A DNA stretch of 64,000 nucleotides from an uncultured bacterium. GTDB lineage: Bacteria > Arandabacterota > Arandabacteria > Arandabacterales > Arandabacteraceae. The notes below the pieces were generated by a model. That model was not told the DNA's origin. It was given only the letters and a program-made list of their open reading frames with translations, and searched no databases. Within the stretch, counting starts at the first letter, position 1; every line of letters begins with the position of its first letter. The stretch lies in NCBI GenBank assembly GCA_964356335.1, contig CAYHHI010000003.1, positions 162 to 64,161 on the forward strand. The letters are read 5' to 3'. Positions 1-64,000 of the stretch are shown in pieces. The translations under genes were made by a program, and so were the position numbers.

Positions 1-54
1 AGGAATGCAGGATGGCTGTTTCTTGAAGGACCTGGGCAAGGCGCTCATGCTATA

Positions 55-1452
55 ATGTCTATAGCTAAGGATACGGAAGCGAACGTTGCATCTTCGGTCG
101 GTGGGGACTCGGTGACGGTGATGGCAAATCTGCGGCGCCTTAAAGGGCTTCCAGCCAGGGTCGGAGCTGCTCGGCTGGTGATTGTGCTCGGCGCCATCGC
201 CGCTCTTACGGTCTTCGCCAAGCCCGCCCCCGCAGAGATCCAGGAAGTCAGCGGGAATCTTCTTGACGAGATTGAGGCTGCGCGCGTCAACATGCCTGGC
301 AGAGGCAGCGAGGGATTCGTTCCTCCAACCATGGATGAGCTCGATCTGTGGCGCTCGATAGTCGAGTCGCTGCTAAGTGAGAACGCAGATACTGTCGACA
401 GCCTTCTCGCCGTCTACTTCCCGGAATACCGGATCTTGCTGTTCACTGATACGGGCTATGATAGCTCCGAGTACTATCTCGTGAGGGAAACGTTGCCGCC
501 TGCTCTGGGTTGGGGGACGTTAATCCTCAGGATCGATCCTTGCCGGAAGATCGCAATCGAAGTAGCTCATCCCCTCTATGACATCAATACCGCTTCCGAG
601 GGAGGGGACATCTTCCGTCGCGTAGGTGCAAGGCTTTTCATCATGGCAGGCACTCACCGCTGTGCCAATAGCGCGCTCTCACCTTGTGACGGTTCCACCG
701 ACGTCTGCGGTGACGGTCACTACCATGAATCCGACATGGGTCATGTGACCGAGGCCGTGTATCAAGTGGCCCATGAAGTCTTCACGACGTGCTACCCGGA
801 TGGATACTCCTTCGGCATCCACGGGAATGTCAGGAGCAACTGCGAGGACATATTCTTGAGCAACGGGCACGCCACGGACTCACAGGAGATCCTCTTTGAA
901 CTGAGGGACCACATGATTGCCTCCAGGAATATCACGGTGGGTATCGCGGGGGATGGCACTTCTTCCTGCCCCTTATACGGAAGTACGAACGTTCAGGGTC
1001 GTTATACAAATGGCTCTCCGGATCCCTGCTTCCAAGGGGTCTCATCGACCACGGGTTTCTTCATCCACGCGGAGCAGCAGCGACGGGTTCGCGACAGCCC
1101 ATTGGTTTACTCGAAGCTGATCGATGCTATCAGGGATGCGATTCCTGCCGTTCAGGCATCTGTCACACCGGCGACCGGGCATATGGCAGGCATCGAGATT
1201 TCGGTCGCCTGCCCCAATCCTTGTGCGTCTCGTGCCAGGTTCTTGCTGAGCGCTCGGGACGCTCGGAGGGTGAAGGTGGAGATCTTCAATCCTCTAGGTA
1301 AGCGCGTTGCCCTCCTTTATGATGGCGCTTTGATTGCCGACCGGCCGATCCTGCTTGAGCTCGATGCCGCGAGGCTACCCAGCGGTGTCTACTTTGTGCG
1401 GGCGTCAGGTGGGGGAGCGGTCTCAGTCCGGACTTTGACTGTCGTCAAATGA
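55..1452 (+). CDS. Hypothetical secreted protein. It has an N-terminal TM/signal segment, a Cys/His-rich central region and a C-terminal T9SS/FlgD-Ig-like sorting domain.
   Basis: 465-aa ORF starting at an ATG. Hydrophobic segment LVIVLGAIAALTVFA near the N-terminus. The C-terminus (VKVEIFNPLGKRVALLYDG...GVYFVRASGGGAVSVRTLTVVK) has the beta-strand pattern of Por_Secre_tail/FlgD-like C-terminal domains. The central domain was not recognised. Confidence 0.45.
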   Translation: MSIAKDTEANVASSVGGDSVTVMANLRRLKGLPARVGAARLVIVLGAIAALTVFAKPAPAEIQEVSGNLLDEIEAARVNMPGRGSEGFVPPTMDELDLWRSIVESLLSENADTVDSLLAVYFPEYRILLFTDTGYDSSEYYLVRETLPPALGWGTLILRIDPCRKIAIEVAHPLYDINTASEGGDIFRRVGARLFIMAGTHRCANSALSPCDGSTDVCGDGHYHESDMGHVTEAVYQVAHEVFTTCYPDGYSFGIHGNVRSNCEDIFLSNGHATDSQEILFELRDHMIASRNITVGIAGDGTSSCPLYGSTNVQGRYTNGSPDPCFQGVSSTTGFFIHAEQQRRVRDSPLVYSKLIDAIRDAIPAVQASVTPATGHMAGIEISVACPNPCASRARFLLSARDARRVKVEIFNPLGKRVALLYDGALIADRPILLELDAARLPSGVYFVRASGGGAVSVRTLTVVK

Positions 1453-1613
1453 AGGTGCAAGAGCTGTAAGCGGTCCCTTCCCGCTGTGACTTTGGTCAGG
1501 CGCCGCCGCCGCTTCGGCTTCACCCGTTCTTGTTCATATGTCGATGCGCAAGTCGATGGGGGCTGACTGAGGAGAAATCAATTCGAATCGGCTTGGTGGG
1601 CCTACCGCGGGTT

Positions 1614-1949
1614 CTAAGCCTTGCTGAAGCAGAGACCGGCCACCTTCCGGCCATCTTCGGATCTGACGGTCCCGATGGCTGCCTTGAGCTTCATCCCAAT
1701 CTTTGGCTCCTCAACGAGCAGCCTGCCAAGCGCCTTGAAACCGTTTTCAAATTCGACTATGCCGAGGGTTATGAAACGATCGGTGTAGGCGAGGGAAAGC
1801 ATGTGGACCCGCGTGAATGTGAGGAGTCTCGCCGTGCCCTCGAGTGGGACCGCATCGAACTCTCTCTTCCCGCATGACGGACAGCGTGCATGGCGGGGAT
1901 AGGTCTTACGACTGCATGCCTTGCAGACAAATCCTTCGAACTGGGTCAT
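1614..1949 (-). CDS. Zn-ribbon OB-fold protein (DUF35 family), thiolase partner
   Basis: 111 aa with CxxC...CxxC zinc ribbon (CKACSRK...CPSCGK) followed by an OB-fold-like region. It lies immediately downstream of a thiolase on the same strand, which is the canonical DUF35/thiolase pairing. Confidence 0.75.
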   Translation of the reverse strand: MTQFEGFVCKACSRKTYPRHARCPSCGKREFDAVPLEGTARLLTFTRVHMLSLAYTDRFITLGIVEFENGFKALGRLLVEEPKIGMKLKAAIGTVRSEDGRKVAGLCFSKA

Positions 1950-1955
1950 GGCTCG

Positions 1956-3140
1956 TCACTTTTCCCTGGTAAGAACGAACGCTACCACGTTGTTTCCAAA
2001 GCCTCCGAAATTGCAGGAGAAGCCTACTCTCGCACCCTTCACCTGTCTCTCGCCGGCTTCGCCCCGAAGCTGCCAGCTCAGTTCGGCGAGTTGAGCGACA
2101 CCGGTGGCGCCAACCGGATGGCCTTTTGCCTTGAGGCCACCTGACGGGTTTATGGGGATCTTGCCCGTGAGGGACGTCTCTCCCTTTTCGAGGGCGATGT
2201 GCCCCGTGCCTTTCTTGAAGAAACCCACCTCTTCGCTTTCGGCAATCTCAAGAATGGTGAAAGCATCATGAAGTTCAGCAACGTTGACGTCCGACACCTT
2301 GAGCCCAGCCATCTTGAAAGCCTTCGCGGAAGCCATTCGCACAGCCTTCAGTTCGGTTGGATCCTCCCGCTCATGAACGGCGTGCGTGTCAGTGGCCTGG
2401 CCGATGCCGGCAATCTTGACAAGGGGCTTCGAGGCCTTCCTGGCTACTTCCTCCGAGCAGAGCACAAGTGCCGCGGCCCCATCGCTCACGGGGCAACAGT
2501 CGAACATTCTGAGGGGCTCGGCAACCGGCGGATTGTTGACCACAGCCTCGGGCCTCAAGAGGATGCCCTCCATCGTGACGGCCTGGCGTATGTGCGCGTA
2601 AGGATTCTTGAGAGCATTGGAATGGTTCTTTATGGCTACCATTGCAAGATGCTTGTGCTCGACGCCGTACTTTTCCATGTAGAGTCTGGCGAACATGCCT
2701 GCAAGGGAGGGCAGAGTCACACCGTATATGTACTCGACCTGGGGTTGGGAGAGGGTCGCCACGAAGTCAGTGGATTCCCAACCTGTGACATCCCGCATCT
2801 TCTCACCGCCCACAACCAGTGCAATGTCCACCAGGCCTGACGCAACGGCGCAGGCGGCGACCTTTGCGGCGGAACCGCCGGAGGCCGGCCCGTTCTCGAC
2901 GACCTCTGCTGTAGCCGGGTAGAGGCTCAGCCTATCCACAACGGCGGAGGCCAGGCCCGTCATGTGATTAAGGATACCGGCTCCCATGTTGGCAACGAAA
3001 ACGCTTTGGATTCGAGCCGGGTCGATCCCAGAATCGTCGATGGCTGCCAGCGAGGCCTCCTCGATGATATCGAGAAGGTCGCCTTCACTCCTGCCAAAGC
3101 GGGTCATCCCGCATCCTGCTATATAGACATCTCGTAACAT
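1956..3140 (-). CDS. Thiolase-like protein (SCP-x / nonspecific lipid-transfer type acetyl-CoA C-acyltransferase)
   Basis: 394 aa. N-terminal Cys-containing thiolase motif (YIAGCGMTRFG) and C-terminal GHPVGATG plus CNFGGFG motifs typical of thiolase-fold enzymes. Confidence 0.85.
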   Translation of the reverse strand: MLRDVYIAGCGMTRFGRSEGDLLDIIEEASLAAIDDSGIDPARIQSVFVANMGAGILNHMTGLASAVVDRLSLYPATAEVVENGPASGGSAAKVAACAVASGLVDIALVVGGEKMRDVTGWESTDFVATLSQPQVEYIYGVTLPSLAGMFARLYMEKYGVEHKHLAMVAIKNHSNALKNPYAHIRQAVTMEGILLRPEAVVNNPPVAEPLRMFDCCPVSDGAAALVLCSEEVARKASKPLVKIAGIGQATDTHAVHEREDPTELKAVRMASAKAFKMAGLKVSDVNVAELHDAFTILEIAESEEVGFFKKGTGHIALEKGETSLTGKIPINPSGGLKAKGHPVGATGVAQLAELSWQLRGEAGERQVKGARVGFSCNFGGFGNNVVAFVLTREK

Positions 3141-3162
3141 TGGTGCCCCGTCGTGCTTTCTT

Positions 3163-3840
3163 CTATTTTGGCTTGCCTGAGACCTGGGTTATCAAGGCCT
3201 CTGCTCCGACCAGCTTTATCTCTCTCGCCGCTGCCACGAGCTCGTCAGCAACCGGGCGCTCGCCCACCACCAGCCTTGGCTTTGCCGCGAAGTAGAGATC
3301 CCGCGTGAGCGCCCATGACATCACGCCGCCGAGTTCGTGATGAACCTGGGGACGCTCTACGAGAGGGTATTCGATCATCCAGCGCCTGAAGCCGATAGGA
3401 CTCTCGGCGACTATATAGACCTCCTCCTGCCCAAGATACTCGATGTGGTATTCCATCTTGGCAGCAAAGAGGTGCGCCCCTACGCGAAGGCCACGTTTCA
3501 TCGCAATGGTGTGGTAACTTACGCCGATCTTCTTACTGAGCGTGCGGCCGTTCACCAACCCGACAAGGATACCGTCGATCAGCCCGACAAGGCAGTATTC
3601 GTCCCTCACGCGGTAGCGCATCCATCCCAAGAGCTCGGCATAGGTCCTCGACGCCACTATGTCGTAGAAGTCGCGCTCAACGGTCGTGAGCGGTCTCACG
3701 GCCTCGAGAAGAATGGGCACTTCTTCCCGCTCAGCCTGCCTCACTACCATTTTCTCTCCGCTTGCAAGGTATATTGACTTGGCGGGGTAGGGTGGTAGGT
3801 CCCTTTCCGGGGGTCTCAAGACTTCTTCGAGTTGTTTCAT
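3163..3840 (-). CDS. Hypothetical protein (possibly GNAT-like fold)
   Basis: 225-aa ORF in a gene-dense region. No strong motif recognised. Confidence 0.3.
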   Translation of the reverse strand: MKQLEEVLRPPERDLPPYPAKSIYLASGEKMVVRQAEREEVPILLEAVRPLTTVERDFYDIVASRTYAELLGWMRYRVRDEYCLVGLIDGILVGLVNGRTLSKKIGVSYHTIAMKRGLRVGAHLFAAKMEYHIEYLGQEEVYIVAESPIGFRRWMIEYPLVERPQVHHELGGVMSWALTRDLYFAAKPRLVVGERPVADELVAAAREIKLVGAEALITQVSGKPK

Positions 3841-3955
3841 ATTTGCCTCTCCGAAAAACCTTGAATCTCAAGGAATTTCAATCTACCCTATTCGAGACGG
3901 ATTTGCAAGAGTATTGAATCGGTCGCGTCACGTGGTTTTCCCGGTTTTCGGTGGT

Positions 3956-4801
3956 ATGACCGTGCTTCCAAAATTCGCTTATCTTAGATCGGCGACCTGT
4001 GACGAAGCGGTGCGGGCCTTGGCGGATTATGCCGGTGAGGCTCAAATTCTCGCTGGCGGCACCGACCTGCTTGTCAATATGAAGGATGGCGTCACAAGGC
4101 CCAAGTACCTTATTGACATCAAGCACATCTCCGAAATGCGAAGGATCGAAGCCGGCGGCGACGGTGGCTTGAGAATCGGGGCCTGCGTCACAGTCAATGA
4201 GGTGCTTGAATTCAAGAACCTTCCTCCCGGCATGCATGCGCTTCACGAGGCGGCATCGTGGCTCGGGACAAACCAGGTAAGGAATCGGGCAACAGTCGGC
4301 GGCAATCTCTGCAACGCTTCGCCGGCCTGCGACCTTGGGCCGTCTCTTCTTGTCCTCGATGCGCGGCTGCGGGTGTTATCAGCCAAAGGCGAGAGGACCG
4401 TACTCCTCACGGATTTCTTCACGTGCCCAAAGGAAACGTGTCTTCTCCGGCATGAGCTCGTCACCGAAATCCTGATTCCTTCATCTCCGGGGACCCTCTC
4501 GGGCTTTGCCAAGCGCACGAGGATAAGAGGGCATGACCTATCGGTCGTGAACGCGGCGGCTGCGATCCGCGACGGCAAGCACTTGAGGATCGCGCTTGGA
4601 GCCGTGGCGCCAACACCCTTGCTGATTGACAAGTTTGATAACGTCAGGCTGGAGGAGACGGAGAAGATTCTTAAGATTGTTCTCGCTTCGATCGCTCCCA
4701 TAGATGACGTGAGAGCATCCGGCCTTTACCGAAAACATATGGTCGAAGTCCTTGTAAGGGACGTCATTCATAAACTGAGCGATAAGGCTGGGCTGGGATG
4801 A
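3956..4801 (+). CDS. FAD-binding medium subunit of a xanthine dehydrogenase/CO dehydrogenase family molybdoenzyme (CoxM/CutM-like)
   Basis: AGGTDLL FAD-binding motif and GGNL motif, CO-dehydrogenase flavoprotein C-terminal domain. Start placed at the internal ATG (MTVLPKF). Its stop overlaps the start of the downstream small-subunit gene. Confidence 0.8.
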   Translation: MTVLPKFAYLRSATCDEAVRALADYAGEAQILAGGTDLLVNMKDGVTRPKYLIDIKHISEMRRIEAGGDGGLRIGACVTVNEVLEFKNLPPGMHALHEAASWLGTNQVRNRATVGGNLCNASPACDLGPSLLVLDARLRVLSAKGERTVLLTDFFTCPKETCLLRHELVTEILIPSSPGTLSGFAKRTRIRGHDLSVVNAAAAIRDGKHLRIALGAVAPTPLLIDKFDNVRLEETEKILKIVLASIAPIDDVRASGLYRKHMVEVLVRDVIHKLSDKAGLG

Positions 4802-5442
4802 TGAGTCCTGCACGAGTCATAAGCTTCACAGTAAACGGAGAGAAGACCTCGCTCCATGTCGAGGATAATTGGACCCTCTTGAGACTCCTGCGCGAGGAGC
4901 TAGCCCTTACGGGAACGAAGGAGGGCTGCGGCAAGGGTGAATGTGGGGCCTGCACCGTGATCGTTGATGGGAAACCCGTCAACTCCTGCCTTGTGCTTGC
5001 CGTTGAGGTCGATGGCTCCGAGATCTTGACCATAGAGGGTGAAGGAAAAATGGTGGGCAATGTGGGGGGTAGGGGAGTGGATAAGATGAGGGGCAAGGGA
5101 GCCGATGGGGACGATTACAGGACTAGGGCCACGGGCAAGGGTACAAGCAGGGGTACAAGCAAGGGAGATGGCGGGAACGAGGGCACCGGCCTCAGCCCGT
5201 TGCAGCAAGCCTTCATAGACCACGGCGGTTTCCAGTGTGGTTTCTGCACGGCGGGAATGATAATGTCGGCGAGAGCTCTGCTTATGCAGAATCCCGACCC
5301 TACAGAAGACGAAGTCAAAGAGGCGATCTCGGGTAACCTCTGCCGGTGCACGGGGTATAAACCGATCATCGAGGCCATTCTTGACGCCGCATACCGCGAG
5401 CGTGATGAGGGAGAGCGGGTTCGAGACGTGAGCGGTGTCTAA
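4798..5442 (+). CDS. [2Fe-2S]-binding small subunit (CoxS/CutS-like) carrying a ~45-aa Gly/Lys/Arg-rich insertion
   Basis: Plant-type ferredoxin motif CGxGxCGACTV and second cluster motif CGFC...CRCTGY. A low-complexity insert (MVGNVGGRGVDKMRGKGADGDDYRTRATGKGTSRGTSKGDGGNEGTG) separates the two domains. Confidence 0.85.
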   Translation: MMSPARVISFTVNGEKTSLHVEDNWTLLRLLREELALTGTKEGCGKGECGACTVIVDGKPVNSCLVLAVEVDGSEILTIEGEGKMVGNVGGRGVDKMRGKGADGDDYRTRATGKGTSRGTSKGDGGNEGTGLSPLQQAFIDHGGFQCGFCTAGMIMSARALLMQNPDPTEDEVKEAISGNLCRCTGYKPIIEAILDAAYRERDEGERVRDVSGV

Positions 5443-5506
5443 AGAGATCGTATGAGAAATCGTATGTGCCCCTTCTTTGTGGGGAGCATGGAGAACGAGT
5501 TGAAAT

Positions 5507-7921
5507 ATGAGGGATGATCTCATCGGCAAGTCTGTTCCACGCATAGATGGCCCCGAGAAGGTGACTGGGAGCGCCACCTTCACAGCAGACATGAAACTGC
5601 CGGGCATGCTCTATGCCAGGATGCTGCTGAGTCCCCACGCCCACGCCAGGATTCTCAGCATTGATACTGATAAGGCGAGACAACTCCCGGGCGTGAAGGC
5701 CGTCCTCACAGGCAAAGACCTTCCGTATCGTGTTGGGCTCTACATGGTTGACAAGCCGATCCTGGCCGACGGCAAAGCGCGCTACTGCGGAGAACCTGTC
5801 GCCGCCGTGGCAGCGACAAGCGAGGAGATCGCTCTTGAGGCAGTGAGTCTCATCAAGGTTGATTATGAAGTTCTTGAGCCGGTGCTCGATGCGAGAGAGG
5901 CTCTCAAACCCGGTGCACCGCTTGTTCACGAGTTCCTGCACACGTATGAATGCGTTAAGGGCGTTTTCTGCCCGATTGAACATACCAATGTCGCGAATCA
6001 TTTCCGGCTGAGAAAGGGCGACGTCGAGGAAGGCTTCCGGAAGAGTCATAAAGTAATAGAGAACACCTTCTACGCTCCACAGGTTCAGCATGCCCCACTT
6101 GAAACGCATGCGACGATTGCGCACTGGAAGCCCACCGGCGAGATCGAGATATGGACCTCGGCGCAGTCACCATTTGCCGTCAGGCATCTGCTGAGCGTGG
6201 CGCTCGATATCTCACATGCTCGGATAAGAGTGATCGTGCCCCATGTAGGTGGGGCGTTTGGAGGAAAAGCAGGCATCCATCTTGAGCCGCTGGTGGTGAT
6301 GCTCTCCAAGTCCGCTGGGTCGAGGCCGGTTAAGCTGGTTGCGACAAGGGAAGAGGAATTCATCACCCTTCCTTGCAGGCAGGGGCTTCACGGGAGGGTC
6401 AAGACCGGTGTGACGGCCGAGGGCCGCATCATCGCCGAAGAGATCGAGTGTGTATGGGATGCGGGCGCTTACGCCGACTATGGCGTCAATATCGGTCGGG
6501 CATCCGGCTACTCGGCGGCCGGGCCCTACGACATCGAAAACGTCAAGGTGGATTCGCTCACGGTCTACACCACCAAGCCCTTTGGCACGGCCTACAGGGG
6601 CTTCGGGCATGTCGAACTCTTCTGGGCTATCGAGTCCCAGATGGACATGGTCGCAAGAGAGCTTGGCATGGATCCCGTTGAGTTCAGGATGAAGAATCTG
6701 CTTAGGGTTGGCTCCACGACGATCACGGGGGAGAAGGTGACCGAGTACTCGGGCAGTGTCCGCAAGTGCCTCGAGGAAGTGGCAAAGGCGATTGGGTGGG
6801 GAGACAGATCGGGGACCGATGGGAATCGGGGAAAGGATAAGGGGGAGGGGCCGACGCGACAGGCCGCAACAGGTGGGGGCAGGGGTGTGGGGAAGTTGCG
6901 AGGAAAGGGTATAGGTGTTCTCCACAAAGCGCCGGCTATGCCGCCCAACACGGCATCGAGCGCCATAATAAGATTCAATGAGGATGCTACTGCCAACGTA
7001 ATGGTGAGTGGCGTGGACTATGGTCAGGGCACTGCAACGTCGCTGAGCCAGATGGCGGCGCACGCTCTTCGCCTTCCGTTTGAGAAGATTCATTTTGTGT
7101 GGGGAAAGGACACGGCCTATTCGCCATACGACTGGCAGACCGTGGCAAGCCGTCTCACCGTGATGGGCGGGCTCTGCATATTGAGAGCTGCGGAAGATGC
7201 GATCAGCCAGATGAGGGCTGTTGCCTCGCAGGCCTTTGGCGTCCCCGCGGACAACCTTGACCTTGAAGACGGACGCATCTTTGTCAAAGGCGACGAGGCA
7301 AAGAGCTTGAGGTATGAGGATGTCATCCTGGGTTACAAATTTCCAAACGGCAACTCGATAGGAGGTCCGATAATCGGCCGGGGGAGCTATGTTGCCGAGG
7401 GCCTCACCAATCTCGATCTCGAGACCGGACAGGGTCTGCCCGCCCTGAACTGGACCTATGGTGCGCACGCTGTTGAGATCGAAGTCGATCCTGAGACGGG
7501 CGATATCGAGATCGTGAAGATGGTTTCCGCATTCGACGTCGGGCGCGTGATTAATGATGCGCTTTGCAGAGCCCAGGTTGTGGGCGGTGGAGTCCAGGGG
7601 ATAGGCACCGCACTCATCGAGCAGTACGTGTACGATCCCGACGGACGTCTTCTCAACAGGTCTTTTACCGACTACAAAATCCTGACCGCAAAGGACATAC
7701 CTCGTGAGATGGTTCAGATCTTTGTCGAGACCCCGCACGACAAAGGGCCATTCGGTGCGCGAGGGGTTGCCGAGCATCCCATGATTTCAGTGCCCTCGGC
7801 GATAGGCAACGCCCTGTTCGATGCCACTGGCGTCAGGATACATGATCTGCCCCTGAGCCCCGAGCGGGTGTTCATGGCTTTGAAGGCAAACCTCCGGAAG
7901 ACGCATGATACTCAACGCTGA
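5507..7921 (+). CDS. Molybdopterin-binding large subunit of the xanthine dehydrogenase/aldehyde oxidoreductase family (CoxL-like position, with a non-CODH active-site loop)
   Basis: 804 aa with aldehyde oxidase/xanthine dehydrogenase a/b hammerhead and MoCo-binding domains. Active-site region AYRGFGHVE lacks the form-I CODH AYxCSFR signature. Contains a G/K/R-rich insert (GTDGNRGKDKGEGPTRQAATGGGRGVGKLRGKGIG). Confidence 0.85.
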   Translation: MRDDLIGKSVPRIDGPEKVTGSATFTADMKLPGMLYARMLLSPHAHARILSIDTDKARQLPGVKAVLTGKDLPYRVGLYMVDKPILADGKARYCGEPVAAVAATSEEIALEAVSLIKVDYEVLEPVLDAREALKPGAPLVHEFLHTYECVKGVFCPIEHTNVANHFRLRKGDVEEGFRKSHKVIENTFYAPQVQHAPLETHATIAHWKPTGEIEIWTSAQSPFAVRHLLSVALDISHARIRVIVPHVGGAFGGKAGIHLEPLVVMLSKSAGSRPVKLVATREEEFITLPCRQGLHGRVKTGVTAEGRIIAEEIECVWDAGAYADYGVNIGRASGYSAAGPYDIENVKVDSLTVYTTKPFGTAYRGFGHVELFWAIESQMDMVARELGMDPVEFRMKNLLRVGSTTITGEKVTEYSGSVRKCLEEVAKAIGWGDRSGTDGNRGKDKGEGPTRQAATGGGRGVGKLRGKGIGVLHKAPAMPPNTASSAIIRFNEDATANVMVSGVDYGQGTATSLSQMAAHALRLPFEKIHFVWGKDTAYSPYDWQTVASRLTVMGGLCILRAAEDAISQMRAVASQAFGVPADNLDLEDGRIFVKGDEAKSLRYEDVILGYKFPNGNSIGGPIIGRGSYVAEGLTNLDLETGQGLPALNWTYGAHAVEIEVDPETGDIEIVKMVSAFDVGRVINDALCRAQVVGGGVQGIGTALIEQYVYDPDGRLLNRSFTDYKILTAKDIPREMVQIFVETPHDKGPFGARGVAEHPMISVPSAIGNALFDATGVRIHDLPLSPERVFMALKANLRKTHDTQR

Positions 7922-8915
7922 TAGCGTAAGCTGGTCAATCCTTGCGGCCCTCCCGTCAGAACCTAGACGCGGGAGAGTGCATTCCGTATATAGACGCACT
8001 GTCAATATTCTGTGCGGTGATTCCCTCTGGGTAAGCCTGCATCCGCGGGGCGTTCCACATAACGCCTATTCGATAAGTGTGGATTGTGTTGCCTTGGGTG
8101 GCTCTCTTGCGCGACGGCGTGACCGCTTCCTCGATGCCTATGCCGGCGAGATCGCACAAGTCAGCCGGTCGTGGATAGACATCGGGGATAGGAATCTGCG
8201 GGTATCTCTCCACAACGCTCGCATCTGGGACGGCAGCCTCGAGCCTCTTCGGCACTTTTCGAGATGGAACGCCGGCGTGGCCGCGAATCTTCTCGGCGCT
8301 CTCGCGGGGCAAGCCGGGAAGGAAAGTCCGATCAAGTCCCCTTTTCTTGCAGGCGTGCTTGCGAGAAGGGATGGCCGATCGGACTCTACCCCAACGGCCG
8401 CTGCCGGGGCCGTGAATTCGATCCTGCTGATACGGGTCGCACGCATTCTAGATGATCTTGCACTTGCGTGGCGGACGCAGGATGCTGACCTGCTTGCATC
8501 AGTTGTCGGAAACACCATTGGGCTGGGCTTGGGTGTCACGCCATCTGGAGACGATTTTCTCACCGGTCTTCTCGCCGCATCATATATCTTCTCAGATCGC
8601 GATTCCTCACCCCGCAATTCGCCGGACGACCGTGAATTCACATGCACCCTTTCGGCTGTCATTGGACCTCTGACTCACTCGACAACAGCTCCGTCGTACT
8701 TCATGCTCAAGGCAGCTCTCGAGGGTTTGTATCCCGAGCCGCTGGGGGGCATCCTCTCTTCCCTTGGAAGGGGCGATGCGGCTCGTGCGCGCGACTGGGT
8801 CGGTAAGATGCTGGGTCTCGGAGCGACCTCGGGGCAGGACATGCTGGCCGGTGTCCTCTTCTGGTTCGAAGCCTCCGGAATATGCGAGAGATGTCATGAA
8901 GAAAGTGTACATTGA
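7905..8915 (+). CDS. DUF2877-like protein (AllH/YlbF-like candidate)
   Basis: 336-aa ORF overlapping the end of the Mo-subunit gene and preceding FdrA and DUF1116. The gene order mirrors the fdrA-ylbE-ylbF oxamate carbamoyltransferase cluster. The assignment rests on position plus weak similarity. Confidence 0.45.
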   Translation: MILNADSVSWSILAALPSEPRRGRVHSVYRRTVNILCGDSLWVSLHPRGVPHNAYSISVDCVALGGSLARRRDRFLDAYAGEIAQVSRSWIDIGDRNLRVSLHNARIWDGSLEPLRHFSRWNAGVAANLLGALAGQAGKESPIKSPFLAGVLARRDGRSDSTPTAAAGAVNSILLIRVARILDDLALAWRTQDADLLASVVGNTIGLGLGVTPSGDDFLTGLLAASYIFSDRDSSPRNSPDDREFTCTLSAVIGPLTHSTTAPSYFMLKAALEGLYPEPLGGILSSLGRGDAARARDWVGKMLGLGATSGQDMLAGVLFWFEASGICERCHEESVH

Positions 8916-10443
8916 AAAGTCGGCGTACATCGATTCGGTAAGCCTCATGCGTATATCGAAGAAGGTGGGCGATGCTCCCGGAATCTTGAATGCCATGGTG
9001 GCGATGGCCACTGACACCAATCTACTTCTCCTCAAAGAAATCGGTTTTGACACTTCCGGCCTGGGTGCAGTTTCAGCCAACGATATGGTCATAGCCTTGG
9101 ATGCTGAGGATGAGGTTGCACTTGGGGCAGGACTCTCACTTGTGAAGATGGAGATTGAAGGAGGCGCGAGACCACATCGTGACGACACGGCCGGAATCTT
9201 TGTCACCAGAAGCCTTGACAGTGCCATCAAGCAGTACCCGCAGATCAATCTCGTCCTTATCTCGACCCCGGGGCGATTCGCTGCTCATGAAGCCCACAAT
9301 GCCCTGCGTGCTGGAAAACACGTGATGATCTTCAGTGACAATGTATCCCTCGAAGACGAACAGAGGCTTAAGGCTCTCGCAAGCGAAAAGAGCCTGCTTC
9401 TCATGGGGCCGGATTGTGGCACTGCCATGATAGGTGGTGCAGGGCTTGGTTTTGCCAACATGGTTCCGCGCGGCCGGATCGGGATTGTCGCTGCATCGGG
9501 GACGGGTGCCCAGGAGGTCTCATCGATACTGGCGAGGCTGGGACTTGGAGTTTCCGAGATTATTGGCACAGGTGGGAGGGATGTTTCCGGGGCAATCGGA
9601 GGTGTGATGACCAAGATGGGCCTCCGGGTGCTTGTTGACGACGGGCATACAGACGTCATTGTCATCATCTCGAAACTGCCCGGTGCGAATGTGGCAAAGG
9701 AGATTCTTGAAATCGCAAGAGATGGCGGCAAGCCATGTGTAGTGTACTTTGTGGGCTACTCGGGCAAAGAGCGCGAAGCCAATCTCATCTTCACAAGAAC
9801 TCTTACCAGGACTGCCCTGGAAGCGGCACGACTTGCCACTGGCAGGGCCGTCTCGATCACACCTCCTCCTCAGAATAGGGAGGACCATCTCGCCCGGCTC
9901 AGGACGGGACTTCCCCAGCAACGGAAGTTTGTACGGGGCCTCTTCAGTGGAGGGACGCTTGCTCAAGAAGCGGTCTCGATCCTCGGTACTTCCCTCAGAC
10001 CCATGCATGTCAACATGAAGTTGCCTGGCGCGATTGCGCTTGACGATCCTGCGGTGAGCGCGGGGCACACGATTGTTGATCTCGGGGATGACGCCTTCAC
10101 GCGGGGAAGGGCCCACCCCATGATTGACCAGGCGTACAGGCTCACAAGACTCGCCAGGGAAGTGAAAGACCCTGAGACCGCTGTTGTCTTGATGGATGTT
10201 GTTCTTGGATATGGCTGTAATGAAGACCCTGGCGGCGAGATCGCAGCCGTGCTGAGGCGGTCGGGCGGGACACAGGCGTCGGAGATCGGGGAGCCCATAG
10301 TGGTGGCGAGCATCTGCGGAACCCACGGGGATCCTCAGAATTATGACCTCCAGAGGCAGAAGCTCGAAGCCGCGGGGATTCTCGTGGCCGAAACCAATGC
10401 GGAGGCATGTGAATTAGCCCTCGATCTCTTGCGCGACAGGTAA
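8896..10443 (+). CDS. fdrA: FdrA-like acyl-CoA synthetase (AllF-like; succinyl-CoA synthetase alpha-like CoA-binding fold)
   Basis: The internal start MKKVYIEKSAYIDSVSLMRISKKV closely resembles the E. coli FdrA N-terminus. Contains CoA-binding and ligase-CoA domains. The upstream ORF extension was judged spurious. Confidence 0.75.
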   Translation: MKKVYIEKSAYIDSVSLMRISKKVGDAPGILNAMVAMATDTNLLLLKEIGFDTSGLGAVSANDMVIALDAEDEVALGAGLSLVKMEIEGGARPHRDDTAGIFVTRSLDSAIKQYPQINLVLISTPGRFAAHEAHNALRAGKHVMIFSDNVSLEDEQRLKALASEKSLLLMGPDCGTAMIGGAGLGFANMVPRGRIGIVAASGTGAQEVSSILARLGLGVSEIIGTGGRDVSGAIGGVMTKMGLRVLVDDGHTDVIVIISKLPGANVAKEILEIARDGGKPCVVYFVGYSGKEREANLIFTRTLTRTALEAARLATGRAVSITPPPQNREDHLARLRTGLPQQRKFVRGLFSGGTLAQEAVSILGTSLRPMHVNMKLPGAIALDDPAVSAGHTIVDLGDDAFTRGRAHPMIDQAYRLTRLAREVKDPETAVVLMDVVLGYGCNEDPGGEIAAVLRRSGGTQASEIGEPIVVASICGTHGDPQNYDLQRQKLEAAGILVAETNAEACELALDLLRDR

Positions 10444-10475
10444 GGTGAGCAGTAAGTCACGCGACGATAAGGTGT

Positions 10476-11975
10476 ATGCGAAGTGATGACGTAGGGAGTA
10501 AGGAAGCAATGAAGAATCTGCGCGAGCTCCTGCAAAGCGAGCCTGTTGTGGCTAACATAGGGAGTCAGATCTTCGCGAATTCATTGCGCTCGCAAGGCAA
10601 GGAAGTGATTCAGGTTGACTGGGCGATGCCCTGCCGCGGCAACGAGGTCCTCCTTGGCATCCTTGAGAAGATCCGGACGGAAGAGGCGGTGTTCGAGGGC
10701 AAGAGAATGCGCCTCGAGGAGATTGTTGATGCCGCCAACGCCAGGGCGCTCGAGACAATCAACATGGCACATCCGTTTCTGGTGGGTGTGGGTAAAGCCC
10801 TGGAAGACATCCCCGGCATGAAAGAGGATTTGATACTTCATGCCGGACCGCCTGTGGAGTGGGATAGGATGTGCGGTCCCATGAGGGGTGGCGTGATTGG
10901 CGCCCTGCTTTACGAAGGGCGAGCCCGAGACCAAGTGGAGGCTGAAAGGCTTGCCTCATCTGGGAAGATACGGTTTGAGCCCTGCCACCACCATGCTGCG
11001 GTCGGGCCCATGGCGGGCATAATCTCGCCCTCCATGCCTGTCTGGATAATCGAGAACAGGCACTCCGGCAACAAAGCCTTTGCCACCCTCAACGAAGGGC
11101 TCGGCAAGGTGCTCCGCTTTGGGGCCTTCAGCAGAGAGGTGGTTGAAAGACTCAAGTGGATGGAGCAGGTGCTGGCGCCAGTTCTCAGGCAAGCCCTCAC
11201 AATACATGGCGAAGTCGATCTCAGATCTCTAATTGCCCAAGCCCTCCAGATGGGAGACGAGGGACACAATCGCAACAGGGCGGGTACATCGCTCCTTATA
11301 AGGGAGCTCGCCGCGTCAATCGTGATGGCCGATGCGAGCAACGAGGCCAAGAGCGATGTCTTGAAATTCATGAATTCGAACGACCACTTCTTCCTGAATC
11401 TTACCATGCCATCTGGAAAGTGTTGTCTTGATGCAATTGCCGGGGTTCCCGGTTCGAGCGTGGTGAGCACCATGGCCCGCAACGGGACCGAATTCGGGAT
11501 CCGGGTCAGCGGCGTCGGGGACAGGTGGTTCACCGCCCCCGCCCCCAGGGTGAAGGGGCTCTATTTCACTGGCTTCGGCGAGCAAGATGCCAATCCCGAT
11601 ATCGGTGACAGCACGGTATGCGAGACTTATGGCATCGGCGGGTTTGCCATGGCAGCGGCACCTGCGATTGTCCAGTTCGTGGGCGGTTCCCCCTCGGATG
11701 CGACAAGGTACACGCTTAGCATGTATGACATCGCGGTTGGCGAGAGCAGAAACTACAGGATTCCATCGCTGGGTTTCCGAGGAACGCCTACCGGCATAGA
11801 CATCATAAAGGTGGTTGAGACGGCTATCGTGCCTGTAGTGAATACGGGCATCGCCCACAAGAATCCTGGGATCGGACAGGTCGGGGCCGGCCTTGTAGAG
11901 CCCCCCATCGAGTGCTTTGAGGAGGCTCTCGGAGCGCTTTACGAATCCTTGAAGCGATCTTTCAAGGCGGTCTGA
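10476..11975 (+). CDS. DUF1116 family protein (YlbE/AllG-like)
   Basis: Shows the conserved blocks LHAGPP, CHHHAAVGPM, NEGLGKVLRFGA, DHFFLNLTM, GIRVSGVGDRWFTAP, FTGFGEQDANPDIGDS and NTGIAHKNPGIGQVGAG that are characteristic of YlbE-type proteins. Confidence 0.7.
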   Translation: MRSDDVGSKEAMKNLRELLQSEPVVANIGSQIFANSLRSQGKEVIQVDWAMPCRGNEVLLGILEKIRTEEAVFEGKRMRLEEIVDAANARALETINMAHPFLVGVGKALEDIPGMKEDLILHAGPPVEWDRMCGPMRGGVIGALLYEGRARDQVEAERLASSGKIRFEPCHHHAAVGPMAGIISPSMPVWIIENRHSGNKAFATLNEGLGKVLRFGAFSREVVERLKWMEQVLAPVLRQALTIHGEVDLRSLIAQALQMGDEGHNRNRAGTSLLIRELAASIVMADASNEAKSDVLKFMNSNDHFFLNLTMPSGKCCLDAIAGVPGSSVVSTMARNGTEFGIRVSGVGDRWFTAPAPRVKGLYFTGFGEQDANPDIGDSTVCETYGIGGFAMAAAPAIVQFVGGSPSDATRYTLSMYDIAVGESRNYRIPSLGFRGTPTGIDIIKVVETAIVPVVNTGIAHKNPGIGQVGAGLVEPPIECFEEALGALYESLKRSFKAV

Positions 11976-12155
11976 GGCCTGGGGGCGAGAACCGGCAAGA
12001 AGGCGAACAAGGCGGGCCAGGAGTGCAAACGCCCTGATACGAGGGGTCAGGCGAGAAGACCCGAGAAGTATATCGATTGCGTAAGGCTGGCTGATGGCAC
12101 GAGGCCGGAAGCAACGTGTGCTGGGAAACTCGCAACATGGACTGGAGGAGAACCT

Positions 12156-13010
12156 ATGAAAGAGCCCAGGTTTGGACTGATCGATCTCACGCAGCCGCTC
12201 AGCGTGCTCACGCCTCCGTGGCCGACGTATGAGCCGCTACAACTCAAGTTCTTCAAGCGGCTTGCACCGAACGGAGCAAATGGGCAGCTCATAACAACGA
12301 GCAATCACGTCGGGACTCATCTTGACGGTCCCCTCCACTTCTGCACGCACGGCGGTGATATCGCAAGCCTGCCCTTGAACGACTATCTCTGCGGTCCAGG
12401 GGTAGTCGTGGACTTGAGCGACATCGCCGAAGATTACGGCATCTACTCTTCGGCTGACATAGAGGCAAGGGTCAAGGTCGAGGTTGGCGACATACTGATC
12501 ATCAATACGGGCTATCATCGCTATGCCTGGGATCAGCCGGCAGGGGATGAAGTTCGCTACATGGTTCGGCATCCCGGTCCTACAATGGAATTCGCACGCT
12601 GGTGCAAGATAAAGAAGATCAAGTGGATCGGGGTGGACTGCGGCTCAGCCGATCATCCCATGAATACCAAGATCAGGGAGTGGATGCCCGGCGAGGCAAA
12701 GCGAGCCGACGCTTTCCTCAGATCAAAATACCGGAAGGGACTCGACGACTTCTTCCCGTCGGAAGATTACCAGCTGATGCACGTAGCGCTTTTCCATATT
12801 CCGATAGTCCATGCGGAGAACCTTGGCGGCGACATCGATCTGGTGCTTAGCCGCCGTGTGACGATTGGATGTTTCCCTTGGAGATTCGTGGGCGGAGAGT
12901 CAAGCATCTGCCGCATCGTCGCCTTCGTGGATCCGCAAGAACACAAGCGGCTCATGCAGAAGAAGCGAAAGATGCGTGCGACCCGCTTCGGGGATTGCGT
13001 GCCGAAGTAG
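12156..13010 (+). CDS. Cyclase family protein (kynurenine formamidase-like)
   Basis: HVGTHLDGPLHF metal-binding motif, the PF04199 signature. Confidence 0.8.
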   Translation: MKEPRFGLIDLTQPLSVLTPPWPTYEPLQLKFFKRLAPNGANGQLITTSNHVGTHLDGPLHFCTHGGDIASLPLNDYLCGPGVVVDLSDIAEDYGIYSSADIEARVKVEVGDILIINTGYHRYAWDQPAGDEVRYMVRHPGPTMEFARWCKIKKIKWIGVDCGSADHPMNTKIREWMPGEAKRADAFLRSKYRKGLDDFFPSEDYQLMHVALFHIPIVHAENLGGDIDLVLSRRVTIGCFPWRFVGGESSICRIVAFVDPQEHKRLMQKKRKMRATRFGDCVPK

Positions 13011-13238
13011 GTTCACTCTCGCAGAACTGCAAATTCGCGGTGGCTTTTTCGCTTGCGCGAGTGATACCGCATGCGTGTCAAGATTCGACCACGGCAAGGT
13101 TGCTATCCATGTCAAGGCACATGGGACTTCCTGCACTCAGGGCTATCCGACATTCGCCAATTGCAACGGATACCCACACACGGACAGGCACGCCCGTAGA
13201 AAGGGGACGGGCCGCCGGAAACCCGCCACGTCAAAAAC

Positions 13239-14417
13239 CTACTTGAACAGGGCCTTGATTGTGCCCCATGTCGTCGGTTCGATAGCGGAGGGGTCGCAGG
13301 TCGGTACCACAATAGTTGCATGAGCCGGAGCGCGTACATGCATGTTATCGATCCAGACGATGCCACCGGGATCAGAGTAGAGGCGGCACTCGATCACAAG
13401 CCCAGCGTGTCCACCGCTAACTACCCATGACCAATCGGTCATGTCCCAGCCTTCACCTGGGCCTAAGTCAGGATTGCCGCCGGCACTCCCATTGTCGCCA
13501 TTGACATCAGGCGGGTTGGAATCGTTCCAGTGAGCCCAGATTCCACACGAAGGGCCGCTAGTCGGCGTCGTGTCATAGCGCCAGAAACTGCAATACACCT
13601 CATCGCCATCCGCAAGGCCATAGACGTAAGCAAGATAAGCCTGAGGGATACCGGTGGGGCAGCAGTTTTCAAGGCTGAGCGAACGGAAGCCGCTGCAGAC
13701 TGGTTCCGGGATTGTCACGTTGCATGCGGCTATGTTCAGCTGGCAGTTTCCATAGTAACCGATGATGGTGGCTAAGTCCTCCCAATCATACCACCGGTCA
13801 TTGGCTTCGGGGGCAGTATAACTGACGGCTAGATAAGGCCATGAGCCAGTCACTTGAGCATCCTTGCTATAAAGCCTCGCCCATTTGCCCTGTGACGGTT
13901 GATTCTGTTCCTTCATGCAAATGCTGAAATCGCCACCCTTGTGCTGCTGAGCTTCGTAGGTCAGATCCCAGGTGAACCATGCGTTTGCAGCATTGATCTG
14001 GGTGATGTGCGCCGGCGTACCGCTCACCGTGAGTATGTTATTTCCGCAGTTCCAGGTCATCGCGTATTCAGACCAGTCAGGGGGATCGTTGGTGACCTCA
14101 TAGGCGTTCACCGAGACGCTACTTCCGCTGTGATCGTAGCATAACATGTAGAGTGTGGCGCTATTGATAGTCCCTGCTGCGAACTGGGAGAGATCGAACT
14201 TGATGTAGGTGGCCCAATAATCGTAGTTCTCTACGAAGGGTCCACCGACGTACAGCAGAGAGCCGGTAGGATTACCTTGAGTATCCGGATAATCCGACTG
14301 CACACAGACGTCGTCTGTGGGGTAAAGATTGTAAGTCGTCGCGATCACCGCGGGAGCTGACGCCAGGCATGCAAGCAGGACCACCACCGAAACCCCCGAT
14401 AGCTTTCTTTCCTTCAC
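13239..14417 (-). CDS. Secreted Cys-rich protein with a DNRLRE-like N-terminal domain and a C-terminal TWGTIKALFK tail
   Basis: GTG start preceded by GGAGGTGG. Signal peptide KERKLSGVSVVVLLACLASAPAVIA. Motif LYMLCYDHSGSSVSVNAYEVTNDPPDWSEYAMTWN resembles the DNRLRE domain. Many Cys residues. Ends in ...EPTTWGTIKALFK. Confidence 0.45.
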   Translation of the reverse strand: MKERKLSGVSVVVLLACLASAPAVIATTYNLYPTDDVCVQSDYPDTQGNPTGSLLYVGGPFVENYDYWATYIKFDLSQFAAGTINSATLYMLCYDHSGSSVSVNAYEVTNDPPDWSEYAMTWNCGNNILTVSGTPAHITQINAANAWFTWDLTYEAQQHKGGDFSICMKEQNQPSQGKWARLYSKDAQVTGSWPYLAVSYTAPEANDRWYDWEDLATIIGYYGNCQLNIAACNVTIPEPVCSGFRSLSLENCCPTGIPQAYLAYVYGLADGDEVYCSFWRYDTTPTSGPSCGIWAHWNDSNPPDVNGDNGSAGGNPDLGPGEGWDMTDWSWVVSGGHAGLVIECRLYSDPGGIVWIDNMHVRAPAHATIVVPTCDPSAIEPTTWGTIKALFK

Positions 14418-14871
14418 GTTCCACCTCCTCTGGTTATGACCGGCTGCGATACCCAATTGAAACCGATACGAAGGTCCGGATCACCTCCGGCAATTGATGA
14501 CCCACATCAACTGCTAATCAATACAGATAGCGGCTCCACTCGTCTGCGATCGGGCGATGACGATTTTGGTCATTATGGCCTTAGTTCACACACCGAAACG
14601 TACTGTTTCAAGTGGTACGTCAAGCCTCTGTTGAAAGCGAAACCCTGGCTGTTGGCAAGCCTGGGACACTTACGCACCTCCACCGGATTAGATTGTGACA
14701 TAAATCGACGCCGCAGTCAAGCCTTGCCTTAGGGCGGGCTGGGATCGGGAACAGACACATGATCCTTGGGTAGGACTTAGGGCGGGCTTACGGAATTCCG
14801 GTAGTGGATCTTACGGGTGCGCCATGACGGGTCGCGGGTAATCTGGGTCCTCTGAAAAAGCGGGGCCAGGC

Positions 14872-15630
14872 CTAATTTGCGTGCTTTGCCAGCCACTCGG
14901 TTATCTGTCTCATCGCCTCGGGATTGCCCTTGAAGTTACGAGTCTTGTAGTCGTCGTAGCTTTCCCGCTTGTCCCTTGCGAAGGCATAGGCATGATCGGT
15001 GCCAGGTACGACTGTCAGGGTGACGTCGCTATTCCCCGATAGAAGCAAGACATCCCTGATGTGCTCGTGGCACGCAAGCTGCGTGATGAAGTCGGAAGCG
15101 GCATATATGATGAGCACGGGCTCCGTGACTTGGCCATAGATCTGCGACAGGTTGATGTTCAACTGCCCTCGCCAATACTCCACCGTCCGGTCGTCCATTA
15201 TGCGGTTGTCCTTGTTTACGTATTTCCCAAGGGCAGGATTCCTCCGGAGGATTGCGGGCAGGGAGTCACCCCGGGCTGCCGATGTCATAAGGTCGAGATA
15301 CTCCTTTAGCGAATCCTTGTCTGCGTCGGTGATGTTGCGGTATACGAATCCTGCAAACCCGCGCGACGCGAGTTCGCACTGGGCACGAGCCGGGCCGGCG
15401 CATGAAAGGGGTGGCCCAAACGGAAAGGATAGGAGAAGCAGCAAAAGACACGAGCCTGCACCAACAGTAATCGCAATGCCGCTCTTGCGTTCACCCGTTG
15501 CTCTCACGATCAAAGCGCCGCCCCCGAGAAGCATACAGAAAGTCGAACTTGATCCCGGGAAACCTCTCCTAGCTAACCAACCCTCCCCGGAGACCTGCAG
15601 CCCAACAGGCCTGATGCCACTACCAACCAA
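14872..15630 (-). CDS. Hypothetical secreted protein resembling only the C-terminal half of an alpha/beta hydrolase (no GxSxG nucleophile); may be a decayed gene
   Basis: Internal signal-like segment. Conserved PVLIIYAASDF and GTDHAY blocks typical of the acid/His part of esterases, but no nucleophile elbow. Confidence 0.3.
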   Translation of the reverse strand: MVGSGIRPVGLQVSGEGWLARRGFPGSSSTFCMLLGGGALIVRATGERKSGIAITVGAGSCLLLLLLSFPFGPPLSCAGPARAQCELASRGFAGFVYRNITDADKDSLKEYLDLMTSAARGDSLPAILRRNPALGKYVNKDNRIMDDRTVEYWRGQLNINLSQIYGQVTEPVLIIYAASDFITQLACHEHIRDVLLLSGNSDVTLTVVPGTDHAYAFARDKRESYDDYKTRNFKGNPEAMRQITEWLAKHAN

Positions 15631-15660
15631 CTTGCAGGTCTCCTGGCCTGACCCCGCTGG

Positions 15661-16947
15661 TTAGAAGTCGAAGTCCATGATCAGGGCGAACTCATTCTCT
15701 TTAACAGGCTTGGCTTTCCCGGTCTCTCTGTGGGTGAACTCGGCGTGCAAGGCGACATTGACCGCTGTCCAGTCACCCAGGTAGTATCTCAGCAATCCCG
15801 AGTAAGCCTTGATCTCCGCCTCGGAATCATAGCACGGCGGCTTGACCCAGTTGTACATTGCAGACGCGACAAGCCTATTATTGAGAAGCCCGGCCCAGTC
15901 AAGTTCGGCAAACCCGCCGGTAAACTCGTAGTCTTCAGTCGGCTTCAACGTGTTGAGTTCCTTGGGATCCACGCCCTTCATGAAGAAGGCCTGAAGATTC
16001 AGATTCTTCCAGTTCAGGCTTGCGTCAGCCCCAATCCTGTAAAAAGCCTCGTTAGATGCCATGACAGACAGAGTGTCCGCGGTGGTGTCGGGCAATTCGA
16101 TTATTCTGGATGCATACTTCGGCTGCCACCCGTAATAGGCAAATCCACTGACCCTATGGCCTGCACTCTGCCCGTCGCCCTTGAAGAAGGTCTTAGACAT
16201 GTTCAGGTACGCGTCTTTGTACTTGTTGTTGTCCGGATTCCCACCATTGCCGTTGACCACGCCGGCTGCGTACTTGAATCCACATCGGCAATGCCCCGTG
16301 GCCTCCAGACCTATCTGGTTATCGTCAAACACGTACGTGTTCCCGGGTGATCCAAACGCATAGACCTCGTAAGGCTCGGAAAGATAATAGCTGCGCTTGG
16401 AGCTGATGGCATGGTAGGCGGGCTCAAACCTGCCGATCCTCAGATTAAGTAGGTCGGGGGCTATGTTGCTGAATACGATGTTGGCGGATTCAAGTGCCGC
16501 AAGCTGAGACGGGTTGTCTCCGGAGGGACCGGGGCCTGATTGGTCTGCCGCCGGCTCGTCAATCCTGGGTGTGTAGATAAAAAGAAACGAGATGTTCTTG
16601 TGCAGGACCCCGGCCGCAAGGAAATCGAAACCGAATAGGTTGAAGGTGTTTTCGGTGGTCTTCTGTTTGCCAACTTCAGCGTCATAAAGCGAAAAGCCCG
16701 TGGTTGTTCTTATGGAAAGCGGCGGGGGTGTGTCAAACACGTTCTTCTCGCCACCGACCTGTCCCGGGACCTGGTAGCCATTGTCTCTGAAGCGTTGACC
16801 GAAATCATTCAGTTTGATGAACGCCACGTGGCACATATTGCAGTTGAAGCCGTGTTTCCTCGCGAAAGCAGGGATGGCATCGCTCTTCGTCGGCACGAGG
16901 AGAAAGATTGCTGCTGCCAGCAAGATGAGAGCGCACATAGTTTTCAT
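15661..16947 (-). CDS. Cyc2-like fused monoheme cytochrome c / outer-membrane beta-barrel porin
   Basis: Signal peptide MKTMCALILLAAAIFLLVPTKSDA, then a single CxxCH motif (NCNMCHVAF) right after cleavage. The remaining ~380 aa are rich in alternating hydrophobic residues and end in a terminal Phe (LIMDFDF), typical of OM beta-barrels. Sits 12 bp downstream of a diheme CCP gene on the same strand. Confidence 0.55.
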   Translation of the reverse strand: MKTMCALILLAAAIFLLVPTKSDAIPAFARKHGFNCNMCHVAFIKLNDFGQRFRDNGYQVPGQVGGEKNVFDTPPPLSIRTTTGFSLYDAEVGKQKTTENTFNLFGFDFLAAGVLHKNISFLFIYTPRIDEPAADQSGPGPSGDNPSQLAALESANIVFSNIAPDLLNLRIGRFEPAYHAISSKRSYYLSEPYEVYAFGSPGNTYVFDDNQIGLEATGHCRCGFKYAAGVVNGNGGNPDNNKYKDAYLNMSKTFFKGDGQSAGHRVSGFAYYGWQPKYASRIIELPDTTADTLSVMASNEAFYRIGADASLNWKNLNLQAFFMKGVDPKELNTLKPTEDYEFTGGFAELDWAGLLNNRLVASAMYNWVKPPCYDSEAEIKAYSGLLRYYLGDWTAVNVALHAEFTHRETGKAKPVKENEFALIMDFDF

Positions 16948-16958
16948 TTTGGTCTCCT

Positions 16959-18023
16959 TTACTGTGGAAACTCAGACGCCGGAACGGGCTTCACATCAGC
17001 GACCTCTGGATTGGTGCTTGTCATCGCCCGTTTCATAAAGGCAACCAACGCCGCTTTTTCTTGAGCAGACAATCCGAGTGGGACAATCAACGGATCGAGG
17101 TTGGGATCGCCCGCACCTCCGCCCTTGTTGTAGAATTCCACGACAGCCTCGAGCGAGATCTCGCCGCCGGTGTGCATATACGGCGGACGCAAAGCAACGT
17201 CACGGACGGTCGGCGTCTTGAATGCGCCCTTATCTCTTGGGTCTTTGGTCACTTCATACCTTCCGTCATCCGGCTTGGCTCCGGCCGCCGGCGCGACACC
17301 AACGTTGTGGAATCTGCCATCTGTGAAGTTGGCTCCCCAGTGGCACGCAGTGCAGTGCCCCTTGCCGTTAAAGATCTCAAGGCCCTTCTTTTCCTGGCAA
17401 GTCAGTGCTGACTCTTCACCTCTCACGTATCTGTCGAACGGCGAATCTGTTGTGACAACCGTTCGCTCGTAAGCTGCTATCGCCTTGGCTACCTGATCGA
17501 GCGTGATGGGTGTAGTCCCGAAGACTGCCCTGAATTCATCGACGTAGCCAGGGAAATCGTTCAAAGTCCTTATCATCCCGGCATGAGTGTTACCCATCTC
17601 TACAGGGTTCGCGATCGGCCCCGTTGCCTGTTCTTCGAGGGTTGCGGCTCTTCCATCCCAGAATTGCAGGGGCAGGTAAGCGGCGTTCGAAACCGGGGGA
17701 GATCTTCGGCCGCCGCGCTGTCCGGCTATACCCACACTGGTAGGACCCTTGTCGGACCATCCCATCGCCGGGCTGTGACAAGTGGCACAGCTAACCGTAT
17801 TGTCCTTCGAGAGGCGGGGGTCGAAGTAGAGCTGTTTACCTAGCGCGATCAAGCCAGGGGACATAGGATTGTCCGGGGGTATGGGCACAGGTGGCAGATT
17901 GCCGATCTTCTGCGGGCCGTAAGAATGAAATCTCACTGTTGTGACGGGCGTTGCGTCGCCTGCAAGAAGAACCTGTGGAAGCACCAAAACTGAGAGTACG
18001 AGCAGGATCTTGATTTTGGACAT
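16959..18023 (-). CDS. Diheme cytochrome c peroxidase (CCP/MauG family)
   Basis: Two CxxCH motifs (CATCHSP and CTACHWG) plus FKTPTVRDV and PYMHTG blocks conserved in bacterial CCPs. N-terminal signal peptide. Confidence 0.85.
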   Translation of the reverse strand: MSKIKILLVLSVLVLPQVLLAGDATPVTTVRFHSYGPQKIGNLPPVPIPPDNPMSPGLIALGKQLYFDPRLSKDNTVSCATCHSPAMGWSDKGPTSVGIAGQRGGRRSPPVSNAAYLPLQFWDGRAATLEEQATGPIANPVEMGNTHAGMIRTLNDFPGYVDEFRAVFGTTPITLDQVAKAIAAYERTVVTTDSPFDRYVRGEESALTCQEKKGLEIFNGKGHCTACHWGANFTDGRFHNVGVAPAAGAKPDDGRYEVTKDPRDKGAFKTPTVRDVALRPPYMHTGGEISLEAVVEFYNKGGGAGDPNLDPLIVPLGLSAQEKAALVAFMKRAMTSTNPEVADVKPVPASEFPQ

Positions 18024-18447
18024 ACTGCCCTCCCTGGTTAGGTTTGAATCTATTCGGATTCGGATTCGAGGTCTGGTGCCGGTTCCTTCAGCCCTCCTTC
18101 CTTATGTTACGTCCCGAAATCTGACATGCCAGAATCATTACCGGTCATGCCTGGGTCCCGGGCCTCACGAGCCAAACTTGACAATTCTCCCCTTGTCTAA
18201 ACTGAGGCTGCCAGCAATTGGCAAAATGGAACTCACTCCGTCAAGACCTTCACCGTTGCGATAATCACCCTCGGATACTGATTCTACAACGACCCCAGCG
18301 CAGGTCAAATGCTTTTTGGGGAGGCTTAACCCTGTGGTTGATCCTGGCCTGATTTCCTTCTCAGAATGCTGTAAAGCGACCACCCGAATCTTCCGACATC
18401 TAAAAGTAGGGGGGAAAGTAGGGGGGAGGGAAGCAGGGGGTGTTAAA

Positions 18448-19083
18448 ATGACAAAAACCCAATTATGCGCTGTAGCCACATTCGCCGCCCTTGTTCTGAT
18501 GCTAACAGCAAGTCTGGCGGCGGAGGACCAGGGGCCGCATCAGGCTGCACAGCAGTATGTGTGGGCGACAGCGTCAGCGTCCCCTTCGCTTGATCCGGGC
18601 TTCGCAGGCTATTGGAAGTACTGCATCACCATCAACTGGGACATTACCAAGTATGGTGGCAAGCCGCATGGCCTGAGTCATATCTCCATTGTGCTGGGCC
18701 TCGAGAATTGTCCACTAGTGTGCAGACCGGGTTTCTTCGCATCAGCCGAAATGGCCGGCGGCGGGTCAGGCGAGGGGGGCTGTACTGCCCAGTACTACTT
18801 CGAATTCAACTGCAAAGGCGATCCCACGATCCCGCGGCCAGTTCCGACCATCAAGTTTGAACCTTATGGTGCCTGTCTGCCTGGCATCGCTGGCACGGCA
18901 AATGTGTGTTTCTACTCGCTGGCGCAGCCGAGGCCGGCCCAGACCTATACCGATGCCGTTTGGATGAAGTTTGGCCGAAATATCACAGCCGGTCCGATCG
19001 AGGGGATGCTTCCGAGCTGCATCACTCCAGAAGTTAGTGTCGAGCGATCGACATGGGGAGCGATCAAGGCGCTGTTTGACTGA
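18448..19083 (+). CDS. Secreted Cys-rich hypothetical protein ending in STWGAIKALFD
   Basis: ATG preceded by a G-rich/RBS region. Signal peptide MTKTQLCAVATFAALVLMLTASLAA. Ten or more Cys. The C-terminal tail nearly matches that of the 13239..14417 protein. Confidence 0.4.
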   Translation: MTKTQLCAVATFAALVLMLTASLAAEDQGPHQAAQQYVWATASASPSLDPGFAGYWKYCITINWDITKYGGKPHGLSHISIVLGLENCPLVCRPGFFASAEMAGGGSGEGGCTAQYYFEFNCKGDPTIPRPVPTIKFEPYGACLPGIAGTANVCFYSLAQPRPAQTYTDAVWMKFGRNITAGPIEGMLPSCITPEVSVERSTWGAIKALFD

Positions 19084-19275
19084 AATCTTAGTCCCACGCG
19101 ATCATCGGGAAGGCCCCGTCAGTCACGACGGGGTCTTTCAGTTTAGTACATCTGCCCAGCCCTATCTTCCCGGGATTGGTTTGAACCCAGGATTCCACCA
19201 AACATAGGCTTGACCTGGCTGGAGCGAATCGGTAGAATCCGCCCGAAGGTGATTCTTTAGACGGAGGGCGAGATC

Positions 19276-19725
19276 GTGCATTTCACGCTAATGTTCTGGA
19301 TATGGGTTGTGCTTGCTGCGTCATTCATAATCGGAGAGATCTTTACTGCGGGTTTCTACCTCTTCCCGTTCGCCGTTGGAACGGGGATTGCGGCGATTCT
19401 TACGCTCTTCGGACTGCCTTCCTGGCTCCAGTGGCTAACCTTCATTGTCGTATCATCTGTCCTGGTCATCTTTTCCCGACGGCTCGCCGAGAAGCTCACC
19501 AAGGAGCCGCCTGAAAAGGTCGGTGCTGAAAGGCTCGTAGGCCATGTGGGACTCTTGATCGAAGCGATAGACCCAGTCACTGACAGCGGGCGCGTGAGAG
19601 TCAAGAAGGACGAGTGGCGAGCAACGAGCGCGGATGGATCCAAGATCGATACGCACACTGAGGTCAGAGTCCTGAAAGTCGAGGGAGCGCATCTGGTGGT
19701 GGAGAGGGCTGAGGGCCAACGGTGA
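19276..19725 (+). CDS. NfeD family membrane protein (stomatin-operon partner, OB-fold C-terminus)
   Basis: Two or three N-terminal TM helices followed by a beta-rich C-terminal domain. Located immediately upstream of an SPFH gene. Confidence 0.8.
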   Translation: MHFTLMFWIWVVLAASFIIGEIFTAGFYLFPFAVGTGIAAILTLFGLPSWLQWLTFIVVSSVLVIFSRRLAEKLTKEPPEKVGAERLVGHVGLLIEAIDPVTDSGRVRVKKDEWRATSADGSKIDTHTEVRVLKVEGAHLVVERAEGQR

Positions 19726-19839
19726 TGAGGGAGGTGCGCACGGAAGCGCGCATCCGAGCACAGATCCAAGCACGCATCGGGTGGGGTGAGCGGGCCAAGT
19801 GAGTAGGCAGAGGATTTCGGGACCACAGGGAGGAAGGCC

Positions 19840-20781
19840 ATGGAACCGTTGGCAATAATCATCGGCATTATCATCTTCATGACTGCCGTCACGGGCATGA
19901 GGATCATCCGGCCCTATGAAAAGGGTCTGGTTGAGAGACTCGGCAAGTATCAGCGCACGGTTGGCAGCGGCCTGAGGCTCATCATCCCGCTCGTCGAGAG
20001 GCTCATTAAGGTTGATATGCGCGAGCAAGTTGTGGACGTTCCTCCCCAGGAAGTGATAACCAAGGATAATGTCGCCGTTACGGTCGATGCCGTTGTCTAT
20101 TACGAGGCTACGGATCCGGTGAAGCTAAAATACAACGTTGTTAACTTCACCCTCGCCGCCGTGAAACTCGCCCAGACCAACCTCAGAAACGTCGTTGGGG
20201 AGATGGCACTTGATGAATCCCTGACTGCTCGCGGAACCATAAATGCCAAGTTGCGTGCCGTCCTCGATGATGCGACTGACAAGTGGGGAGTACGGATTGT
20301 AAGAGTCGAGATCCAGAGGATTGAGCCGCCGGCCGACGTCACCGAGGCGATGCACAGACAGATGAAGGCGGAACGAGACAGGCGCGCCAAGATTCTCGAA
20401 GCCGAGGGCGACAAGCAGGCTGCCATAACAAGGGCCGAAGGCCAACGGCAATCAGCGATACTCCAGGCCGAAGGCCAGGCAGAAGCCATCCAGAAAGTGG
20501 CGACCGCGGACAAGTTCAAACTCACTACCGTGGCCGACGGCGAAGCCCAAGCCGTGACTAAGGTCTACAATGCCATCCATGAAGGTCGCCCCACAGCCGA
20601 TCTGATTGCCATAAAGTATCTTGAGGCCTTGCGCTGGGTCGCGGAAGGCAAAGCTACCAAGATATTCCTTCCGATTGAAACCTCGGGCATTCTAGGGAGC
20701 CTTGCAGGTATCGGTGAGATCTTCCGCGAAGTCCGGGGCGATAAGGACACGAAGCAGGAGGATCCTCCAAGGGTGAAGTAA
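19840..20781 (+). CDS. SPFH/Band-7 (stomatin-like) protein
   Basis: N-terminal TM, SPFH domain, and an Ala/Glu/Gln-rich coiled-coil tail ([20 protein letters not shown]). Confidence 0.85.
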
Positions 20782-21025
20782 GTTAGGTTCACGCCGATGC
20801 TAGTGCCTTGCACGGCAGGTGCCGCCATATCCAGCCGCTGAGATTGCCGTGTTTGGCTTATCTTTGCTGTTCCTGCCACGGGTTACGACCCACCCATAAT
20901 GTAGGGCACGAGACCAGCCGATATTGATACGGGAAGCCGTACGCCTTTATGTCTGGTATTGCGCAGACCCACATTTGGCATGGGTCTTAAGACAGCACCG
21001 GGTTCTGATTTTGGAGGAGGGTCAA

Positions 21026-23251
21026 ATGCCGCGTCGCAAGTATCCAAACAGGTCATTTATGAATTCCATTCTGACCAGTCTTGCTTTGCTTGTAGCCATG
21101 CTCGCGGCGGGGCCGAGTGTTGCAGGCACGCCTGTCAACAGTGGCGCCGATGCAGAGCGCGAGAATGCACCAGGCCTGGTTCCAAGCGTGGCGCAGTCAA
21201 GGCCGGTCATGGCCGAAGAACCGGCTCCGGGCAAGGGCTTCGTTCCACCGCCTTTTTATCTTCCAAGCGTCGATGCTCCAGCGCCCGGCATCTCTCTTCC
21301 CCTTGTGGCCAGGTTCGACTGGCGCGAAACAGGCAAGGTCACATCGGTCAAGAACCAGGGCGCATGCGGATCGTGTTATGCCTTCGCCTCAGCCGCCACC
21401 CTCGAGTCTAAGCTCCTCATAGACGATGAAGGCACTTTCGATTTCTCCGAAAACAACATCAAAGAGTGTGATTACTATGGGTCAAGCTGCGGCGGCGGCA
21501 ACTTCTGGCGGGTAGCCAATCTTCTCTCGACCAGGGGCACGGTGCTCGAGGCTTGTGATCCCTATGTCGCGAGCGACGTTACCTGCAAGGGCACCTGTGC
21601 TTACGCAGCGACGCTTCTTGACTGGCGTGAATTCTCGCACGACGCGATCCCGGACGTCGCCACAATCAAAGCCTATCTTCAGACTTACGGGCCCATCTAT
21701 ACCGCCATGAATGCGGGTCACGGCGATGCCTGGGACACCGAGTTCGGCCACTATGATGGTTCATACACGCTTTACTGCGGTGCGACGGGCACCTCAAACC
21801 ATGCTGTCTTGATAGTGGGTTGGGATGACAACTTGACTCACGCCGACGGACAGGGCGCCTGGATCGTGAAGAATAGCTGGGGGACATCATGGGGTGGCGC
21901 ATGCGGCTATGGCACCGAGCGGGGTTACTTCACGCTTGCCTACGGCTCCGCCAACATAGGCTCGTGGGCGTCATTCCTCTCCACCTGGCAAGCCTATGAC
22001 ACAGACGGATCACTGCTCTACTACGACGAAGCCGGGTACACCAACAGCGTTGGCTACGGTACGACAACTGCCTGGGGCTTCTGCAAGTCCATCCCTGTGG
22101 ACGATGTCATCTTGAAGCGGGTGGAGTTCTGGACCTGTGATGCGACCCCTGACGTTGACGTTTACATCTATGATAACTTCAACGGCACGTCGCTCTCGAA
22201 CCTTATCGCAAGCAAGCTCAATAGCTCCTTCGATCTGCCGGGTTATCATTCGGTAGAGATCGCATCCGTTCCTCGGGTGTCCTCCGGTAACGACGTTTAT
22301 GTGGTCGTTAAGATCACCGACGCTTCTTATAAGTATCCCTTGACCTATGACTCGGTCGGCCCGAGATCGGCGGCAACCTCCTATATAAGCTCTAATGGTT
22401 CATCATGGTCGGAATGGACTCCGGGCGATCTCGGCATACGGCTCAGAGTGACCAAGGATGGCGTGTGTAGCGTCGTCACCGAGAAGCCGGCGCTGGTCAG
22501 TGTCCGTGACTTGCCCGGTGATAACGGCGGCCACGTCAGGCTCACCTGGAAAAGGAGCGCCTATGATGACGAAGGGACTTCGCCTGAGATCAAGCGCTAC
22601 AAGATCTGGCGCAAGCGAACCGAGGTGCTGTATTCAACCCTGAGCCTCGGGGGGGGCATGCAGGAAAGTGACGTACCCGCCACTCCCAGGGGGCCCTACG
22701 AACACGGTGAGACTGGTGCCGCATGGGAGCTGGTTGGGGTTGTGCCGGCTTCGGGCGCGTGCAATTACACCTTTGATGCCCACACATCTTGTGACTCGAG
22801 CTCCGGGGATGCTTGCTGGACCAAGTTCTACATCTCCGCACACACGGGCAGAGTGGGGCAGCACTATGATTCCCCTGTCGATAGCGGCTACTCGGTGGAT
22901 AATCTCCTCGCCGTTGACAACGGGTGTCGTGAAGGCAAGCCGGTTCCCGACGTTCCAGATGAGGGAGGCGTGAGAGTGACACATCTCGAGGTCCCCGAGC
23001 CCAATCCCGGGGCGGGCGGCTTCGTCATCCGCTATGATATCGGCACGTCGGGCTGGGTCCGGCTGGACGTTTATGACATTGCCGGCAGACGTGTCGCGAT
23101 GCTTGTTGACGGGGACACAGACGCTGGCCGCCACGTGGCCAGATGGGATTCGAGGATGGCCGATCAGTCCTGCGTGGCGCCCGGAATGTATTTCGTGAGG
23201 CTAATGACGCGTACCGAAACCCACACTGCAAAGCTGGTCCTGGTGCGATAG
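21026..23251 (+). CDS. Secreted papain-like cysteine peptidase (C1 family) with T9SS-type C-terminal sorting domain
   Basis: RBS GGAGGAGG then ATG. Signal peptide. Catalytic Cys motif QGACGSCYAF, His block NHAVLIVGWDD, and NSWGTSWG. The C-terminus GGFVIRYDI...VRLDVYDIAGRRVAML...GMYFVRLMT...KLVLVR is Por_Secre_tail-like. Confidence 0.8.
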   Translation: MPRRKYPNRSFMNSILTSLALLVAMLAAGPSVAGTPVNSGADAERENAPGLVPSVAQSRPVMAEEPAPGKGFVPPPFYLPSVDAPAPGISLPLVARFDWRETGKVTSVKNQGACGSCYAFASAATLESKLLIDDEGTFDFSENNIKECDYYGSSCGGGNFWRVANLLSTRGTVLEACDPYVASDVTCKGTCAYAATLLDWREFSHDAIPDVATIKAYLQTYGPIYTAMNAGHGDAWDTEFGHYDGSYTLYCGATGTSNHAVLIVGWDDNLTHADGQGAWIVKNSWGTSWGGACGYGTERGYFTLAYGSANIGSWASFLSTWQAYDTDGSLLYYDEAGYTNSVGYGTTTAWGFCKSIPVDDVILKRVEFWTCDATPDVDVYIYDNFNGTSLSNLIASKLNSSFDLPGYHSVEIASVPRVSSGNDVYVVVKITDASYKYPLTYDSVGPRSAATSYISSNGSSWSEWTPGDLGIRLRVTKDGVCSVVTEKPALVSVRDLPGDNGGHVRLTWKRSAYDDEGTSPEIKRYKIWRKRTEVLYSTLSLGGGMQESDVPATPRGPYEHGETGAAWELVGVVPASGACNYTFDAHTSCDSSSGDACWTKFYISAHTGRVGQHYDSPVDSGYSVDNLLAVDNGCREGKPVPDVPDEGGVRVTHLEVPEPNPGAGGFVIRYDIGTSGWVRLDVYDIAGRRVAMLVDGDTDAGRHVARWDSRMADQSCVAPGMYFVRLMTRTETHTAKLVLVR

Positions 23252-23289
23252 ATACTCCAACATGCCAATCGGTTCCGATGCGACAAGAA

Positions 23290-23613
23290 GCCGCAGCGGG
23301 GTCTGAGTCGGAGGCGAATGTAGTATTGAGCCGGAGATCAGCCCCGCAAGGCGGAGTCAGTGGTGCGTCGCCGCCGGATGCCCTTCGGTTAGAACCCCAA
23401 GCCCTTCGGGCCATCCGTCGGCTCGGCACGGCGATCGCAGCGTGTGTGGAACGTTCGCGAAGAGCCGTAGCGGGGTCTGGATCGGAGGCGAATGTAGTAT
23501 TGAGCCGGAGATCAGCCCCGCAAGGCGGAGTCAGTGGTGCGTCGCCGCCGGATGCCCTTCGGTTAGAACCCCATGCCCTTCGGGCTATCCGTCGGCTCGG
23601 CACGGCGATCGCA
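23290..23613. repeat. Near-identical 150-bp direct tandem repeat (two units, 24-bp spacer, about 97% identical) in the intergenic region between the two C1 peptidase genes
   Basis: Unit 1 is 23290-23439 and unit 2 is 23464-23613. They differ at about 5 positions. Each unit contains two CUUCGG tetraloop hairpins (gcccttcggg) and a ccgcaaggcgg hairpin. This repeat creates the spurious minus-strand ORF 23025..23603. Confidence 0.8.
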
Positions 23614-23703
23614 AGGGCTGCGAAATGTCTTCCCTTGCCATCATGGCTGCCGATTTGTAGAGTTACCTATGACCACGACGCGGTCTCCGGGAGGGTGCCC
23701 TTG

Positions 23704-25968
23704 GTGAAGAGAATATCCGGTGTGGCTGTTCTTCTTGCGCTGATTCTCTTCACGTCGTCAATCTCGTTAGGCACTGAGGACGCCCCCCATGGATATGGCA
23801 TTATCCAGATGGGGTTTGAACGCACCCCCTTCAAAGCGAAGGTGCCGGTCGGGCTTGCACCTCTGCCCGCCAGGTATGACTGCAGAGAACGGGGCGAGGT
23901 GAGCCCCGTAAAAGACCAGGGCTCATGCGGGGCGTGTTACGCGTTTGCCTCGCTTGCCGATTTCGAATCCAAACTGCTGGTTGCTGGCGAGGGCCTGTTC
24001 GACTTCTCCGAGAACAACATCAAGGAATGCCAGTACTATTACTATCTGGGCGTGTGTTTCGGCGGCGCCTACTGGTTAGCGGCCAATTACCTTTCCACGG
24101 CAGGCACTGTGTGGGAATCATGCGATCCGTATCAGTCATCGATGACGGGCTGCAAGTCAACCTGCACTTACCTGAAGACCCTGCTTGACTGGCGTGCAAT
24201 CTCGGAACGCTGGATAGCGGATACCGACGTTCTGAAAGCTTACATCATGGCCTATGGCCCGATCTATGTGCATGTCTATGCAGGCGTATCTGGTGATCCT
24301 TGGCAGCTCCAATTCCAACGTTATGATGGACAGTACACCCTGTATTACGATGGAGGAGCCACGGAGCCAAACCACGCGGGGCTGATAGTTGGCTGGGATG
24401 ACAACATCAGTCACGTGGGTGGGCAGGGTGCCTGGATTGTGAAGAACAGCTGGGGGACAGAGTGGGGTGGACCCTGTGGATACGGCGACGAAAGTGGCTA
24501 CTACACTATCGCATACGGCTCTGCGCTGATCGGTTGGGGTGCATCGTTTCTCTATGAGTGGCAGGATTATGATCCCAATGGACGGCTGCTGTATTATGAC
24601 GAAGGCGGCTATACCAAGAGTGCGGGCTTTGGGAGCACGACAGCATGGGCGCTGTGCACATTCGTCCCTGAGGAAGACCTTCTCCTCCAGCGCGTGGAAT
24701 TCTGGTCATTCGATCCCATCGCCGATGCAGACGCCTATATCTATGATGATTTTGACGGCGGCACCCTGTCTCATCTGCTGACCAGCCAGCTCGACTACAC
24801 GGTCGATCTCATGGGCTATCACTCCATAAAGCTCGCCGAGCATCCCTTCGTCCGCGCCGGCGACAGCATATACGTGGCCATGAAGATCACGGCCGAATCG
24901 GACACCGCTCCGATTCCGTTTGATCGCTACGGACCCAAGACGCCGCATGCCTGCTACACGAGCCCAGATGGCAGCGTATGGTCGGAATTCACCAGGGGCG
25001 ACATCGGCATCAGATTGCGTGGTATCGTTAACACGGACAGGACGCCACCTTCGATATCGATTTCGGTGTTCCAGAATCCATATATAACGAATCATCTCGA
25101 CGTTTACCTGATATCCTCGGAGGCGCTGGCCACCTCCAGCGTCAGCGTTAAGGTGAATAGTTCCCCGATTACGATGGTAGCCAATGACGTACTGAAGTAT
25201 GTGTACCGTGGTGATTATGACCTCTGCTGTACGGGGCCGCTTCCTATCGAGGCCTGCGCCAGAGATCTGAGCTACAATGACTCCTGTGCTACACGCGTCT
25301 TATTCTCATCGTTGATCCTCGCATCATCCGGAGGGACTGCGAGGAGTCTTGACGGCCGGTGTGAAATGCGCATTCCGGGTGGGGCGACACGGCGGGATGC
25401 ATACGTGCTTGTTTCCGAGGTGAGAACGGGCAGCCCAGGGCGAGGGGCAGTCTATGAGATCTCGCCAGCGGGACTCGACCTGAGCGAATTCGTGGAGATC
25501 GGGATCGGTTACGCTGACACCACGAGCGAGCCTGAGCATCTATGCATTGCGAAGGTTACGGGCGAAGGCGTGAGACAGCTTGAGTCCTTCGTCGATCGGG
25601 AGCGGCAAAGGATTGTCGCGTACGCAGACTCCCTGGGGTCTTACGAACTCTACGAGTCTCGTGATGTTCTGAGCTCGCCCTTAGGCAGCGGCAGCCTGAT
25701 TCTCTCTCAGAATTATCCTAATCCTTTCCAGGGGCGAACCAACATATCCTTCCAGGTCCCGCAAGCGGGGCACCTCACGCTCTACGTTGTCACAGTGGAA
25801 GGAAGAATCGTGACCAAGCTCTGGGAGGGTGACGTGACCTGCGGTATGCACCGTCAGGAGTGGGACGGAACCGACTCGCGAGGGAAGAAGGTCGCGAGCG
25901 GCGTCTATTATTTGCGAGTCGAGACCATTGGCGGCAATGCCACGCGAAAGATGGTAATCTTAAATTAA
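23704..25968 (+). CDS. Second secreted C1-family cysteine peptidase, paralogous to the upstream gene, with canonical Por_Secre_tail (T9SS) C-terminal domain
   Basis: GTG/TTG start after GGGAGGG. Signal peptide KRISGVAVLLALILFTSSISLG. Motifs QGSCGACYAF and NHAGLIVGWDD. The C-terminus QNYPNPFQGRTNISF...LYVVTVEGRIV...SGVYYLRVE...RKMVILN is the TIGR04183-type hallmark. The annotated long ORF start (23143) runs through the tandem repeat and was rejected. Confidence 0.8.
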   Translation: MKRISGVAVLLALILFTSSISLGTEDAPHGYGIIQMGFERTPFKAKVPVGLAPLPARYDCRERGEVSPVKDQGSCGACYAFASLADFESKLLVAGEGLFDFSENNIKECQYYYYLGVCFGGAYWLAANYLSTAGTVWESCDPYQSSMTGCKSTCTYLKTLLDWRAISERWIADTDVLKAYIMAYGPIYVHVYAGVSGDPWQLQFQRYDGQYTLYYDGGATEPNHAGLIVGWDDNISHVGGQGAWIVKNSWGTEWGGPCGYGDESGYYTIAYGSALIGWGASFLYEWQDYDPNGRLLYYDEGGYTKSAGFGSTTAWALCTFVPEEDLLLQRVEFWSFDPIADADAYIYDDFDGGTLSHLLTSQLDYTVDLMGYHSIKLAEHPFVRAGDSIYVAMKITAESDTAPIPFDRYGPKTPHACYTSPDGSVWSEFTRGDIGIRLRGIVNTDRTPPSISISVFQNPYITNHLDVYLISSEALATSSVSVKVNSSPITMVANDVLKYVYRGDYDLCCTGPLPIEACARDLSYNDSCATRVLFSSLILASSGGTARSLDGRCEMRIPGGATRRDAYVLVSEVRTGSPGRGAVYEISPAGLDLSEFVEIGIGYADTTSEPEHLCIAKVTGEGVRQLESFVDRERQRIVAYADSLGSYELYESRDVLSSPLGSGSLILSQNYPNPFQGRTNISFQVPQAGHLTLYVVTVEGRIVTKLWEGDVTCGMHRQEWDGTDSRGKKVASGVYYLRVETIGGNATRKMVILN

Positions 25969-26053
25969 AGCTTGCAATTTCGGCCAGCCCTGGCTTAAAT
26001 TGCTCGGCGTGTGAATTCGCGGGAACATCGTAGTCTCAGCCAGGCTTTGGGAT

Positions 26054-27289
26054 ATGAGAAGAATCAAGTACTATGTTTTCAAGTTTGTCGTGATGGCTTT
26101 CCTTGGGCTATCGATCCTTCTGGTCTTCAAGCCCCACGAACCGGCCGTCGACCGCGAGAGTCCCCCGGCGCCTGCCAAGCCGGAAACTACTGAGATAAGC
26201 GTCCAGGACACGCTTTCGCGCGGGGAGTCGCTGTACGCCTCGCTCCTCTCAAAGGGCATAGCGGCCTCCAAGGCCCTGAATGTGCTTGCTGTCCTGGGAC
26301 AGCGCCTGAACCTGAGATCCTGCGGGACGGGTGATTCCTACATTGCATCTCTTGACGAAACAGGAACAATAGTTTCGCTCCTCTACAGGAAGGGCTTCAA
26401 GCAGTTGTTCAAGGTACGTAACGACTCATTGGGTTACGTCGTGAGCCAGGGTGTGGTTGAGCCCGCCGGTGTCACGCGGCGAGTTGAAGGAGTGATCAGG
26501 TCATCCTTATGGGAAGCTTTCACGGACATGGGTGAGGATCCGCGCATCGCCCTGAAGCTTGCCGATGTCTTCGCATGGGAAATCGACTTCGTCACCGACC
26601 CGAGGGTTGGCGACAGTTTCACCATAGTCTTTGAGGAGCTCGAGTACCCTGGTGGCGAGGTTGAGATTGGCGATATTCTTTGCTCAAAGTACGTCAATGA
26701 GGGGAAGGAACACTTGGTCTTCAGATTCAGCGATGAAGATGGGGATCCCGGCTACTACGATTCTGACGGCAGCTCGGCAAGGCGCGTCTTCCTGAAGTCG
26801 CCTTTGAGCTACCGGCGCATCTCGAGCTTCTTCTCAAATGCCAGGTTCCACCCCATCCTCAAGGTCTACCGCCCGCACCATGGAGTGGATTACTCAGCGC
26901 CGCGCGGCACGCCTATTGTCTCGATAGGTGATGGGCGCGTAGTACAGGCAGGCTGGAATGGGGGCTTCGGCAAATATGTCGAGATAAGGCACAACAATGT
27001 CTACGCCTCCTGCTATGGTCACCTCTCAGGCTATGGCGGTGGCGTCAAGCGGGGTGCACGGGTCAGCCAGGGACAGGTGATTGGCTACGTCGGCTCGACC
27101 GGGCTTTCGACAGGGCCTCATCTGGATTTCAGAATCAAGAAATTCGACTCCTACGTAAATCCGCTTACCATAGACTGTCCGCGAGCCGAACCTGTGAGCG
27201 CGGATCACAGGCAAGAGTTCTTTGATCTTCGAGATGTGATGCTCAAGGCGCTCAATTGCAACCAGATTGCCGCAGTTGGAACCCCCTGA
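26054..27289 (+). CDS. M23 family metallopeptidase (LytM/NlpD-like) with N-terminal TM anchor
   Basis: HHGVDYSAP...GDGRVV...GHLSGY...GSTGLSTGPHLDF motifs (HxxxD and HxH). Confidence 0.85.
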   Translation: MRRIKYYVFKFVVMAFLGLSILLVFKPHEPAVDRESPPAPAKPETTEISVQDTLSRGESLYASLLSKGIAASKALNVLAVLGQRLNLRSCGTGDSYIASLDETGTIVSLLYRKGFKQLFKVRNDSLGYVVSQGVVEPAGVTRRVEGVIRSSLWEAFTDMGEDPRIALKLADVFAWEIDFVTDPRVGDSFTIVFEELEYPGGEVEIGDILCSKYVNEGKEHLVFRFSDEDGDPGYYDSDGSSARRVFLKSPLSYRRISSFFSNARFHPILKVYRPHHGVDYSAPRGTPIVSIGDGRVVQAGWNGGFGKYVEIRHNNVYASCYGHLSGYGGGVKRGARVSQGQVIGYVGSTGLSTGPHLDFRIKKFDSYVNPLTIDCPRAEPVSADHRQEFFDLRDVMLKALNCNQIAAVGTP

Positions 27290-27583
27290 CGGGACCAGGC
27301 CTGCAACCTGTGAGTTGAATACCCTCGAGTTTCTCCGGCAACTTTCGCAATGGCAATCGCAGCAGCCCTCGCGGCAGTGGTAGCGGCAGATGCACAGTCT
27401 GGCTTTTGCTTGACTGCCCGACACCGACTGGTTAGACTCGACTCCAATTCGAGATTAGCGATCAAATGAGATTAGAGACTAACTGAGAGCATCGCGAAGA
27501 CATCTTGGAAGGTAGGTGCAGGATCGCAATTCAGAGAGGGCTCCTGCCCTGAGCCTCGGCAGCAACATGAAGTGAGGTATTGA

Positions 27584-28327
27584 ATGATGGCTGTAAGAAA
27601 CCTGGAAAGGCTTCACGCTTCGGTGCGTGCTGATGTCGAGGCCTACTGCAGAAGACTGGTCGCGGCACTTGGCACAAGCATCAAATCGATTTCGGTTTAC
27701 GGGAGTGCGACGGGGCCCGACTACATTCCGACGAAGTCCAATGTCAACATAGTCGTAGTGCTGGAAACCTTGGGCGCGGAGTCTCTCACCCGCACACTGG
27801 ATGTCGTCGATATGGGAAGGAAGCGGAAGATCGTCCCGCCGCTTCTGGTGACGCAGGAGTACGTAAGATCGTCCCTGGACGTTTTCCCAATAGAGTATCT
27901 GGAGATAAAGGACAGCCAGGTTGTCATCTACGGGGATGACTTCTTTTCGGGAATCGAAGTTGGGCGAGACTACTTGCGATTGGAATGCGAATCGCAGCTC
28001 AGGGCAGCCGTTCTTCGTACTCGTCAGGCCTATCTCGAACTCGGCAAGAAGAAACGAGGTCCCGAGCAGGTGTTGCACACCTCGGTGACATCGCTGATTC
28101 CCGTTTTTAGGGCGATGCTGAGGCTCAAGGGGACGGAAGTGCCCCGGCGTAAGATCGAGGCAGTCGAGGCCGTGGAGAAGGTTTTTGGCTTTGACACCAA
28201 GACCTTCGCAGCGATCCTTCGTGACAAGGCCGGAGATGAGAGGATAGATGGGAAGGATGCTCATCGTGTGCTTGCCGAGTATATTGATGCCGTGGAAGGG
28301 CTCGCGGGTCGGCTGGATCAACTGTAG
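27584..28327 (+). CDS. Nucleotidyltransferase-domain protein (Pol-beta-like NTase fold)
   Basis: VYGSATGPDY...NVNIVVV matches a GS/Asp-containing minimal NTase motif. The rest is helical. Confidence 0.5.
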   Translation: MMAVRNLERLHASVRADVEAYCRRLVAALGTSIKSISVYGSATGPDYIPTKSNVNIVVVLETLGAESLTRTLDVVDMGRKRKIVPPLLVTQEYVRSSLDVFPIEYLEIKDSQVVIYGDDFFSGIEVGRDYLRLECESQLRAAVLRTRQAYLELGKKKRGPEQVLHTSVTSLIPVFRAMLRLKGTEVPRRKIEAVEAVEKVFGFDTKTFAAILRDKAGDERIDGKDAHRVLAEYIDAVEGLAGRLDQL

Positions 28328-28338
28328 GAAGGACCGCA

Positions 28339-29169
28339 ATGGAAGCATGTAGAAACTTGTCGCGGCCTCCACGCCTGCTTGCCCTAGGATTACTGGTTGC
28401 CGGGCTCGCCATAGGTTTCGTGGCCGCGCCCTTATCTTTCGATGCCCTTGCAAAGAAGCCTGCTCTCCCGCGCCCCGTGGGTTTCGTAAGTGACTTCTCC
28501 AACATGATATCTCCGCGTGCCGAGGCGACAATCGCGAGCATCGCCGAAGAGGTCAAGACCAAGACTGGGGCCGAGATCGCCGTTGCCACAATTCAAACTA
28601 CCGGCGGCGTTGCGATAGAACCTTACTCCGTCGAGCTCTTCACGGAGTGGGGGATCGGTGAGACGGGCAAGGACAACGGTATCCTCATCCTCGTCGCGGC
28701 CGAGGACCACCAGATGTGGATCAAGACCGGGTATGGCCTGGAGGGCGCGATTCCCGATGCCTCAGCTCACATGATATATCGCGACGTTCTCCGGCCGGGT
28801 TTCAGGGCCGGCGAATATGACCGGGCACTTGTAACCGCGGTCAATATGATAGCGGATCGGATCCTAAAGGATAGCGGGCAGGCTTATGCTTACGGCGATT
28901 CCGTACCCGAGAACCTTGTGCTGAAGAGGGCTGCCAGCGGCGGGAGCGGCGATTCGGTGTCACCAGCTCGGCTTGTCGTGGGATTCGGATTCTTCCTGTT
29001 CATTCTCATGATCGTGGTCATGACGTTTGCGGCGCGCTATGGCCACCGCAGGGGACTGGGTGGCTTCTGGATGGGGGGTTTTGGAGGTTCATCGGGAGGG
29101 TTTGGGGGTGGCTTTGGCGGTTTTGGAGGTGGATCCTGCGGTGGGGGAGGCGCCGGTGGTGGATGGTAG
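28339..29169 (+). CDS. TPM-domain protein (YgcG/TLP18.3 family) with C-terminal TM and Gly-rich tail
   Basis: GFVSDFSNMISP...AEIAVATI...NGILILVAAEDHQMWIKTGYGLEGAIPDA is the TPM phosphatase-domain signature. The C-terminal GGFGGSSGGFGGGFGG repeat is typical of this family. Confidence 0.8.
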   Translation: MEACRNLSRPPRLLALGLLVAGLAIGFVAAPLSFDALAKKPALPRPVGFVSDFSNMISPRAEATIASIAEEVKTKTGAEIAVATIQTTGGVAIEPYSVELFTEWGIGETGKDNGILILVAAEDHQMWIKTGYGLEGAIPDASAHMIYRDVLRPGFRAGEYDRALVTAVNMIADRILKDSGQAYAYGDSVPENLVLKRAASGGSGDSVSPARLVVGFGFFLFILMIVVMTFAARYGHRRGLGGFWMGGFGGSSGGFGGGFGGFGGGSCGGGGAGGGW

Positions 29170-29317
29170 GAGGCCGTGGGTGTTGAGGGATGGTAAGGGA
29201 GAGACGGAGTGGAGGTGGAAGGGAAGCTTGATCGAGAGGAGCAAGGCGTTGTCAGATGGTAAGACATGCGTAGGTGTGTCGGAGCGGGAGACTTGAAAGG
29301 TAAGCGGAGGTAACACA

Positions 29318-29890
29318 ATGAAAGCAGCGGGTGCATGGATTGGCTTAATCGCAGTTGTGGTGGTGGTATTGGGCTTTGTGGGGTGGTATGTCAATGGCCT
29401 CAATCGCGCGGTGAGGCTGCACGAGACTGTCAGTGAGAAGTGGGCGCAGGTTGAGACCATGCTCCAGCGAAGGAATGATCTCATCCCGAACCTTGTGAAC
29501 ACCGTCCAGGGCTATGCCGCTCATGAAAAAGGCCTGTTCGAAGAGATAACGAGATTGAGGAGCCAGTGGTCGCAGGCCACCACGGTCCAGCAGAAGATAG
29601 ACAACGCGCGGGCAATGGAGGGGGCACTCGGACGTCTCATGGTCGTTGTCGAGAGCTACCCCGAGCTCAAGGCAGTCGAGAATTTCCAAACCCTCATGGC
29701 ACAATTGGAAGGTGCTGAGAATCGCATTTCGACAGAGCGGGTGAGATACAATGACGCCGTGCGGGCCTTCAATACATACATAAGAGAGGTCTTCGGCAAG
29801 TTCTTCGCAAAGCGCCGCGGGCTCACTGAACCCATGCCTTACTTCGAAGCAGCTCCCGGGGCGGAGAAGGTACCCGAGGTCAAGTTCTAG
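29318..29890 (+). CDS. lemA: LemA family protein
   Basis: N-terminal TM followed by the LemA helical domain (LIPNLVNTVQGYAAHEK...ENRISTERVRYNDAV). Confidence 0.85.
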   Translation: MKAAGAWIGLIAVVVVVLGFVGWYVNGLNRAVRLHETVSEKWAQVETMLQRRNDLIPNLVNTVQGYAAHEKGLFEEITRLRSQWSQATTVQQKIDNARAMEGALGRLMVVVESYPELKAVENFQTLMAQLEGAENRISTERVRYNDAVRAFNTYIREVFGKFFAKRRGLTEPMPYFEAAPGAEKVPEVKF

Positions 29891-29907
29891 GCTCTCTGGC
29901 CCATAGA

Positions 29908-29929
29908 CTTCCTGGCCTCTTCCAGGAAG
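29908..29929. terminator. Possible weak bidirectional terminator hairpin between convergent lemA and the GT4 gene
   Basis: 8-bp stem CTTCCTGG/CCAGGAAG with a 6-nt loop. There is no clean T-run. Confidence 0.25.
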
Positions 29930-29981
29930 GCGATCAGTTTCTCGGGTTCATCAGTGCCGATGATGCGGAGCTTGCCGTTCA

Positions 29982-31112
29982 TCATCTACTTACAAGTTCA
30001 GCATAGACCCCTTGGGTCTCTGCCACCATCTTTTCCAGAGTAAGATTCTCCTCGAAGAACTTTCTTCCGCTTGCACCCATCGTCTGCCTCATAGCGGGCC
30101 GGCGGAGAAGCGTCAGGATCTTCTCTGCAAGGGGCTCGGGCTCGCCTGGCGGCGTCAGGAGGCCGCTCACGCCGTCATTCACGAGTTCGATGTTCCCGCC
30201 GACGGCGGTAGCGACGACGGGTTTGGCCATTCCCATATACTCGGCGATGCTGTTTGAGAGGCCTTCGCTGTACTCGGCGTGCGATGCGAGCACACACACG
30301 TCGAATTGCTTTACGAGATCAAGCACGTCACGTCTGTGACCAAGGAAACACGTGCGCTGGGATATGCCGAGATCGCTTGCGAGGGCCTCATACTCCGGCC
30401 GCTTGTCACCATCACCGACGATGACTGCAACCGCCTGGTTGTCTTCACGAAACACGATCGCGAGCGCTCTCAAGAAGTTAGGGTAGTCCTTAAGAAAGGT
30501 CAAATTAGCGACGTGACCGATCAGGGGCACGCCCTCAGGGAGACCGAGATCGGCCCGGGGCCTTTGCTTCCTGAGATCGAAGTCCGTCGACACGTAGCCG
30601 TTGTAGATGATTCTTGTCTTGGCTCTGCCCGGCCAGTGCCTGAAGTAGTAATCCGCACCGGCCTTCGAGTTGGATATTATGCGGTCGGCGATGAGAAATG
30701 CGAACCTTTCGGATATATCGCTCGGACGCCACCGGGGGCCTGCTATCCTGATCGTTGCTATGACCCGTGCGCCTGCGAGTTTGCCACCGACCGTCCCGTA
30801 GAATCCCGGAAGCCCGAGATACGCATGCACGATTGAAATGCGTTCTTTCCTAATGAGGCTTCTCAGTCTCCAGGCCACAGTCAGGTCCCAGCGCCACCGC
30901 CTCGCGACGTGGTGGACGGGGACATCCATTGCGGCTGCGCGCTCGGCAACGGGGCCGCCCGCCTCGAGGCAGACAAGGACCGGCTTGTATCTCTGCCTGT
31001 CGATTCCCCTGAAGAGTTCCAGGATCTGGCGCTCAGCGCCGCCTATGAAGCCTGTATCGTGTGCGAGAAAGAGAATGTTTACCTTCTGATTGGATGCCTG
31101 GTCCTGCGTCAT
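29982..31112 (-). CDS. Glycosyltransferase family 4 (GT-B fold)
   Basis: EGLSNSIAEYMGMAKPVVATAVGGNIELV matches the GT4 EX7E-type C-terminal motif. Start set at internal MTQDQ. Confidence 0.85.
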   Translation of the reverse strand: MTQDQASNQKVNILFLAHDTGFIGGAERQILELFRGIDRQRYKPVLVCLEAGGPVAERAAAMDVPVHHVARRWRWDLTVAWRLRSLIRKERISIVHAYLGLPGFYGTVGGKLAGARVIATIRIAGPRWRPSDISERFAFLIADRIISNSKAGADYYFRHWPGRAKTRIIYNGYVSTDFDLRKQRPRADLGLPEGVPLIGHVANLTFLKDYPNFLRALAIVFREDNQAVAVIVGDGDKRPEYEALASDLGISQRTCFLGHRRDVLDLVKQFDVCVLASHAEYSEGLSNSIAEYMGMAKPVVATAVGGNIELVNDGVSGLLTPPGEPEPLAEKILTLLRRPAMRQTMGASGRKFFEENLTLEKMVAETQGVYAELVSR

Positions 31113-31311
31113 CAATAAGCCTCCGCGAGATTCCCCAAAGATCCGAGGTGCCCCCCGAAACATCCGGTCTACCGCGCGCCTTCCGATCGGGCGCATTTGT
31201 ACCGCACACCCACAGTCGGCACATCATATACCACCGAAGGGGAGGATGCCATATCTTAGTCGATGACCGCATCCTGATCTTCTGAATCTTTGACCAGCCA
31301 AGGCCAAGACT

Positions 31312-32712
31312 CTAGATCCTGATCTTCTGCCACCTGCCGCTGCGGAATCTCAAGAAAAAGGTGATGCTGAGGGCTATTATGTAAATTGTAATGCCCGCCC
31401 ATGCGCCCAAGACACCAAACTTGAGGACGAAGGCGCCGATGTAGGCCAGGGGCACGAACACCAACCAGACGTATGCGATTCCAACAAGCATTGTCCACAA
31501 GGTATCGCCTGAGCCTCGCAAACAGCCGCTACTGATGATGCCGATCCCATCGAATATCTGAAACATGGCGGCCATCCTCAGGATGGGGGTTCCCATTCGA
31601 ATGACCTCGGGATCGGAGTTTATCAGAGAGATCAGCTTGTCAGGGAAAACCGCAAATACGACGGCCAAGGTCGCAGTATAAAGAAGCCCCAGCCTGTTCG
31701 CCGAACGGCCGCTGCGGACCGCGAAGTGGATCTCTTTCGAGCCGATATACTGGCCCACGAGGGTTGTCGCAGCGATCGACATGCCGACGATCGGCATAAA
31801 GGAAAGCGACATGAACCTCAGGGCCACTTCGCTTGCAGCCAGGCCCGTGGTGCTGATCCTGCCGATTACGGCGTAGAACACAATGAAACCACCCTGGTCG
31901 AGGAACCACTGTACGCCGATAGGAGCGCTGACGCGAACAAGCCTCAAAAGGGCGCCAAGGTCGGGTCGCCAGTGGGCCCGAGTCGAGTATCTCGCTGAGT
32001 GTTTCTTCGAAAGGAAGATCGCGAGGAACATCGCTGTCGCCACGGCGGTGGCGAAGACCGTGCCAATCGCCGAGCCATTGGTGCCCAGGCGCGGAAATCC
32101 CAGTTTCCCGAAAATCAAGCAGTAGTTGGCGAGGATGTTGATGGCATTTGCGATGAGCGTGACCTTGAGCGGGGTCATGGTATCGCCGAGACCTCTGAGG
32201 AAAGATGAGAAGCAGATCCAGGATACCATGAAGACGCCCCCGAGAAGTCTGATTCTCAGAAAGGACGAGGCGACCTGCTGAACCTCAGCGCTGGGGCCCA
32301 TCAGCTTAACAAAATAGGGGCTAAAGACGCTCATTATAGCGAGGAAGATGCCTGAGAAGATGGCGAGATGTATGCCCTGCCAGGTCATCTTGCCTACATT
32401 CTTGTAACGCCCTGCACCAAAGTCCTGTGCCACGAATGTGTTGACGCCGATCACGAGGCCATTGAAGAAAGCGAAAAGCCCCCAGACCAGGGTGCCTGCC
32501 AGGCCGACGCCTGCAAGTTGGACGACTCCGAGCTTTCCCACCATCACGGCATCGACGAAGCTCAACGAAGTCTGGCCTATCATGGTCAACACGGCAGGAT
32601 AAGCAATCTCCCATACTTCGGCGTAGCCTCCCTTCTTGTGGTCAGGGAAAACCCGCCGCTCTGAATATGACTCGGTTATCTGGCTATCGAGTAACTCTGA
32701 CAACTGGTCCAC
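31312..32712 (-). CDS. MATE family multidrug/toxin efflux transporter
   Basis: 12-TM protein with two MatE repeats. Confidence 0.85.
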   Translation of the reverse strand: MDQLSELLDSQITESYSERRVFPDHKKGGYAEVWEIAYPAVLTMIGQTSLSFVDAVMVGKLGVVQLAGVGLAGTLVWGLFAFFNGLVIGVNTFVAQDFGAGRYKNVGKMTWQGIHLAIFSGIFLAIMSVFSPYFVKLMGPSAEVQQVASSFLRIRLLGGVFMVSWICFSSFLRGLGDTMTPLKVTLIANAINILANYCLIFGKLGFPRLGTNGSAIGTVFATAVATAMFLAIFLSKKHSARYSTRAHWRPDLGALLRLVRVSAPIGVQWFLDQGGFIVFYAVIGRISTTGLAASEVALRFMSLSFMPIVGMSIAATTLVGQYIGSKEIHFAVRSGRSANRLGLLYTATLAVVFAVFPDKLISLINSDPEVIRMGTPILRMAAMFQIFDGIGIISSGCLRGSGDTLWTMLVGIAYVWLVFVPLAYIGAFVLKFGVLGAWAGITIYIIALSITFFLRFRSGRWQKIRI

Positions 32713-32949
32713 TCCTTGAATGAGGGCGACTCTCAGTTCTTCCTATTTTCTCACGCCTCATTCAACAGGGATGCATCCCATTTTCCCGCGCGGGATCTCC
32801 GCGATGGCGCTTGCCCCTAATTTCAGGGAAAGTAAGCACTTTGTCAATCACGTCCCTGTGCTTGCCTCACTTCCCTTGACCGTGCCGACGGCGTTTGGTA
32901 GATTGCTGGAGTGTGGATGCCTATGAACTGTGAACGAGGGAGGAAAGAG

Positions 32950-34485
32950 ATGGTCGTAAGAATCGATGGGAATAGCCTGACGATAGAACAGGTGCATGAG
33001 GTGGCGCGGAACCATGCAAGGGTCGTGCTTTCCGATAAGGCCAGGCGCGCGGTAATAAGATGCAGGCGGACTGTCGAGGAACTCGTGCGCGAAGGCCAGA
33101 TGATATATGGTGTCACTACCGGTATCGGAGAGCTCGCGCGGGTCAGGGTATCTCCCGAGATGGGTCAGGAACTTCAGCGCAGGATAGTCTACAGCCACTC
33201 GGCGGGTGTCGGTGAGTTCTTCAAGGAGGACGAGGTCAGGGCCGGGATGCTTCTGCGGGCAAATGTGATTGCCAAGGGCTATTCGGCGGTGAGGCTGAGC
33301 ACTCTCCAGACTTTGATCGGCATGCTCAACCGCAACGTCGTACCTGCAATCAACGAGAAGGGCTCGGTTGGTACCAGCGGCGACCTTTCGCCCCTGTCAC
33401 AGATGGCTGAAGTTGTGATGGGTGAGGGAAGAGCTTTCTACAAGGGCAAGCTTGTGAGCGGCGCAGAGGCGCTGAGGAAGGCAGGGCTCAAACCCGTCAC
33501 GCTGAGTTTCAAGGAAGGCCTGGGACTGATCAACGGCTCGCAGATGTTCACCGGCTGCGGCGCCCTGCGACTCTATGATGCCTACCGCGTGTTCAAGACC
33601 GCAATGATTGCGAGTGCCATGAGCGCAGATGCTTTGAGGACTCCGCCCCGGGCTTTCGACAAACGCGCCCACGAGGTAAGGCCTTTCAACGGCCAGAACA
33701 CTGTGGCTGGGAACCTGAGGCGGCTTCTCAAGGGTTCGAAGCTGGCAAGTGGCGGCGGCAAAGTTCAGGACGCCTATAGCCTGCGCTGCATTCCCCAGAT
33801 ATACGGCCCGTCACTTGACGCCCTGCATTACATCAGGCAACAGATCGAAATCGAGATGAACTCGGCTGCCGATAACCCGCTCTTCTTCGCTGCCGACAGG
33901 GAGCAGGTTGCGTGCGGCAACTTCCATGGCCAGCCTGTTGCAATGGCCCTTGATCTCCTCGCGATCGCGATGAGCGAAGTCGGAGGCTTAAGCGAGCGAC
34001 ACATAAACAGGCTCCTGAACCCCCATCTCAATGTCGGGCTGCCCGGGTTCCTGGTGAAGGGTGAAGGCCTCAACTCGGGTCTCATGGTTGCGCAGTACAC
34101 TGCGGCTTCGCTGTGTTCGGAGAACAAGCTGCTTTCTCATCCGGCCATCGTTGACAACTTCAGCATGGCCGCTGATCAGGAAGATCATGTTTGTATGGGC
34201 CCGATCGCTGCCCGCAAGGCAAAAGAGATAATCTGGAATGTCATCAATGTGCTCGCGATTGAGATGATGAGCGCGGCCCAGGCTTTTGATTTCAGAGAAG
34301 AGACACCGGGCGTCGGACCGCTCACCGCGTATAAAGAGATCCGCAAAGTGGTGAAGATGCTCAAAAAAGATAGAGTGCTGTATCCAGACATTCAGGTGAT
34401 AGCGAAGAAGATCGCGAGCTGGGAGATCCTTGAGGCCGTCGAGGCGAGAGTCGGGCAGATGGATCTCTTCTGGGGCAAGCGCTGA
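32950..34485 (+). CDS. hutH: Histidine ammonia-lyase family enzyme (MIO-dependent) with Thr-Ser-Gly in place of Ala-Ser-Gly
   Basis: GSVGTSGDLSPLSQMA aligns with the MIO-forming loop. The YSHSAGVG selectivity region has the Ser-His of histidine ammonia-lyases. Shows the C-terminal lyase fold. RBS GAGGGAGG upstream of ATG. Confidence 0.8.
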   Translation: MVVRIDGNSLTIEQVHEVARNHARVVLSDKARRAVIRCRRTVEELVREGQMIYGVTTGIGELARVRVSPEMGQELQRRIVYSHSAGVGEFFKEDEVRAGMLLRANVIAKGYSAVRLSTLQTLIGMLNRNVVPAINEKGSVGTSGDLSPLSQMAEVVMGEGRAFYKGKLVSGAEALRKAGLKPVTLSFKEGLGLINGSQMFTGCGALRLYDAYRVFKTAMIASAMSADALRTPPRAFDKRAHEVRPFNGQNTVAGNLRRLLKGSKLASGGGKVQDAYSLRCIPQIYGPSLDALHYIRQQIEIEMNSAADNPLFFAADREQVACGNFHGQPVAMALDLLAIAMSEVGGLSERHINRLLNPHLNVGLPGFLVKGEGLNSGLMVAQYTAASLCSENKLLSHPAIVDNFSMAADQEDHVCMGPIAARKAKEIIWNVINVLAIEMMSAAQAFDFREETPGVGPLTAYKEIRKVVKMLKKDRVLYPDIQVIAKKIASWEILEAVEARVGQMDLFWGKR

Positions 34486-34640
34486 TTCAATGGGGATACT
34501 CGAGTCGGCAAGTGGGAGCGCCGCCTCTCGGAGGTTGTGGAGGAGAATTCGATCGGCAAGGCGAATGGCGCTGGACGTCCAGAAGGTCCAGGTGCAAATG
34601 GCGTTAACGGGGTATTCTGAGATTCAGAGGTGATCCAGCC

Positions 34641-35585
34641 ATGCAAAGAGTGAAAGCGCCTTGGATTCTTGTCGGTGCAATCGTCGTTTTGGTCACCCTG
34701 CAGTGCGGAGTAGATAAGGGTCCTGGCCCGGATGGGGAAGGGCTCATTATCGCTCCTGATTCCTGCACCGTTGAGGTGAGTTCATCTCAAGAGTTCAGTG
34801 TTGAGCTCGCTGGGCAGGCTCCTGACGTCACGTGGTATGTGGACGGGACGCTGGGGGGAACGCCTTCGACGGGTATGATCACCAGGATTGCAGGCAAATG
34901 GGTGTACGTAGCACCGCCCGAGAAGCCCTCCGCAGGCCATGTGACACTTAAGGCAGTAGGCGAGGCGGATACATCGCTTCAGGCAACAGCGAAAGTGGTG
35001 ATCGAGAAGGAGCTGCTGACTCGGTTTGTGGCGATCGCGCCAGCTGATAGTACCGTGCCGGTGGCAGATTCAGTCGCCTTCTCTGCCACCTTCGTTGAGT
35101 GTTCTTCGCAGCATGTCACGTGGGAGATGGATCTGGTCACAGGCGACCCTGACCAGTGGGGAACCCTGCGATCGAACGGTACTTATGTCGCCCCCGCGTC
35201 GCCCAGCGGGAACTTCACACTGATGGTGCGGGCAAGCAGCGATGGTTGCGCGGACAAGATCGGTATCGCCAGGATCATTGTGAAGGCGCCAATGGCATTC
35301 ACGATTGAGATCGAGGACACGCTGGCAAGCTCGGGTGGGGGCTTGCAGATTGTTACCTGTGGGGGCGAGGGAGGCAGGCTTGCTCTTTACGGGCTTGATC
35401 AACCCGGTGAATGGGTTCTGGTGCGCATGCAGGTGCCGGCCTCGGGGACCTATTCGGCCTCTATATGGTATGCGGGGCCCGACAACTCCAATATAGGTGA
35501 GAATATTATCGGGCAGGGCTGTGGCTTTGGCGGGCTCGACCCTGAGGCCGATTTCACCCTGGATAAGGGGTCCGGCTTTGGTTGA
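34641..35585 (+). CDS. Hypothetical secreted protein/lipoprotein with Ig-like repeats
   Basis: Signal peptide with Cys after it (LVTLQCG). Repetitive beta-rich sequence. Confidence 0.4.
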   Translation: MQRVKAPWILVGAIVVLVTLQCGVDKGPGPDGEGLIIAPDSCTVEVSSSQEFSVELAGQAPDVTWYVDGTLGGTPSTGMITRIAGKWVYVAPPEKPSAGHVTLKAVGEADTSLQATAKVVIEKELLTRFVAIAPADSTVPVADSVAFSATFVECSSQHVTWEMDLVTGDPDQWGTLRSNGTYVAPASPSGNFTLMVRASSDGCADKIGIARIIVKAPMAFTIEIEDTLASSGGGLQIVTCGGEGGRLALYGLDQPGEWVLVRMQVPASGTYSASIWYAGPDNSNIGENIIGQGCGFGGLDPEADFTLDKGSGFG

Positions 35586-35802
35586 ACTGAAAAGTACTAT
35601 CCTGCTGCCGGGAGCAGCACTTTCAAGCTCAAGGAAGGATCGTGCGCATTAAAGATAACGCACCTTGCCGGCCCGAGCGCCAAACTTGACAACATCAGTT
35701 TTCAGCCGGTCGTGACAACGCAGTAGGCTTCGGGCAAGCACTGGCTTCGAGGAGTTGTCACCAGGCGGGGCCACGGCGAGGCTGCGCCGGGAACTACTTG
35801 AA

Positions 35803-36540
35803 TCACATCCGGGCACTGAAGTAAATCCTCACGAGTCCTCTGCCGTCTGTGTCACCCGCGATCCTGAATGGCAGTCTGCGGGCAAGGTCTGCCCTGTCCA
35901 CATGCAGCCACGCAAGGTATGCGCGTGAGAATTCGGCAGAGAGAACTCCTATGCAGGCTCCGGCGATGACGTCGGAGGCATAATGCCTCTGGCTATAGAT
36001 GCGTGAGTAGGCGATCAGGGTGGCCAAGCTGTAGGCCGGGATCTTCATCCTGGGATAAGCATGGCCGACGCAGGACGCTGCCGCGAACGCGGTCGCAGCA
36101 TGACTCGAGGGAAAAGAGGAGTTGCCTCTCGGACCGGTGCCCGTCGGGCGTTTCCTACCTATCGCGTACTTGAGCGGACTCACGATCATCTCCGATATGG
36201 CAATGGACTTCGCGCACGCCTCGAGCGCAGAAAAGGATTTCTCATCACCCCAGGCGATTATCGGCAAAGACGCCAGGACGAAATTCTCCTTGTTCCATTC
36301 CGCGCTCAAGGTGGTCATGAGGTGGTCCAGGTTGTGTGATCTGTGGTCCTGGACGAATTCCATGATTTCGCGATCGAAGGCATTAGCGGCGGACGAGATC
36401 GCGGGATGACCTGCCGCGAAGATGATAATGAGATAGAATAGCGCATGGGATACTGGCAGCCCGGCCCGGAAATGGGAGAGCGAAGCCGATTTCCGTGGCA
36501 GGCCCCTGAGTGGATGCCATGCGGCTCGTGGTCTTGTCAT
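35803..36540 (-). CDS. PAP2 superfamily phosphatase (type-2 phosphatidic acid phosphatase-like)
   Basis: KRPTG...PSSH...SRIYSQRHYASDVIAG is the three-motif PAP2 signature. Start set at MTRPRAAW. The 5' ORF extension to 37197 is proline-rich nonsense and was rejected. Confidence 0.75.
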   Translation of the reverse strand: MTRPRAAWHPLRGLPRKSASLSHFRAGLPVSHALFYLIIIFAAGHPAISSAANAFDREIMEFVQDHRSHNLDHLMTTLSAEWNKENFVLASLPIIAWGDEKSFSALEACAKSIAISEMIVSPLKYAIGRKRPTGTGPRGNSSFPSSHAATAFAAASCVGHAYPRMKIPAYSLATLIAYSRIYSQRHYASDVIAGACIGVLSAEFSRAYLAWLHVDRADLARRLPFRIAGDTDGRGLVRIYFSARM

Positions 36541-36763
36541 ATCGCTATGATACCCTGAGCCTCTGACTGAGGCAACATGGCCGTTTGGGATGAGCAAGGT
36601 ACGAGCGTGCCCGCAGATCGAGTCGCGGAGATAATCGTGGGCAATTGACAAATCGCGGCGACGCGTGTAACACTGTCGGATGAAACTCTTGTGGGGCATA
36701 TGTGGGAGGGAGTACTTGTTGTGATCACATGCGCATCTTCTAGGAAAAGGAGGCGAAGCAGCC

Positions 36764-37762
36764 ATGAAGGCAGGGATTGTTAGACAGTCAGTCCTCATCG
36801 GTTTGCTTGTGACTTTGGTTCTTGTGTCAGCGTTGGGTGCCGTTACGGAAAAAGGCAGCGAGCCCGTCGCCACATTCTCCATCGTCGGGTTTGATCCCGA
36901 GACCGGAGATCTGGGTATCGCCGTTGCCTCAAAGTTCCTTGCGGTCGGTTCGGTTGTGCCATGGGCAAAGGCGGGAATCGGCGCGATTGCAACGCAGGCA
37001 TACGCCAATACGACGTATGGCCCGAAGGGCCTGGAGCTTCTTGCATCGGGTCTCACTGCCCAGCAGACGCTTAACAATCTGCTCGCGGCCGATGAGGGCA
37101 GGGAGACGCGACAAGTTGGAATAGTCGATGCCAAGGGGGAGGCGGTCACCTGCACGGGGAAGGGGTGCAATGCCTGGGCGGGCGGAAAGACGGGCAAGCA
37201 CTACGCGTGTCAGGGAAACATCCTGGTGAGCGAGGCGACTGTAACTGCTCTTGCCACCGCGTTTGAGAGTAGCGAGGGAGATCTTGCTGTCCGGCTCGTG
37301 AAGGCGCTCAAGGCCGGTGAACAAGCCGGCGGCGACTCCAGGGGCAAACAGTCGGCCGCACTGCTTGTTGTCAGAGAAGGCGGTGGATTTCTAGGCCTCA
37401 ACGATCGCTACATAGATCTCCGTGTGGACGACCACCCTGAGCCCATTGACGAACTCTCGAGGCTCCTGTCGCTTCAGATGGCATACTCCGCCCTTTATAG
37501 GGCAGGTGCTCTCAGGCAGGAAGGCAAGCTTGATGCCGCCATAGCAGAGCTCAAGAAGGCATCCGAGGCGAGCCCCAACTCGCCCGAAGTGGCGTACGAT
37601 CTGGCTTGTTACTACTCGTTGGCGGGAATGAAAGCCCAGGCGCTCGACACCCTCAGGAAAGCTCTTACGCTAGCGCCTTCATTCAAGAAGATGGCCCGCG
37701 ACGACGCTGATCTCGCGCCCCTCAGGGATGAAGAAACCTTCAAGAAGATGCTTGGAGAGTGA
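36764..37762 (+). CDS. DUF1028 (Ntn-hydrolase-like) protein with C-terminal TPR-like helical region and signal peptide
   Basis: TFSIVGFDPETGDLGIAVASKF marks the DUF1028 N-terminus with a nucleophile-position Ser/Thr. C-terminal region is helical and Ala-rich. Confidence 0.65.
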   Translation: MKAGIVRQSVLIGLLVTLVLVSALGAVTEKGSEPVATFSIVGFDPETGDLGIAVASKFLAVGSVVPWAKAGIGAIATQAYANTTYGPKGLELLASGLTAQQTLNNLLAADEGRETRQVGIVDAKGEAVTCTGKGCNAWAGGKTGKHYACQGNILVSEATVTALATAFESSEGDLAVRLVKALKAGEQAGGDSRGKQSAALLVVREGGGFLGLNDRYIDLRVDDHPEPIDELSRLLSLQMAYSALYRAGALRQEGKLDAAIAELKKASEASPNSPEVAYDLACYYSLAGMKAQALDTLRKALTLAPSFKKMARDDADLAPLRDEETFKKMLGE

Positions 37763-37829
37763 AGCGTGTGAATAGGGCTCTGCCGGCGATCTTCGGTGCG
37801 TCCGCTCACTGACATATCTTCTTGCGCTT

Positions 37830-38069
37830 GTGATTGCGCAGAGCCGAAATCCGGCCGCTATCACGTCAAGATTCTTGCCGAACAAGATCGTCCTCTCTGT
37901 TCCGATCGACGGGGATGCCTCCGCTATAGGCTCGGTTACTTCTTTTGCTGCAGATTACTCGAGCATTGGCGGCAAGGCCACGGCATATGTTTGCCGGAAC
38001 TTCAAATGTGAACTGCCTACCACTGATGTGGCCAAGATGCTTGGGAATCTCAAGGTCCAACTATCGTAG
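37830..38069 (+). pseudogene. C-terminal remnant of a thioredoxin-domain protein of the YyaL/DUF255 family
   Basis: The 79-aa ORF ends ...KATAYVCRNFKCELPTTDVAKMLGNLK, matching the conserved C-terminal AYVCxNFxCxxPVTD block of YyaL-like proteins. No upstream body is present. Confidence 0.4.
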
Positions 38070-38154
38070 CTGGCTTTTCTGCTGGCCTTCGAATCTCGCA
38101 TTCGTGTAAGATCGTCCTTGATCGGAATGTCTAATTGCAGGGGGTATTCGCTGC

Positions 38155-38643
38155 TTGAAGAGATATGTTCCTCACGAGACTTTAAGATTAGCGGTGTGCC
38201 TGGCAATCCCCCTGCTTGCCGGTTTCATAGGCTCGCTCTTCACCCGTGAGGCGGTCACCACCTGGTACGTGACCCTGAGAAAGCCTGTCTTCACGCCACC
38301 GAGTTGGCTATTTGGCCCCGTCTGGACTGCGCTCTACGTGATGATGGGGATCGCCCTGTTCGCCATCTGGAGGAAAGGTGCGGGCATACCCGGCGTCAGA
38401 TCTGCCATCGTCCTCTTTGTGGTACAGCTTATCCTCAATACATTCTGGTCAATTGCCTTCTTCGGCTTGAGATCCCCTCTGCTGGGGGTGGTGGTGATAG
38501 CTGCCCTCTGGGTTGCACTCCTTCTTACGGTCGCAAGTTTCTTCAGAATATCATCGCTTGCCGGATGGCTGCTCGTACCCTACATGCTCTGGGTTAGCTT
38601 CGCATCCGTGCTGACCTTCTCCATATATTCTCTCAACAGGTGA
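38155..38643 (+). CDS. tspO: TspO/MBR family tryptophan-rich sensory protein
   Basis: 5-TM, Trp-rich (WYVTLRKPVFTPPSWLFGPVWTALY) protein. Confidence 0.85.
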   Translation: MKRYVPHETLRLAVCLAIPLLAGFIGSLFTREAVTTWYVTLRKPVFTPPSWLFGPVWTALYVMMGIALFAIWRKGAGIPGVRSAIVLFVVQLILNTFWSIAFFGLRSPLLGVVVIAALWVALLLTVASFFRISSLAGWLLVPYMLWVSFASVLTFSIYSLNR

Positions 38644-38723
38644 GCCTCGGGGGTCTCATATGGTTCGAGACCAACGTGAGGCAGAGAATTCGCGGGGGCG
38701 ACGAATCGGGCAGGGGGAACACG

Positions 38724-39692
38724 ATGATTGAATTTGCAAGACCCAGGATTGTGGTCAGCCGTTGCATCGAATTCGACACGTGCAGATACAATGGCGCTAT
38801 GATTCCAAGTGAGGTTGTAAGATCTCTCGGGCCTCATGTTGAGTTCCTGCCTGTCTGCCCGGAGGTAGAGATAGGGTTGGGAATACCCCGCGATCCAATA
38901 CGCATAGTCTTAGCCGACGGAGCGCGGCGACTTGTCCAGCCGGCGACGGGAAGGGATCTCACGGTTGGAATGGAGCGATTCGCGACATCGTTTCTCGGTT
39001 CCTTGCGCGACGTGGACGGTTTCATTCTTAAATTCAGATCGCCTTCATGCGGCATGAAGGATGTGAAAGTATTTTCGGGAGCGAACAGCAAGACGGCGGC
39101 GGGCAAGGGTGGAGGTTTCTTCGGCGGCGCCATACTTGCTCAATACCCCGATCCGGCTGCTGAAGACGAGGGGCGCCTCATGAGCTTTCGGATTCGTGAG
39201 CACTTCTTCATGCGCATCTTCGCGCTTGCCGCATTCCGGCAGGTCGCGGCCGCCAAATCGATGAGGGGGCTGGTTCAGTTCCAGGCCGAGAGCAAATTGC
39301 TTCTGATGGCGTACAATCAGAAGGAGATGAGAATGCTCGGCCGCGTGGTCGCAAACCCTGAGAAGAGACCGCTCGGGGAGGTTCTCAACGCCTACGGCAC
39401 GCATCTCAGGAAGGCCCTCGCGGTGGCTCCCAAGTACACTTCATGCATTAATGTGCTCATGCACGCCCTGGGCTACTTCTCAGAGGGTCTTTCCCCGAGG
39501 GAGAAGGCATTCTTTCTGGCATCACTTGAAGATTACAGGAGGGAGAAAGTCCCCCTGAGTGTCCCTGTCGGGATCATCAAGTCCTATATCGTGCGCTTCG
39601 ACGAAGCCTATTTGATGCAGCAGCGCTTTTTCGATCCCTATCCCGAAGATCTTGTGAATATCACAGACTCAGGCAAGGGCAGAGATCTGTAA
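38724..39692 (+). CDS. DUF523 + DUF1722 domain protein
   Basis: N-terminal IVVSRCIEFDTCRYNG...FLPVCPE Cys-rich DUF523 core (the TudS-like Fe-S fold), then a helical DUF1722-like C-terminal half. Confidence 0.65.
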   Translation: MIEFARPRIVVSRCIEFDTCRYNGAMIPSEVVRSLGPHVEFLPVCPEVEIGLGIPRDPIRIVLADGARRLVQPATGRDLTVGMERFATSFLGSLRDVDGFILKFRSPSCGMKDVKVFSGANSKTAAGKGGGFFGGAILAQYPDPAAEDEGRLMSFRIREHFFMRIFALAAFRQVAAAKSMRGLVQFQAESKLLLMAYNQKEMRMLGRVVANPEKRPLGEVLNAYGTHLRKALAVAPKYTSCINVLMHALGYFSEGLSPREKAFFLASLEDYRREKVPLSVPVGIIKSYIVRFDEAYLMQQRFFDPYPEDLVNITDSGKGRDL

Positions 39693-39880
39693 ACGGTAAA
39701 CGATCCATGGCCGAAGGTCCGCTGGTTCATAGAGGTGTGAAGGAATTGCGGAGAATTCTCAGGGGCGAGAGGGTGCGCGTGGAACTTGGTGTCAAGCATC
39801 TCAAGCCTCTCGAGGCCTCGCCGGTGGCTGCCGACCGTTGTGACCGGCAAATCGAATTCCTTAACAGGGGGTGATGGGAA

Positions 39881-40624
39881 ATGAAACGCCTCAGCTGGCA
39901 GGTTCGATTGGGGATCGCCCTGATTCTCGCGTCAGCGCTTCTCTACTTGGTGCACTACGTGGTCTTTCGGGACGTCCATTCCCTCTTCTCTTACCTACTC
40001 CTCGATATCGCCTTCGTTCCCATCGAGGTACTGCTGGTCACGCTGATCATACGTCAACTCCTCAGCGAGCGGGAGAAGCGCTCGCAGCTTGAGAAGCTCA
40101 ACATGGTTATCGGGGCCTTTTTCAGCGTGATCGGGACGAGGCTGCTCGTCTATCTGTCGGACTTCGACCCCAGGCTGGGGACCATACGAAAGGATCTAGT
40201 GGTCCGCCCCAACTGGACCGACATGGAATTCGACCAGGTGACCGCAAGGCTCAAAACCTACGGCTATGAAGTCGACATCAAGAGGATCAACCTGGAACAC
40301 TTGCGCGATTTGCTCACCGCCAACCGGGATTTCATGGTGAGACTCCTGGAAAACCCGATCTTGCTTGAGCACGAGACATTCACAAATCTGTTGAGAGCTG
40401 TCTTTCACGTTACCGAGGAACTTGAATTCAGGCCTGATTTCCGGACTCTGCCGGATGCCGACTACGCGCATCTCGCCGGGGACATCAGGCGGGCCTACAG
40501 CCTGCTGGTTGGCGAGTGGTTGGATTACATGAGGTACCTGAAGACCAATTATCCGTATCTGTTCTCACTGGCGATTAGGACCAATCCATTTGACCGGGAG
40601 GCATCCCCAATAGTAAGGGCCTGA
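39881..40624 (+). CDS. Hypothetical membrane protein
   Basis: Two or three N-terminal TM helices plus a cytoplasmic domain. No motif recognised. Confidence 0.4.
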   Translation: MKRLSWQVRLGIALILASALLYLVHYVVFRDVHSLFSYLLLDIAFVPIEVLLVTLIIRQLLSEREKRSQLEKLNMVIGAFFSVIGTRLLVYLSDFDPRLGTIRKDLVVRPNWTDMEFDQVTARLKTYGYEVDIKRINLEHLRDLLTANRDFMVRLLENPILLEHETFTNLLRAVFHVTEELEFRPDFRTLPDADYAHLAGDIRRAYSLLVGEWLDYMRYLKTNYPYLFSLAIRTNPFDREASPIVRA

Positions 40625-40788
40625 AGTCCATGCGAGCCGGTCTCCACCGGAGGATAAGGTTCAGACGGGATCCGGGAGTGATCCGGTGCTTGCCCGCATG
40701 CCGCACTAATCGCTTGACACGTGGGCGCGGGACATGATAAAAAACTGGTGAGGTCGTGTCTTTGGCCACGGAAACGGAGGTAAAGTCT

Positions 40789-41208
40789 ATGGCGTCAAAG
40801 AAATTGATGGATCTCATGAACAAGGGTATTGCAAGGGAAATGCAGGTAGCGGTTCAGTATATGTGGCAGCATGTTCTGTGGAGTGGCGTGAAGCATTTCG
40901 CAGTGAAGGATGAGCTGAAGGATATAGCAATCGCCGAGATGAAGCACGCGGAAATGATCGCTGAGCGGCTCAATTACTTCGGTGGCATTCCCACCACAAA
41001 GCCTGAACCTATCTTCGTCGGCAAGACCCTGAAGGAAATGATCGCGCGCGACAAGAAGGATGAAGAGGGTGCGATAAAGCTCTACAAGCAGATCATCGGA
41101 GTCGCCAGGAAAGAAGGCGACGAGACCACCAGGTTGATGTTCGAGAATATTCTTAGTGACGAGGAAGGACATCACGATACCTTCGTCAGCCTCTTGGAAG
41201 GCATATAG
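40789..41208 (+). CDS. Bacterioferritin-like / ferritin-like four-helix-bundle protein
   Basis: Ferritin-like diiron site residues (E..H pairs: AEMKHAEMIAERL, SDEEGHHDTF). RBS GGAAACGGAGG before ATG. Followed by a strong intrinsic terminator. Confidence 0.7.
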   Translation: MASKKLMDLMNKGIAREMQVAVQYMWQHVLWSGVKHFAVKDELKDIAIAEMKHAEMIAERLNYFGGIPTTKPEPIFVGKTLKEMIARDKKDEEGAIKLYKQIIGVARKEGDETTRLMFENILSDEEGHHDTFVSLLEGI

Positions 41209-41274
41209 ACGCGGCGCGCTTCCGAGCGCGGTCTGAAGAGAGAGTCGAATTCAAGAAAAGGATTTCTTGAGTTT

Positions 41275-41306
41275 GGTGCGGGCGGGTCGGTCCCGCCCGT
41301 TTTTTG
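41275..41306 (+). terminator. Rho-independent terminator
   Basis: GC-rich hairpin GCGGGCGGG-tcggtc-CCGCCCG followed directly by TTTTTTG. Confidence 0.7.
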
Positions 41307-41550
41307 TTCGCCGCCATGCCCCCCTTGACTCGACCTAATCCGAAGCGGAATTGTCTTTTCTTTAACACTCTCCTCTCGTACGCTCTATCTCTCGGGCTCG
41401 GGATCGCCACCGGGGAATCGGATTCGTCTATGCGTGGCCTTTTGAGATCGGCAGGACGGCCCAGTTTCTTGCCGCCCAGATAGGCTTATTCGTCTGAATT
41501 GACGGGCAGTGCCAAGATGGGAACAGGTCTTCTTGCGAAGGGTCTCTTAT

Positions 41551-42036
41551 ATGACCGCTATTGAGATTCGCTCGATCACGGCCGAGGAAACGCGCCTGCT
41601 GCGCCACGCCATTCTCCGTCCCCATCAGGCGCCGGAGACCCTTGTATATCCAGGCGATCTCGAAGCCGAGAGTCTTCATGTCGGAGTCTTCGTCAACGAT
41701 GAGTTGGTGGGCGTTGCATCGGTTGTGCCGAGGCCGATGCCAGGCGAGACGATGCCAGCTGAGACGCATACAAATGGCTGGCAGCTTCGGGGCATGGCGA
41801 CGTGTCACGAGTTCCGTCGCAAGGGTTTTGGCGCCGCGATGGTGCGGGCGTGCATCGACCATGTCGCGCGTCATGGCGGCACAGTCATATGGTGTAACGC
41901 TCGGACACCCGCGGTCCCCTTCTATGAATCTCTCGGGTTTGAAACCAAGGGAGATGAGTTCCACATTCCGATCTCGGGACCGCACTTTCGGATGTGGCGG
42001 GAGGTCTCCCCGCAAGACCAAGATAGATTGCAATGA
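41551..42036 (+). CDS. GNAT family N-acetyltransferase
   Basis: RRKGFGAAMV acetyl-CoA binding motif. Confidence 0.8.
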   Translation: MTAIEIRSITAEETRLLRHAILRPHQAPETLVYPGDLEAESLHVGVFVNDELVGVASVVPRPMPGETMPAETHTNGWQLRGMATCHEFRRKGFGAAMVRACIDHVARHGGTVIWCNARTPAVPFYESLGFETKGDEFHIPISGPHFRMWREVSPQDQDRLQ

Positions 42037-42119
42037 CATCCTCTGCTGCACGGCAAGGGCAGCTGGTAGAATGAAGGGCAGGGCGGACATAAGTGACCGC
42101 CGGACTGGAGGGAGAATAC

Positions 42120-43097
42120 ATGAAGATATTCGTCACTGGAGCCACGGGCTTCATCGGGATGCACCTTGTAAGACGCTTGGCAGAGACCAAACATGATCTC
42201 TATTGTCTGGTAAGAAGGACCAGTGATGTCAGCACAATCAAGGAAGTTGGGGCGACTCTGATCCCGGGAGATGTGACCGACAAAGCCTCGATTCTGGCTG
42301 GGATCAGGGGTTGCGATTCGGTTATCAACCTGGCAAACGTATACACTTTCTGGGAGCCGCGGAAGCGAATCTACAGAGATGTCAACGTGGACGGTACCAG
42401 AAACATCATGGAGTGTGCCTTGGAGACCGGCGTTTCCAAGGTCGTGCACATAAGCTCGGCAGTGATCTACGGCATGCCGGCGGACTGCCCCTTCACTGAG
42501 GAAAGCCGGGTTGGACCGGTAAGATTCAGTGAATATGCCCGAACCAAGTACGCCGGCGATCTTGTGGTCTGGGATCTCTTTCAGAAGAGACACCTCCCCG
42601 TGGTCGTAGTCTATCCCGGTGCCGTACTGGGCCCGGGGGACCCGAAGACAACCGGCCAATACATCCAGAACCTTATGCACCGGCGGATGCCTGCGACCGT
42701 CTTCCTGGATTCCGTGCTGACTTGCGTGCATGTGCGTGATGTGGCTGACGCGATTGTCAGAGCCCTTGAGAAGCAAGCCAACATCGGGGAGAAATACCTT
42801 GTAGGCAAGCGCCAGATGTCATTTCGAGAAATCAACGAGATGATCAGCGAAATCTCAGGAGTACCTCTACCCAAGATGCAGATGCCGGATGCCATGGCTG
42901 TCGCGAATGCCTGGCTTCTCACAGGGCTTGCTAATCTCACAAAGAAACCACCTATGTGGGGCATGTCTATAGACATGGCGAGAACAATGAAGCACGGTTT
43001 TCGCTTCGACGGGAGCAAGGCCGAAAGGGAATTGGGCACAGCCTACACACCTGTCCGTGTTGCACTTGAGGAAGCGATTGCATCGTACCGAAGTTGA
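42120..43097 (+). CDS. NAD-dependent epimerase/dehydratase (extended SDR)
   Basis: MKIFVTGATGFIG Rossmann motif and YxxxK. Confidence 0.85.
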   Translation: MKIFVTGATGFIGMHLVRRLAETKHDLYCLVRRTSDVSTIKEVGATLIPGDVTDKASILAGIRGCDSVINLANVYTFWEPRKRIYRDVNVDGTRNIMECALETGVSKVVHISSAVIYGMPADCPFTEESRVGPVRFSEYARTKYAGDLVVWDLFQKRHLPVVVVYPGAVLGPGDPKTTGQYIQNLMHRRMPATVFLDSVLTCVHVRDVADAIVRALEKQANIGEKYLVGKRQMSFREINEMISEISGVPLPKMQMPDAMAVANAWLLTGLANLTKKPPMWGMSIDMARTMKHGFRFDGSKAERELGTAYTPVRVALEEAIASYRS

Positions 43098-43130
43098 ACT
43101 GATGCCGAAAAGGACCTCGCTGGAGCACTT

Positions 43131-43640
43131 ATGAAATACGACGAAATCTGTGCGCTCGTTGAGAGCTTGGCGAGTACCTGGAATTCACGGGATCTTGACG
43201 GGTTCGTCTCTCTGCTTGCGGACGACGTGGTGTGGGACGATCCGGCCATGGAGGCTCCGGCAGTGGGCCGTGAGGCAGTCAGGAGATTCAGCGAGATGGT
43301 TCTGCGAGCCTTCCCCGACTTTCACTACGCGATCCTCCACCCGATCTGTGTCGCGGCAGACAGCAGCATGTGTGCCGTGCATTGGCGGATCACGGGGACT
43401 CAGCTTGGGCCATTTGATCCTCCCGGATTCGGTCCGACCGGGCAACGCGCGGATTCTGAGGGGGTGGATTTGCTTGAATTCCGAGGCGGCAAGGTGAGCC
43501 GGATACTCACTATCTTTAACGTCTTGCCGGTGCTCGAACAGGTACTATCGCTAAGGCTTCGTCCTTCACCCGGCAGTCTGCGGGAGAGGATAGCCGTGTT
43601 TCTGCAGCGACTCCGTGCGGCCTGGTTGCGGGCCAGATGA
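43131..43640 (+). CDS. SnoaL-like / NTF2-like fold protein
   Basis: Size and pattern match (DDVVWDDP...REAVRRF...). Confidence 0.55.
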   Translation: MKYDEICALVESLASTWNSRDLDGFVSLLADDVVWDDPAMEAPAVGREAVRRFSEMVLRAFPDFHYAILHPICVAADSSMCAVHWRITGTQLGPFDPPGFGPTGQRADSEGVDLLEFRGGKVSRILTIFNVLPVLEQVLSLRLRPSPGSLRERIAVFLQRLRAAWLRAR

Positions 43641-43845
43641 AGAAGGTATCCGTGGGCGATCGGTGGATCGATGTAATCGCGCAATCATGTCACCCTAGGC
43701 ATGGCGTTTCTCTTCGAAGAGCTAGGGATGAAGTATCAGCCCGTCGGGCAGTGATTGGTGCGCCATCTTCGGCGAAAGTCGGCTTGACCCCATGGCGTAT
43801 AGCATGTATTTTCTATGACGTCATTCCGTGAAGGGAGAGTGGTTC

Positions 43846-44163
43846 GTGCCGCAAATTGAGATGGAGGGACGGCAGTTCGAGATTGACGGAGACGGGTTCC
43901 TTCAACAACCGGAAGTATGGGACGAAAGGGTTGCCAGCCTTTTCGCCGCCGCCGACGGCACAGGTGAGCTGACCGACAAGCACTGGGCGGTCATCAGATT
44001 CATCCGCGACTACTGGCAGGAAAACAAGATGGCCCCCATGGTGCGGAAGATTTGTCAGCATACCGGCCTCCGCTTGACCGAGATCTACCAGATGTTTCCC
44101 CTGGGACCTGCCAAGGGGGCCTGCAAGATCGCTGGCCTTCCAAAACCTGACGGCTGCGTCTGA
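43846..44163 (+). CDS. dsrC: DsrC/TusE family protein of DsrC type (both conserved C-terminal cysteines present)
   Basis: Ends GPAKGACKIAGLPKPDGCV, with the penultimate Cys plus a second Cys 11 residues upstream. This is the DsrC arrangement, whereas TusE has only the last Cys. GTG start after a GGGAGAG RBS, alternatively ATG at 43861. Confidence 0.7.
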   Translation: MPQIEMEGRQFEIDGDGFLQQPEVWDERVASLFAAADGTGELTDKHWAVIRFIRDYWQENKMAPMVRKICQHTGLRLTEIYQMFPLGPAKGACKIAGLPKPDGCV

Positions 44164-44176
44164 GCGGAGAAGCCAT

Positions 44177-44812
44177 ATGTCAGCCGCTCAGTGGTTTCTC
44201 TTGACAGCCTTCGTCATATTTGTGCTGGCTTCTCTGCGTATGGTGCTCCAGGTGGTTTGGTCAGGCCGTTCCAGCTCGCTGGCAGTCCCCAAAGGCAAAC
44301 CTGTTCCTGCCGTCCTTTATTCCCTGACTGGCGCCATGCTGCCCTGGAAAAAGGAATCTGCACGCCTTCATCTGGTGATTTACGTTCTCGGGGCCGTGTA
44401 TCACATCGGCACTTTCCTGAGTTTTTTCTGGTTGATAGCCCTCTTCGTTCACGCGAGTCTGCCGCCGGTCGTGACCTCCGGCTCGGCGGCGCTACTGACA
44501 CTCACCACCCTGTGTGGGGTGGTTCTCCTCGCGAGACGTGTTGCAAGTTCGAAGTTACGTTACTTCTCGAGCCCGGATGATTACTTGAGCAACCTTCTGG
44601 TGACCGGTTTCCACGCCCTAACAGTGGCAGCCCTGTTGCATGAAGGCATCGCCAACAACCTGTTCATTTATGCGGGTATTCTCCTGCTCTATATCCCGCT
44701 GGGCAAATTGCGTCATGCTGTGTACTTCGCATTGGCCCGCTTTCATTTGGGTCTCTTCTATGGCCGGCGGGGGGTCTGGCCCGCCGAAGGCGGTAAATCA
44801 TGGCGAGCGTAA
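44177..44812 (+). CDS. Polytopic membrane protein, candidate NarI/HdrE/DsrM-like heme-b subunit
   Basis: 5-TM protein with conserved His in TM helices. Its stop overlaps the start of the HdrD-like gene, suggesting translational coupling. Confidence 0.4.
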   Translation: MSAAQWFLLTAFVIFVLASLRMVLQVVWSGRSSSLAVPKGKPVPAVLYSLTGAMLPWKKESARLHLVIYVLGAVYHIGTFLSFFWLIALFVHASLPPVVTSGSAALLTLTTLCGVVLLARRVASSKLRYFSSPDDYLSNLLVTGFHALTVAALLHEGIANNLFIYAGILLLYIPLGKLRHAVYFALARFHLGLFYGRRGVWPAEGGKSWRA

Positions 44813-46113
44813 GGACTCTGACGGCCGGGCAGAAGAGGTCGCTCAAAGCACTGGAGACAAGACTCGGCGGCAGGCTCCGCACCCATCTCAACAGCTGTGT
44901 GCACTGCGGCCTGTGTGGCGAATCTTGTCATTACTACCTGCGCTACCGCGAGGCACGCTTCATTCCAGGCAACAAAGCGGACCAGATAGCACGTCTTTAC
45001 CGCCGCTATCACACCATCCTGGGCAGGCTCGTGCCCCAATGGATTGGCGCCCGGGACCTGGATGAGAAGGCCATCGAGGAGATGGTGGACGTCATTTTCG
45101 GTGGCTGTACCATGTGTGGTCGCTGCTCCATTCATTGTTCCATCGGCGTCGACATTCCGTTTCTTGTGCGGACGGCACGGTCAATGTTGGTCGAGCTGGG
45201 CTTGGTGCCCAAGAGCCTCCAGTCCACCGTCGATGCTGCAATTGCCTCCGGGAACAACATGGCGATTCCGCGTGAGGAACTTGTCGATACCCTGCGGTGG
45301 TTGGAAGAAGACCTCAAGTTGGAAGTCGGCGACGACAGGGCAGCCATTCCACTGGATGCTTCAGGTAAGCATGTCCTCTATACCCTGAATCCCCGAGAGC
45401 CCAAGTTCTTTCCCTTGTCCATCAGTGCCATGGCCAAGATCTTCTATGCGGCGGGGGAATCCTGGACCCTCTCGACATATTGCTATGACGTGACCAATTA
45501 CGCTCTTTTCTCCGGCAATGATGAGGAAGCCAGGGAATTGGCTCAAAGGCTCTATGACGAGGTAACAAAGCTGAAGGCCGATATGCTTGTTCTGGCAGAA
45601 TGCGGACATGGTTTTCGCGCAATCCGATGGGAGGGACCTGACTGGATAAAGCGGGCCTACCCTTACCCCGTTGCCTCTGTCATTGAATTGGTAGCCTCCT
45701 ATGTCCGCACGGGACGCATCAAGTTGGACCCCTCGAAGAATCAAAAATGTGTTACCCTGCACGATCCCTGCAATCTGGTCCGGGCTGGTGGGGTGATTGA
45801 AGAGCAACGCTTCGTACTCAAGAAGGCGGTGAGCGATTTCGTCGAGATGACGCCCAACCGGGCGGACAACTACTGCTGTGGGGGTGGGGGCGGCCAGCTT
45901 TCCATGAGTGAGTATCGTGACCGCCGTGTGGAGATTGGCGAAATCAAGGCCGACCAGATCCGTCGCACGGGCGCCCGGGTCGTTGTGACACCTTGTCATA
46001 ACTGCATAGATCAGCTTATGGAGCTAAATCAGGTGTACCATCTCAATGTGGAGATCAAGACCGTGGCTGAAGTTGTAGCCCAGGCTCTGGTGGTGGAAAA
46101 GCAGGAGGCGTGA
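44800..46113 (+). CDS. HdrD/DsrK-like iron-sulfur protein (two [4Fe-4S] ferredoxin motifs + CCG domains)
   Basis: CVHCGLCGESC and CTMCGRCSIHC CxxCxxCxxxC motifs. C-terminal cysteine-rich CCG motif DNYCCGGGGG. Confidence 0.6.
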   Translation: MASVRTLTAGQKRSLKALETRLGGRLRTHLNSCVHCGLCGESCHYYLRYREARFIPGNKADQIARLYRRYHTILGRLVPQWIGARDLDEKAIEEMVDVIFGGCTMCGRCSIHCSIGVDIPFLVRTARSMLVELGLVPKSLQSTVDAAIASGNNMAIPREELVDTLRWLEEDLKLEVGDDRAAIPLDASGKHVLYTLNPREPKFFPLSISAMAKIFYAAGESWTLSTYCYDVTNYALFSGNDEEARELAQRLYDEVTKLKADMLVLAECGHGFRAIRWEGPDWIKRAYPYPVASVIELVASYVRTGRIKLDPSKNQKCVTLHDPCNLVRAGGVIEEQRFVLKKAVSDFVEMTPNRADNYCCGGGGGQLSMSEYRDRRVEIGEIKADQIRRTGARVVVTPCHNCIDQLMELNQVYHLNVEIKTVAEVVAQALVVEKQEA

Positions 46114-46170
46114 TCATCATGAGAGCTTCGGACAACAATTTCCTACCCTAAGATGCGGCAAGGATATAGT

Positions 46171-47349
46171 ATGTCAGAGATGATCTATCTGGATAATGCA
46201 GCCACCACGTTTCCGAAACCTCAGCGTGTCTATGATTACATGTACGAGTTCTATCAGAAAAAGGGCGTCAATCCGGGCCGCTCCGGATACGATGCTACCC
46301 TGGAAACCGAAGAGATGGTCCTCGGTACCCGCAAGATGCTGACCGAGTTCTTCAATGGGACCGACCCCAATTACCTGACCTTCAGTTACAATGCCAGTGA
46401 TTCTCTGAATATGCTTATTCAGGGCATGCTGGAAAAGGGCGATCACGTGATCACCACCAACCTCGAACATAACTCCGTGCTGCGGCCGCTGTACCACCTG
46501 AAACACGACGGGGTCATTGAAGTGACCTATATACCCTTCGGTCCCGAAGGCTACGTTGACCCGGACGACGTCAGAAAAGCAATCAAGACAAACACCAAGA
46601 TGGTCATCGTGAACCATGGCTCCAATGTCATCGGCACAGTGCAGCCGATCGGAGAGATTGGGAAAATCTGCCGCGCGGCCGGCGTCTATTTCGCTGTCGA
46701 TGTCAGCCAGACCGCAGGCGTAGAGAGAATCGACGTCACGGCAATGAGCATAGATCTGTTGGCCTTTACCGGGCATAAGTGTCTCATGGGCCCAACCGGC
46801 ATTGGCGGTTCCTATATCGGCCCAAAGGTACCCATTCGCGGCACCCGTTTCGGCGGTACGGGGGTCCGCTCGGCTTATCCGTTTCATCTGGAGGAATTCC
46901 CCTATCGAATGGAGTGCGGCACGCTCAATATCGTCGGGGTAGCCGGCTTGCGCGCTGGGCTCGAGTGGATTCTTGAAGAAGGCATCGACAATATTCACCG
47001 GCGGGAGATGGGGCTCTTTAAGAGACTGTGCGATGGCCTTGGCCGGATTGATAAGGTGACCCTCTATGGCGCCGATGGCGCGGACAACCATATTGCTGTC
47101 TTGAGCTTCAACATCGAGGGCTGGGAAGCGGCTGATGTGGGGACGATGCTGGACGTCGATTACGACATCGCCAGCCGTACCGGACTGCAGTGCGCTCCAC
47201 TGGTGCACGTCCAGCTCGGCACCGACAAGATTCACGGCACAGTCCGGATCAGTATCGGCCCGTTCAACACCGAAGATCACATCGACACGGCCATCGAGGC
47301 GGTCAGAGATATTGCTGCATTGATCAGAAAGTGTGACGTCAACGCCTGA
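46171..47349 (+). CDS. Cysteine desulfurase (SufS/CsdA-like class V aminotransferase fold)
   Basis: PLP lysine in TGHKCLMGPTGIGG. Active-site loop RTGLQCAPL is of the group II type. Its stop overlaps the MFS gene start (TGATG). Confidence 0.8.
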   Translation: MSEMIYLDNAATTFPKPQRVYDYMYEFYQKKGVNPGRSGYDATLETEEMVLGTRKMLTEFFNGTDPNYLTFSYNASDSLNMLIQGMLEKGDHVITTNLEHNSVLRPLYHLKHDGVIEVTYIPFGPEGYVDPDDVRKAIKTNTKMVIVNHGSNVIGTVQPIGEIGKICRAAGVYFAVDVSQTAGVERIDVTAMSIDLLAFTGHKCLMGPTGIGGSYIGPKVPIRGTRFGGTGVRSAYPFHLEEFPYRMECGTLNIVGVAGLRAGLEWILEEGIDNIHRREMGLFKRLCDGLGRIDKVTLYGADGADNHIAVLSFNIEGWEAADVGTMLDVDYDIASRTGLQCAPLVHVQLGTDKIHGTVRISIGPFNTEDHIDTAIEAVRDIAALIRKCDVNA

Positions 47350-48620
47350 TGCATCGGGCACACCCAATGGCGCGTTTAAGGTCTGACATCGTCCTTCTCT
47401 TTACTACCCGCATCGCGCGGATGTTTGCTTACGGCTTCCTGTCCGTGGCGCTGGCACTTTATCTTGCCGAGATCGGCTTCAAAGACGCCCAGATAGGACT
47501 GCTGTTTACACTTACCCTGGTGGGTGATGCGGTAGTCTCGCTCGGCCTCACCACGTCCGCAGACAGAGTCGGCAGAAGACGAATGCTGGTTATCGGTGCG
47601 GCCTTGATGGTGCTGGGAGGGGTGGTATTCGTTCTAACGAAGAATCCCGCCCTGCTGATGGCTGCCGCCATCGTCGGTGTCATCAGCCCAAGCGGCTATG
47701 AAATCGGCCCGTTTCTTTCGATTGAACAGGCTGCCCTGTCGCATCTCATTCCAGGCGAGCGTCGCACGCGCGTCTTTGCGTGGTACAACCTTGTCGGCTC
47801 CTTCGCCACGGCGCTTGGTTCGTTGAGTGGTGGGGCGCTTGCCAGCACTCTGCATAAATCCGGATTCACTGCCCTTGAGTCCTACCGCGCCTTGCTGATC
47901 GGCTATGCCTTGGTAGGTGTGGCACTCGCGGTGATTTTCACGAGCCTCTCGGCGGCCGTTGAAATCACGAAGATATCAAGTGCCTCGAAGCCACAGAATG
48001 CACCGGGTGCACTGCGCTCTCATTCCTTCGGGTTACACCGCTCGCGAGGCATAGTGCTCAGACTGAGCGGCCTCTTTGCCTTGGACGCTTTCGGTGGTGG
48101 ATTCGTTGTTCAGAGCATCATGGCCTACTGGTTCCATGTCAAGTTCGGTGTGGATATCGGTGTACTAGGCCGAATATTCTTCGGCGCAAACGTTCTGGCG
48201 GGCATCTCAGGCCTGCTTGCCGCCAGGATCGCGTCCCGGATAGGCTTAGTGAGGACCATGGTCTTTACCCACCTTCCTTCCAATGTCTTACTGATGCTCG
48301 TGCCGTTCATGCCGAGTTTGCATCTGGCGATCGCCGTGCTGCTCTTGCGTTTCAGCATCTCCCAGATGGATGTGCCCACGCGCCAGTCCTACACGATGGC
48401 GGTGGTCGCGCCTGATGAACGCTCCGCAGCATCAGGCGTAACAACAATCGCGAGGTCGGCTGGTGCCTCCATATCGCCCTCGTTGACCGGCATCCTCCTT
48501 TCCCACCCAGCGCTTATCGGCGTGCCATTTGTCCTATCCGGCGGCCTGAAGATCGTGTACGATCTGCTTCTGTATCGAAGCTTCAGGCGCCTGAGACCAC
48601 CCGAAGAGACACGTGCCTGA
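47349..48620 (+). CDS. MFS transporter
   Basis: 12-TM protein with the MFS motif GDAVVSLGLTTSADRVGRRR. Confidence 0.8.
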   Translation: MHRAHPMARLRSDIVLLFTTRIARMFAYGFLSVALALYLAEIGFKDAQIGLLFTLTLVGDAVVSLGLTTSADRVGRRRMLVIGAALMVLGGVVFVLTKNPALLMAAAIVGVISPSGYEIGPFLSIEQAALSHLIPGERRTRVFAWYNLVGSFATALGSLSGGALASTLHKSGFTALESYRALLIGYALVGVALAVIFTSLSAAVEITKISSASKPQNAPGALRSHSFGLHRSRGIVLRLSGLFALDAFGGGFVVQSIMAYWFHVKFGVDIGVLGRIFFGANVLAGISGLLAARIASRIGLVRTMVFTHLPSNVLLMLVPFMPSLHLAIAVLLLRFSISQMDVPTRQSYTMAVVAPDERSAASGVTTIARSAGASISPSLTGILLSHPALIGVPFVLSGGLKIVYDLLLYRSFRRLRPPEETRA

Positions 48621-48732
48621 GAGATTGATCTCTAGAAGATAAACGGGGTCGCGGGCATTAGACCTTGACTCGGCCCTCGCCGTTCACCATAATGAAGTAC
48701 ACAAATTCCGCGACGAGTCGCGAGGAGGCTAA

Positions 48733-50016
48733 TTGAAGATTGCCCTGGTTGCACCCGCAAGACGCAAGAGCGGGAAGCAGGGTCTCACCGGAAGAGCTTT
48801 CCAGATCCCACCCCTTTCGCTCGGCATTCTCGCGTCCCTAACGCCGCCTGACATCGAGATAGAGCTCATGGATGAAAACCTGCGGGACATTGACTTCTCG
48901 GATGGGCCTGATCTTGTCGGCATAACTTGTCTCACGGCATCCGCTCCAAGAGCATATGAAATCGCGCAGCGCTTCAGAACGCGGGGGGCAAGGGTCGTCC
49001 TTGGGGGGATCCACCCATCGGCTGTTCCTCTCGAAGCCATCCGGCATGCAGACTCAGTTGTCCTGGGCGAGGCCGAAGGTGTCTGGGGCCAGGTTATTGA
49101 GGACTTCAAAGTTGGGAAGATGAAGCGATTCTACAAAGGTGCGAAGCCCGATCCTTCCCAGATTTTTGCCCCACGGCGCGACATATACGAACGCAAGGGC
49201 TATTTCGTTAAGAGCGTTGTTCAGACATCGCGGGGGTGCCCCTTTGGCTGCGATTTCTGTAGCGTGCAGCGTTTCTTTGGGACCAAGTTCAGATTCCGCT
49301 CGGTTAACTCGGTGGTGGACGAGGTGCGCTCGCTCGCGACCAAGTTCGTGGCGTTTGTCGATGACAATATCGCGGGCAGTCATCCTCATGCCAAACAGCT
49401 TTTCACGGCCCTTGCGCCCTTGAATATCAGGTGGATATGCCAGGCGCCGATAGGCATAGGCAAGGACTTTGAGCTCTTGAAGCTCATGCGGAAGGCCGGC
49501 TGCCGCGGCGTGTTCGTCGGGTTTGAATCGATTGTTCCTGACTGTCTCAAGGAAGTCGGGAAAAGCTTCAACATCGTCGAGAAATTCAAAGAGCATATTA
49601 AGCGAATCCATGATAACGGCATCAGTGTTGAGGGAGCATTCATCTTCGGCTTCGATCACGACGACAAGGACACCTTCAAGCGCACTCTGGATTTCATCGT
49701 CAAGGCCAAGATAGATTTCGCCCAGTTCGGCATCCTGACGCCTTTCCCGGGCACGAAACTTTACCAGAGACTAAAGCAAGAGAATCGGATCCTGACCGAG
49801 GATTGGGAAAAGTACGATATCGCACACACCGTCTTCAAACCCGCGAATCTGACCCCCGATGAACTGGACGAGGGACGAAGGTGGATCGAGGATGAGTTCT
49901 ACTCGTTCGGAAGCAGCGTGAGGAGAGTGTTTGGCCTCGGCAGGCGGATACGCTATCTGCTGCCCATCATCATCCTGAACACCAGCTACCGCCAATACGT
50001 GAAAGCGCATAGGTAG
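48733..50016 (+). CDS. B12-binding domain radical SAM protein
   Basis: N-terminal cobalamin-binding fold, then the CxxxCxxC motif (SRGCPFGCDFCSV). Confidence 0.8.
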   Translation: MKIALVAPARRKSGKQGLTGRAFQIPPLSLGILASLTPPDIEIELMDENLRDIDFSDGPDLVGITCLTASAPRAYEIAQRFRTRGARVVLGGIHPSAVPLEAIRHADSVVLGEAEGVWGQVIEDFKVGKMKRFYKGAKPDPSQIFAPRRDIYERKGYFVKSVVQTSRGCPFGCDFCSVQRFFGTKFRFRSVNSVVDEVRSLATKFVAFVDDNIAGSHPHAKQLFTALAPLNIRWICQAPIGIGKDFELLKLMRKAGCRGVFVGFESIVPDCLKEVGKSFNIVEKFKEHIKRIHDNGISVEGAFIFGFDHDDKDTFKRTLDFIVKAKIDFAQFGILTPFPGTKLYQRLKQENRILTEDWEKYDIAHTVFKPANLTPDELDEGRRWIEDEFYSFGSSVRRVFGLGRRIRYLLPIIILNTSYRQYVKAHR

Positions 50017-50022
50017 GAATCC

Positions 50023-50790
50023 CTATTTTATGAGTCTTCTCTTCATGAGCCTTACGCCCACGTAGAAGGCAACCACCTCGATAACAAAGAGTATCAGAAA
50101 GCTGACGGCTAGCCCGGGCACGGTCGCGCCGGCAAAGACAGCCCGCGATATGTTCACGGCGTGGGTGAGGGGCAGAAAGAGCGCGAAGGTCTTCATCCAT
50201 TGTGGGAACCTATCCAATGGGAAGAATACGCCCGAGAAAAAAAGCATCGGCGTGATAACCAATTCGGTGTAGTAATTGAAGAAGTCGAAATTCGGCGCGA
50301 AGGAGGTGATTATCATAGCAAGGGAGCCAAAGAGTATGCCCACAAACACCATGAGTACCAGAAGCACGAGCAGATTGCTTATTGACGCCGGGAAGATGCC
50401 CATGATAGACGCTACAATGAGCATCAGCACCCCGCCGATAAGCCCTCGGAAGGCCCCCCATGCAATGTCTCCGGCGACGGCATCTTCGGCTGATACCGGC
50501 GTTGCCACGACTGAATCGAACAGGCGTTCGTGGATCATCTTCACGAATGTGCCGTAAAGGCACTCGAAAGTGGAGGAGAGCATAACTGATGAAACGAGGA
50601 TGCCGGGCACCAAGAAATGGAGATACGGCTTGCCGCCGAAATGCCCCATGTAAGCGCCCATGCCGATTCCGAAAGCCAGCAGGTAAAACAGGGGCTGTCC
50701 GATGCTGACGATAAGCGTGGGAACCACAAATCGCTTATAAGATATGAGATTGCGCAGAAAGACGTAGTAGATCCGATACGACAGGCTCAT
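50023..50790 (-). CDS. ABC-2 type transporter permease
   Basis: 6-TM ABC-2 fold. Overlaps the upstream ATPase gene. Confidence 0.8.
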   Translation of the reverse strand: MSLSYRIYYVFLRNLISYKRFVVPTLIVSIGQPLFYLLAFGIGMGAYMGHFGGKPYLHFLVPGILVSSVMLSSTFECLYGTFVKMIHERLFDSVVATPVSAEDAVAGDIAWGAFRGLIGGVLMLIVASIMGIFPASISNLLVLLVLMVFVGILFGSLAMIITSFAPNFDFFNYYTELVITPMLFFSGVFFPLDRFPQWMKTFALFLPLTHAVNISRAVFAGATVPGLAVSFLILFVIEVVAFYVGVRLMKRRLIK

Positions 50791-51710
50791 TCGATCAGGC
50801 TCCTGCCAGTGAGCTTCAAGAAAACATCCTCGAGAGCTGCCGGGCGATTGAGCACGTTGGGAAGGTTCATTTCGACCGCCTTCCGCATCAGGCTCTTTCC
50901 GTCCTTGCAGTAAAAATAAAGGGTATCTCCCATCCGCTCATGCCCGCATGAGACATCGGACAATTGCGATATCAGCGTTTCATCTTCATCCTTTGAGATG
51001 CGGATCTCCACGACCTCATGTCCGATCTCATCCTCAACCAGTTTTGAGGGCACGCCTTCTCTCAGGATCTTTCCTTGATACATCACAACGATGCGATCGC
51101 AGAGCTGCTGCGCCTCTTCCATGTATTGCGTGGTTAGAATCAAGGTCGTGCCCTGCCTCTTTAGGAGCCGCAGCCGTTGCCATACAAGATGGCGGGCCTG
51201 GGGATCCAGGCCGGTCGTGGGCTCATCGGCTATGATCAGTTTGGGCTTATTGAGAAGTGCGCGGGCGATCAAGAGCCTTCGCTTCATTCCTGTGGAGAGC
51301 TCGCTTATCTTGCTGTTCCTCTTGCCGTCAAGTTCAACAAATGACAACAAATCCGCGATTCTGCTCCGCGCTTCGGCTTTGGGTATATCGAAGAAGAACG
51401 AGAATACGCGAAGGTTTTCATAAACGGTGAGGTCGTTGTCGAGAGTGATCTCTTGCGGTATAACACCCGTCATCATCTTTATGCTGCGATTGTCAATATG
51501 GGCCCTCTGCCCGAATACCACAATCGATCCCGAAGTAATCGGCGAGACACAGTGGATCATCCTGATGGTGGTGGTCTTTCCCGCACCGTTGGGACCAAGG
51601 AAGCCGAAGCATTCACCCTCGTTGATCGTGAAGGAGATGCCGGCGACGGCAGTGAACTCCTTATACTTCTTGATAAGGTCAGTTGCGGTTATTGCGGCGA
51701 CTGGTTGCAT
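50787..51710 (-). CDS. ABC transporter ATP-binding protein
   Basis: Walker A GPNGAGKTT, signature LSTGMKRRL, Walker B LIIADEPTTGLD. Confidence 0.9.
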   Translation of the reverse strand: MQPVAAITATDLIKKYKEFTAVAGISFTINEGECFGFLGPNGAGKTTTIRMIHCVSPITSGSIVVFGQRAHIDNRSIKMMTGVIPQEITLDNDLTVYENLRVFSFFFDIPKAEARSRIADLLSFVELDGKRNSKISELSTGMKRRLLIARALLNKPKLIIADEPTTGLDPQARHLVWQRLRLLKRQGTTLILTTQYMEEAQQLCDRIVVMYQGKILREGVPSKLVEDEIGHEVVEIRISKDEDETLISQLSDVSCGHERMGDTLYFYCKDGKSLMRKAVEMNLPNVLNRPAALEDVFLKLTGRSLIE

Positions 51711-51775
51711 TGGCTCGTACAGGATAACACGAATATGCCTGATTTCGTAACCGCAATCGGGCTAGTATGCCCTTG

Positions 51776-52468
51776 TCACCGGAGTCGCCGCCCCAGCATG
51801 AATCCCGCTGCCGAACGGTTCTTGATGAAATCATCAGGGTCGCAGTCATCATCACACCGGCCCCACACTCCCGGATAACGATCGTAGTCTCCCCAGATTG
51901 CTGCCATCCAGTGACTCCCAGAAAGACTCAGCGACAGAAATCCCTTCCATGAACGGCTTGGGGAGGTGGGGAAATGGGCCTTTCCCAGCCCACCCGCCAT
52001 GACGCCAACGCCCAGGCTGACCTCCCTGTCGTCACTAAGGGTGAGCGTCTTGCCTGTCTCAAGATATATGCTGGGGATTGCACCCAGCACCGCACCCGCT
52101 CCGGTGTCTAAGGGCCACGCCAGAAACTGGTAGTAGAGATCGAGAGAAGTTGCGCACATAGCACCAAGCGCAGATGCGTCGTGTGCAGAAAGAGGGATCA
52201 GCAGCTCGGCCAGCAGTGCGGAATTGGGCGAGAATCTCCACCCATGTCCGATGTTGATCTGGACATCAACTGCTTCGCCGGAAGCCGGCACCGGACTGGA
52301 GCTCGCGTCACCACGCGAGCCATAGCCCTCATGGGCGCGGGCAACAACGACCTCTCCAGACCATCCGGCCTTAACCCGTGCCGAGTGCGTGACGTGAACG
52401 CAGCCCGCCAGGGTGCAGAGCAGGAAAGCAAGTTGAGCATACTTCAACAGTGGCGAACCCACCATCAT
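51776..52468 (-). CDS. Hypothetical lipoprotein
   Basis: Lipobox LAGC after a signal peptide. Gly/Ala-rich body. Confidence 0.45.
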   Translation of the reverse strand: MMVGSPLLKYAQLAFLLCTLAGCVHVTHSARVKAGWSGEVVVARAHEGYGSRGDASSSPVPASGEAVDVQINIGHGWRFSPNSALLAELLIPLSAHDASALGAMCATSLDLYYQFLAWPLDTGAGAVLGAIPSIYLETGKTLTLSDDREVSLGVGVMAGGLGKAHFPTSPSRSWKGFLSLSLSGSHWMAAIWGDYDRYPGVWGRCDDDCDPDDFIKNRSAAGFMLGRRLR

Positions 52469-53034
52469 GCACCTTTCAACACTTTCACTAACTCTATCGC
52501 GCCGTTCTCCCATAGCTCGGTATACCGGCGGGTCTCAACAAATCCATGCTTCCGATAGAAGGCAATAGTCGCCTGATACTGTGGCTTCACATCAGGCGGG
52601 ACTGTCAAGACAGCAACCTTCTCAAAACCCAGTTCCTCGACGTGCTCCAGAAAACGTTTTAGCAGCAGCGAGCCATACCCTCGTCGGCGATGTTCTGGGT
52701 GGGTGCCCATCAACGTAATATGAATCGTTCCATCCCAACTTGTGAACACAAGAAGAGCTCGCAGGCGGCCATCCTCATAGAGACAGAATGCGTCTTGGAA
52801 CAATAGGTCACGCCGCGTGTCTTCTGGCACATTTCTGGTAAACCACTGATCAGTCAGGAGTTTCGCGACTTCTACGATCTCGTCTGCGATTTGGCCGTGT
52901 GGTCGTTGGTGCAACTGAATCGTGACCGCCATTTGTGGCTGACACCCTGTCCTTTCATCGCTCGGCAGTTTCACTACGCCATGCGCCCACAAATGTTCTG
53001 TTATGAGCATGCATCCGAACAGATTTGTGAGCAT
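52465..53034 (-). CDS. GNAT family N-acetyltransferase
   Basis: HRRRGYGSLLL motif A. The N-terminus is uncertain. Confidence 0.7.
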   Translation of the reverse strand: MLTNLFGCMLITEHLWAHGVVKLPSDERTGCQPQMAVTIQLHQRPHGQIADEIVEVAKLLTDQWFTRNVPEDTRRDLLFQDAFCLYEDGRLRALLVFTSWDGTIHITLMGTHPEHRRRGYGSLLLKRFLEHVEELGFEKVAVLTVPPDVKPQYQATIAFYRKHGFVETRRYTELWENGAIELVKVLKGA

Positions 53035-53142
53035 AGACGACCCCGCTTGACCTGCGGCCCGACTGTAGCAGTCCCTGTGATAATGGAACGGCCAACGTTG
53101 GCTTGAGTCGCTGAGGATCCGATTGGGTAGCCACGAAGTCTC

Positions 53143-53997
53143 TCACTGTGATGATTCCGGTTCTGATTGTCGAAACACTGTTCGTGACAACAGCTCGGTT
53201 GCACAGGCGGTCAGCGCGAATATTGCCAGAATGCTAAGGTAGATCTGTAGAGCGCTCAGATCTCCGAAATCCCACCAGTTATGGCGGGTGAGATTTACCG
53301 CTGTTGTATTCAGTACGGCATGGAAAAACATCGCTATAAACAAACTGCCATTGCTCCATCGCCAAAAGTGCCCCATGGTAAATGCGATAAGAGTCGTGGA
53401 TATCGGATATAGCACGACGAATTGCGACCAGTCCAATCCATTGCGGAAATCTGCAAACCTGAATGCTGGAAGATGCCAGAAAGCCCAAACGAGGCCGACT
53501 ATGATTGCCACAGTGACTGAGCTTGCACGGCCCTGCAAATGAGATTGGAGAAAGCCACGCCAACCCATCTCTTCGCCCAACGGGCCAAATCCTAAAATGA
53601 TTCCGCCTACGAATGCATTCAACGGTACCAGCGCGATCATGGTAGTAGCGATTTTCCATAGAGCGATTTTGGCTGAAATACCCAGGACAAGATAGAATAG
53701 CAGTCCGATCACTGGCATCATAAAGAAGGTGACGACATAAATTCGCCAGTTTACCCTTACTAGAATCACGCGCTTCAGCAGGCTGACAATAGACGAGCGC
53801 CCACCAGTAAAGCCAGCCATCACCAGCGCAGCTATGGTTGGGCCGAAACTGCCTGCCAAGAGGAATCCCGCGAATCTTTCGTCTTCAAGGCTGGTCAGTC
53901 CATCAATTGATAATATGCCCGTCAACCAAATCACCCACGAAACAGCATAGGCGATGACCACAAAGGCCAAGATGGACCTAACTTCACGATGCTTCAT
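53143..53997 (-). CDS. CPBP family intramembrane metalloprotease (CAAX protease/Abi-like)
   Basis: EExxxR motif GPLGEEMGWRGFLQ and FxxxH (FWHLPAF) in a 7-8 TM protein. Start at MKHREV. The upstream in-frame extension lies in the R repeat element and was rejected. Confidence 0.75.
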   Translation of the reverse strand: MKHREVRSILAFVVIAYAVSWVIWLTGILSIDGLTSLEDERFAGFLLAGSFGPTIAALVMAGFTGGRSSIVSLLKRVILVRVNWRIYVVTFFMMPVIGLLFYLVLGISAKIALWKIATTMIALVPLNAFVGGIILGFGPLGEEMGWRGFLQSHLQGRASSVTVAIIVGLVWAFWHLPAFRFADFRNGLDWSQFVVLYPISTTLIAFTMGHFWRWSNGSLFIAMFFHAVLNTTAVNLTRHNWWDFGDLSALQIYLSILAIFALTACATELLSRTVFRQSEPESSQ

Positions 53998-54042
53998 GAA
54001 GAACCTTCTTGTACATTGACAAACCCCCTGTCTGGGCCGCCC

Positions 54043-54134
54043 AACGGTGTGGCTGAGTGGCGGGGCCAGCCGGCGCGGGTCTTGCCACTGCAAGAGCCGT
54101 GACGCCGCAGTCTCCATCCGTCTCAAGCCACTCG
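54043..54134. repeat. R-element copy 1: ~92-nt intergenic repeat with imperfect terminal inverted repeats and an internal hairpin
   Basis: Starts AACGGTGTGGCTGAGTGGCGGGG. Internal hairpin CTTGC-CACT-GCAAG. The 3' end CTCAAGCCACTCG is the inverse of the 5' end. Lies 46 nt upstream of the CPBP start on the minus strand. Confidence 0.7.
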
Positions 54135-54800
54135 ATAGCGATTACCCCCGGTATTGTAAGTCAGGGTCCAATACCCGGCTTCCGGGTACTCTCTGTAGCT
54201 GAAGGGCGCAGCAAGGCCGGCCAATTGCTCAGCGATCTCCTGTTCAGTGGGAAAGTTCTTCACGATCTCCCACCGCGACCCATCCCGAAGGGTTCTGTGC
54301 TCGAGCAAATTCCCCTCTTGATCCCGCCGGCGATCTGCCCACTCATAGAGCAACTGATCGGCAAATACGACCAATGCCCCAGGTGTCAACTTCTTATGAA
54401 GCACACTGAGTAACTCTCTCAGCCTTGACTTGGGGACATGCGACCACCACCAATGGGAAAAGGCAGCAGTGAAACAACCATGAACACTATTCAAAGTATA
54501 GGCGTCGGCAACCTCGCACCGGACATTGCCAACCGAACCAAGTTTGCTTCGCGCTAACGATATCATTCCCGGATCTATGTCCGTCGCCAGAACCGAGCGT
54601 GCCGCTACAGCGATCACTTCAGTCCAGTACCCCGTACCACAGGCAATCTCCAGGACGTCATAACCTCTCAGTGCCTGCTGAAACCTGGTCTTGATGGGCT
54701 CGCGAAGTTGCTCGGCCAAAGCATCCATGTACCCGGCTGAAGCATCGTAGACCTCTGCGCGAGCTGCGTAGTACCTGGCCACATCATCCGTCAACGCCAC
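54123..54800 (-). CDS. Class I SAM-dependent methyltransferase
   Basis: VLEIACGTGYWT motif I. Confidence 0.8.
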   Translation of the reverse strand: MALTDDVARYYAARAEVYDASAGYMDALAEQLREPIKTRFQQALRGYDVLEIACGTGYWTEVIAVAARSVLATDIDPGMISLARSKLGSVGNVRCEVADAYTLNSVHGCFTAAFSHWWWSHVPKSRLRELLSVLHKKLTPGALVVFADQLLYEWADRRRDQEGNLLEHRTLRDGSRWEIVKNFPTEQEIAEQLAGLAAPFSYREYPEAGYWTLTYNTGGNRYRVA

Positions 54801-54844
54801 TGCAACAACACCCCCGAATCGCTAACGTCGTGCGTACCAGCCGC

Positions 54845-54945
54845 GGACGAAGGGCGGCGGGGTGTGTGCCGGCCCCGTAGGCCGCGCCGTCCTTGCAGAC
54901 ACCGTGACGCCCGAGTCCGGCGGCTGCATACGCTTGTTAGCCTGC
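54845..54945. repeat. R-element copy 2 (degenerate)
   Basis: Segment ggccgcgccgtccttgcagacaccgtgacgcccgagtcc aligns with the R core (ggcgcgggtcttgccactgcaagagccgtgacgccgcagtc). The 5' invariant block is missing. Lies upstream of the methyltransferase start. Confidence 0.4.
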
Positions 54946-55641
54946 ACCGCCGGTCACCGCCACAACGTTACCAGACTGCCACAACCCCCCAGTGGCAGCG
55001 AGCCAGCCAGCGATCCTGTCGGTGATTGCCATGATGTCACCGTCAGAGACGTCGACCTCTAGTGAGGGAATCCGGGACTGTCCGACAATCTCCCGCATGA
55101 GCTCCTGTTCCTCGATGAACTGCGAGATGTCCGCATACTGGCTCGGCTTCCCAGAGACCCGCAGACGCTCGGCACGAGCCGGCTCGAATGTGTCTGGACG
55201 CCGTACACAGAACACGAGGCGGAAACCCAGCGGCACGATCCGCTCTTCCAGCCAAGCGAAGTCGATGTCCCGCTGGTGAACTCTCTTCTGGTACAAGCGC
55301 GTGGAAAGATGGAATCGGTCCGCGATCCACGAGTAGTACCTGAGGAGTTCGAACAAACGTACCCAAGTTCGGTACGTCTCAATCGCGAGCTCCTCCTCCC
55401 CAGGCAAGAAGTTGATCAGCCCGCGCCCCCACGGTATGTTCGTGAACCCGCACCACTCAGCCGAGATGAGCGGAGAGTGATATCTGTACGCGCGCTCGCC
55501 GACGATTCGAGGATGCTCGTTGAGCGCAAACGCGATCTCCGTCTTGAGGGTCAGACGTGTTCCCTCAAGTATGATCTTGGGGCACAACTTGGCGCCGCTG
55601 GGCACACCCGGCGTGTGACCCCTGGCCTCTTCGACTCTCAT
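54937..55641 (-). CDS. Hypothetical protein (defence-island gene, function unknown)
   Basis: ~235 aa with no motif recognised. Probable start at the internal M (MRVEEARG). Confidence 0.4.
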   Translation of the reverse strand: MRVEEARGHTPGVPSGAKLCPKIILEGTRLTLKTEIAFALNEHPRIVGERAYRYHSPLISAEWCGFTNIPWGRGLINFLPGEEELAIETYRTWVRLFELLRYYSWIADRFHLSTRLYQKRVHQRDIDFAWLEERIVPLGFRLVFCVRRPDTFEPARAERLRVSGKPSQYADISQFIEEQELMREIVGQSRIPSLEVDVSDGDIMAITDRIAGWLAATGGLWQSGNVVAVTGGAG

Positions 55642-55672
55642 TGACACCTCTCGCGGCAAGGCCGAGCAGGAT

Positions 55673-55760
55673 AACGGTGTGGCTGAGTGGCGGAGTGAGG
55701 TGGCGCGGCGCTTGCCTCCTGCAGGCGACGCGACGCCAGCAACGTCAGCTCGAGCAACGT
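55673..55760. repeat. R-element copy 3
   Basis: AACGGTGTGGCTGAGTGGCGGAG... with internal palindromic hairpin GCCTCCTGCAGGC. It fills the gap between the stop at 55762 and the downstream start. Confidence 0.65.
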
Positions 55761-55761
55761 G

Positions 55762-56379
55762 TTATGCACCCTGATGACACAAGCGAAACTCCCGCACTTC
55801 AACTACTCGTGAATCCTTGGGAATGCCTGCTCTCTTTCCAGTCGCCCACTCAAGAATCACGTCTGGGATCTTCGTCAACTGCAACTTCTCTACCGAAATA
55901 CTTGAGGGGAGGGGCAGTGCCTTCGCCTGGCGCAATGCCTCTTCATACCGCTCTCGATCAAGATCTGACTCTTGCGGGTTGCCCCAATCGTAGGTGGTGC
56001 CCTCCTTCACAAACAAGCCGAGCCCCAGATGAGGCACGAATTCAATGTCGTCCCTTCGGTATTCCGCCAAGATCCCTGTATAGAGCGATTGATACAACTT
56101 CTTGACCTGCGCTTCACCCTCTTTCAGCGTAAGAGACAGCCAATGGTCATGAGATCTATGAAAACCACCCAATCGGATCTCGAAGGGACTCCAGTCACTC
56201 AACACATTCTGAATATGACTGATCAGTCGTCCCTCTCCTACGCTCTCTGGTACGGGAAACAGTACTGTGATATGCGGTTTGGTGAAATCAGACGTAGGGT
56301 CATATTCTCTCCTTATCGCGTCGATCGAGTCAGACAACTCCGCGCTGAGCTGTGGATAGAAATTCAAAGCGTAATACAT
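55762..56379 (-). CDS. 2H phosphoesterase-like protein (LigT-like; second HxT/S motif degenerate)
   Basis: First motif KPHITVLF is canonical. The second His motif reads PHLGLGL. Confidence 0.35.
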   Translation of the reverse strand: MYYALNFYPQLSAELSDSIDAIRREYDPTSDFTKPHITVLFPVPESVGEGRLISHIQNVLSDWSPFEIRLGGFHRSHDHWLSLTLKEGEAQVKKLYQSLYTGILAEYRRDDIEFVPHLGLGLFVKEGTTYDWGNPQESDLDRERYEEALRQAKALPLPSSISVEKLQLTKIPDVILEWATGKRAGIPKDSRVVEVREFRLCHQGA

Positions 56380-56849
56380 GATGTTGTCCTTCGCGTAAGC
56401 CCCTTGGGTGCTTACGCCGCGCTTCAGCGGACCGGCTACTTTTGTGGCACGTCATACGCACAGCCTACCCACACCCCACACCGCCGCCAAGCCAAGCGGG
56501 CGCATGGCCGGCTCCGCTGCAAGCGATGGTTAGCCGTCGCGCTCCTATTGCTGGTGAGCAATGGTCCTCCGTTGCTCTTGCATCTTCCTCTTCCTGCTAC
56601 GGAAAAGCACCACCAAGCTGATAATCGGAGTGAACACCATCAACAGTCCGAAGGGAATCACGCCGTTTCCCTCGGGATAAGGGTACTGGGCGACGGCAGC
56701 CCAGCATGAGAACCCTACCAAGACGAGGTTGCAGACCACTGCCACGATTCTCATAATGATCCTCCTAGGGTCGCTCGTTGCACTACGCGACGTCTCGTAT
56801 AAGAGATCAGAGAGATAATTGAGATCTCAGGGGCACACCTCTAAGATAT

Positions 56850-57423
56850 TGGTTGTGTCAGCCCCAAAGGAGGTGTGCCCTATGAGACTTAAAGAGTATG
56901 GCCGAAGTCCAGAGAAACGTAAAGAGTTTCTTCAGCACCCCGGGTTACTTATAGTGGGAATAGACGTGAGCAAAGCGAGGCACACTGCCCTTATTGGCAC
57001 CCAGCCCGCCGTGCTGTGCCAAGATGCTTGTGGCCCAGATCACGCCTGCGCTACTCGGCTCGCCTCAGGCATCCTCTCGCACCGGATTGGATGATCGCTC
57101 CGCTCCACCACCATATGATCAAGACTCATCTGTCCTGCCCCTCACGCGAGCCTGACACTAACTGGCGCATGCTCCGGCATACAGCCCGTCGTTTGAATGG
57201 GACGCTACGAGGGATCCGATGTGTCTCTAGGGCACGAAGAGTTATTCCCTTCGCAGGCTCCCTCACAGGAGCCCTGAACCTTGTATAGGGGTTTGTGTGG
57301 GACAGCTTGTTCCCACACCATAAGATAAGAAACTAAGTCAGGCAGTAAGGTCTTGAGAAACAAAGAAACCGGCGGCCCCGCCCCGGCTTCATGGAGAATT
57401 ACTCCCCTTGACCTGGGGAGGCC
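56850..57423 (+). mobile_element. IS110-family insertion sequence remnant (internally deleted, left end missing)
   Basis: Short ORF MRLKEYGRSPEKRKEFLQHPGLLIVGIDVSKARH (DEDD N-terminal motif) is joined directly to frameshifted C-terminal Transposase_20-like remnants (CGPDHACATRLASG and SARLRHPLAP resemble IPGIGPxTAxTLLAE and SARQLAAYxGLAP). The right end ...GGGGAGGCC matches the copy at 58213..59168. About 85% nucleotide identity to that copy over ~420 bp. Confidence 0.5.
57350..57386 (-). terminator. Possible minus-strand terminator inside the IS remnant right end, downstream of vapC
   Basis: On the minus strand: hairpin CCGGGGCGGGGCCGCCGG followed by a TTTCTTTGTTTCTC T-rich tract. Confidence 0.35.
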
Positions 57424-57444
57424 TCATAGGTGTTCGACACAGCA

Positions 57445-57843
57445 TCACCTATGCAACACTATCGGTAGATGCTTCGCATATAGCACAAAGTCATTGTCAG
57501 TCGTGAAGACGGCCAGCCGGTGATGCACAGCCACGGCGCAGATCAGGAAGTCCGTGTTTGATCCTTGGACTCCCTTACTCCGGCACTCATTGTAGAACCG
57601 AGCTGCCATGACGTAGTCCTCGCTGGTGACGGGAAGGTCGGGAAACGCACTGAGATGTGCCTCGAGCTCCTTGAACTGCGCTTTGTCACGGATCCCTGAG
57701 AGCAGCTCTTGGCGAATCGCACCAATCATCTGCACCCGATTGTCAGCAATCAAACCCCGGAGTTCACGGACCGGCCCAAGGGTGCTATCGCTGCCACGGC
57801 GAAGCGCCAACGACCAGACGCTTGTGTCGACCAGCACCCTCAT
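57445..57843 (-). CDS. vapC: PIN-domain toxin VapC
   Basis: MRVLVDTSVW N-terminal Asp and the C-terminal TTDNDF acidic motif. Confidence 0.8.
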   Translation of the reverse strand: MRVLVDTSVWSLALRRGSDSTLGPVRELRGLIADNRVQMIGAIRQELLSGIRDKAQFKELEAHLSAFPDLPVTSEDYVMAARFYNECRSKGVQGSNTDFLICAVAVHHRLAVFTTDNDFVLYAKHLPIVLHR

Positions 57844-58055
57844 CGCCGCGCTCGCTGCTTCTTGTAGTCATAGCTTGCATCGTACTCAATGGCACCGAAA
57901 AGAGATCCGATCTTCTCCTGTTCCAAATGCTGCACATAGGTCACCAGCGCCTGAGTCACCGCTGCCTTCTTGGTCCGGTGCCTGCCGAGCCTGACGGCCT
58001 TGCGGATAAGTCTGTCATCAATCTGAAGATTGGTAGCCATCGTCATCGCCTCCAC
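57840..58055 (-). CDS. vapB: VapB-family antitoxin
   Basis: 71-aa protein whose gene overlaps vapC by 4 bp. Basic helical N-terminus. Confidence 0.6.
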   Translation of the reverse strand: MEAMTMATNLQIDDRLIRKAVRLGRHRTKKAAVTQALVTYVQHLEQEKIGSLFGAIEYDASYDYKKQRARR

Positions 58056-58110
58056 ACATATTCTGACACAACACTATGTGTAATGTCAAGAGGTATTTCC
58101 CAGGGCGTCC

Positions 58111-58203
58111 AACGGTGTGGCTGAGCGGTGGGGCAAGGTGGCGCGGCTGTTGCCACTGCAACAGACGTGACACCGTAGCAGCCGTCCGCTCGAGCCACTG
58201 GAT
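58111..58203. repeat. R-element copy 4
   Basis: AACGGTGTGGCTGAGCGGTGGGG... with hairpin GTTGC-CACT-GCAAC. The closing pair is changed in a compensatory way relative to copy 1. Lies 56 nt upstream of the vapB start, immediately outside the IS110 left end. Confidence 0.7.
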
Positions 58204-58282
58204 ACTCATTGAGGCCTCCCCTTAGGGAGCCTCCCGAGCGTATGCTCGGGGGTAGACATCTGGCTGAAAGGAGGAGACCTCA

Positions 58283-58693
58283 ATGAGATTCTATACCAAA
58301 CAGCGCGTCTTCTACTGCGGTGTTGATCTCCACGTCAAGTCCATGTACGTCTGCATCCTGGACCAGCATGGCGAGATCACCCTACACCGCAACCTGCCCG
58401 CAGAGCCAGAAGCCTTTCTCTCGGCCATCCAGCCTTACCGCCAAGACATCGTCGTCTGTGCTGAGTGTATGTTCAGTTGGTACTGGCTCGCAGACCTCTG
58501 TGGAAGGGAGAACATCCCCTTCGTCCTCGGTCACGCATTATACATGAAGGCCATACATGGGGGAAAGGCCAAAAACGACAGGATAGATTCCCACAAGATC
58601 GCGGCACTCCTTGCCCATAGGCTCGGCAGAGCTGTCTACTTCATGCTCCTGCGAGAGAAGGCATTTGATATGAAACGATTCCTTACTAACTGA
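58283..58693 (+). pseudogene. IS110-family transposase, N-terminal 136 aa only (truncated)
   Basis: The DEDD RuvC-like N-terminal domain is present. The Tnp_20 C-terminal domain and its catalytic Ser are absent from this frame. Confidence 0.7.
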
Positions 58694-59104
58694 TCCGGAG
58701 GGAGCGGCCAAGCCAGACGCCTAACTGGAGCCATCTATGAGAAGCCACTCAGGTACCAGCAATGTGCCAAAATGCTTGTGGCTCGGACTACACCTGCGGT
58801 ACTCGGCATCTCTCAGGCAGCCTCTCGCACTTGATTGGATGGCCGCTCCGCTCCATCATCATATAGTCAAGACTTGCCTGTCCTGCCCCTCACCCGAGCC
58901 CGACACTAACTGGCGCATGCTCACGTGTGCAGCCCACCACTTGACTGGGACGGTACGAGGGAGCCGATGCGTTTCTAGGTCGCGAAGTGACTTGCCCTTC
59001 GCAGGTTCCTCTCGAGGAACCCTGAACCTCGATAGGTGTTTGTGTAGGACAGCTTTTCCCCACACCAAATGATGAGAAACTAAGTCAGGCAGTGAAGTCT
59101 TGAT

Positions 59105-59134
59105 GAAAAAAACGAAGCCGCCCCCCGTCGGCTT
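59105..59134 (-). terminator. Minus-strand rho-independent terminator inside the IS right end
   Basis: Minus strand reads AAGCCGACGGGGGGCGGCTT hairpin followed by CGTTTTTTT. It would terminate the methyltransferase/lipoprotein transcript. Confidence 0.5.
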
Positions 59135-59227
59135 GATGGAGAATTATTTCCCTTGACTCGGGGAGGCCTTATAGGGGTTACGCCTGCTGTGGTGCTGCTG
59201 CCAGCATCGACTGGCGCGCACCACCGT

Positions 59228-59638
59228 TTATGGTCGCACGTAACAAGAGTCGAGCAAGATGGGACCGCTCGACTGCACCTCCACGTAGGCCCAGCCACTG
59301 CCGGCAGGCTCCAGTGCGATAGTGGTCTCGAAGTACTTGAGCTCGCGGGTGCAGTGAGTCCCCTTGGGTGGTGTCCCAGATAGACCTATAGGGCGTAGGA
59401 TCCATCTCGACCCCACCATCTCCGACTCGATTCGCGCGAAGCGATCACAGCAGCATCCCGCGATACCAGAGACAAAAGCATCAATCGCGTGCTCGGCATC
59501 GACTGAATCTGGAACCTGTAGGGTTAACGCGTAGGCCAGAAACTCCTCGGGCTCAGGCTCCGGCTCACTCGTCCCACAACCTGACGATATCACCAGCCAC
59601 ACAAGCGGGATGATCGCCATGCACCGTCTATGGCACAT
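59228..59638 (-). CDS. Hypothetical lipoprotein
   Basis: Lipobox VISSGC after a signal peptide. Confidence 0.4.
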   Translation of the reverse strand: MCHRRCMAIIPLVWLVISSGCGTSEPEPEPEEFLAYALTLQVPDSVDAEHAIDAFVSGIAGCCCDRFARIESEMVGSRWILRPIGLSGTPPKGTHCTRELKYFETTIALEPAGSGWAYVEVQSSGPILLDSCYVRP

Positions 59639-59682
59639 TCCTCAGATGTCTCCTCCGTTCAACCTTCGCCCACCCTCCCGGC

Positions 59683-60402
59683 TCACACCGCCGTGCCAAA
59701 TTGCAGCCGTTGGTTCGCAGCCTCTGGTTGCCTACTACAAACCATGGCGTAAACGTCGCGATCACGGATGATCTTCTGACAAACCCATCCTGTCTTCCTG
59801 ATCATGTCCTCCGCGACGTTGCTCGTGAAGTAAATTCGATCAAACGGCTCACCGGCTTGACCGGCGTATTTGAACCGCAGCGCGTTTCGCATCACTCCGG
59901 GTTGCACATTGCACATCTCCGGTCTGACCTCAACAGAATCGAAGATCAGGACGCCGTTGCACGAGCAACACTGATGGCATTGGCTCAGCAGCGACTCGAC
60001 TCGTGATAGGCTACCCGCAGTGCAGATCGTCCGGTTGAGGAACAGAATCGTGTCCATGGGGGCAAACCTGCTGAGGTTGTCGTACGACTCGACAGAGACC
60101 TTGCTGATTCCCCGCCGCTTGCACAGGGCGATAAGCATGGGATCAATATCAAATCCCGACGCATCTGCGCCTTGGTCTTGCAGATGCTTCAGGATGCGTC
60201 CGGCTCCGCACCCAACGTCGAGAATCCTTCCTCTCGCGTGCTGCAATGCCTCCCGTTCATGCGTGTCTGGCGTCGCTGTAAGATAGAACGCCAGTCCCAA
60301 GGGATGATCTCCCGTCTCGTCCGACACGACGAAACAGCCTTTGGGTTGACCGTCATAGAGATCGGTCAACGCCTCACCGAACAATATCCGTTTACCCGTC
60401 AT
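59683..60402 (-). CDS. Class I SAM-dependent methyltransferase
   Basis: ILDVGCGAGRIL motif I and DIDPMLI motif II. Confidence 0.75.
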   Translation of the reverse strand: MTGKRILFGEALTDLYDGQPKGCFVVSDETGDHPLGLAFYLTATPDTHEREALQHARGRILDVGCGAGRILKHLQDQGADASGFDIDPMLIALCKRRGISKVSVESYDNLSRFAPMDTILFLNRTICTAGSLSRVESLLSQCHQCCSCNGVLIFDSVEVRPEMCNVQPGVMRNALRFKYAGQAGEPFDRIYFTSNVAEDMIRKTGWVCQKIIRDRDVYAMVCSRQPEAANQRLQFGTAV

Positions 60403-60416
60403 CTTCTATTCCTGCG

Positions 60417-60513
60417 AACGGTGTGGCTGAGCGGCGGGCGGAGGCGGCGGGGCTGTTGCCCGCCTCTCACCGCAAGAGCCATGCGGCCGAAGCCACGTCC
60501 GCTCAAGCCACTT
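60417..60513. repeat. R-element copy 5
   Basis: GAACGGTGTGGCTGAGCGGCGGGCGG...CAAGAGCC...CTCAAGCCACTTG. Lies 15 nt upstream of the methyltransferase start and downstream of the Mrr-like gene stop. Confidence 0.65.
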
Positions 60514-60559
60514 GTTGGCGATCGCGACTGCTGTGATTCCGAGACAGCGGCGTAACATG

Positions 60560-62248
60560 CTAAGCATTCCCTTCGGCCTTCCTCTCGTCGGCTAGAACTT
60601 GCTTGGCAGCCCTGAGATCGATTATGGCCTTGTGACCATGTTTTTCCAAGAGGTGGAGTAGGTTTGATCCACTGAGAAGGGTGAGCGGTTTCCCCTTCGC
60701 AAAGGCGTATGCGTCTGGGCCATAGTCTGCGGTGGTGACCAAGATTCCCTTGGTCGCACCTTCGTTGACCACGGTGCCGTAGAGGTCTCGCACTGCCGAG
60801 ACACCAACGGTATTTGTATATCGCTTGGCCTGGATCACGATCTTTCCTCCTCGTATCGGGTCGGGATCGAAGGCAATGGCATCAACCCCGCCGTCTCGGC
60901 TGGCTTGTGTGATCTTGACCTCCCCGCCGCCTTGCGAGAACTCTTTCTCGAAGATCTCACGAATGAGATGCTCAAAATCCTCCCAATCCATCGCGGCAAG
61001 ATTAGTAGACTGGTCGACTTCTCCGACCACTGAGTACGATGACACGAATCGCTTGTCCTCTCTGTTCAGCTGCAATATCGGAGCAATGGGAGACAGGCCG
61101 TGCAACTTGCTGCTTCCAACACCCTTGAGGGTCTTGAAGCAGATTTTCGGTTCAACATGCCTGAGGTCGACCCCTTGGAACTCGCTACGCGGGGCTTGAA
61201 CGGACAAGACACAGACCGTTATGGGCTTGCCGGTTCCCTTGTCGATCGAGCGAACCCAGCCGTTGAAAACCACTCCGGCAATGGCCTCGGTCTGGTCGGA
61301 CTCATATACCTCATGCACTGTTCTGAGAGCAATCTGATACAGAAGACTATCATATAGCTTGTTGAACGCGGCCTCCTGGATATGGACTTCAGCGAATTCA
61401 TCTTTTGACGCTACGTACTTGACCTCTCTCAGGGTCGGGATATCCTCGGGAGCGGGCAAGAAGTAATCGATGACAAGGGTCTTTGTCTCTGCCTGATAAT
61501 CTAGATTCCACTCCTGCGGGAACGTATCGGGATACTGAGAATTGGAGAGCACCATTTCGCAGTATTCAGCTATGGCTTGTGGCTCCAGCGCGAAATAGGC
61601 CTTCTTCCTCTCCAGAATGGCCTCGTTCTTCTCAGCTTGCGCGAGCTGGTATTGGCGCTGTTCTTCCTCCCACCGCTTCAGGTTCGACGCGTAGTCCTCT
61701 TCAATCTTCTTGTTCTTCGTCTGCACTTCAGAGACTTCCTTGTTCCAGCCTTGGTGTGCGACAGTGAGCCTCTCATGGGCTTGCTGTTCAGCCTTTTGCC
61801 GGAGCCCGCCGAAAAGAGCGTAGTACCACTTGCGGGCCGGTCGGAACTGGTGATCAGACTCCTTGGGCTCCGTCGGGAGGGGATGTGGTTCGGGCTTCTT
61901 GGGGCGAGGGGTAGGGAAGGCTGTATTGTCGAGTAGCGACTCCCACGCAATGCGATCGTCCACCTGTAGCGTGTGGAGCAGTGTTTGCTCGATTCTCGCA
62001 ATGGCCTCTTGGGCCTCCGCTGTGCGTTGGGCAGCCAGATTCTTCTTTGCTTCCTTCTCACGGGCTGACGCCTCTTTGGCCGATCGTGCCTGCTCGACTG
62101 CTTGCTTCTTCTCCCACATCTCGTCCCACACCCGCCGCTGAGCTTGTGCCTGCTGCTCTACCACGTTTCGATCCGTGCCTCTGATGAGTCGATACTTGTG
62201 AAGGCCGTCATGACTGACCTCAATTCGATAAGGTGCATACCCGGGCAT
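60560..62248 (-). CDS. Mrr-cat (restriction endonuclease-like PD-(D/E)xK) domain protein with long coiled-coil N-terminal region
   Basis: C-terminal WEDFEHLIREIFEK...GGVDAIAF...IVIQAKRY matches the Mrr catalytic domain D...(E/Q)xK pattern. The N-terminal ~350 aa are K/E/Q-rich coiled-coil. Confidence 0.7.
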   Translation of the reverse strand: MPGYAPYRIEVSHDGLHKYRLIRGTDRNVVEQQAQAQRRVWDEMWEKKQAVEQARSAKEASAREKEAKKNLAAQRTAEAQEAIARIEQTLLHTLQVDDRIAWESLLDNTAFPTPRPKKPEPHPLPTEPKESDHQFRPARKWYYALFGGLRQKAEQQAHERLTVAHQGWNKEVSEVQTKNKKIEEDYASNLKRWEEEQRQYQLAQAEKNEAILERKKAYFALEPQAIAEYCEMVLSNSQYPDTFPQEWNLDYQAETKTLVIDYFLPAPEDIPTLREVKYVASKDEFAEVHIQEAAFNKLYDSLLYQIALRTVHEVYESDQTEAIAGVVFNGWVRSIDKGTGKPITVCVLSVQAPRSEFQGVDLRHVEPKICFKTLKGVGSSKLHGLSPIAPILQLNREDKRFVSSYSVVGEVDQSTNLAAMDWEDFEHLIREIFEKEFSQGGGEVKITQASRDGGVDAIAFDPDPIRGGKIVIQAKRYTNTVGVSAVRDLYGTVVNEGATKGILVTTADYGPDAYAFAKGKPLTLLSGSNLLHLLEKHGHKAIIDLRAAKQVLADERKAEGNA

Positions 62249-62351
62249 ACTTACTCCTCTCGCTCATGCTTCAATCTTCATAGTTCTCCATGTATCGCCA
62301 ACTACTGCGCTCAGCGGCAGGCGCCTTGCGCCTGCCCGCTGGATCGTGTCG

Positions 62352-63599
62352 CTATGTCAATGAACTCGACTGCCAATCGGTCCACTTGGTAGGCCAGGAT
62401 GCATGTAGGTATGGACGTATTATCCCCTCCTGTTCCACGTGGGTCCCTCCCTGTGTCACCTCATCATGGGACACGATAGGGGTTAGCCGCCCAGGTTTGT
62501 CCGCGTTGGACGAGCCGCCTAAGTAAGTGATAAACCGTTTGACCGGTCTGCCTTCGCCAGCGGCCAGTAAGCGTCGCGTGATGACATCGGTAATGTTATC
62601 TCGTAATAGCGGACTCAGCACATTCAGCATTGCCTCACCGGCGACGTTGTCGACAACGGAATGAATCATCATGTCACACGTGGGCTCCTTCACGCTATAT
62701 GTGGCGTAGGACACTAGGGCCGAATCCCCAAGGTGCCAGGTGCGAGTCTCCAGCGTGAGCCCCAGGTTGAAAGACTCCGGGCCGCTCAAGATTGCTGACT
62801 TTCGCGCTCTGTCCAATTCGGCGAATTGTGATTCCACCTCCTCGTACGAGCGCCCTGTGGCCTCGCCAGCATGCGCGAGTAGCCGTAGCAATGCCGCCGC
62901 TGGTTGATATTCGTGCGGTAGTGATTCCCATCGCGAGGGGACCATGATAGAGGAAGGCGCAGCTAGATCCTTCAGAGCTGAGTAATGCTCCTGCCGGAGA
63001 GCATAGGAGAGTTTCACACGAATAGGGGCGAGCGTTCCTCCATCATAGGTGACCAATGCTCGTTTCTTGAAAGTGAGGTAAAGGAGGTCGCGAAGTATGG
63101 GCTGTAGCTTCTCAGCAAGTATCGCCGCATCAATGTCTGCAATTGGTCTCCCGAGAGCACACAATATCCCTCTCAGAACGACCCTTAGGCCGTCGCCAGT
63201 GGAGACGGCAAGACGATCGGCTAGAGGAGGGGAGAAACGTCGAACGCCCTCAGCGTCCACCTCATGCCAAACGGGCAGAATCAGATGGGTGCCCTCGGCC
63301 GTCTCACGTGCCACTATTCCGTCCAACTCGCGCTGGGGCCATTGCTTGGCAAAGAAATGAGGGCTAAGAACGACGATGGCACGGTCGCATGTTGCGAGCC
63401 CCTCGTCTATTCGCCTTCGAATGCTGTCGCCGACCGAGAGGGTGAATTCATCATACCAGACCGGTACGCCACGCTCCCGCAATGCACGTGCCAACGGGCC
63501 GACAATCGCAGTCTTGTCCTCAGAGGCGTGAATAACAAAAACCCCGGACCGGGGCGCTTGGCTCGAACTGTGTTCCGCTGATCTTGCTGCGTCGTTCAT
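62352..63599 (-). CDS. TIR-domain protein with an uncharacterised ~260-aa C-terminal domain
   Basis: N-terminal VFVIHASEDK...VPVWYDEFTLSVGDSI...AIVVLSPHFFAKQWPQRELDGI is a TIR fold with the conserved Glu of NADase-type TIRs (W..REL). The C-terminal domain was not recognised. Confidence 0.7.
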   Translation of the reverse strand: MNDAARSAEHSSSQAPRSGVFVIHASEDKTAIVGPLARALRERGVPVWYDEFTLSVGDSIRRRIDEGLATCDRAIVVLSPHFFAKQWPQRELDGIVARETAEGTHLILPVWHEVDAEGVRRFSPPLADRLAVSTGDGLRVVLRGILCALGRPIADIDAAILAEKLQPILRDLLYLTFKKRALVTYDGGTLAPIRVKLSYALRQEHYSALKDLAAPSSIMVPSRWESLPHEYQPAAALLRLLAHAGEATGRSYEEVESQFAELDRARKSAILSGPESFNLGLTLETRTWHLGDSALVSYATYSVKEPTCDMMIHSVVDNVAGEAMLNVLSPLLRDNITDVITRRLLAAGEGRPVKRFITYLGGSSNADKPGRLTPIVSHDEVTQGGTHVEQEGIIRPYLHASWPTKWTDWQSSSLT

Positions 63600-63630
63600 T
63601 GTGCGTAGCTCCGTGGCATAACGGTGCCGC

Positions 63631-64000
63631 CTAGCTGATCCATATCTCAGTCACGAGCGCGCGGATAAATCGATCTACCCGCTGGAACTCTCCACGCCCG
63701 GCAAGGTCAAGTAGCGCTATAACCGCTGTGTCATCAAGGGGAATGACCAAACCCCGCTCGTCGCGGAATGTGTCCCGGCAACGTTCTGCGAAAAGGGCGC
63801 GATTCTCAAACTGCCTGCAACAAATGATCCCGACCTTCCCGCGCTGGCGGGAGAACCTCCCAGATATCTGATCGAGCTCCGGGTTGGCGATATCACGGCG
63901 GTAGTTCTTGCACTCAATCATGACGTAATCGCACGGCACATGCCGGAGATCGCGGAGATCTGCGAAGATTCCCCGACGCGCCCCGTTCTCCATCACAATG
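63631..64000 (-). CDS. PD-(D/E)xK nuclease-like protein, C-terminal part only (gene continues beyond the window end)
   Basis: DYVMIECKNY is the D-x(n)-E-x-K restriction-endonuclease-fold core. No start codon within the window. Confidence 0.4.
   Translation of the reverse strand, partial: IVMENGARRGIFADLRDLRHVPCDYVMIECKNYRRDIANPELDQISGRFSRQRGKVGIICCRQFENRALFAERCRDTFRDERGLVIPLDDTAVIALLDLAGRGEFQRVDRFIRALVTEIWIS

Follow-up and report, generated by a model that had tools for sequence, protein, structure and literature searches.

A Cyc2-like cytochrome-porin and a diheme enzyme of the CCP_MauG superfamily, encoded side by side in the 64-kb stretch of uncultured bacterial DNA analysed here (the window), form a conserved two-gene cassette found widely among uncultured heterotrophs of sediments. 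In 72/72 evaluable GTDB species loci (at least 36% identity), the diheme gene is the immediate upstream neighbour of the porin-cytochrome gene on the same strand; these loci represent more than 10 phyla and all come from MAGs. The pair may constitute a self-contained ferrous-iron (or other extracellular reductant):H2O2 oxidoreductase, built as an outer-membrane and periplasmic module, and we put the chances of this reading at roughly even. Cyc2-type porins, CCP_MauG enzymes and FeGenie cyc2 calls in these phyla were already known; literature searches for a paper on the linkage of Cyc2 to CCP or MauG found nothing relevant.

A conserved two-gene cassette

The locus comprises the following features:

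16959..18023, minus strand: diheme CCP/MauG-family gene (354 aa), encoding a predicted periplasmic CCP_MauG-superfamily enzyme whose scaffold is CCP-like and whose predicted heme ligation is of the MauG type
16948..16958, minus strand: intergenic spacer of 11 nt that holds the Shine-Dalgarno sequence AGGAG, as read in the sequence
15661..16947, minus strand: Cyc2-like fused monoheme cytochrome-porin gene (428 aa)
18281..18308, minus strand: promoter-like site TTGACC-16 nt-TAGAAT (10/12), ~260 nt upstream of the diheme gene, from a consensus scan only

Both open reading frames were found at the originally predicted coordinates, on the minus strand, the 428-aa product having a signal peptide, one CxxCH and an aromatic C-terminus. 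The original prediction had also placed a same-strand diheme gene twelve bp upstream; the gene and its orientation stand, and the gap is 11 nt, the diheme stop and the porin-cytochrome start being joined as TAA-AGGAGACCAAA-ATG. Since the Shine-Dalgarno sequence AGGAG falls within this spacer, translational coupling of the two genes is indicated.

The pair is adjacent in all four independent annotated contexts (4/4), with the same gene order and a spacing of 10-20 nt, and it stays linked where identity has fallen to 36-39% (porin-cytochrome) and 52-54% (diheme enzyme). Relatives were found in at least 563 species-representative genomes, and the hosts of the cassette are mostly uncultured sediment heterotrophs. 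A neighbourhood census of the cassettes revealed no third conserved gene, the flanks being otherwise unrelated, and no co-conserved oxidase, bc1, quinol dehydrogenase or other cytochrome. An apparent third-gene cluster of 20 loci proved to consist of shadow ORFs antisense to the two genes. Within the window, a scan of 55 ORFs found no CxxCH-bearing ORF besides the pair.

The nearest relatives that lack the diheme (CCP) gene have other partners in the same place: a class I cytochrome c occupies the adjacent slot in Nitrospira, and a c4-type diheme cytochrome followed by COX2 occupies the adjacent positions in Acidobacteriota. Read from gene content, this neighbourhood is a putative Cyc2 to periplasmic cytochrome to oxidase layout, and the diheme enzyme would therefore fill the slot of the electron acceptor. 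The periplasm-to-outer-membrane redox couple that had been foreseen for the pair is consistent with this synteny, the equivalent slot being taken by soluble c-type cytochromes and COX2 in the CCP-less relatives.

The Cyc2-like porin-cytochrome

The features of the porin-cytochrome are as follows:

16876..16947, minus strand: signal peptide, residues 1-24 (cleavage between ...KSDA and IP), inferred from the translation
16810..16878, minus strand: Cyc2-type cytochrome motif A24-I-P-A-F-A-R-K-H32 GFN C36-N-M-C-H40 VAF I44-K-L46, from alignment and the published motif
15664..16716, minus strand: predicted 16-strand beta-barrel porin domain, residues 78-428, with a beta-signal-like end ...IMDFDF, from an AlphaFold2 model and Foldseek

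The Cyc2-defining motif has been given as AXPXFAR[Q/K][T/Y]...CXXCH...PXL, of which the upstream part was called unique to Cyc2 and the PXL part not specific to it (Keffer et al. 2021, PMC8406198). In the window protein, 8/9 of the AXPXFAR[Q/K][T/Y] positions fit, with His32 replacing Tyr/Thr, and the clade consensus (...ARKY) fits fully; a strict regular expression would lose the window protein and retain most orthologues. The Ala at -1 of the signal peptide is the first residue of the motif. The single CxxCH (residues 36-40) stands directly behind the predicted signal peptide and is invariant in 30/30 aligned homologues, with flanking residues that are invariant or nearly so and with an invariant Met within the CxMCH of the clade. 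At PXL, placed four residues after CXXCH in Cyc2, the window protein has Ile44 at the Pro position and only 3/30 clade members have Pro, Leu46 is invariant among the 30, and distant superfamily members found by profile search mostly have P-[KR]-L. The observed feature is far beyond chance.

The original prediction had recognised the architecture of Cyc2 in the 428-aa protein and had proposed structure prediction as a check for a beta-barrel; both the N-terminal motif and a predicted 16-strand, OprP/OprO-like fold bear this out. The AlphaFold2 model (pTM 0.71) contains 16 strand elements, and a Foldseek search against the PDB placed OprP (2o4v, E 2.7e-11) and OprO (4rjw, E 2.9e-10) in the top nine, with PorB and OmpF also among the matches. 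OprP and OprO are the templates reported for Cyc2 as well (Keffer et al. 2021, PMC8406198), and the length of 428 aa together with the modelled barrel agrees with the size and fold expected of Cyc2 (at least 365 aa, 16 strands, like OprO/OprP). The heme domain was modelled with low confidence (pLDDT 28-50). The C-terminal residue is Phe (...DFDF).

Pfam, NCBIfam and PDB sequence searches with the 428-aa protein returned zero matches. In the protein database at least 748 homologues were found, and a profile search gathered 2890 cluster representatives, all of which carry the Cyc2 motif where they have an N-terminus; the members of these clusters are annotated 'hypothetical' throughout. An hhalign comparison with the CCP-less Nitrospira family gave a full-length alignment (E 7.6e-55), and this homology bears indirectly on Cyc2 membership because Ca. 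Nitrospira defluvii has a cyc2 homologue according to FeGenie. The protein is accordingly called Cyc2-like here, its putative link to iron oxidation resting on motif, modelled fold and homology to unvalidated homologues.

Compared with the Cyc2 proteins (Acidithiobacillus ferrooxidans Cyc2, Mariprofundus Cyc2-PV1 and Leptospirillum Cyt572; FeGenie clusters 1-3), the clade shares a signal peptide followed by one CXXCH at the mature N-terminus, the AXPXFAR[K/Q][Y/T] before it in the clade consensus, a predicted 16-strand OprP/OprO-like porin, a length of more than 365 aa and an aromatic C-terminus. It also differs from them. Where Cyc2 is found with an oxidase and soluble cytochromes, the clade always has the Tyr-ligated diheme enzyme as its partner. 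Its porin domain is unusually conserved, at ~60% identity from phylum to phylum, against 15-50% among canonical Cyc2 proteins. It mostly lacks the PXL Pro and has the invariant CxMCH Met, with His32 in the window protein.

Scaffold and predicted heme ligation of the diheme enzyme

The features of the diheme enzyme are as follows:

17961..18023, minus strand: Sec-type signal peptide, residues 1 to ~21 (cleavage between ...VLLA and GD), with no lipobox Cys, inferred from the translation
17775..17789, minus strand: first heme motif C79-A-T-C-H83, the putative peroxide-binding heme, whose counterpart in MacA, CcpA and Paracoccus CCP is their N-terminal CxxCH, from alignment
17727..17729, minus strand: Ile99, which stands where bacterial CCPs have the distal His (Pa CCP His71), from alignment to MacA and 1eb7
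17340..17354, minus strand: second heme motif C224-T-A-C-H228, the putative six-coordinate heme, followed by Trp229, from alignment
17130..17132, minus strand: Tyr298, predicted axial ligand of the six-coordinate heme, replacing the Met of CCPs, from alignment

The scaffold is that of a bacterial cytochrome c peroxidase (bCCP): the CCP_MauG domain (Pfam PF03150, E 5e-59), two c-type heme motifs, the inter-heme Trp and the Gln/Glu pocket are all present. In a PDB sequence search the top matches were MacA, CcpA and bacterial CCPs (~1e-63), with Geobacter MacA the nearest solved relative, followed at a distance by MbnH (7e-46) and MauG (3e-35). The best NCBIfam scores were those of the MauG and MbnH models, both under their equivalog cut-offs (TIGR03791 MauG, 248 against 443.85; TIGR04039 MbnH, 224.7 against 362.85), and the C-terminal segment matches MbnH/MauG more closely than CCPs.

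The gene had been called a classic member of the diheme CCP/MauG family; the predicted heme ligands are not those of a classic CCP. Tyr298, which aligns with the Met of MacA ('vkiM') and Met275 of Pa CCP on the one hand and with MauG Tyr294 ('lFYNKy') and the MbnH Tyr ('diYseGG') on the other, is present in 70/70 linked orthologues, so that the His/Met ligation of a canonical bCCP is predicted to be absent. The distal His is likewise replaced, with 'svGIag' aligned to the 'siGHgw' of MacA and an offset of 28 between Pa CCP and diheme enzyme numbering from the 1eb7 coordinates; Ile occupies position 99 in 67/70 linked orthologues. The six-coordinate heme is thus predicted to be Tyr/His-ligated, of the MauG/MbnH/BthA type, and with Ile in place of the distal His no reductive activation is expected.

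Around these substitutions the catalytic residues are strongly conserved: both C79xxCH and C224xxCH, the inter-heme Trp122 and the peroxide pocket of Gln132, Pro136 and Glu142 (MauG Q103, P107 and E113) are kept in at least 69/70 linked orthologues, the full C79-A-T-C-H83 is kept in the linked orthologues, and Trp229 behind the second motif is found in 65/70. At the MauG Trp199-equivalent, two residues before the second CxxCH, no Trp was found; this position (Gly222) is Gly in 64/70 and Ala in 6/70 linked orthologues. The enzyme differs from MauG and MbnH in its NCBIfam scores, both under the cut-offs, in having no mau or mbn context, its one conserved neighbour being the Cyc2-like gene, and in lacking a Trp199 equivalent.

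The enzyme therefore combines features of two groups, as far as alignment can tell. With the bacterial CCPs (Geobacter MacA/CcpA, Pseudomonas, Paracoccus and Nitrosomonas) it shares the best whole-sequence similarity, two CxxCH motifs, the inter-heme Trp, the pocket Gln/Pro/Glu and a periplasmic location; it differs from them in the invariant Tyr for Met on the electron-transfer heme, in Ile for the distal His, in Arg107 for the Ca-site Asn (64/70 linked orthologues) and in its co-translated outer-membrane partner, where the CCPs use cytochrome c551, azurin or PpcA. With MauG it would share the Tyr axial ligand in the 'F-Y-N-K' context of Tyr294, and with MauG, MbnH and BthA a predicted five-coordinate peroxide heme and a gene beside that of a specific partner. 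The partners elsewhere are preMADH for MauG and MbnP for MbnH, and an outer-membrane heme-porin is not described as a partner for this superfamily in the literature searched.

Proposed function and alternatives

In the oxidoreductase proposal, the Cyc2-like protein would form a 16-strand porin of the outer membrane, and its one c-type heme would lie at the N-terminal end, which would face the periplasm. Fe2+ entering the pore would reduce this heme, as proposed for Cyc2, and from there electrons would pass one at a time to the diheme enzyme, which is co-translated and predicted to be periplasmic and would have an open five-coordinate peroxide-binding heme without a distal His and a Tyr/His six-coordinate heme. 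The diferric enzyme would react with H2O2 to give a stable bis-Fe(IV)-type intermediate, as in MauG and BthA, and this intermediate would await two one-electron deliveries from the monoheme donor, giving water. The cassette would thereby clear Fe2+ and H2O2, the two Fenton reagents, at the cell envelope independently of the respiratory chain of the host, which would account for its movement as a two-gene unit among anaerobic/microaerophilic sediment heterotrophs. What the analysis shows is the architecture, the motifs, the ligand substitutions, the strict linkage and the synteny contrast; electron flow in this direction, Fe2+ as the donor, bis-Fe(IV) chemistry and the role in the cell's physiology are inferred.

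The scheme shares with rus-operon-type Cyc2 pathways (cyc2-cyc1-coxBACD) and with EfeUOB the proposed transfer of electrons from an iron-oxidising heme protein, itself outer or periplasmic, to a heme protein in the periplasm. Fe2+ oxidation driven by H2O2 in the envelope has a precedent in EfeB. The proposed terminal acceptor is H2O2 at the diheme enzyme, in contrast to O2 at a membrane oxidase, and iron uptake genes are not linked to the cassette.

The conserved peroxide pocket counts for this reading, as does the nature of the nearest solved relatives: MacA, CcpA and bacterial CCPs are genuine peroxidases. Turnover as a peroxidase is not precluded by a Tyr/His heme, as BthA shows: it forms bis-Fe(IV) and yet, given an external donor, reduces H2O2 catalytically (PMC6405878). 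Since the hosts are mostly sediment heterotrophs and there is no other cytochrome in the window, it is reasonable for a peroxidase to come with a donor of its own. Counting against the reading are the invariant Met-to-Tyr replacement and the lost distal His, which are hallmarks of MauG and MbnH, modifiers of their partners and not peroxidases; the low modelling confidence of the porin-cytochrome's heme domain, which bears on its placement relative to barrel and partner; the low ferric/ferrous potential expected of a Tyr/His heme, unlike the electron-accepting heme of a canonical CCP; and the Fur, PerR and OxyR boxes upstream of 62 cassettes, whose consensus scores equalled those of shuffled controls, with no enrichment.

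The main alternative, unlikely in our estimate, is that the diheme enzyme is a MauG/MbnH-type oxidant that modifies the porin-cytochrome, the adjacency then being a relation of enzyme and substrate. H2O2 (or O2 plus reductant) would generate bis-Fe(IV), which would oxidise, hydroxylate or cross-link residues or the heme environment, and a protein-derived cofactor or altered heme required for porin-cytochrome function would result. The invariant Tyr298, aligned to MauG Tyr294 and the MbnH Tyr, the absent distal His, the C-terminal segment nearer MbnH/MauG and the top (sub-cut-off) NCBIfam scores all suggest such a role, as does the genomic arrangement, the genes of MauG and MbnH adjoining those of the proteins they modify (summarised in PMC6405878). 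On the porin-cytochrome side, the clade lacks the heme-stabilising PXL Pro and has the invariant CxMCH Met, and the related Cyt572 was reported with an unusual heme (PMC8406198).

Against this stand the whole-protein similarity, far higher to peroxidases (1e-63) than to MbnH (7e-46) or MauG (3e-35), the lack of Trp at the hole-hopping position of MauG Trp199, and the CCP-less homologues, which appear to work with ordinary cytochrome partners. A clade-specific conserved aromatic that could be a modification target was sought in the heme domain by comparison with the CCP-less Nitrospira family and none was found, F28, Y58 and other aromatics being common to that family. BthA, moreover, shows that Tyr ligation allows peroxidase turnover (PMC6405878). 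The more specific claim of a dedicated maturase that installs a protein-derived cofactor, cross-link or modified heme in an outer-membrane cytochrome-porin is, in our view, marginally less probable still.

Roles in dissimilatory iron metabolism, with the diheme protein mainly a periplasmic carrier between the inner membrane and the porin-cytochrome, appear improbable. Geobacter MacA, the nearest solved relative, was reportedly first proposed as a periplasmic electron carrier. Such a carrier could serve energy-yielding Fe(II) oxidation or the reduction of Fe(III) or another extracellular acceptor; a multiheme cytochrome lies nearby in one annotated context, and in the same phyla such genes have led MAG studies to infer iron cycling (PMC7914226, PMC8478452). 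However, the strictly conserved peroxide pocket would be superfluous for a simple carrier, neither an oxidase nor bc1, a quinol dehydrogenase or a further cytochrome is co-conserved or present in the window, and with both proteins outside the cytoplasmic membrane the cassette alone would conserve no energy. An incidental adjacency of an ordinary periplasmic peroxidase and an unrelated heme-porin without functional coupling, although each family is also found elsewhere without the other, is effectively refuted by the linkage statistics and hardly credible, given 72/72 loci across more than 10 phyla with unrelated flanks, the same order and a spacing of 10-20 nt in the annotated contexts, and persistence of the linkage at the lowest identities.

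These readings matter because metagenome surveys rely chiefly on cyc2 as the gene that marks iron oxidation by microbes. FeGenie reports 'cyc2' in Aminicenantes, Krumholzibacteria, Zixibacteria, Ignavibacteriales and Eisenbacteria, the same phyla as the cassette, and studies based on it have already inferred "iron oxidisers" there. The cassette suggests that many metagenome "iron-oxidation genes" work with H2O2 and not in respiration, and if cyc2-like genes in such heterotrophs always serve a peroxide-reacting diheme enzyme and no respiratory chain, these inferences need revisiting; the genes would then mark envelope Fe(II)/H2O2 (Fenton) defence at redox interfaces, or a new protein maturation, and not lithotrophy. 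A maturase, if that reading is true, would represent the first MauG-type post-translational modification on an outer-membrane protein and would define a chemically distinct 'Cyc2' sub-class, with an activity and possibly a substrate other than iron oxidation. The cassette would also give the MauG/BthA branch of diheme enzymes a new partner class, and offers a compact two-protein system in which to study electron transfer from a monoheme porin to a periplasmic partner.

Additional observations concern the surroundings and spread of the genes. The promoter-consensus scan found 8 sites in the region where 2.1 were expected and carries no weight for function, and a hairpin 3' of the porin-cytochrome gene is no more stable than its shuffled versions (z -0.31), so that no terminator is claimed. 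A search seeded with the Nitrospira relative retrieved Nitrospira proteins only, and a tblastn search of plasmids gave one weak N-terminal match, on a Methylocystis plasmid.

A Cyc2-like porin-cytochrome in a two-gene locus

Two adjacent genes on the minus strand, together termed the cassette, encode a diheme enzyme and, downstream of it, a single-heme 428-aa protein, and the ORF coordinates confirm both genes as originally predicted.

16959..18023 (-), diheme gene: 354 aa, two CxxCH motifs, upstream member of the pair
15661..16947 (-), porin-cytochrome gene: 428 aa, one CxxCH, downstream member of the pair
15590..15645 (-), 11-bp inverted repeat (GGAGACCTGCA...TGCAGGTCTCC) directly past the porin-cytochrome stop

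The intergenic spacer reads as 11 nt (TAA-AGGAGACCAAA-ATG), rather than the predicted 12 bp, and holds a Shine-Dalgarno sequence within the gap, indicating that the two genes are translationally coupled. A promoter-like site, a consensus match only, lies ~260 nt 5' of the diheme gene. The inverted repeat past the porin-cytochrome gene gives no hairpin with a folding energy better than that of shuffled sequence (z -0.31) and is not claimed as a terminator. Further heme partners did not appear within the window, as a CxxCH scan of its 55 ORFs returned this pair only and an ORF survey of the window found no other cytochromes.

In the porin-cytochrome, the CxxCH (N35-CNMCH-VAF) directly follows the signal peptide and the chain ends in ...IMDFDF. 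The AlphaFold2 model (pTM 0.71) contains 16 beta-strand elements from residues 78 to 427, with the heme region as its low-confidence part, and Foldseek matched it to 16-strand general porins in the PDB, with OprP (2o4v, E 2.7e-11) and OprO (4rjw) among the top nine matches. The proposed beta-barrel was recovered in this model, and the sequence bears out the remainder of the proposed Cyc2-like architecture (signal peptide, single CxxCH, aromatic C-terminus). Cyc2 has been defined by one CXXCH following the signal peptide, an upstream AXPXFAR[Q/K][T/Y] motif termed 'unique to Cyc2', a downstream PXL motif, and a chain of 365 aa or more whose 16-strand porin was modelled on 4RJW and 2O4V (Keffer et al. 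2021, PMC8406198). The window protein agrees with this definition in architecture and fold, and its motif (A-I-P-A-F-A-R-K-H ... CNMCH-VAF-I-K-L) fits the upstream signature at 8 of 9 positions, the canonical Tyr being present in the consensus of the clade (the proteins from diheme-paired loci). The Pro of PXL is mostly absent from the clade, and the window protein reads I-K-L.

The porin-cytochrome is a member of a very large unannotated family: it had no matches in Pfam, NCBIfam or PDB sequences, and a protein database search returned at least 748 homologues at ~60% identity, every one labelled 'hypothetical', with taxon labels of Eisenbacteria, Zixibacteria, Ignavibacteria, Bacteroidetes and Phycisphaerae. 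Across 30 aligned sequences, IPAFA(R/K)K(Y/H)GFxCxMCH...KLND.GQ was invariant or nearly so and the C-terminal DF(D/A)F was conserved. An exhaustive profile search (E ≤ 1e-3) yielded 2890 cluster representatives, with a Cyc2-type motif in every N-terminus-bearing match among those listed; on the basis of motif, fold and indirect homology, this family is assigned to the Cyc2 superfamily. FeGenie-based studies have called cyc2, chiefly of 'cluster 3', in Aminicenantes, Krumholzibacteria, Zixibacteria, Ignavibacteriales and Eisenbacteria, and inferred iron oxidation from those calls (PMC7914226, PMC8478452, PMC7005843). Because these reports concern the same phyla, the family has most likely already been counted as Cyc2.

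The diheme enzyme and its predicted axial ligands

The diheme enzyme belongs to the CCP_MauG superfamily (PF03150 at 5e-59), and its nearest relatives by whole sequence are genuine peroxidases, namely MacA and CcpA of Geobacter and the CCPs of Paracoccus, Pseudomonas and Nitrosomonas (E ~1e-63), with weaker matches to MbnH (7e-46) and MauG (3e-35). Despite this kinship with CCPs, Tyr298 occupies the Met axial-ligand position (alignment with MacA '...VKIM'; Pa Met275 corresponds to residue 298 by 1eb7 coordinates) and Ile99 the distal-His position (MacA 'SIGHGW', Pa His71). The C-terminal segment aligns best with MbnH and MauG, and Tyr298 aligns with MauG Tyr294 in an identical F-Y-N-K context; Gly222 stands at the MauG Trp199-equivalent site. 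The original prediction of a Cyc2-like protein beside a 'classic' diheme CCP was thus borne out for the Cyc2 architecture and the pairing, whereas these residue-level alignments contradict the 'classic' CCP.

Residue conservation across 70 linked orthologues of the diheme enzyme
Tyr298, in place of the Met axial ligand: 70/70
Ile99, in place of the distal His: 67/70
Gln132, Pro136 and Glu142, peroxide pocket (MauG Q103, P107, E113): at least 69/70
Trp122, inter-heme Trp: at least 69/70
Arg107 (17703..17705), in place of the canonical Ca-site Asn of CCPs: 64/70
Gly222, MauG Trp199-equivalent position: Gly 64/70, Ala 6/70
Trp229 (17337..17339), immediately after the second CxxCH: 65/70

Met-His ligation is a defining trait of CCPs and Tyr-His ligation of MauG and BthA, in which it underpins a bis-Fe(IV) state; even so, BthA catalyses H2O2 reduction with an external donor (Rizzolo et al. 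2019, PMC6405878). Trp229 could provide an alternative electron entry route. No report of an obligate pairing between a Cyc2-like protein and a Tyr-ligated diheme enzyme was found in the Cyc2 papers or in a full-text search of an incomplete literature collection. What appears to be new is a dedicated partner for a Cyc2-like porin-cytochrome, which would also give the MauG/BthA-like diheme branch a further class of partner, and the pairing bears on the use of cyc2 as a marker gene.

Linkage and spread of the cassette

Four independent contexts (Zixibacteria, Eisenbacteria, Ignavibacteriaceae and an unclassified bacterium) each have a CCP_MauG gene as the next gene upstream, amid unrelated flanking genes. 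Scanning one genome per GTDB species located relatives in at least 563 species genomes. The best 80 of these are all MAGs and span Eisenbacteria (73%, closest), Zixibacteria, Ignavibacteriota, Bacteroidota, Aminicenantes and other Acidobacteriota, Phycisphaerae, Krumholzibacteriota, Calditrichota, Fibrobacteraceae, Lentisphaerae, Polyangia and others. By tblastn, 74 of the 80 best loci match the porin-cytochrome at 36% identity or more; two begin at a contig edge, and in all 72 evaluable loci the gene next upstream, in the same orientation, is the diheme gene (43-87% identity). The remaining six (~30% identity) are without it, and a census of neighbouring genes revealed no conserved third member. 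Identity to the window protein has a median of 67% among the linked diheme proteins, and porin-cytochromes from different phyla are ~60% identical; canonical Cyc2 proteins, at 15-50% identity to one another (Keffer Fig. S7), are far less conserved than either, which points to strong constraint and probable horizontal spread of the cassette.

The CCP-less relatives, homologues in Nitrospira and Acidobacteriota with no adjacent diheme gene, are genuinely homologous over their full length: hhalign aligned the clade with the Nitrospira family at probability 100% and E 7.6e-55, the 383 columns starting at the heme motif and reaching the C-terminal DFAY. In Nitrospira, a class I monoheme cytochrome c gene directly precedes the Cyc2-like gene; in two Acidobacteriota, the genes after the Cyc2-like gene encode a c4-type diheme cytochrome, a small beta-sandwich protein and COX2, the same Cyc2 -> periplasmic cytochrome -> oxidase arrangement as in the rus operon. 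The clade's diheme enzyme thus holds the place of Cyc2's usual periplasmic electron acceptor.

Several individual loci showed additional features. One Ignavibacteria MAG has two cassette copies (L041 and L071). Cassette contigs also occur in bins labelled monoderm or atypical, namely a Eubacteriales bin (L043) and a Chloroflexia bin (L085); the latter copy is degenerate, matching the porin-cytochrome only partially and missing Trp122 and Glu142 in its diheme gene, and such copies suggest mis-binning or gene decay. Two loci of one lineage (L006/L007) carry a multiheme cytochrome and a CDF gene, neither conserved elsewhere, and in the Nitrospira loci L082-L084 a conserved protein follows the Cyc2-like gene in all loci examined.

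L006/L007, 7387..8676 (-): ~425-aa multiheme cytochrome convergent to the cassette, faint MtrC/OmcA-like matches
L006/L007, 3873..4775 (+): CDF cation-efflux gene just upstream of the cassette
L082, 2649..3497: 282-aa protein with a SHOCT C-terminal domain

Possible function and genomic setting

In the best-supported model, to which we give about even chances, the cassette would act as an Fe2+ (or other small reductant):H2O2 oxidoreductase, with electrons passing from the porin heme to the diheme enzyme and on to H2O2. Fe2+ or another small reductant would reduce the porin heme, which would hand single electrons to the diheme enzyme; the latter, with a peroxide heme predicted to be permanently open and a second heme ligated by Tyr, would bind H2O2 without prior reduction, store two oxidising equivalents in a bis-Fe(IV)-like form and then be re-reduced stepwise. 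The net reaction at the envelope would be 2 Fe2+ + H2O2 + 2 H+ → 2 Fe3+ + 2 H2O, and since both proteins would sit outside the cytoplasmic membrane, no energy would be conserved. The gain would instead lie in clearing both Fenton reagents without recourse to the host respiratory chain, which fits a portable two-gene unit in sediment heterotrophs.

As the main alternative, the diheme enzyme might modify the porin-cytochrome, as MauG and MbnH do their neighbours. The Tyr ligand, the missing distal His, the MbnH- and MauG-like C-terminal segment and the lost PXL proline favour such maturation, but the enzyme is more similar overall to peroxidases and has no Trp199 equivalent, the porin-cytochrome offers no clade-specific target residue, and CCP-less relatives retain ordinary cytochrome partners; we therefore consider maturation unlikely. 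A respiratory or electron-export role is less likely, to the point of being improbable, and chance adjacency of two genes linked in this way is effectively excluded.

Genes in the window include those for a thiolase, a xanthine-dehydrogenase-family enzyme, AllG, an aromatic amino acid (histidine-type) ammonia-lyase and secreted C1 peptidases.

14872..15630 (-): ORF downstream of the cassette matching a dienelactone hydrolase profile in its C-terminal part only; it may be truncated or its start mis-called (Eisenbacteria homologue in locus L008, 462 aa)
13239..14456 (-) and 18316..19083 (+): secreted proteins flanking the cassette, one with a DNRLRE/CBM96 domain and the other without a family match; their common C-terminal motif, TWG(T/A)IKALF(K/D), is possibly a shared surface-sorting signal
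3914..11975 (+): xanthine-dehydrogenase-family molybdoenzyme, CoA-ligase-like protein and AllG (oxamate carbamoyltransferase subunit), a cluster that suggests purine and allantoin catabolism
20924..23251 (+) and 23143..25968 (+): two papain-family (C1) peptidases in tandem that carry lectin-like domains, with a FlgD Ig-like domain at the C-terminus of the second; the pair fits a proteolytic heterotroph as host

Follow-up and report, generated by a model that had tools for sequence, protein, structure and literature searches.

The DNA between positions 43846 and 47349 of the window (that is, the whole stretch analysed, 64 kb in length) encodes a DsrC-type sulfur carrier, a membrane protein, a CCG-domain iron–sulfur protein and a cysteine desulfurase, with a gene for an MFS transporter attached, and this four-gene set is a real, conserved unit in hundreds of anaerobic Bacteroidota-related species. 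We propose that the module may work without DsrAB as a quinol-linked reductase of sulfane sulfur bound to DsrC and fed by a dedicated cysteine desulfurase, a reading that we regard as evenly poised between right and wrong. We found no account of this four-gene module in the searchable literature, and its public annotations are generic.

Organization and conservation of the gene cluster

The open reading frames and domain searches confirmed the set described in an earlier note on this DNA, namely five genes (dsrC-like, membrane, CCG, desulfurase and MFS), all on the forward strand. The two stop/start overlaps that it had reported are also present, in that the stop codon of the membrane-protein gene overlaps the ATG of the CCG gene (44800) by 13 nt and the TGA of the desulfurase gene overlaps the ATG of the MFS gene by 1 nt (TGATG), and these overlaps indicate an operon. 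A candidate sigma-70-like promoter (TTGACC-17-TATTTT, 43784..43812, forward strand) lies in the 205-bp gap 5′ of dsrC as a weak pattern match (9 of 12 positions), and is a suggestion only, because such sites are no commoner in the region than in shuffled sequence. Pfam scans of approximately 46 longer open reading frames across the 64 kb returned no NIR_SIR-type, TusBCD/DsrEFH or MnmA families, so the window is indeed without DsrAB, as had been stated, and neither tusBCD nor mnmA was found in it. Also in the window are genes for secreted proteases of the papain type and for the catabolism of amino acids and purines, as would suit a proteolytic anaerobe.

The same arrangement is found again in 81 non-redundant loci of several phyla, drawn from Eisenbacteria, Phycisphaerae, Latescibacteria, Zixibacteria, Bacteroidales and Ignavibacteria, and the order dsrC–membrane gene–CCG gene is kept in about 76–80 of them. 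In 63 of the 81 loci the desulfurase gene lies less than 400 bp from the gene for the CCG protein or from dsrC, and in 72 it is inside the fetched locus; its orientation relative to the cluster varies (same strand, opposite strand or upstream). It was not seen in the fetched DNA of the other nine loci, at least five of which (L028, L047, L057, L059 and L074) had 8 kb downstream, three of those having 8 kb to either side. Next to the cluster, no further gene family is conserved; this applies to sulfite reductase (dsrAB), to the Fe–S scaffold genes (NifU, IscU, SufU and SufBCD), SufE and CsdE, and to selD, yqeB, yqeC, tusBCD, mnmA and other thiolation enzymes. In one homologue (P0386), the membrane and CCG proteins are naturally fused, and the pairwise-distance matrices of the four proteins correlate (r = 0.68–0.79; 0 of 999 permutations reached the observed values). 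Cross-phylum synteny and the fusion thus support the earlier view of the genes as one functional unit. The accompanying claim that such a route is uncommon outside dissimilatory sulfur metabolisers did not hold, given that a relative of the CCG protein is carried by no fewer than 575 species-level genomes, the majority of them from the FCB group.

The MFS transporter gene (423 aa; 47349..48620, forward strand; MFS_1 1.2e-30), which is translationally coupled to the desulfurase gene, was found beside the module only in a near-identical contig (L001) and an Eisenbacteria MAG (L006) and is absent from the other loci; it is a lineage-specific add-on (closest Eisenbacteria relatives) outside the module. 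Three Bacteroidales loci carry genes for a sulfide:quinone reductase, a DsrE2-like protein and a second DsrC-like protein nearby, for which sulfide oxidation or trafficking fits as well. At several loci, cysK-like genes lie in or adjoin the cluster. Going by record titles, sulfidic or anoxic sites were the source of many carriers.

Components of the module

The small protein (43846..44163, forward strand), which has a GTG start after a GGGAGAG ribosome-binding site and is 105 aa long in all orthologues, matches Pfam DsrC (3.8e-35) and TIGR03342 (106.8 bits; cutoff 53.5). Its C-terminus, GAC(93)KIAGLPKPDGC(104)V, carries the CysB93-x10-CysA104-Val pattern previously read from it; this pattern, all three cysteines and the tail AGLPKPDGCV are invariant in 75 orthologues, and the invariant Cys70 and Asp102 are specific to this DsrC family. 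The best PDB matches are DsrC proteins of sulfite reducers (1.5e-31 to 1.9e-24; 112 bits), compared with 1.4e-6 and 32 bits for the TusE-type chain 7syb_A, and the score with the TusE equivalog model is 73 bits (cutoff 191). In its sequence, the protein thus resembles genuine DsrC and not TusE, in agreement with the earlier assignment. Public pipelines label it ‘tRNA 2-thiouridine synthesizing protein E’.

The membrane protein (44177..44812, forward strand; 211 aa, 7 His) has no Pfam match and only weak NCBIfam matches (TmcC 4e-10, HmcE 3e-9, DsrM 2e-3), but its AlphaFold2 model (pLDDT 87.7) points to a five-helix membrane anchor with a NarI-like fold, the eight best Foldseek matches in the PDB all being NarI (probability 1.0, TM approximately 0.5, E 0.04–0.1). 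The HdrE/DsrM-like label given to it earlier needs correcting, in that its size is that of TmcC and HmcE. Among 123 representatives sharing no more than 50% mutual identity, conservation reaches 100% at H76, 98% at H180 and 90% at H65, K59, R121, D135 and K177 are nearly invariant, and H190 is unconserved. Comparison with the heme ligands of NarI thus yields one conserved pair, H76/H180, and not the second, and because this single pair and H65 are kept rather than the four ligands of NarI, one heme b is more likely than two, an arrangement known from mycobacterial EtfD. Lys/Arg-rich segments at 30–65, 120–128 and the C-terminus indicate an N-out, C-in topology. The protein is probably a cytochrome b with one heme that serves as the subunit interacting with quinone.

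The CCG protein (44800..46113, forward strand; 437 aa), identified through Pfam CCG and Fer4_8 and through NCBIfam, is a predicted catalytic, cytoplasmic subunit of the DsrK/HmcF/TmcB type. It contains two cubane [4Fe-4S] motifs (CX2CX2CX3C, at C33–C43 and C103–C113), an AEC(268)GH motif corresponding to the DsrK-type ECGH cysteine, and a single CCG motif (C324 ... C359-C360-G ... C399-x2-C402) for a noncubane [4Fe-4S] cluster, with all motif cysteines invariant in 24 sequences of 66–83% identity. The T/GECGH plus single-CCG signature is common to DsrK, HmcF and TmcB (PMC10861901). The NCBIfam scores (HmcF 313 bits, 3e-93; TmcB 312, 7e-93; DsrK 248, 1e-73; GlpC 45, 9e-12) and the presence of all DsrK hallmarks uphold the earlier placement with HdrD/DsrK rather than with GlpC or LutA. 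Assignment as GlpC, GlcF or LutB was rejected, the HmcF, TmcB and DsrK scores being far higher. The AlphaFold2 model (pLDDT 81) finds its best PDB folds in EtfD (9ojn; E 1e-13, TMq 0.70), followed by LutA and HdrB.

The fourth protein (46153..47349, forward strand; 398 aa; Aminotran_5 1e-84) is a PLP-dependent, group-II-like cysteine desulfurase that passes the TIGR01977 cutoff (426.6 bits; cutoff 377) and falls below those for SufS (249.5; 475) and the selenocysteine lyase SclA (308; 525), the latter being its second-best match; among solved structures it lies closest to cysteine desulfurases (5b7s and B. subtilis SufS). Of 68 aligned orthologues, 67 share FTGHK(209) and RTGL[QH]C(347)AP without change; here the loop reads RTGLQC(347)AP, which is of group-II type, with K209 predicted to be the PLP lysine and C347 the persulfide-forming residue. 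Of the earlier description as a SufS-type group II desulfurase, the group-II-type loop and HK(209) remain, whereas the family is TIGR01977, with SufS proper below cutoff.

Comparison with known systems

The module resembles the DsrC–DsrMK/DsrMKJOP systems of sulfate and sulfite reducers and sulfur oxidisers in its two-cysteine DsrC with an AGLPKPxGCV arm, in the two cubane motifs, ECGH cysteine and single CCG motif of its catalytic subunit, in the NarI-fold membrane partner, and in a predicted logic leading from quinol through heme b and Fe–S clusters to DsrC-bound sulfur. It differs in having no DsrJOP, in that DsrAB is neither in the window nor conserved alongside, and in its subunits: the CCG protein scores 248 bits against the DsrK cutoff of 400; the membrane subunit (211 aa, compared with 320 DsrM model positions) scores 17.6 bits against 300 and has one His pair rather than two; and its DsrC has Asp for Thr in the tail and the extra invariant Cys70. 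A cysteine desulfurase, as the presumed sulfur source, occupies the genomic place of the sulfite reductase.

TmcBC and HmcEF of the Desulfovibrio Tmc and Hmc complexes are the best-scoring curated families for both subunits; TmcC and HmcE match near full length and are of similar size (218–226 model positions), and TmcB and HmcF share the ECGH plus single-CCG signature. However, the scores for HmcF, TmcB, TmcC and HmcE fall far below the equivalog cutoffs (750, 735, 240 and 275, respectively), the periplasmic cytochrome c (TmcA/HmcA) and other Tmc/Hmc subunits are lacking, and the module, which has its own DsrC and desulfurase, resides in FCB-group hosts that are not known sulfate reducers.

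Mycobacterial EtfD (ETF:menaquinone oxidoreductase, 9ojn) and Methanosarcina HdrDE likewise combine a five-helix membrane part, two cubane clusters and one or more CCG domains; EtfD shows that one heme b and a nearby quinone site suffice, and P0386 is fused as EtfD is. The heme b of EtfD is held by His78/His241 among five transmembrane helices, with Arg ligands to the propionates, and menaquinone lies 4–5 Å from the heme, followed by the cubane and CCG clusters (PMC13083937). As for differences, EtfD passes electrons from ETF to menaquinone, and its two CCG domains hold a linear [3Fe-4S] cluster and a noncubane cluster that is shielded and non-catalytic, whereas in HdrD, whose substrate is CoM-S-S-CoB, both CCG motifs are catalytic; the module protein has one CCG motif and the DsrK-type cysteine, with its presumed protein substrate encoded alongside. 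As in SufS–SufE, SufS–SufU, CsdA–CsdE and the IscS–Tus relay, a PLP desulfurase with an RxGxxCA-type loop stands beside a small cysteine-bearing carrier, and TusE belongs to the same fold family as DsrC. Here, however, the desulfurase is of TIGR01977 rather than SufS or CsdA, the presumed acceptor is a two-cysteine DsrC rather than SufE, SufU or CsdE, and the pair is coupled to a membrane-bound reductase, not to an Fe–S scaffold or tRNA thiolase.

Proposed function

We suggest that the TIGR01977 desulfurase would turn L-cysteine into L-alanine and hold the sulfur as a persulfide on Cys347, as family chemistry and the conserved K209 and C347 imply. This sulfur may then pass to CysA104, which sits on the flexible arm at the C-terminus of the DsrC encoded alongside, given that DsrC is the sole candidate acceptor in the cluster and that SufE, SufU and CsdE genes are not conserved beside it. 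Known donors are DsrEFH and TusBCD, and we know of no precedent for direct transfer from a desulfurase to DsrC. By analogy with the DsrC of sulfate reducers, CysB93 could resolve the persulfide to a CysA-S-CysB trisulfide, or to an intramolecular disulfide with release of sulfide. The DsrK-like subunit, in which the required motifs are all present, would have the putative activity of using its ECGH cysteine and noncubane [4Fe-4S] cluster to reduce oxidised DsrC, giving H2S and DsrC dithiol. The electrons would come from menaquinol through the NarI-fold subunit, most likely by way of one heme b (H76/H180) lying close to the cytoplasmic face, to the two cubane clusters, as suggested by the fold, the residue conservation and the solved single-heme architecture of EtfD. 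Taken together, these steps would amount to cysteine + menaquinol → alanine + H2S + menaquinone. As heme and quinone site would lie towards the cytoplasm, this step would probably be electroneutral, and any energy gain would come from quinone-reducing dehydrogenases. A rough estimate from formation energies places the cysteine/(alanine + H2S) couple near −0.1 V, and the driving force would be small because this is close to menaquinone. In the present lineage, the MFS transporter may, speculatively, move substrate or product. A biochemical precedent for the proposed reductase is A. fulgidus DsrMKJOP, a menadiol:DsrC-trisulfide oxidoreductase that releases sulfide (PMC10861901).

Alternative explanations

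Coincidental adjacency of four unrelated genes, for which it can be said only that each family also occurs alone elsewhere, retains practically no probability and is refuted by the synteny data, given the same order in 81 loci of several phyla, the fusion protein and the overlapping start and stop codons. The DsrC, DsrK-like and cytochrome b trio could by itself be the reductase, with the desulfurase only a maturation factor for the Fe–S clusters of the CCG subunit (as NifS is for nitrogenase) and DsrC loaded from polysulfide, thiosulfate, a rhodanese/TusA/DsrE relay or a sulfite reductase encoded elsewhere. The three clusters required by the CCG subunit, the 9 of 81 loci missing an adjacent desulfurase gene, its variable orientation, and the DsrE2-like and second DsrC-like genes at some loci are in keeping with this. 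We nevertheless consider it unlikely, as such enzymes are normally served by housekeeping Fe–S systems, the NifU, IscU, SufU and SufBCD scaffolds are unconserved beside the cluster, and the desulfurase is conserved as strongly as DsrC (mean p-distance 0.31 versus 0.32), its distance matrix correlating with that of the CCG protein at r = 0.79. A biosynthetic relay is a little less probable still: the desulfurase would load a TusE-like carrier for tRNA or cofactor thiolation, and the DsrK-like/cytochrome b pair would only keep the carrier reduced or rescue dead-end disulfides. The IscS–TusA–TusBCD–TusE relay is the textbook role of this fold outside sulfur dissimilation, and public pipelines name the small protein as TusE; yet the TusE model and PDB scores disfavour that name, TusE requires CysA only whereas CysB is invariant here, tusBCD, mnmA and other thiolation enzymes are neither in the window nor conserved beside the cluster, and a membrane-bound, respiratory-type reductase would be an odd partner.

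The direction of electron flow is not fixed by the architecture, because EtfD runs towards quinone. The DsrK-like enzyme might therefore oxidise DsrC dithiol plus sulfide (or DsrC persulfide) and pass electrons to menaquinone, as EtfD does, building up sulfane sulfur on protein, to serve detoxification or assimilation in sulfidic habitats. EtfD, the closest solved architecture, reduces menaquinone, a type III sulfide:quinone reductase and a DsrE2-like carrier adjoin the module in L053-type loci, and record titles place many carriers at sulfidic or anoxic sites; but an oxidative DsrK step would be redundant, since the desulfurase yields sulfane sulfur without an oxidant, a DsrC trisulfide has no known sink without DsrAB, and the sulfide:quinone reductase is associated in only approximately 3 of 81 loci, which makes oxidation improbable, below even the biosynthetic relay. 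Selenium trafficking, in which the TIGR01977 enzyme would be a selenocysteine lyase and DsrC and the reductase would handle perselenide or selenide, seems to us highly improbable. TIGR01977 members have links to selenium-dependent molybdenum hydroxylases, SclA is the second-best NCBIfam match (308 bits) and the sulfide:quinone reductase adjoining the module in L053 matches a selenoprotein subtype model, whereas the general family cutoff is passed but that of SclA (525) is missed by a wide margin, selD, yqeB and yqeC are unconserved beside the cluster, and DsrC/DsrK chemistry is established for sulfur only.

If the module is indeed a quinol-linked reductase of DsrC-bound sulfane sulfur fed by its own cysteine desulfurase, it would serve fermentative or proteolytic anaerobes as an electron sink and as a means of channelling cysteine sulfur under control.

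Gene organization and conservation

Five genes run in the same direction on the + strand between 43846 and 48620 (open reading frames listed for 38–54 kb, together with inspection of the DNA), as had been read earlier from the sequence. The dsrC-like gene (43846–44163) starts with a GTG seven bases past a GGGAGAG ribosome-binding site, another GTG at 43828 adding six residues that have no counterpart in the orthologues. It is followed by genes for a polytopic membrane protein of 211 amino acids (44177–44812), a CCG iron–sulfur protein of 437 amino acids (44800–46113), a class-V aminotransferase-fold protein of 398 amino acids (that is, the cysteine desulfurase; 46153–47349) and an MFS transporter (47349–48620). 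Both overlaps claimed for this arrangement are borne out: the ATG of the CCG gene lies 13 nt within the membrane gene, and the ATG of the MFS gene and the TGA stop of the desulfurase gene have one base (1 nt) in common. Given that the 205-bp gap upstream of dsrC holds a weak sigma-70-like match and that the next promoter-like site lies 3′ of the MFS gene, the five genes look like a single operon at the sequence level, although the promoter scan performed no better than in shuffled sequence. Pfam scans of approximately 46 of the longer open reading frames in the 64-kb window returned no member of the sulfite reductase, TusBCD/DsrEFH or MnmA families, in agreement with the earlier statement that DsrAB is absent from the window, and Rfam gave no match within it.

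The CCG protein of the window has no exact counterpart in look-ups, and its 99% identical relative (P0001) leads to a near-identical JGI contig. A wider search recovered more than 4,000 relatives, the best 120 of which share 66–99% identity, and when a single genome was scanned for each GTDB species, at least 575 genomes proved to encode a relative. The best 80 of these belong to Candidatus Eisenbacteria (closest, 83% identity, and the most likely lineage of origin of the window), Phycisphaerae, Latescibacteria, Zixibacteria, Melioribacteraceae, Ignavibacteria, Lentimicrobiaceae, Rikenellaceae, Prolixibacteraceae, Marinilabiliales and many further Bacteroidales metagenome-assembled genomes, whose record titles point to groundwater, sediments, digesters, sulfidic springs, lakes and rumen as habitats. 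Cluster look-ups returned no cultured organism and only generic names.

Synteny was assessed by tblastn of the five window proteins against 81 non-redundant loci. The membrane gene is present in 80/81 loci and dsrC in 76/81 (of the five loci lacking it, three are truncated by contig ends), and the order dsrC–membrane–CCG is kept without exception. A desulfurase orthologue (63–86% identical) lies at most 400 bp away in 63 of the 81 loci and inside the fetched DNA in 72; of these 72 loci, 49 have it downstream in the same orientation, 19 downstream but on the opposite strand, and 4 upstream. All-against-all clustering of neighbouring open reading frames found no other gene family common to more than 19 loci; the MFS gene, present only in the two closest loci, was rejected as a core component. 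In one family representative of 670 amino acids (P0386), the membrane subunit (residues 7–208) and the CCG protein are naturally fused, an architecture that recalls the fused EtfD. The distance matrices of the four proteins correlate pairwise (r = 0.68–0.79) and no permutation attains the observed values, a result that shared species history would also give. Taken together, synteny, the fusion protein and the correlated distances identify the four genes as a conserved module whose neighbourhood is not due to chance; the coincidental adjacency considered in the earlier note is rejected by an arrangement kept across 81 loci, and its claim of one functional cluster stands. Two Bacteroidales loci (L018 and L082) keep the CCG and desulfurase genes with dsrC undetected, L082 lacking the membrane gene and L018 retaining no more than a fragment of this gene; decay or rearrangement may account for these copies.

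The DsrC-type protein

The small protein belongs to the DsrC family (Pfam, 3.8e-35; TIGR03342, 106.8 bits versus a cutoff of 53.5). Both C-terminal cysteines, C93 and C104 (CysB-x10-CysA, with CysA penultimate), are present in GACKIAGLPKPDGCV and invariant in 75 orthologues, as is the entire tail AGLPKPDGCV, in which CysA is preceded by Gly, as in DsrC, and not by Asn. The DiSCo motif for the DsrC tail, AGLPKPTG(not N)CA, tolerates one mismatch (PMC8477390); the tail observed here differs from it at two positions (T to D and A to V), although a GCV end is also seen in solved DsrC chains. C70, a third cysteine, is likewise invariant in the 75 orthologues. Cys70 and Asp102 are family-specific invariants, classical DsrC having no Cys at position 70 and Thr at position 102.

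A phmmer search of PDB sequences matched DsrC chains 2xsj_C, 1ji8_A, 2v4j_C, 1sau_A, 3or1_C, 3or2_C and 1yx3_A at 1.5e-31 to 1.9e-24, the genuine DsrC proteins from Desulfomicrobium, Pyrobaculum, Desulfovibrio and Archaeoglobus among them at 1.5e-31 to 1.7e-27, whereas the TusE-type chain 7syb_A matched at only 1.4e-6. As the TusE equivalog NF008562 was also failed (73.1 bits versus 191), a TusE identity is rejected, and the assignment of the cysteine pair to DsrC rather than TusE, made at first sight of the sequence, holds. DsrAB itself was found neither in the 64-kb window nor, as a conserved neighbour, within approximately 7 kb (8 kb fetched at most) across the 81 loci.

The iron–sulfur and membrane subunits

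Among curated families, the CCG protein scores best with HmcF (NF045711, 313.2 bits) and TmcB (NF045724, 311.6 bits), reaching less than half of their cutoffs (750 and 735); DsrK (NF045796) aligns over residues 25–435 with 248.1 bits (E = 1.3e-73), below the cutoff of 400. It contains two CX2CX2CX3C motifs (C33/36/39/43 and C103/106/109/113), one complete CCG motif (C324..C359C360G..C399xxC402) and AEC268GH, and all of these cysteines are invariant in 24 sequences of 66–83% identity. According to Barbosa et al., a single CCG motif together with the Cys of T/GECGH marks DsrK, HmcF and TmcB, whereas HdrD and HdrB have two CCG motifs (PMC10861901). Judged by its motifs, the protein thus carries the signature of the DsrK/HmcF/TmcB group (two [4Fe-4S] ferredoxin motifs, one CCG and the ECGH Cys). 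GlpC (44.6 bits), GlcF (21.7) and LutB (15.6) are remote compared with HmcF (313), and a GlpC or LutA identity is rejected on these scores (45 bits or less). The best structural match of the AlphaFold2 model (pLDDT 81) is Mycobacterium smegmatis EtfD (E = 1e-13, TMq 0.70), followed by LutA (TMq 0.41) and then HdrB. The description of this protein as HdrD/DsrK-like is therefore retained as regards the motif signature and the distance from GlpC and LutA–LutB, but not as DsrK proper, the cutoff of which is missed.

The membrane protein has no Pfam match, only a chance match in a sequence search against the PDB, and weak similarity to TmcC (4e-10, nearly full length), HmcE (3e-9) and DsrM (2e-3), failing all three equivalogs (NF045723, 39.5 bits versus 240; NF045716, 37.1 versus 275; NF038037, 17.6 versus 300). 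A profile search of the representatives returned the same family in all of the best 150 matches, and relatives sometimes carry the JGI label ‘nitrate reductase gamma subunit’. An AlphaFold2 model built from 36 sequences (pLDDT 87.7) predicts a NarI-like five-helix fold: the top eight Foldseek matches in the PDB are all NarI, over the full length and with probability 1.0, at a TM score of only about 0.5 and E values of 0.04–0.1.

Seven histidines occur in the membrane protein. Across 123 family representatives sharing at most 50% identity, H76 is kept in 100%, H180 in 98% and H65, at the cytoplasmic end of helix 2 and 90–97% conserved overall, in 90%, and H190 is not conserved. H76 aligns with H56 of Escherichia coli NarI in a weak hhalign match (probability 1.9%) used solely to place this residue, and H180 was placed by its motif, P-x-G-K-L-R-H180, which resembles P-F-S-R-L-I-H205 of NarI. 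NarI H56 and H205 are the ligands of the cytoplasm-proximal heme, and H66 and H187 those of the distal heme; at the equivalents of the latter two there is no His. Dihaem proteins of this kind would have four conserved histidines, two on helix 2 and two on helix 5, for two hemes b, and the membrane subunit is not such a NarI/DsrM-type protein; it probably binds one heme b close to the cytoplasmic face. The earlier view of a NarI/HdrE/DsrM-like heme subunit accordingly survives in the fold and in the conserved pair H76/H180, and is narrowed to one of the two His pairs; the lack of conserved heme ligands that would have spoken against it was not found, given this pair and the probable heme. EtfD has five transmembrane helices and a single heme b held by His78/His241, with arginines at the propionates, a menaquinone 4–5 Å from the heme and a cubane cluster 7 Å away (PMC13083937). 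By analogy, a single, EtfD-like heme fits the membrane subunit better than two, and K59, R121 and K177 (invariant in the family) and R128 (near-invariant) could be counterparts of the EtfD propionate arginines.

The cysteine desulfurase

The desulfurase passes TIGR01977 (am_tr_V_EF2568) with 426.6 bits over its full length (cutoff 377) and fails both SufS (TIGR01979, 249.5 versus 475.1 bits) and the selenocysteine lyase SclA (NF040779, 308 versus 525); identity with SufS proper or SclA is rejected on these cutoffs. Its nearest solved relatives are cysteine desulfurases, and the PLP lysine (FTGHK209) and a group-II-type loop (RTGL[QH]C347AP) are kept in 67/68 orthologues. What had been called a SufS-type group II cysteine desulfurase thus keeps K209 and the group-II-type C347 loop, and falls under TIGR01977 instead of SufS.

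Genomic surroundings

Several other genes accompany the module in individual genomes. In some Bacteroidales (L053 1251–11688; also L068 and L085), the core lies within a larger sulfur cluster that includes a type III sulfide:quinone reductase (selenoprotein-subtype model, 628 bits versus a cutoff of 525), a DUF1641 protein, a second DsrC/TusE-like protein (33% identical), a DsrE2-like carrier, a Crp/FNR regulator and a second class-V aminotransferase (496 amino acids), with a CysK-like enzyme downstream. In approximately 20 Bacteroidales loci, a small Cys-rich open reading frame of about 85 amino acids (...CPNYNEC...YCCCD...C...C...) without a Pfam or NCBIfam match lies directly 5′ of dsrC (for example, L031 4481–4738, L049 6758–7003, L046 6801–7019); it is absent from the window. 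A CysK/CysM-family cysteine synthase-like gene, inserted between the CCG and desulfurase genes in five loci (for example, L025 9297–10409, − strand), is a further link to cysteine metabolism.

The window itself encodes another sulfur-handling enzyme (38640–39692), located 4 kb 5′ of the module, in which a 2-thiouracil desulfurase domain is combined with DUF1722; this protein is also present in the near-identical contig L001. Its remaining content suggests that the host is a proteolytic heterotroph: it includes papain-type proteases that are probably secreted (20924–25968; two large tandem Peptidase_C1 proteins with lectin-like domains, one with a FlgD-Ig-like C-terminal domain), an aromatic amino-acid lyase, a di-heme cytochrome c peroxidase and what looks like a purine/oxamate catabolic cluster (3914–11975; a xanthine-dehydrogenase-type molybdoenzyme with FAD, 2Fe-2S and MoCo subunits beside AllH-, FdrA-like (CoA-ligase domain) and AllG-family genes). 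A 562-amino-acid protein with an Mrr_cat restriction-endonuclease domain adjoins a 415-amino-acid TIR-domain protein (60560–63599, − strand) in what looks like a defence system, and a stretch of about 3 kb (56709–59683) has only short overlapping open reading frames, none of 150 amino acids or more, and no Rfam match.

Proposed function

The module would work like DsrC/DsrMK, is nearest in sequence to the TmcBC and HmcEF sub-modules and is alike in architecture to HdrDE and EtfD. It combines the catalytic residues of DsrMK with its own DsrC and a quinone-type membrane anchor and lacks any further electron-input subunit, and the cysteine desulfurase takes the genomic position that sulfite reductase has in sulfate reducers. 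DsrMK(JOP), the sole biochemically characterised relative of the reductase pair, oxidises menadiol, reduces its own heme b as well as the DsrK noncubane cluster, and turns DsrC trisulfide into DsrC and sulfide (PMC10861901). From this chemistry, the same residues and the position of the desulfurase, we infer a sequence of four chemical steps and a direction of electron flow. The desulfurase would make alanine from cysteine, the persulfide staying on C347; the C347 persulfide would pass to CysA104 of DsrC; CysB93 would resolve it to a trisulfide or disulfide; and electrons from menaquinol would travel via one heme b and two cubane clusters to the CCG subunit, which would reduce the oxidised DsrC and free H2S.

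We tentatively propose that a large number of FCB-group anaerobes (Bacteroidales, Ignavibacteria, Eisenbacteria, Latescibacteria, Zixibacteria and some Planctomycetota) use cysteine sulfur as a terminal electron acceptor in this way, with dedicated desulfurase, private DsrC and a minimal single-heme DsrMK-like complex yielding alanine and H2S at the expense of menaquinol, a reading that we regard as possible though still doubtful. The conversion of cysteine and H2 to alanine and H2S would yield approximately −60 kJ/mol by a rough estimate from formation energies (E0′ near −0.1 V); with its couple so near that of menaquinone, the reaction could proceed, but with little driving force. As both the heme and the presumed quinone site are turned towards the cytoplasm, the DsrC reduction step would probably not be electrogenic alone.

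The same genes would fit a desulfurase that acts only in Fe–S maturation, with DsrC loaded from another source, as nine loci have no adjacent desulfurase and the orientation of its gene varies; against this, the desulfurase is conserved to the same degree as DsrC and no scaffold gene is conserved nearby. A TusE-like biosynthetic relay is unlikely, since CysB is invariant, the TusE model is failed and no thiolation gene was found in the window or as a conserved neighbour. Oxidative operation, with electrons passing to quinone, would be allowed by the EtfD precedent and is hinted at by the three Bacteroidales loci in which a type III sulfide:quinone reductase, DUF1641, the second DsrC-like protein and the DsrE2-like carrier lie a few kb upstream, but it would have no obvious sink without DsrAB. 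For a conceivable role in selenium chemistry, the sole argument is the relatedness of TIGR01977 to SclA.

Implications

Domain and motif content, folds and conserved linkage define a module whose proteins pass only the broad DsrC/TusE/DsvC family and TIGR01977; as all other equivalog cutoffs are failed, they are not to be filed under DsrK, HmcF, TmcB, DsrM, TmcC, HmcE, TusE or SufS. Public labels such as ‘Fe-S oxidoreductase’, ‘nitrate reductase gamma subunit’ and ‘tRNA 2-thiouridine synthesizing protein E’ conceal the module and may lead metabolic reconstructions astray. Searches of the full-text literature, including the DsrMKJOP, DiSCo and Dsr-evolution papers, yielded no description of a DsrC, DsrMK-like and cysteine desulfurase cluster in these phyla, with subscription journals mostly uncovered and an earlier mention possible.

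In the current view, DsrC and DsrK-type reductases are parts of the DsrAB pathway and serve as its markers, yet in a conserved and widespread version sulfite reductase is missing from the neighbourhood and a cysteine desulfurase takes its place. The module is of interest because it would uncouple DsrC/DsrK chemistry from DsrAB and because it is frequent among abundant anaerobes; its four proteins make up a minimal system in which to study DsrC/DsrK catalysis. If the inferred chemistry holds, it would extend the known DsrC substrates and donors and constitute a new path by which organic sulfur becomes sulfide, linked to the quinone pool of abundant anaerobes that live by fermentation and proteolysis. 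Cysteine-sulfur respiration, if true, would separate DsrC/DsrK trisulfide chemistry from DsrAB, make metagenomic matches to dsrC and dsrK-like genes unreliable markers of dissimilatory sulfite and sulfate metabolism, and supply sediments, digesters and guts with sulfide from an enzymatic source so far overlooked.

Follow-up and report, generated by a model that had tools for sequence, protein, structure and literature searches.

The question raised by this locus is what a short repeat is that recurs between consecutive minus-strand genes of a defence-rich region. In the original prediction, it was taken for a novel element located in the 5′ region of the genes that follow it. A feature-by-feature comparison with published criteria argues, at the level of sequence, that the repeats are very probably the attC recombination sites of an integron gene-cassette array, with defence genes in several of the cassettes. 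Every sequence and structure feature of an integron attC site has been found in the repeat, which therefore is not novel: the set adds a new example to a well-known system and is not a new kind of element.

In the window, i.e., the whole stretch of 64,000 nucleotides that was analysed, AACGGTGTGGCTGAG has four exact matches, all on the plus strand (54043, 55673, 58111, and 60417), and when up to three mismatches are allowed, 11 matches are obtained against a shuffle mean of 1.93. Besides the four copies with the identical 15-mer there is a fifth, degenerate one, and all of them lie on one strand between minus-strand genes. The five copies, together with two R″ ends found apart from the rest of their sites, are as follows:

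54039-54140, plus strand: attC E1, 3′ end of the methyltransferase-1 cassette; R′ GCCCAAC, R″ GATAGCG; folds as a hairpin.
54820-54942, plus strand: attC E2, divergent, 3′ end of the cassette for a 240-aa hypothetical protein; R′ CGCTAAC, R″ GTTAGCC.
55669-55767, plus strand: attC E3, 3′ end of the 2H-phosphoesterase cassette; R′ GGATAAC, R″ GTTATGC; fold computed.
57432-57438, plus strand: R″ 7-mer GTTCGAC of the vapBC cassette (GTCGAAC on the gene strand); the remainder of this attC is missing beyond the insertion element IS-A.
58107-58200, plus strand: main part of attC E4, 3′ end of the cassette that precedes vapBC; R′ GTCCAAC; interrupted by the insertion element IS-B after ...GAGCCACTG.
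59177-59183, plus strand: displaced R″ 7-mer of E4, GTTACGC, split off by IS-B.
60413-60520, plus strand: attC E5, 3′ end of the Mrr cassette; R′ TGCGAAC, R″ GTTGGCG; fold z −3.2.

A covariance model trained on 36 copies of the family (Model R1) gives 98.1 bits for E4 (58107-58207), 95.1 for E5 (60413-60520), 78.6 for E3 (55669-55767), 74.5 for E1 (54039-54140), and 42.9 for the divergent E2 (54820-54942; E 2.5e-9). The repeat is thus present where it had been described, far beyond chance, and its single orientation, invariant gene-proximal end, imperfect inverted ends and conservation at the nucleotide level were all described accurately; the degenerate second copy also exists, but its true start lies about 25 nt earlier. 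No credible copy of the attC family was found by Model R1 in the other 53 kb of the window, which means that the repeat is confined to the array.

A central hairpin whose stem carries compensatory changes, another part of the earlier description, is confirmed. Both sides are changed in 11 of 35 pairs, with 40 such cells against 19 in shuffles (0/500 shuffles reach 40), and the excess recurs in 150 further copies (152 against 58). This covariation sits in the variable terminal stem.

In published attC sites, the bottom strand carries R′ at its 5′ end, an unpaired spacer of 5-6 nt, and two extrahelical bases, G at position 16 and T at position 23/24, which are separated by a stem of 6 bp (PMC5027507). 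The family consensus, [G/A][C/G/T]C[T/C]AAC ... GTT[A/G/C]G[G/C/A]C, equals RYYYAAC/GTTRRRY, and the AAC and GTT ends are present in at least 149 of 150 copies. Copies fold as an imperfect hairpin with a 5-nt unpaired spacer, GGTGT; position 16 is bulged and holds G in 135/150 copies (either G or A in the window), a T is bulged at position 23 in 145/150, and six paired columns separate the two bulges. Since both bulges are found on the plus strand's 3′ arm, this strand is the recombinogenic bottom strand, and the ORFs occupy the opposite one, which is the canonical orientation (60/66). Site lengths of 99-123 nt fall inside the attC range of 57-141. In the window itself, AAC is found in 5/5 copies and GTT in E2, E3, E5, and the restored E4. 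Two points count against the attC reading, namely, GAT in place of GTT in the R″ of E1 and the R′ 7-mers of E3 and E5, which deviate from RYYY. Among the individual folds, E2 forms a long single hairpin (−41.7 kcal/mol, z −4.5) with its GCTAAC/GTTAGC ends paired, and E4 reaches z −5.7.

Several weaker attC-like sites or relics that do not belong to the family have also been noted:

56410-56535, plus strand: possible degenerate attC of a 69-aa ORF cassette; stem GCGCTTCAGCGGACCGGC/GCCGGCTCCGCTGCAAGCG with bulges, right end GTTAGCC.
59657-59719, plus strand: probable decayed attC of the methyltransferase-2 cassette; right-end 7-mer GTTCGCA (59713-59719).
62296-62357, plus strand: short attC-like E6, 3′ end of the TIR cassette; R′ CGCCAAC, R″ degenerate.
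63616-63626, plus strand: possible attC relic GCATAACGGTG, identical to the family's first 11 nt; it separates the TIR gene from a partial upstream ORF.

E6 has a 13-bp stem with one bulged C (−18.5 kcal/mol, z −3.3) and obtains 16.4 bits from Model R1 (E 0.04). The site at 56410 is weak (8.3 bits, E 6), its centroid fold being a long bulged stem with an energy no better than that of shuffles. Neither a stable fold nor a Model R1 match was found for 59657-59719, which is therefore counted as a relic only, and the relic at 63616-63626 likewise gave no fold and no match to the model. Because these four sites are weak or decayed, some cassette limits are uncertain.

What places the repeats within cassettes is the relation between neighbouring copies. 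The four variable nucleotides at the right end of one copy are the reverse complement of those at the left end of the next in 11/11 neighbour pairs no more than 1 kb apart and in 61/66 pairs from independent metagenome contigs, while the all-against-all control gives a mean of 2.26 of 4. Within the window, the match is 7/7 for the R′ of E6 with the R″ of E5 (CGCCAAC/GTTGGCG) and for the R′ of E5 with 59713-59719 (TGCGAAC/GTTCGCA); it is 6/7 for E2 with E1 (CGCTAAC/GATAGCG), E3 with E2 (GGATAAC/GTTAGCC), and E4 with the vapBC-cassette R″ (GTCCAAC/GTTCGAC). Copies are spaced by a median of 803 bp with one ORF per spacer, which starts 1-95 nt past the boundary and stops at or inside R″. Each repeat is, then, the 3′ end of the upstream cassette, the recombination site of the preceding gene rather than the 5′ region of the following one.

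The same evidence bears on the suggestion that the repeats are a dispersed palindrome of the REP/REPIN or MITE type, on which targeting by the IS110 family would be incidental, as for ISPa11 on Pseudomonas REPs. The likeness is real, as REPINs and REPs are also intergenic quasi-palindromic hairpins of similar size (about 100 nt here), some IS110-family elements target them, and two copies in the window carry IS110/IS1111 insertions, whose IS1111 members target REPs as well as attC. However, REPINs are scattered genome-wide in both orientations, depend on a RAYT, and have neither one-ORF periodicity nor complementary variable boundary nucleotides. The present repeats are clustered, are absent from the other 53 kb, and stand on one strand in all 49 of 49 multi-copy loci, with one ORF per unit; complementary end nucleotides across spacers are inexplicable for dispersed repeats, both the AAC/GTT ends and the bulges at G16 and T23 fit attC, and neither a RAYT nor transposase-defined MITE ends are present. 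Such an origin is extremely unlikely.

With the repeats read as attC sites, the array runs on the minus strand from high to low coordinates, each cassette comprising 6 nt from the previous site (TTNNNN), a short leader, an ORF, and its own attC; the ORF is single and usually promoterless, with two ORFs for vapBC. The genes are listed below:

53143-53997, minus strand: CPBP/Rce1-like intramembrane protease (Pfam PF02517); start 46 nt past the E1 boundary.
54123-54800, minus strand: SAM methyltransferase 1 (Pfam Methyltransf_25, Methyltransf_11).
54937-55659, minus strand: 240-aa hypothetical protein, a cassette ORF.
55762-56379, minus strand: 2H phosphoesterase/2′-5′ RNA ligase-like protein (Pfam PF13563); stop codon inside the R″ of E3.
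57445-58055, minus strand: vapB-vapC toxin-antitoxin, two-gene cassette (Pfam VapB_antitoxin, PIN).
59228-59638, minus strand: 136-aa putative lipoprotein, from the ORF list.
59683-60402, minus strand: SAM methyltransferase 2 (Pfam Methyltransf_23, Methyltransf_11); start 11 nt past the E5 boundary.
60560-62248, minus strand: Mrr-type type IV methyl-directed restriction endonuclease (Pfam Mrr_cat; PADLOC mREase_IV, 240 bits).
62352-63599, minus strand: TIR-domain protein, ThsB-like (Pfam TIR_2; PADLOC PDC-S66 and ThsB).

The cargo thus combines defence-type genes (the type IV restriction enzyme, the TIR protein, vapBC) with methyltransferases and unknowns. The methyltransferase-1 cassette measures about 781 bp (54045 to 54825) and the Mrr cassette 1883 bp. 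Searches of Pfam, PADLOC, and NCBIfam returned no family match for the 240-aa protein.

The next minus-strand start codon does follow a repeat at a distance of 14-56 nt, essentially as predicted, and the gene-proximal end of the repeats is conserved, which might point to a shared operator or promoter, or a structured 5′-UTR RNA, co-regulating the downstream defence genes. Moreover, attC hairpins in polycistronic cassette transcripts could secondarily affect downstream translation. Nevertheless, a cis-regulatory role of this kind is very improbable. What is conserved is the geometry of a recombination substrate rather than of an RNA family, and Rfam has no match for the repeat; the stop codon of the upstream ORF often lies inside the element; the element moves with that upstream ORF, and vapBC homologues keep the downstream R″ while the sites upstream of them vary. 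The vapBC cassette has its own promoter/operator-like sequence between attC and vapB, separate from the repeat. Neither the operator or promoter role nor that of a 5′-UTR RNA element finds support. That a start codon follows so closely on each repeat reflects the short leader with which a promoterless cassette begins.

By analogy with the established integron mechanism, the plus (bottom) strand of each attC site would extrude as an imperfect hairpin, an integron integrase would read it via the extrahelical bases and cleave between A and C of 5′-AAC-3′, and attC × attC excision followed by re-insertion at attI would shuffle the array. Neither an integron integrase nor an attI or Pc promoter turned up in the 64-kb window, in the 50 genome-contig loci retrieved for the family (about 22 with real copies), or in the 80 metagenome contigs (tblastn with IntI1). 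The array extends to the window edge on the side where intI is expected, and the integrase may either lie beyond position 64000, upstream of the array, or be lacking from the cluster. In the latter case, the locus would resemble a CALIN of the IntegronFinder classification (PMC4889954), as one strand carries five or more credible attC sites and the visible 64 kb contain no intI; by contrast with a CALIN, it meets the edge on the intI side and may be a complete integron. Its cassettes are unrelated to clinical resistance cassettes.

The lack of a canonical IntI in about 0.5 Mb of related sequence could also be read as a sign of a structured recombination site of some non-integron system, served, e.g., by a Xer/IntI-like recombinase without the IntI-specific domain. 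The sole recombinase near a family array, in locus L084, is of this IntI-like kind; its score does not reach the integron-integrase cut-off, and two family sites are 2.3 kb away. However, it shares an operon with the transposase of an IS91 element, a pairing common among mobile elements, and only one of 130 loci has it; as the related contigs cover just short pieces of arrays, their lack of intI carries little weight; and the sites have exactly the extrahelical-base geometry that IntI proteins read. A non-integron system is accordingly a most improbable reading.

Two attC sites of the array are interrupted at the junction between the spacer and R″ by IS1111-type elements, both defective:

56811-57431, plus strand: IS-A, a truncated or hybrid IS110/IS1111-type remnant; left limit approximate, right end abutting GTTCGAC.
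58201-59176, plus strand: IS-B, an IS1111-type element with an internal deletion, lodged after the unpaired spacer and before the R″ of E4.

When 58200 is joined to 59177, ...GAGCCACTG runs directly into GTTACGC, which restores the family pattern CACT[T/G]GTTNNNN, and the restored E4 folds like the family. IS-B encodes a 136-aa DEDD transposase fragment (Pfam DEDD_Tnp_IS110; NCBIfam IS110 family RNA-guided transposase, positions 1-113 of 343). Its subterminal inverted repeats, AGGCCTCCCC/GGGGAGGCCT, are 10 bp long, and its 3′ non-coding region measures about 480 nt. IS-A retains a short N-terminal transposase-like ORF and the same 3′ non-coding region (57015-57434 against 58763-59179, 81% identity over 422 bp). 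IS1111-family elements are known to target one end of attC sites (PMC11187229); the idea that the repeat is the target of the adjacent IS110 element was, therefore, correct, although secondary to its identity. Like the IS1111-attC group (ISKpn4, ISPst6, ISPa25), IS-B combines the N-terminus of a DEDD transposase with subterminal inverted repeats and a long non-coding region on its 3′ side, and it sits at one attC end in a fixed orientation (PMC11187229). The guides of these elements, seekRNAs, match both strands of the target (PMC11187229), and in the non-coding region of IS-B, AAGCCACT (58742-58749) and GTGGCTCG (58778-58785) match both strands of the attC L″ and are candidate guides. In contrast to that group, the window copies are defective: one keeps 136 aa of the transposase, the other about 90 aa. 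Among full-length elements, the closest relative is carried on a Ca. Manganitrophus plasmid (about 70% aa identity) and shares the left end GATACT.ATT.AG with IS-B; its context is not an attC, only ...CTTT/GTTCGG across the junction being common.

The same attC family recurs, with more than 200 copies at a spacing of about 800 bp, in another MAG and the 80 metagenome contigs, its carriers including MAGs labelled Zoogloeaceae, Krumholzibacteriota, Eisenbacteria, and unclassified. Cassettes homologous to vapBC (five other arrays, 72-85% aa identity) and to the 240-aa hypothetical (arrays L116 and L003, 74-76%) are found there beside different neighbours and with the same R″ (GTCGAAC); the 136-aa putative lipoprotein has distant homologues in L093 and L089. 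The vapBC cassettes of L083, L080, and L070 read ...GTCGAAC followed by AAGTGGCT[CGAG/CAAG/TGAG]CGG..., and that of L127 has GTCGAAT; in the window, GTCGAAC runs into IS-A where its relatives continue into attC.

Among known systems, the array resembles sedentary chromosomal integrons with homogeneous attC families, such as the repeats of the Vibrio cholerae superintegron. Shared traits are long attC sites (about 100-120 nt) that vary little within an array or from one array to another, conserved R/L boxes, a terminal structure that is long and variable, numerous small cassettes, most of them promoterless and of unknown function, and toxin-antitoxin cassettes with their own promoters (PMC5027507). 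The window family differs from these in its primary sequence, RYYYAACGGTGTGGCTGAGCGG...CCGCTCGAGCCACTTGTTRRRY, and in its hosts, which are other, uncultured bacteria. At the distal end of the array, the CPBP protease is the last recognisable cassette.

The repeats ahead of the defence genes are very likely attC sites of an integron gene-cassette array. According to the original prediction, they are a novel element in the 5′ regions of these genes, and the present result is chiefly a correction: the apparent new regulatory repeat of a “defence island” reads as the standard recombination site of integron cassettes, a known type that forms the 3′ end of the upstream cassette. The attC kind is well known, and what this sequence family and this array add is simply one more case, from uncultured bacteria.

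The window contains AACGGTGTGGCTGAG in four exact copies (at 54043, 55673, 58111, and 60417), every one on the plus strand and within 54.0–60.5 kb, where chance alone would give none; when up to three mismatches are allowed, 11 matches are found in the window versus a mean of 1.9 after shuffling. Under covariance model R1, built from 36 family members, the four exact copies score 75–98 bits. The same model recovers the degenerate second copy (43 bits, E-value 2.5e-9) and one further weak match, with no credible copy in the remaining 53 kb of the window. The sites are the following.

54039, plus strand: attC site E1
54820–54942, plus strand: attC site E2, degenerate
55669, plus strand: attC site E3
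58107, plus strand: attC site E4
60413, plus strand: attC site E5
62296–62357, plus strand: E6, a short attC-like site (the weak R1 match)

A single long imperfect hairpin is the predicted fold of each window copy, and all of them lie between two minus-strand ORFs, 14–56 nt ahead of the next start codon. The earlier description of the copies thus stands as to number, strand, hairpin, and position before gene starts, while the left limit assigned to the second copy does not. The alternative of a dispersed repeat of the REP/REPIN or MITE type fails on the same data. Such repeats occur in many dispersed copies and in both orientations, whereas here the copies are clustered in one orientation, none is found in the 53 kb outside the array, and they display an ORF periodicity and a complementarity of boundaries characterized below.

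The triplets AAC and GTT are the only universally conserved bases of attC sites. In the present family, AAC and GTT are found in at least 149 of 150 copies, with the flanks [G/A][C/G/T]C[T/C] and [A/G/C]G[G/C/A]C. Of the window sites, five out of five retain AAC; GTT is present in E2, E3, E5, and the restored E4, and E1 bears GAT. All window copies begin on the plus strand with NNNNAAC followed by GGTGTGGCTGAG, and the right end of most copies is CTC[G/A]AGCCACT[T/G]GTTNNNN. In the bottom strand of an attC site, the R′ box 5′-RYYYAAC-3′ at the 5′ end pairs with R″, 5′-GTTRRRY-3′ (PMC5027507), and the related MAG and metagenome sequences carry these textbook ends, RYYYAAC ... GTTRRRY.

The interior of the repeat follows the same model. 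An attC site comprises an L box, an unpaired central spacer of 5–6 nt, and a variable terminal structure, its length being 57–141 nt (PMC5027507). In the consensus fold of the family, CCGCTC(G)AGCCAC is the pairing partner of GTGGCTGAGCGG; one spacer is GGTGT, of 5 nt, and the other is ACTT, of 4 nt or, with the adjacent C, 5 nt. The window copies are 99–123 nt long, in line with this geometry. On the R″–L″ arm of attC sites, the extrahelical positions are 16, usually G, and 23/24, a conserved T, with a 6-bp stem between them (PMC5027507). The alignment of 150 family copies reproduces this layout: counted from the 3′ end, column 16 is unpaired (G in 135/150 copies), six paired columns come next, and then unpaired column 23, which is T in 145/150 copies. 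Among the window sites, E3 and E4 have G at position 16, E1 and E5 have A there, and all four have T23.

The stem and the variable terminal structure are conserved in structure rather than in sequence. Between 10 and 11 pairs are altered on both sides (e.g., G-C is replaced by U-A at two positions of the inner stem), and a test for stem covariation, as proposed with the original prediction, gave 152 doubly changed cells versus 57.7 after shuffling, the observed value being reached in 0/500 shuffles. Moreover, 91.7% of cells are paired, versus 32–40% when the partners are slid. Since the bulged bases reside on the 3′ arm of the plus strand, this strand is the bottom one and the gene-bearing minus strand is the top one, on which each ORF is followed by its attC in the canonical arrangement. 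Boundary complementarity was rejected as a test for the top strand because it is symmetric under reverse complement; it was the arm bearing the extrahelical bases that settled the orientation.

The integron integrase cuts within the conserved triplet, so that an integrated attC is a chimera; the final six bases come from the cassette that follows and complement the R″ of the latter. The arrays examined behave accordingly. In a related MAG, 11/11 neighbour pairs at a distance of 1 kb or less show perfect reverse complementarity (4/4) between the four variable nucleotides at the right end of one copy and those at the left end of the following one, versus an all-against-all control mean of 2.26/4. 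The same boundary rule is obeyed by 61/66 neighbour pairs from independent metagenome contigs. In the window, the match is 7/7 for CGCCAAC (62296) with GTTGGCG at the E5 end and for TGCGAAC at the E5 start with GTTCGCA (59713); it is 6/7 for E2 R′ with E1 R″, for E3 R′ with E2 R″, and for E4 R′ with the R″ of the vapBC cassette.

Cassette arrays are built of units with one ORF, rarely two, followed by attC; the units share an orientation, and the ORFs are on the attC top strand behind short leaders. All cassette ORFs of the window are on the minus strand and start 14–56 nt past the preceding attC boundary. In the related loci, the copies are on a single strand (49/49) with a median spacing of 803 bp, and one ORF on the strand opposite to the attC copies fills 60/66 spacers, starting 1–95 nt past the boundary and often ending within R″. 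Stop codons within the R″ box (e.g., TAA of RYYTAAC) are seen at 55762–55767 of the window and in several related loci, and in a spacer scan the stop ended 6 nt beyond the boundary in 6/19 spacers. Three features disagree with a promoter, an operator, or a 5′-UTR element serving the downstream gene. It is the upstream ORF that the element accompanies from array to array, the stop codon of that ORF often lies within the element, and the geometry is that of a recombination substrate; besides, Rfam contains no matching family, neither at the gathering threshold nor at E-values up to 1. Thus, the regulatory reading fails.

The cassettes follow each other on the minus strand in this order, starting from the window edge.

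1, partial ORF
2, ThsB-like TIR protein
3, Mrr-type type IV restriction enzyme
4, SAM methyltransferase 2
5, putative lipoprotein of 136 aa
6, vapBC
7, ORF of 69 aa
8, 2H phosphoesterase
9, hypothetical protein of 240 aa
10, SAM methyltransferase 1
11, CPBP protease

The genes between the repeats are therefore to be annotated as mobile cassettes (the type IV restriction enzyme, TIR, vapBC, two methyltransferases, and hypotheticals), and their co-location would be due to cassette capture rather than to a co-regulated operon. A defence cargo fits recent reports of anti-phage genes in integron cassettes (bioRxiv 10.1101/2024.07.02.601719; PMC12614218), to which this array adds an environmental case. 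Database searches yielded no record for the TIR and methyltransferase 2 proteins, whereas a 2.2-kb Logan contig, found via the Mrr protein, is identical to window 60455–62689; read set ERR3804377 includes an identical 2.2-kb segment.

Between some cassettes, the sites have decayed or belong to a different sequence type (56410–56535, 59657–59719, 62296–62357, and 63616–63626), and below ~53.1 kb of the window there are no attC-like sites. Several candidates were discarded. Those at 53035–53145, 56750–56830, 57395–57450, and 63608–63700 fold no better than shuffles; the region 59645–59725 has no stable fold and was retained as a relic solely for its 7/7 boundary match; the hairpin at 59190–59226 folds well (z −2.75) and was left out, as it has GTT at both ends, not AAC...GTT. 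Just downstream of the CPBP cassette, a perfect 12-bp palindrome GCCAACGTTGGC (53091–53102) is followed by GGCTTGAG, resembling an attC arm; this could be the remnant of a collapsed attC or mark the array’s distal end. Far from the array, at 23289–23628, two tandem units of ~170 nt (93% identical, 174-nt spacing) are situated in a region of a large plus-strand ORF and probably represent a repeated protein domain.

Mobility of the cassettes is indicated by the occurrence of the same cassette in different arrays. Homologues of vapBC (72–85% aa identity) were found in five other arrays and those of the 240-aa ORF (74–76% aa identity) in two; these recurring cassettes have family attC flanks and a conserved R″, and their neighbours are different. 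In vapBC cassettes, the R″ GTCGAAC comes directly after the vapC stop, and the matching GTTCGAC is at the 5′ boundary. Between the attC boundary and vapB, the window (58046–58089, minus strand) and two related loci, L080 and L031, bear TTGACA and then the palindromic motifs ACACA...TGTGTCA...TATGTGTGG, a diverged version of which precedes vapB in locus L083. These motifs look like the toxin–antitoxin cassette’s own promoter/operator kept across arrays.

A complete integron has an adjacent IntI (a tyrosine recombinase with an additional domain), attI, and the Pc promoter at the array head. In a tblastn search with IntI1, neither the window nor any of the fetched loci revealed an integron integrase, the sole match being in a related locus, L084. 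Its 286-aa recombinase scores 198 bits versus the TIGR02249 integron-integrase cut-off of 265 and matches this model in two stretches, and hence it is devoid of the IntI-specific insert. Behind this IntI/XerA-like tyrosine recombinase, L084 (853–2915) encodes an IS91 family transposase (455 bits); both are on the cassette strand, and two family attC sites lie 1.1 kb downstream of the pair. Being below the cut-off, the protein was rejected as an integron integrase and regarded as an IS91-associated Xer/IntI-like recombinase.

The array reaches the window end at 64000, the side where intI would lie; given the array orientation, intI and attI are expected beyond this position. In IntegronFinder, a CALIN requires two or more attC sites and the absence of intI within ~4 kb (PMC4889954). 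The window shows five or more attC sites and no intI, and the visible sequence past the last attC-like site (62357) extends for only ~1.6 kb. In this classification, the visible array is a CALIN or else the distal part of a complete integron (PMC4889954).

Nothing in these data calls for a recombination system other than IntI. It is improbable that the attC family is served by something other than a canonical integron integrase or belongs to one unusually promiscuous cross-phylum integron; in the former case, the IS91-linked IntI/Xer-like protein lacking the IntI-specific domain would be a candidate recombinase. On such readings, the window array would be an integrase-less store of defence genes mobilised in trans.

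Returning to the attC sites of the cassette array, two of its junctions are occupied by defective IS1111-type remnants.

58201–59176: IS-B, a 136-aa IS110-family DEDD transposase fragment, 10-bp subterminal inverted repeats, and a ~480-nt 3′ non-coding region
~56811–57431: IS-A, 81% identical over 422 bp to the 3′ non-coding part of IS-B, with a different 5′ part

IS-B, an IS1111-type element with an internal deletion, sits precisely at the border of the unpaired spacer and R″ of E4. Its left terminus, GATACT.ATT.AG, recurs in a full-length relative carried by a plasmid of Ca. Manganitrophus, and E4 with IS-B removed, GAGCCACTG directly followed by GTTACGC, has the family pattern. GATACTC, considered as the native right end of E4 by analogy with GATAGCG of E1, was rejected because GATACT is the IS left terminus in the full-length relative. 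IS-A adjoins GTTCGAC (57432–57438), the R″ of the vapBC cassette. In intact homologous cassettes, GTCGAAC is followed by AAGTGGCTCGAGCGG, which places IS-A at the same spacer/R″ junction as IS-B; both insertions have the same orientation. The body of the vapBC attC has been lost by deletion, with the R″ 7-mer alone surviving.

The IS1111-family elements ISKpn4 and ISPst6 target one attC end via a seekRNA from the 3′ non-coding region (PMC11187229). The positions of both remnants agree with this attC-targeting group, the N-terminal DEDD part being present and the transposase truncated. In the non-coding region of IS-B, AAGCCACT (58742–58749) and GTGGCTCG (58778–58785) match the L″ box of attC on its two strands, and there are five matches of at least 7 nt versus a rough chance estimate of ~1. 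This is suggestive, not proof, and the two segments are candidate target guides of a seekRNA. With these putative guides, the two insertions at an identical attC junction would be a naturally occurring case of attC ends targeted under RNA guidance. The closest full-length relative of IS-B, located in the Manganitrophus plasmid (CP114559.1, L134, 3927–5563), is ~1.64 kb long and has ~70% aa identity over the N-terminus. In contrast to the window copies, its flanks share with attC ends only ...CTTT followed by GTTCGG and have no attC-type fold. Extension of the shared attC insertion site to this element was therefore rejected, the statement being true of the two window copies only.

The family is spread far beyond the window. 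An 18-mer scan of 185,579 species genomes revealed more than 35 copies with cassette-like spacing on ~20 small contigs of MAG JBAQHK01, along with single real copies in MAGs labelled as Zoogloeaceae, Krumholzibacteriota, and Eisenbacteria. A two-part pattern search yielded ~80 metagenome contigs (82), where the model finds ~190 strong copies in 182 kb. In total, the family includes more than 200 copies, from MAGs labelled as several phyla and from these contigs; the multi-phylum labels reflect either cross-phylum cassette flow or mis-binned contigs with cassette arrays. With model R1 and the two alignments A1 and A2, it should be feasible to collect cassettes by the hundreds in metagenomes of the wetland/sediment type. 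Near-identical R′/L′ arms occur in loci L022, L039, and L044 and in those of JBAQHK01 (L003–L051), assigned to Zoogloeaceae, Krumholzibacteriota, Candidatus Eisenbacteria, and an unclassified bacterium. Finally, locus L008 (4364–4413) carries a 50-nt “mini” attC consisting of the R and L boxes only (GCCCAACGGTGTGGCTGAGCGGCGGAGTCCGCTTGAGCCACTTGTTGGGT), the variable terminal structure being wholly deleted.
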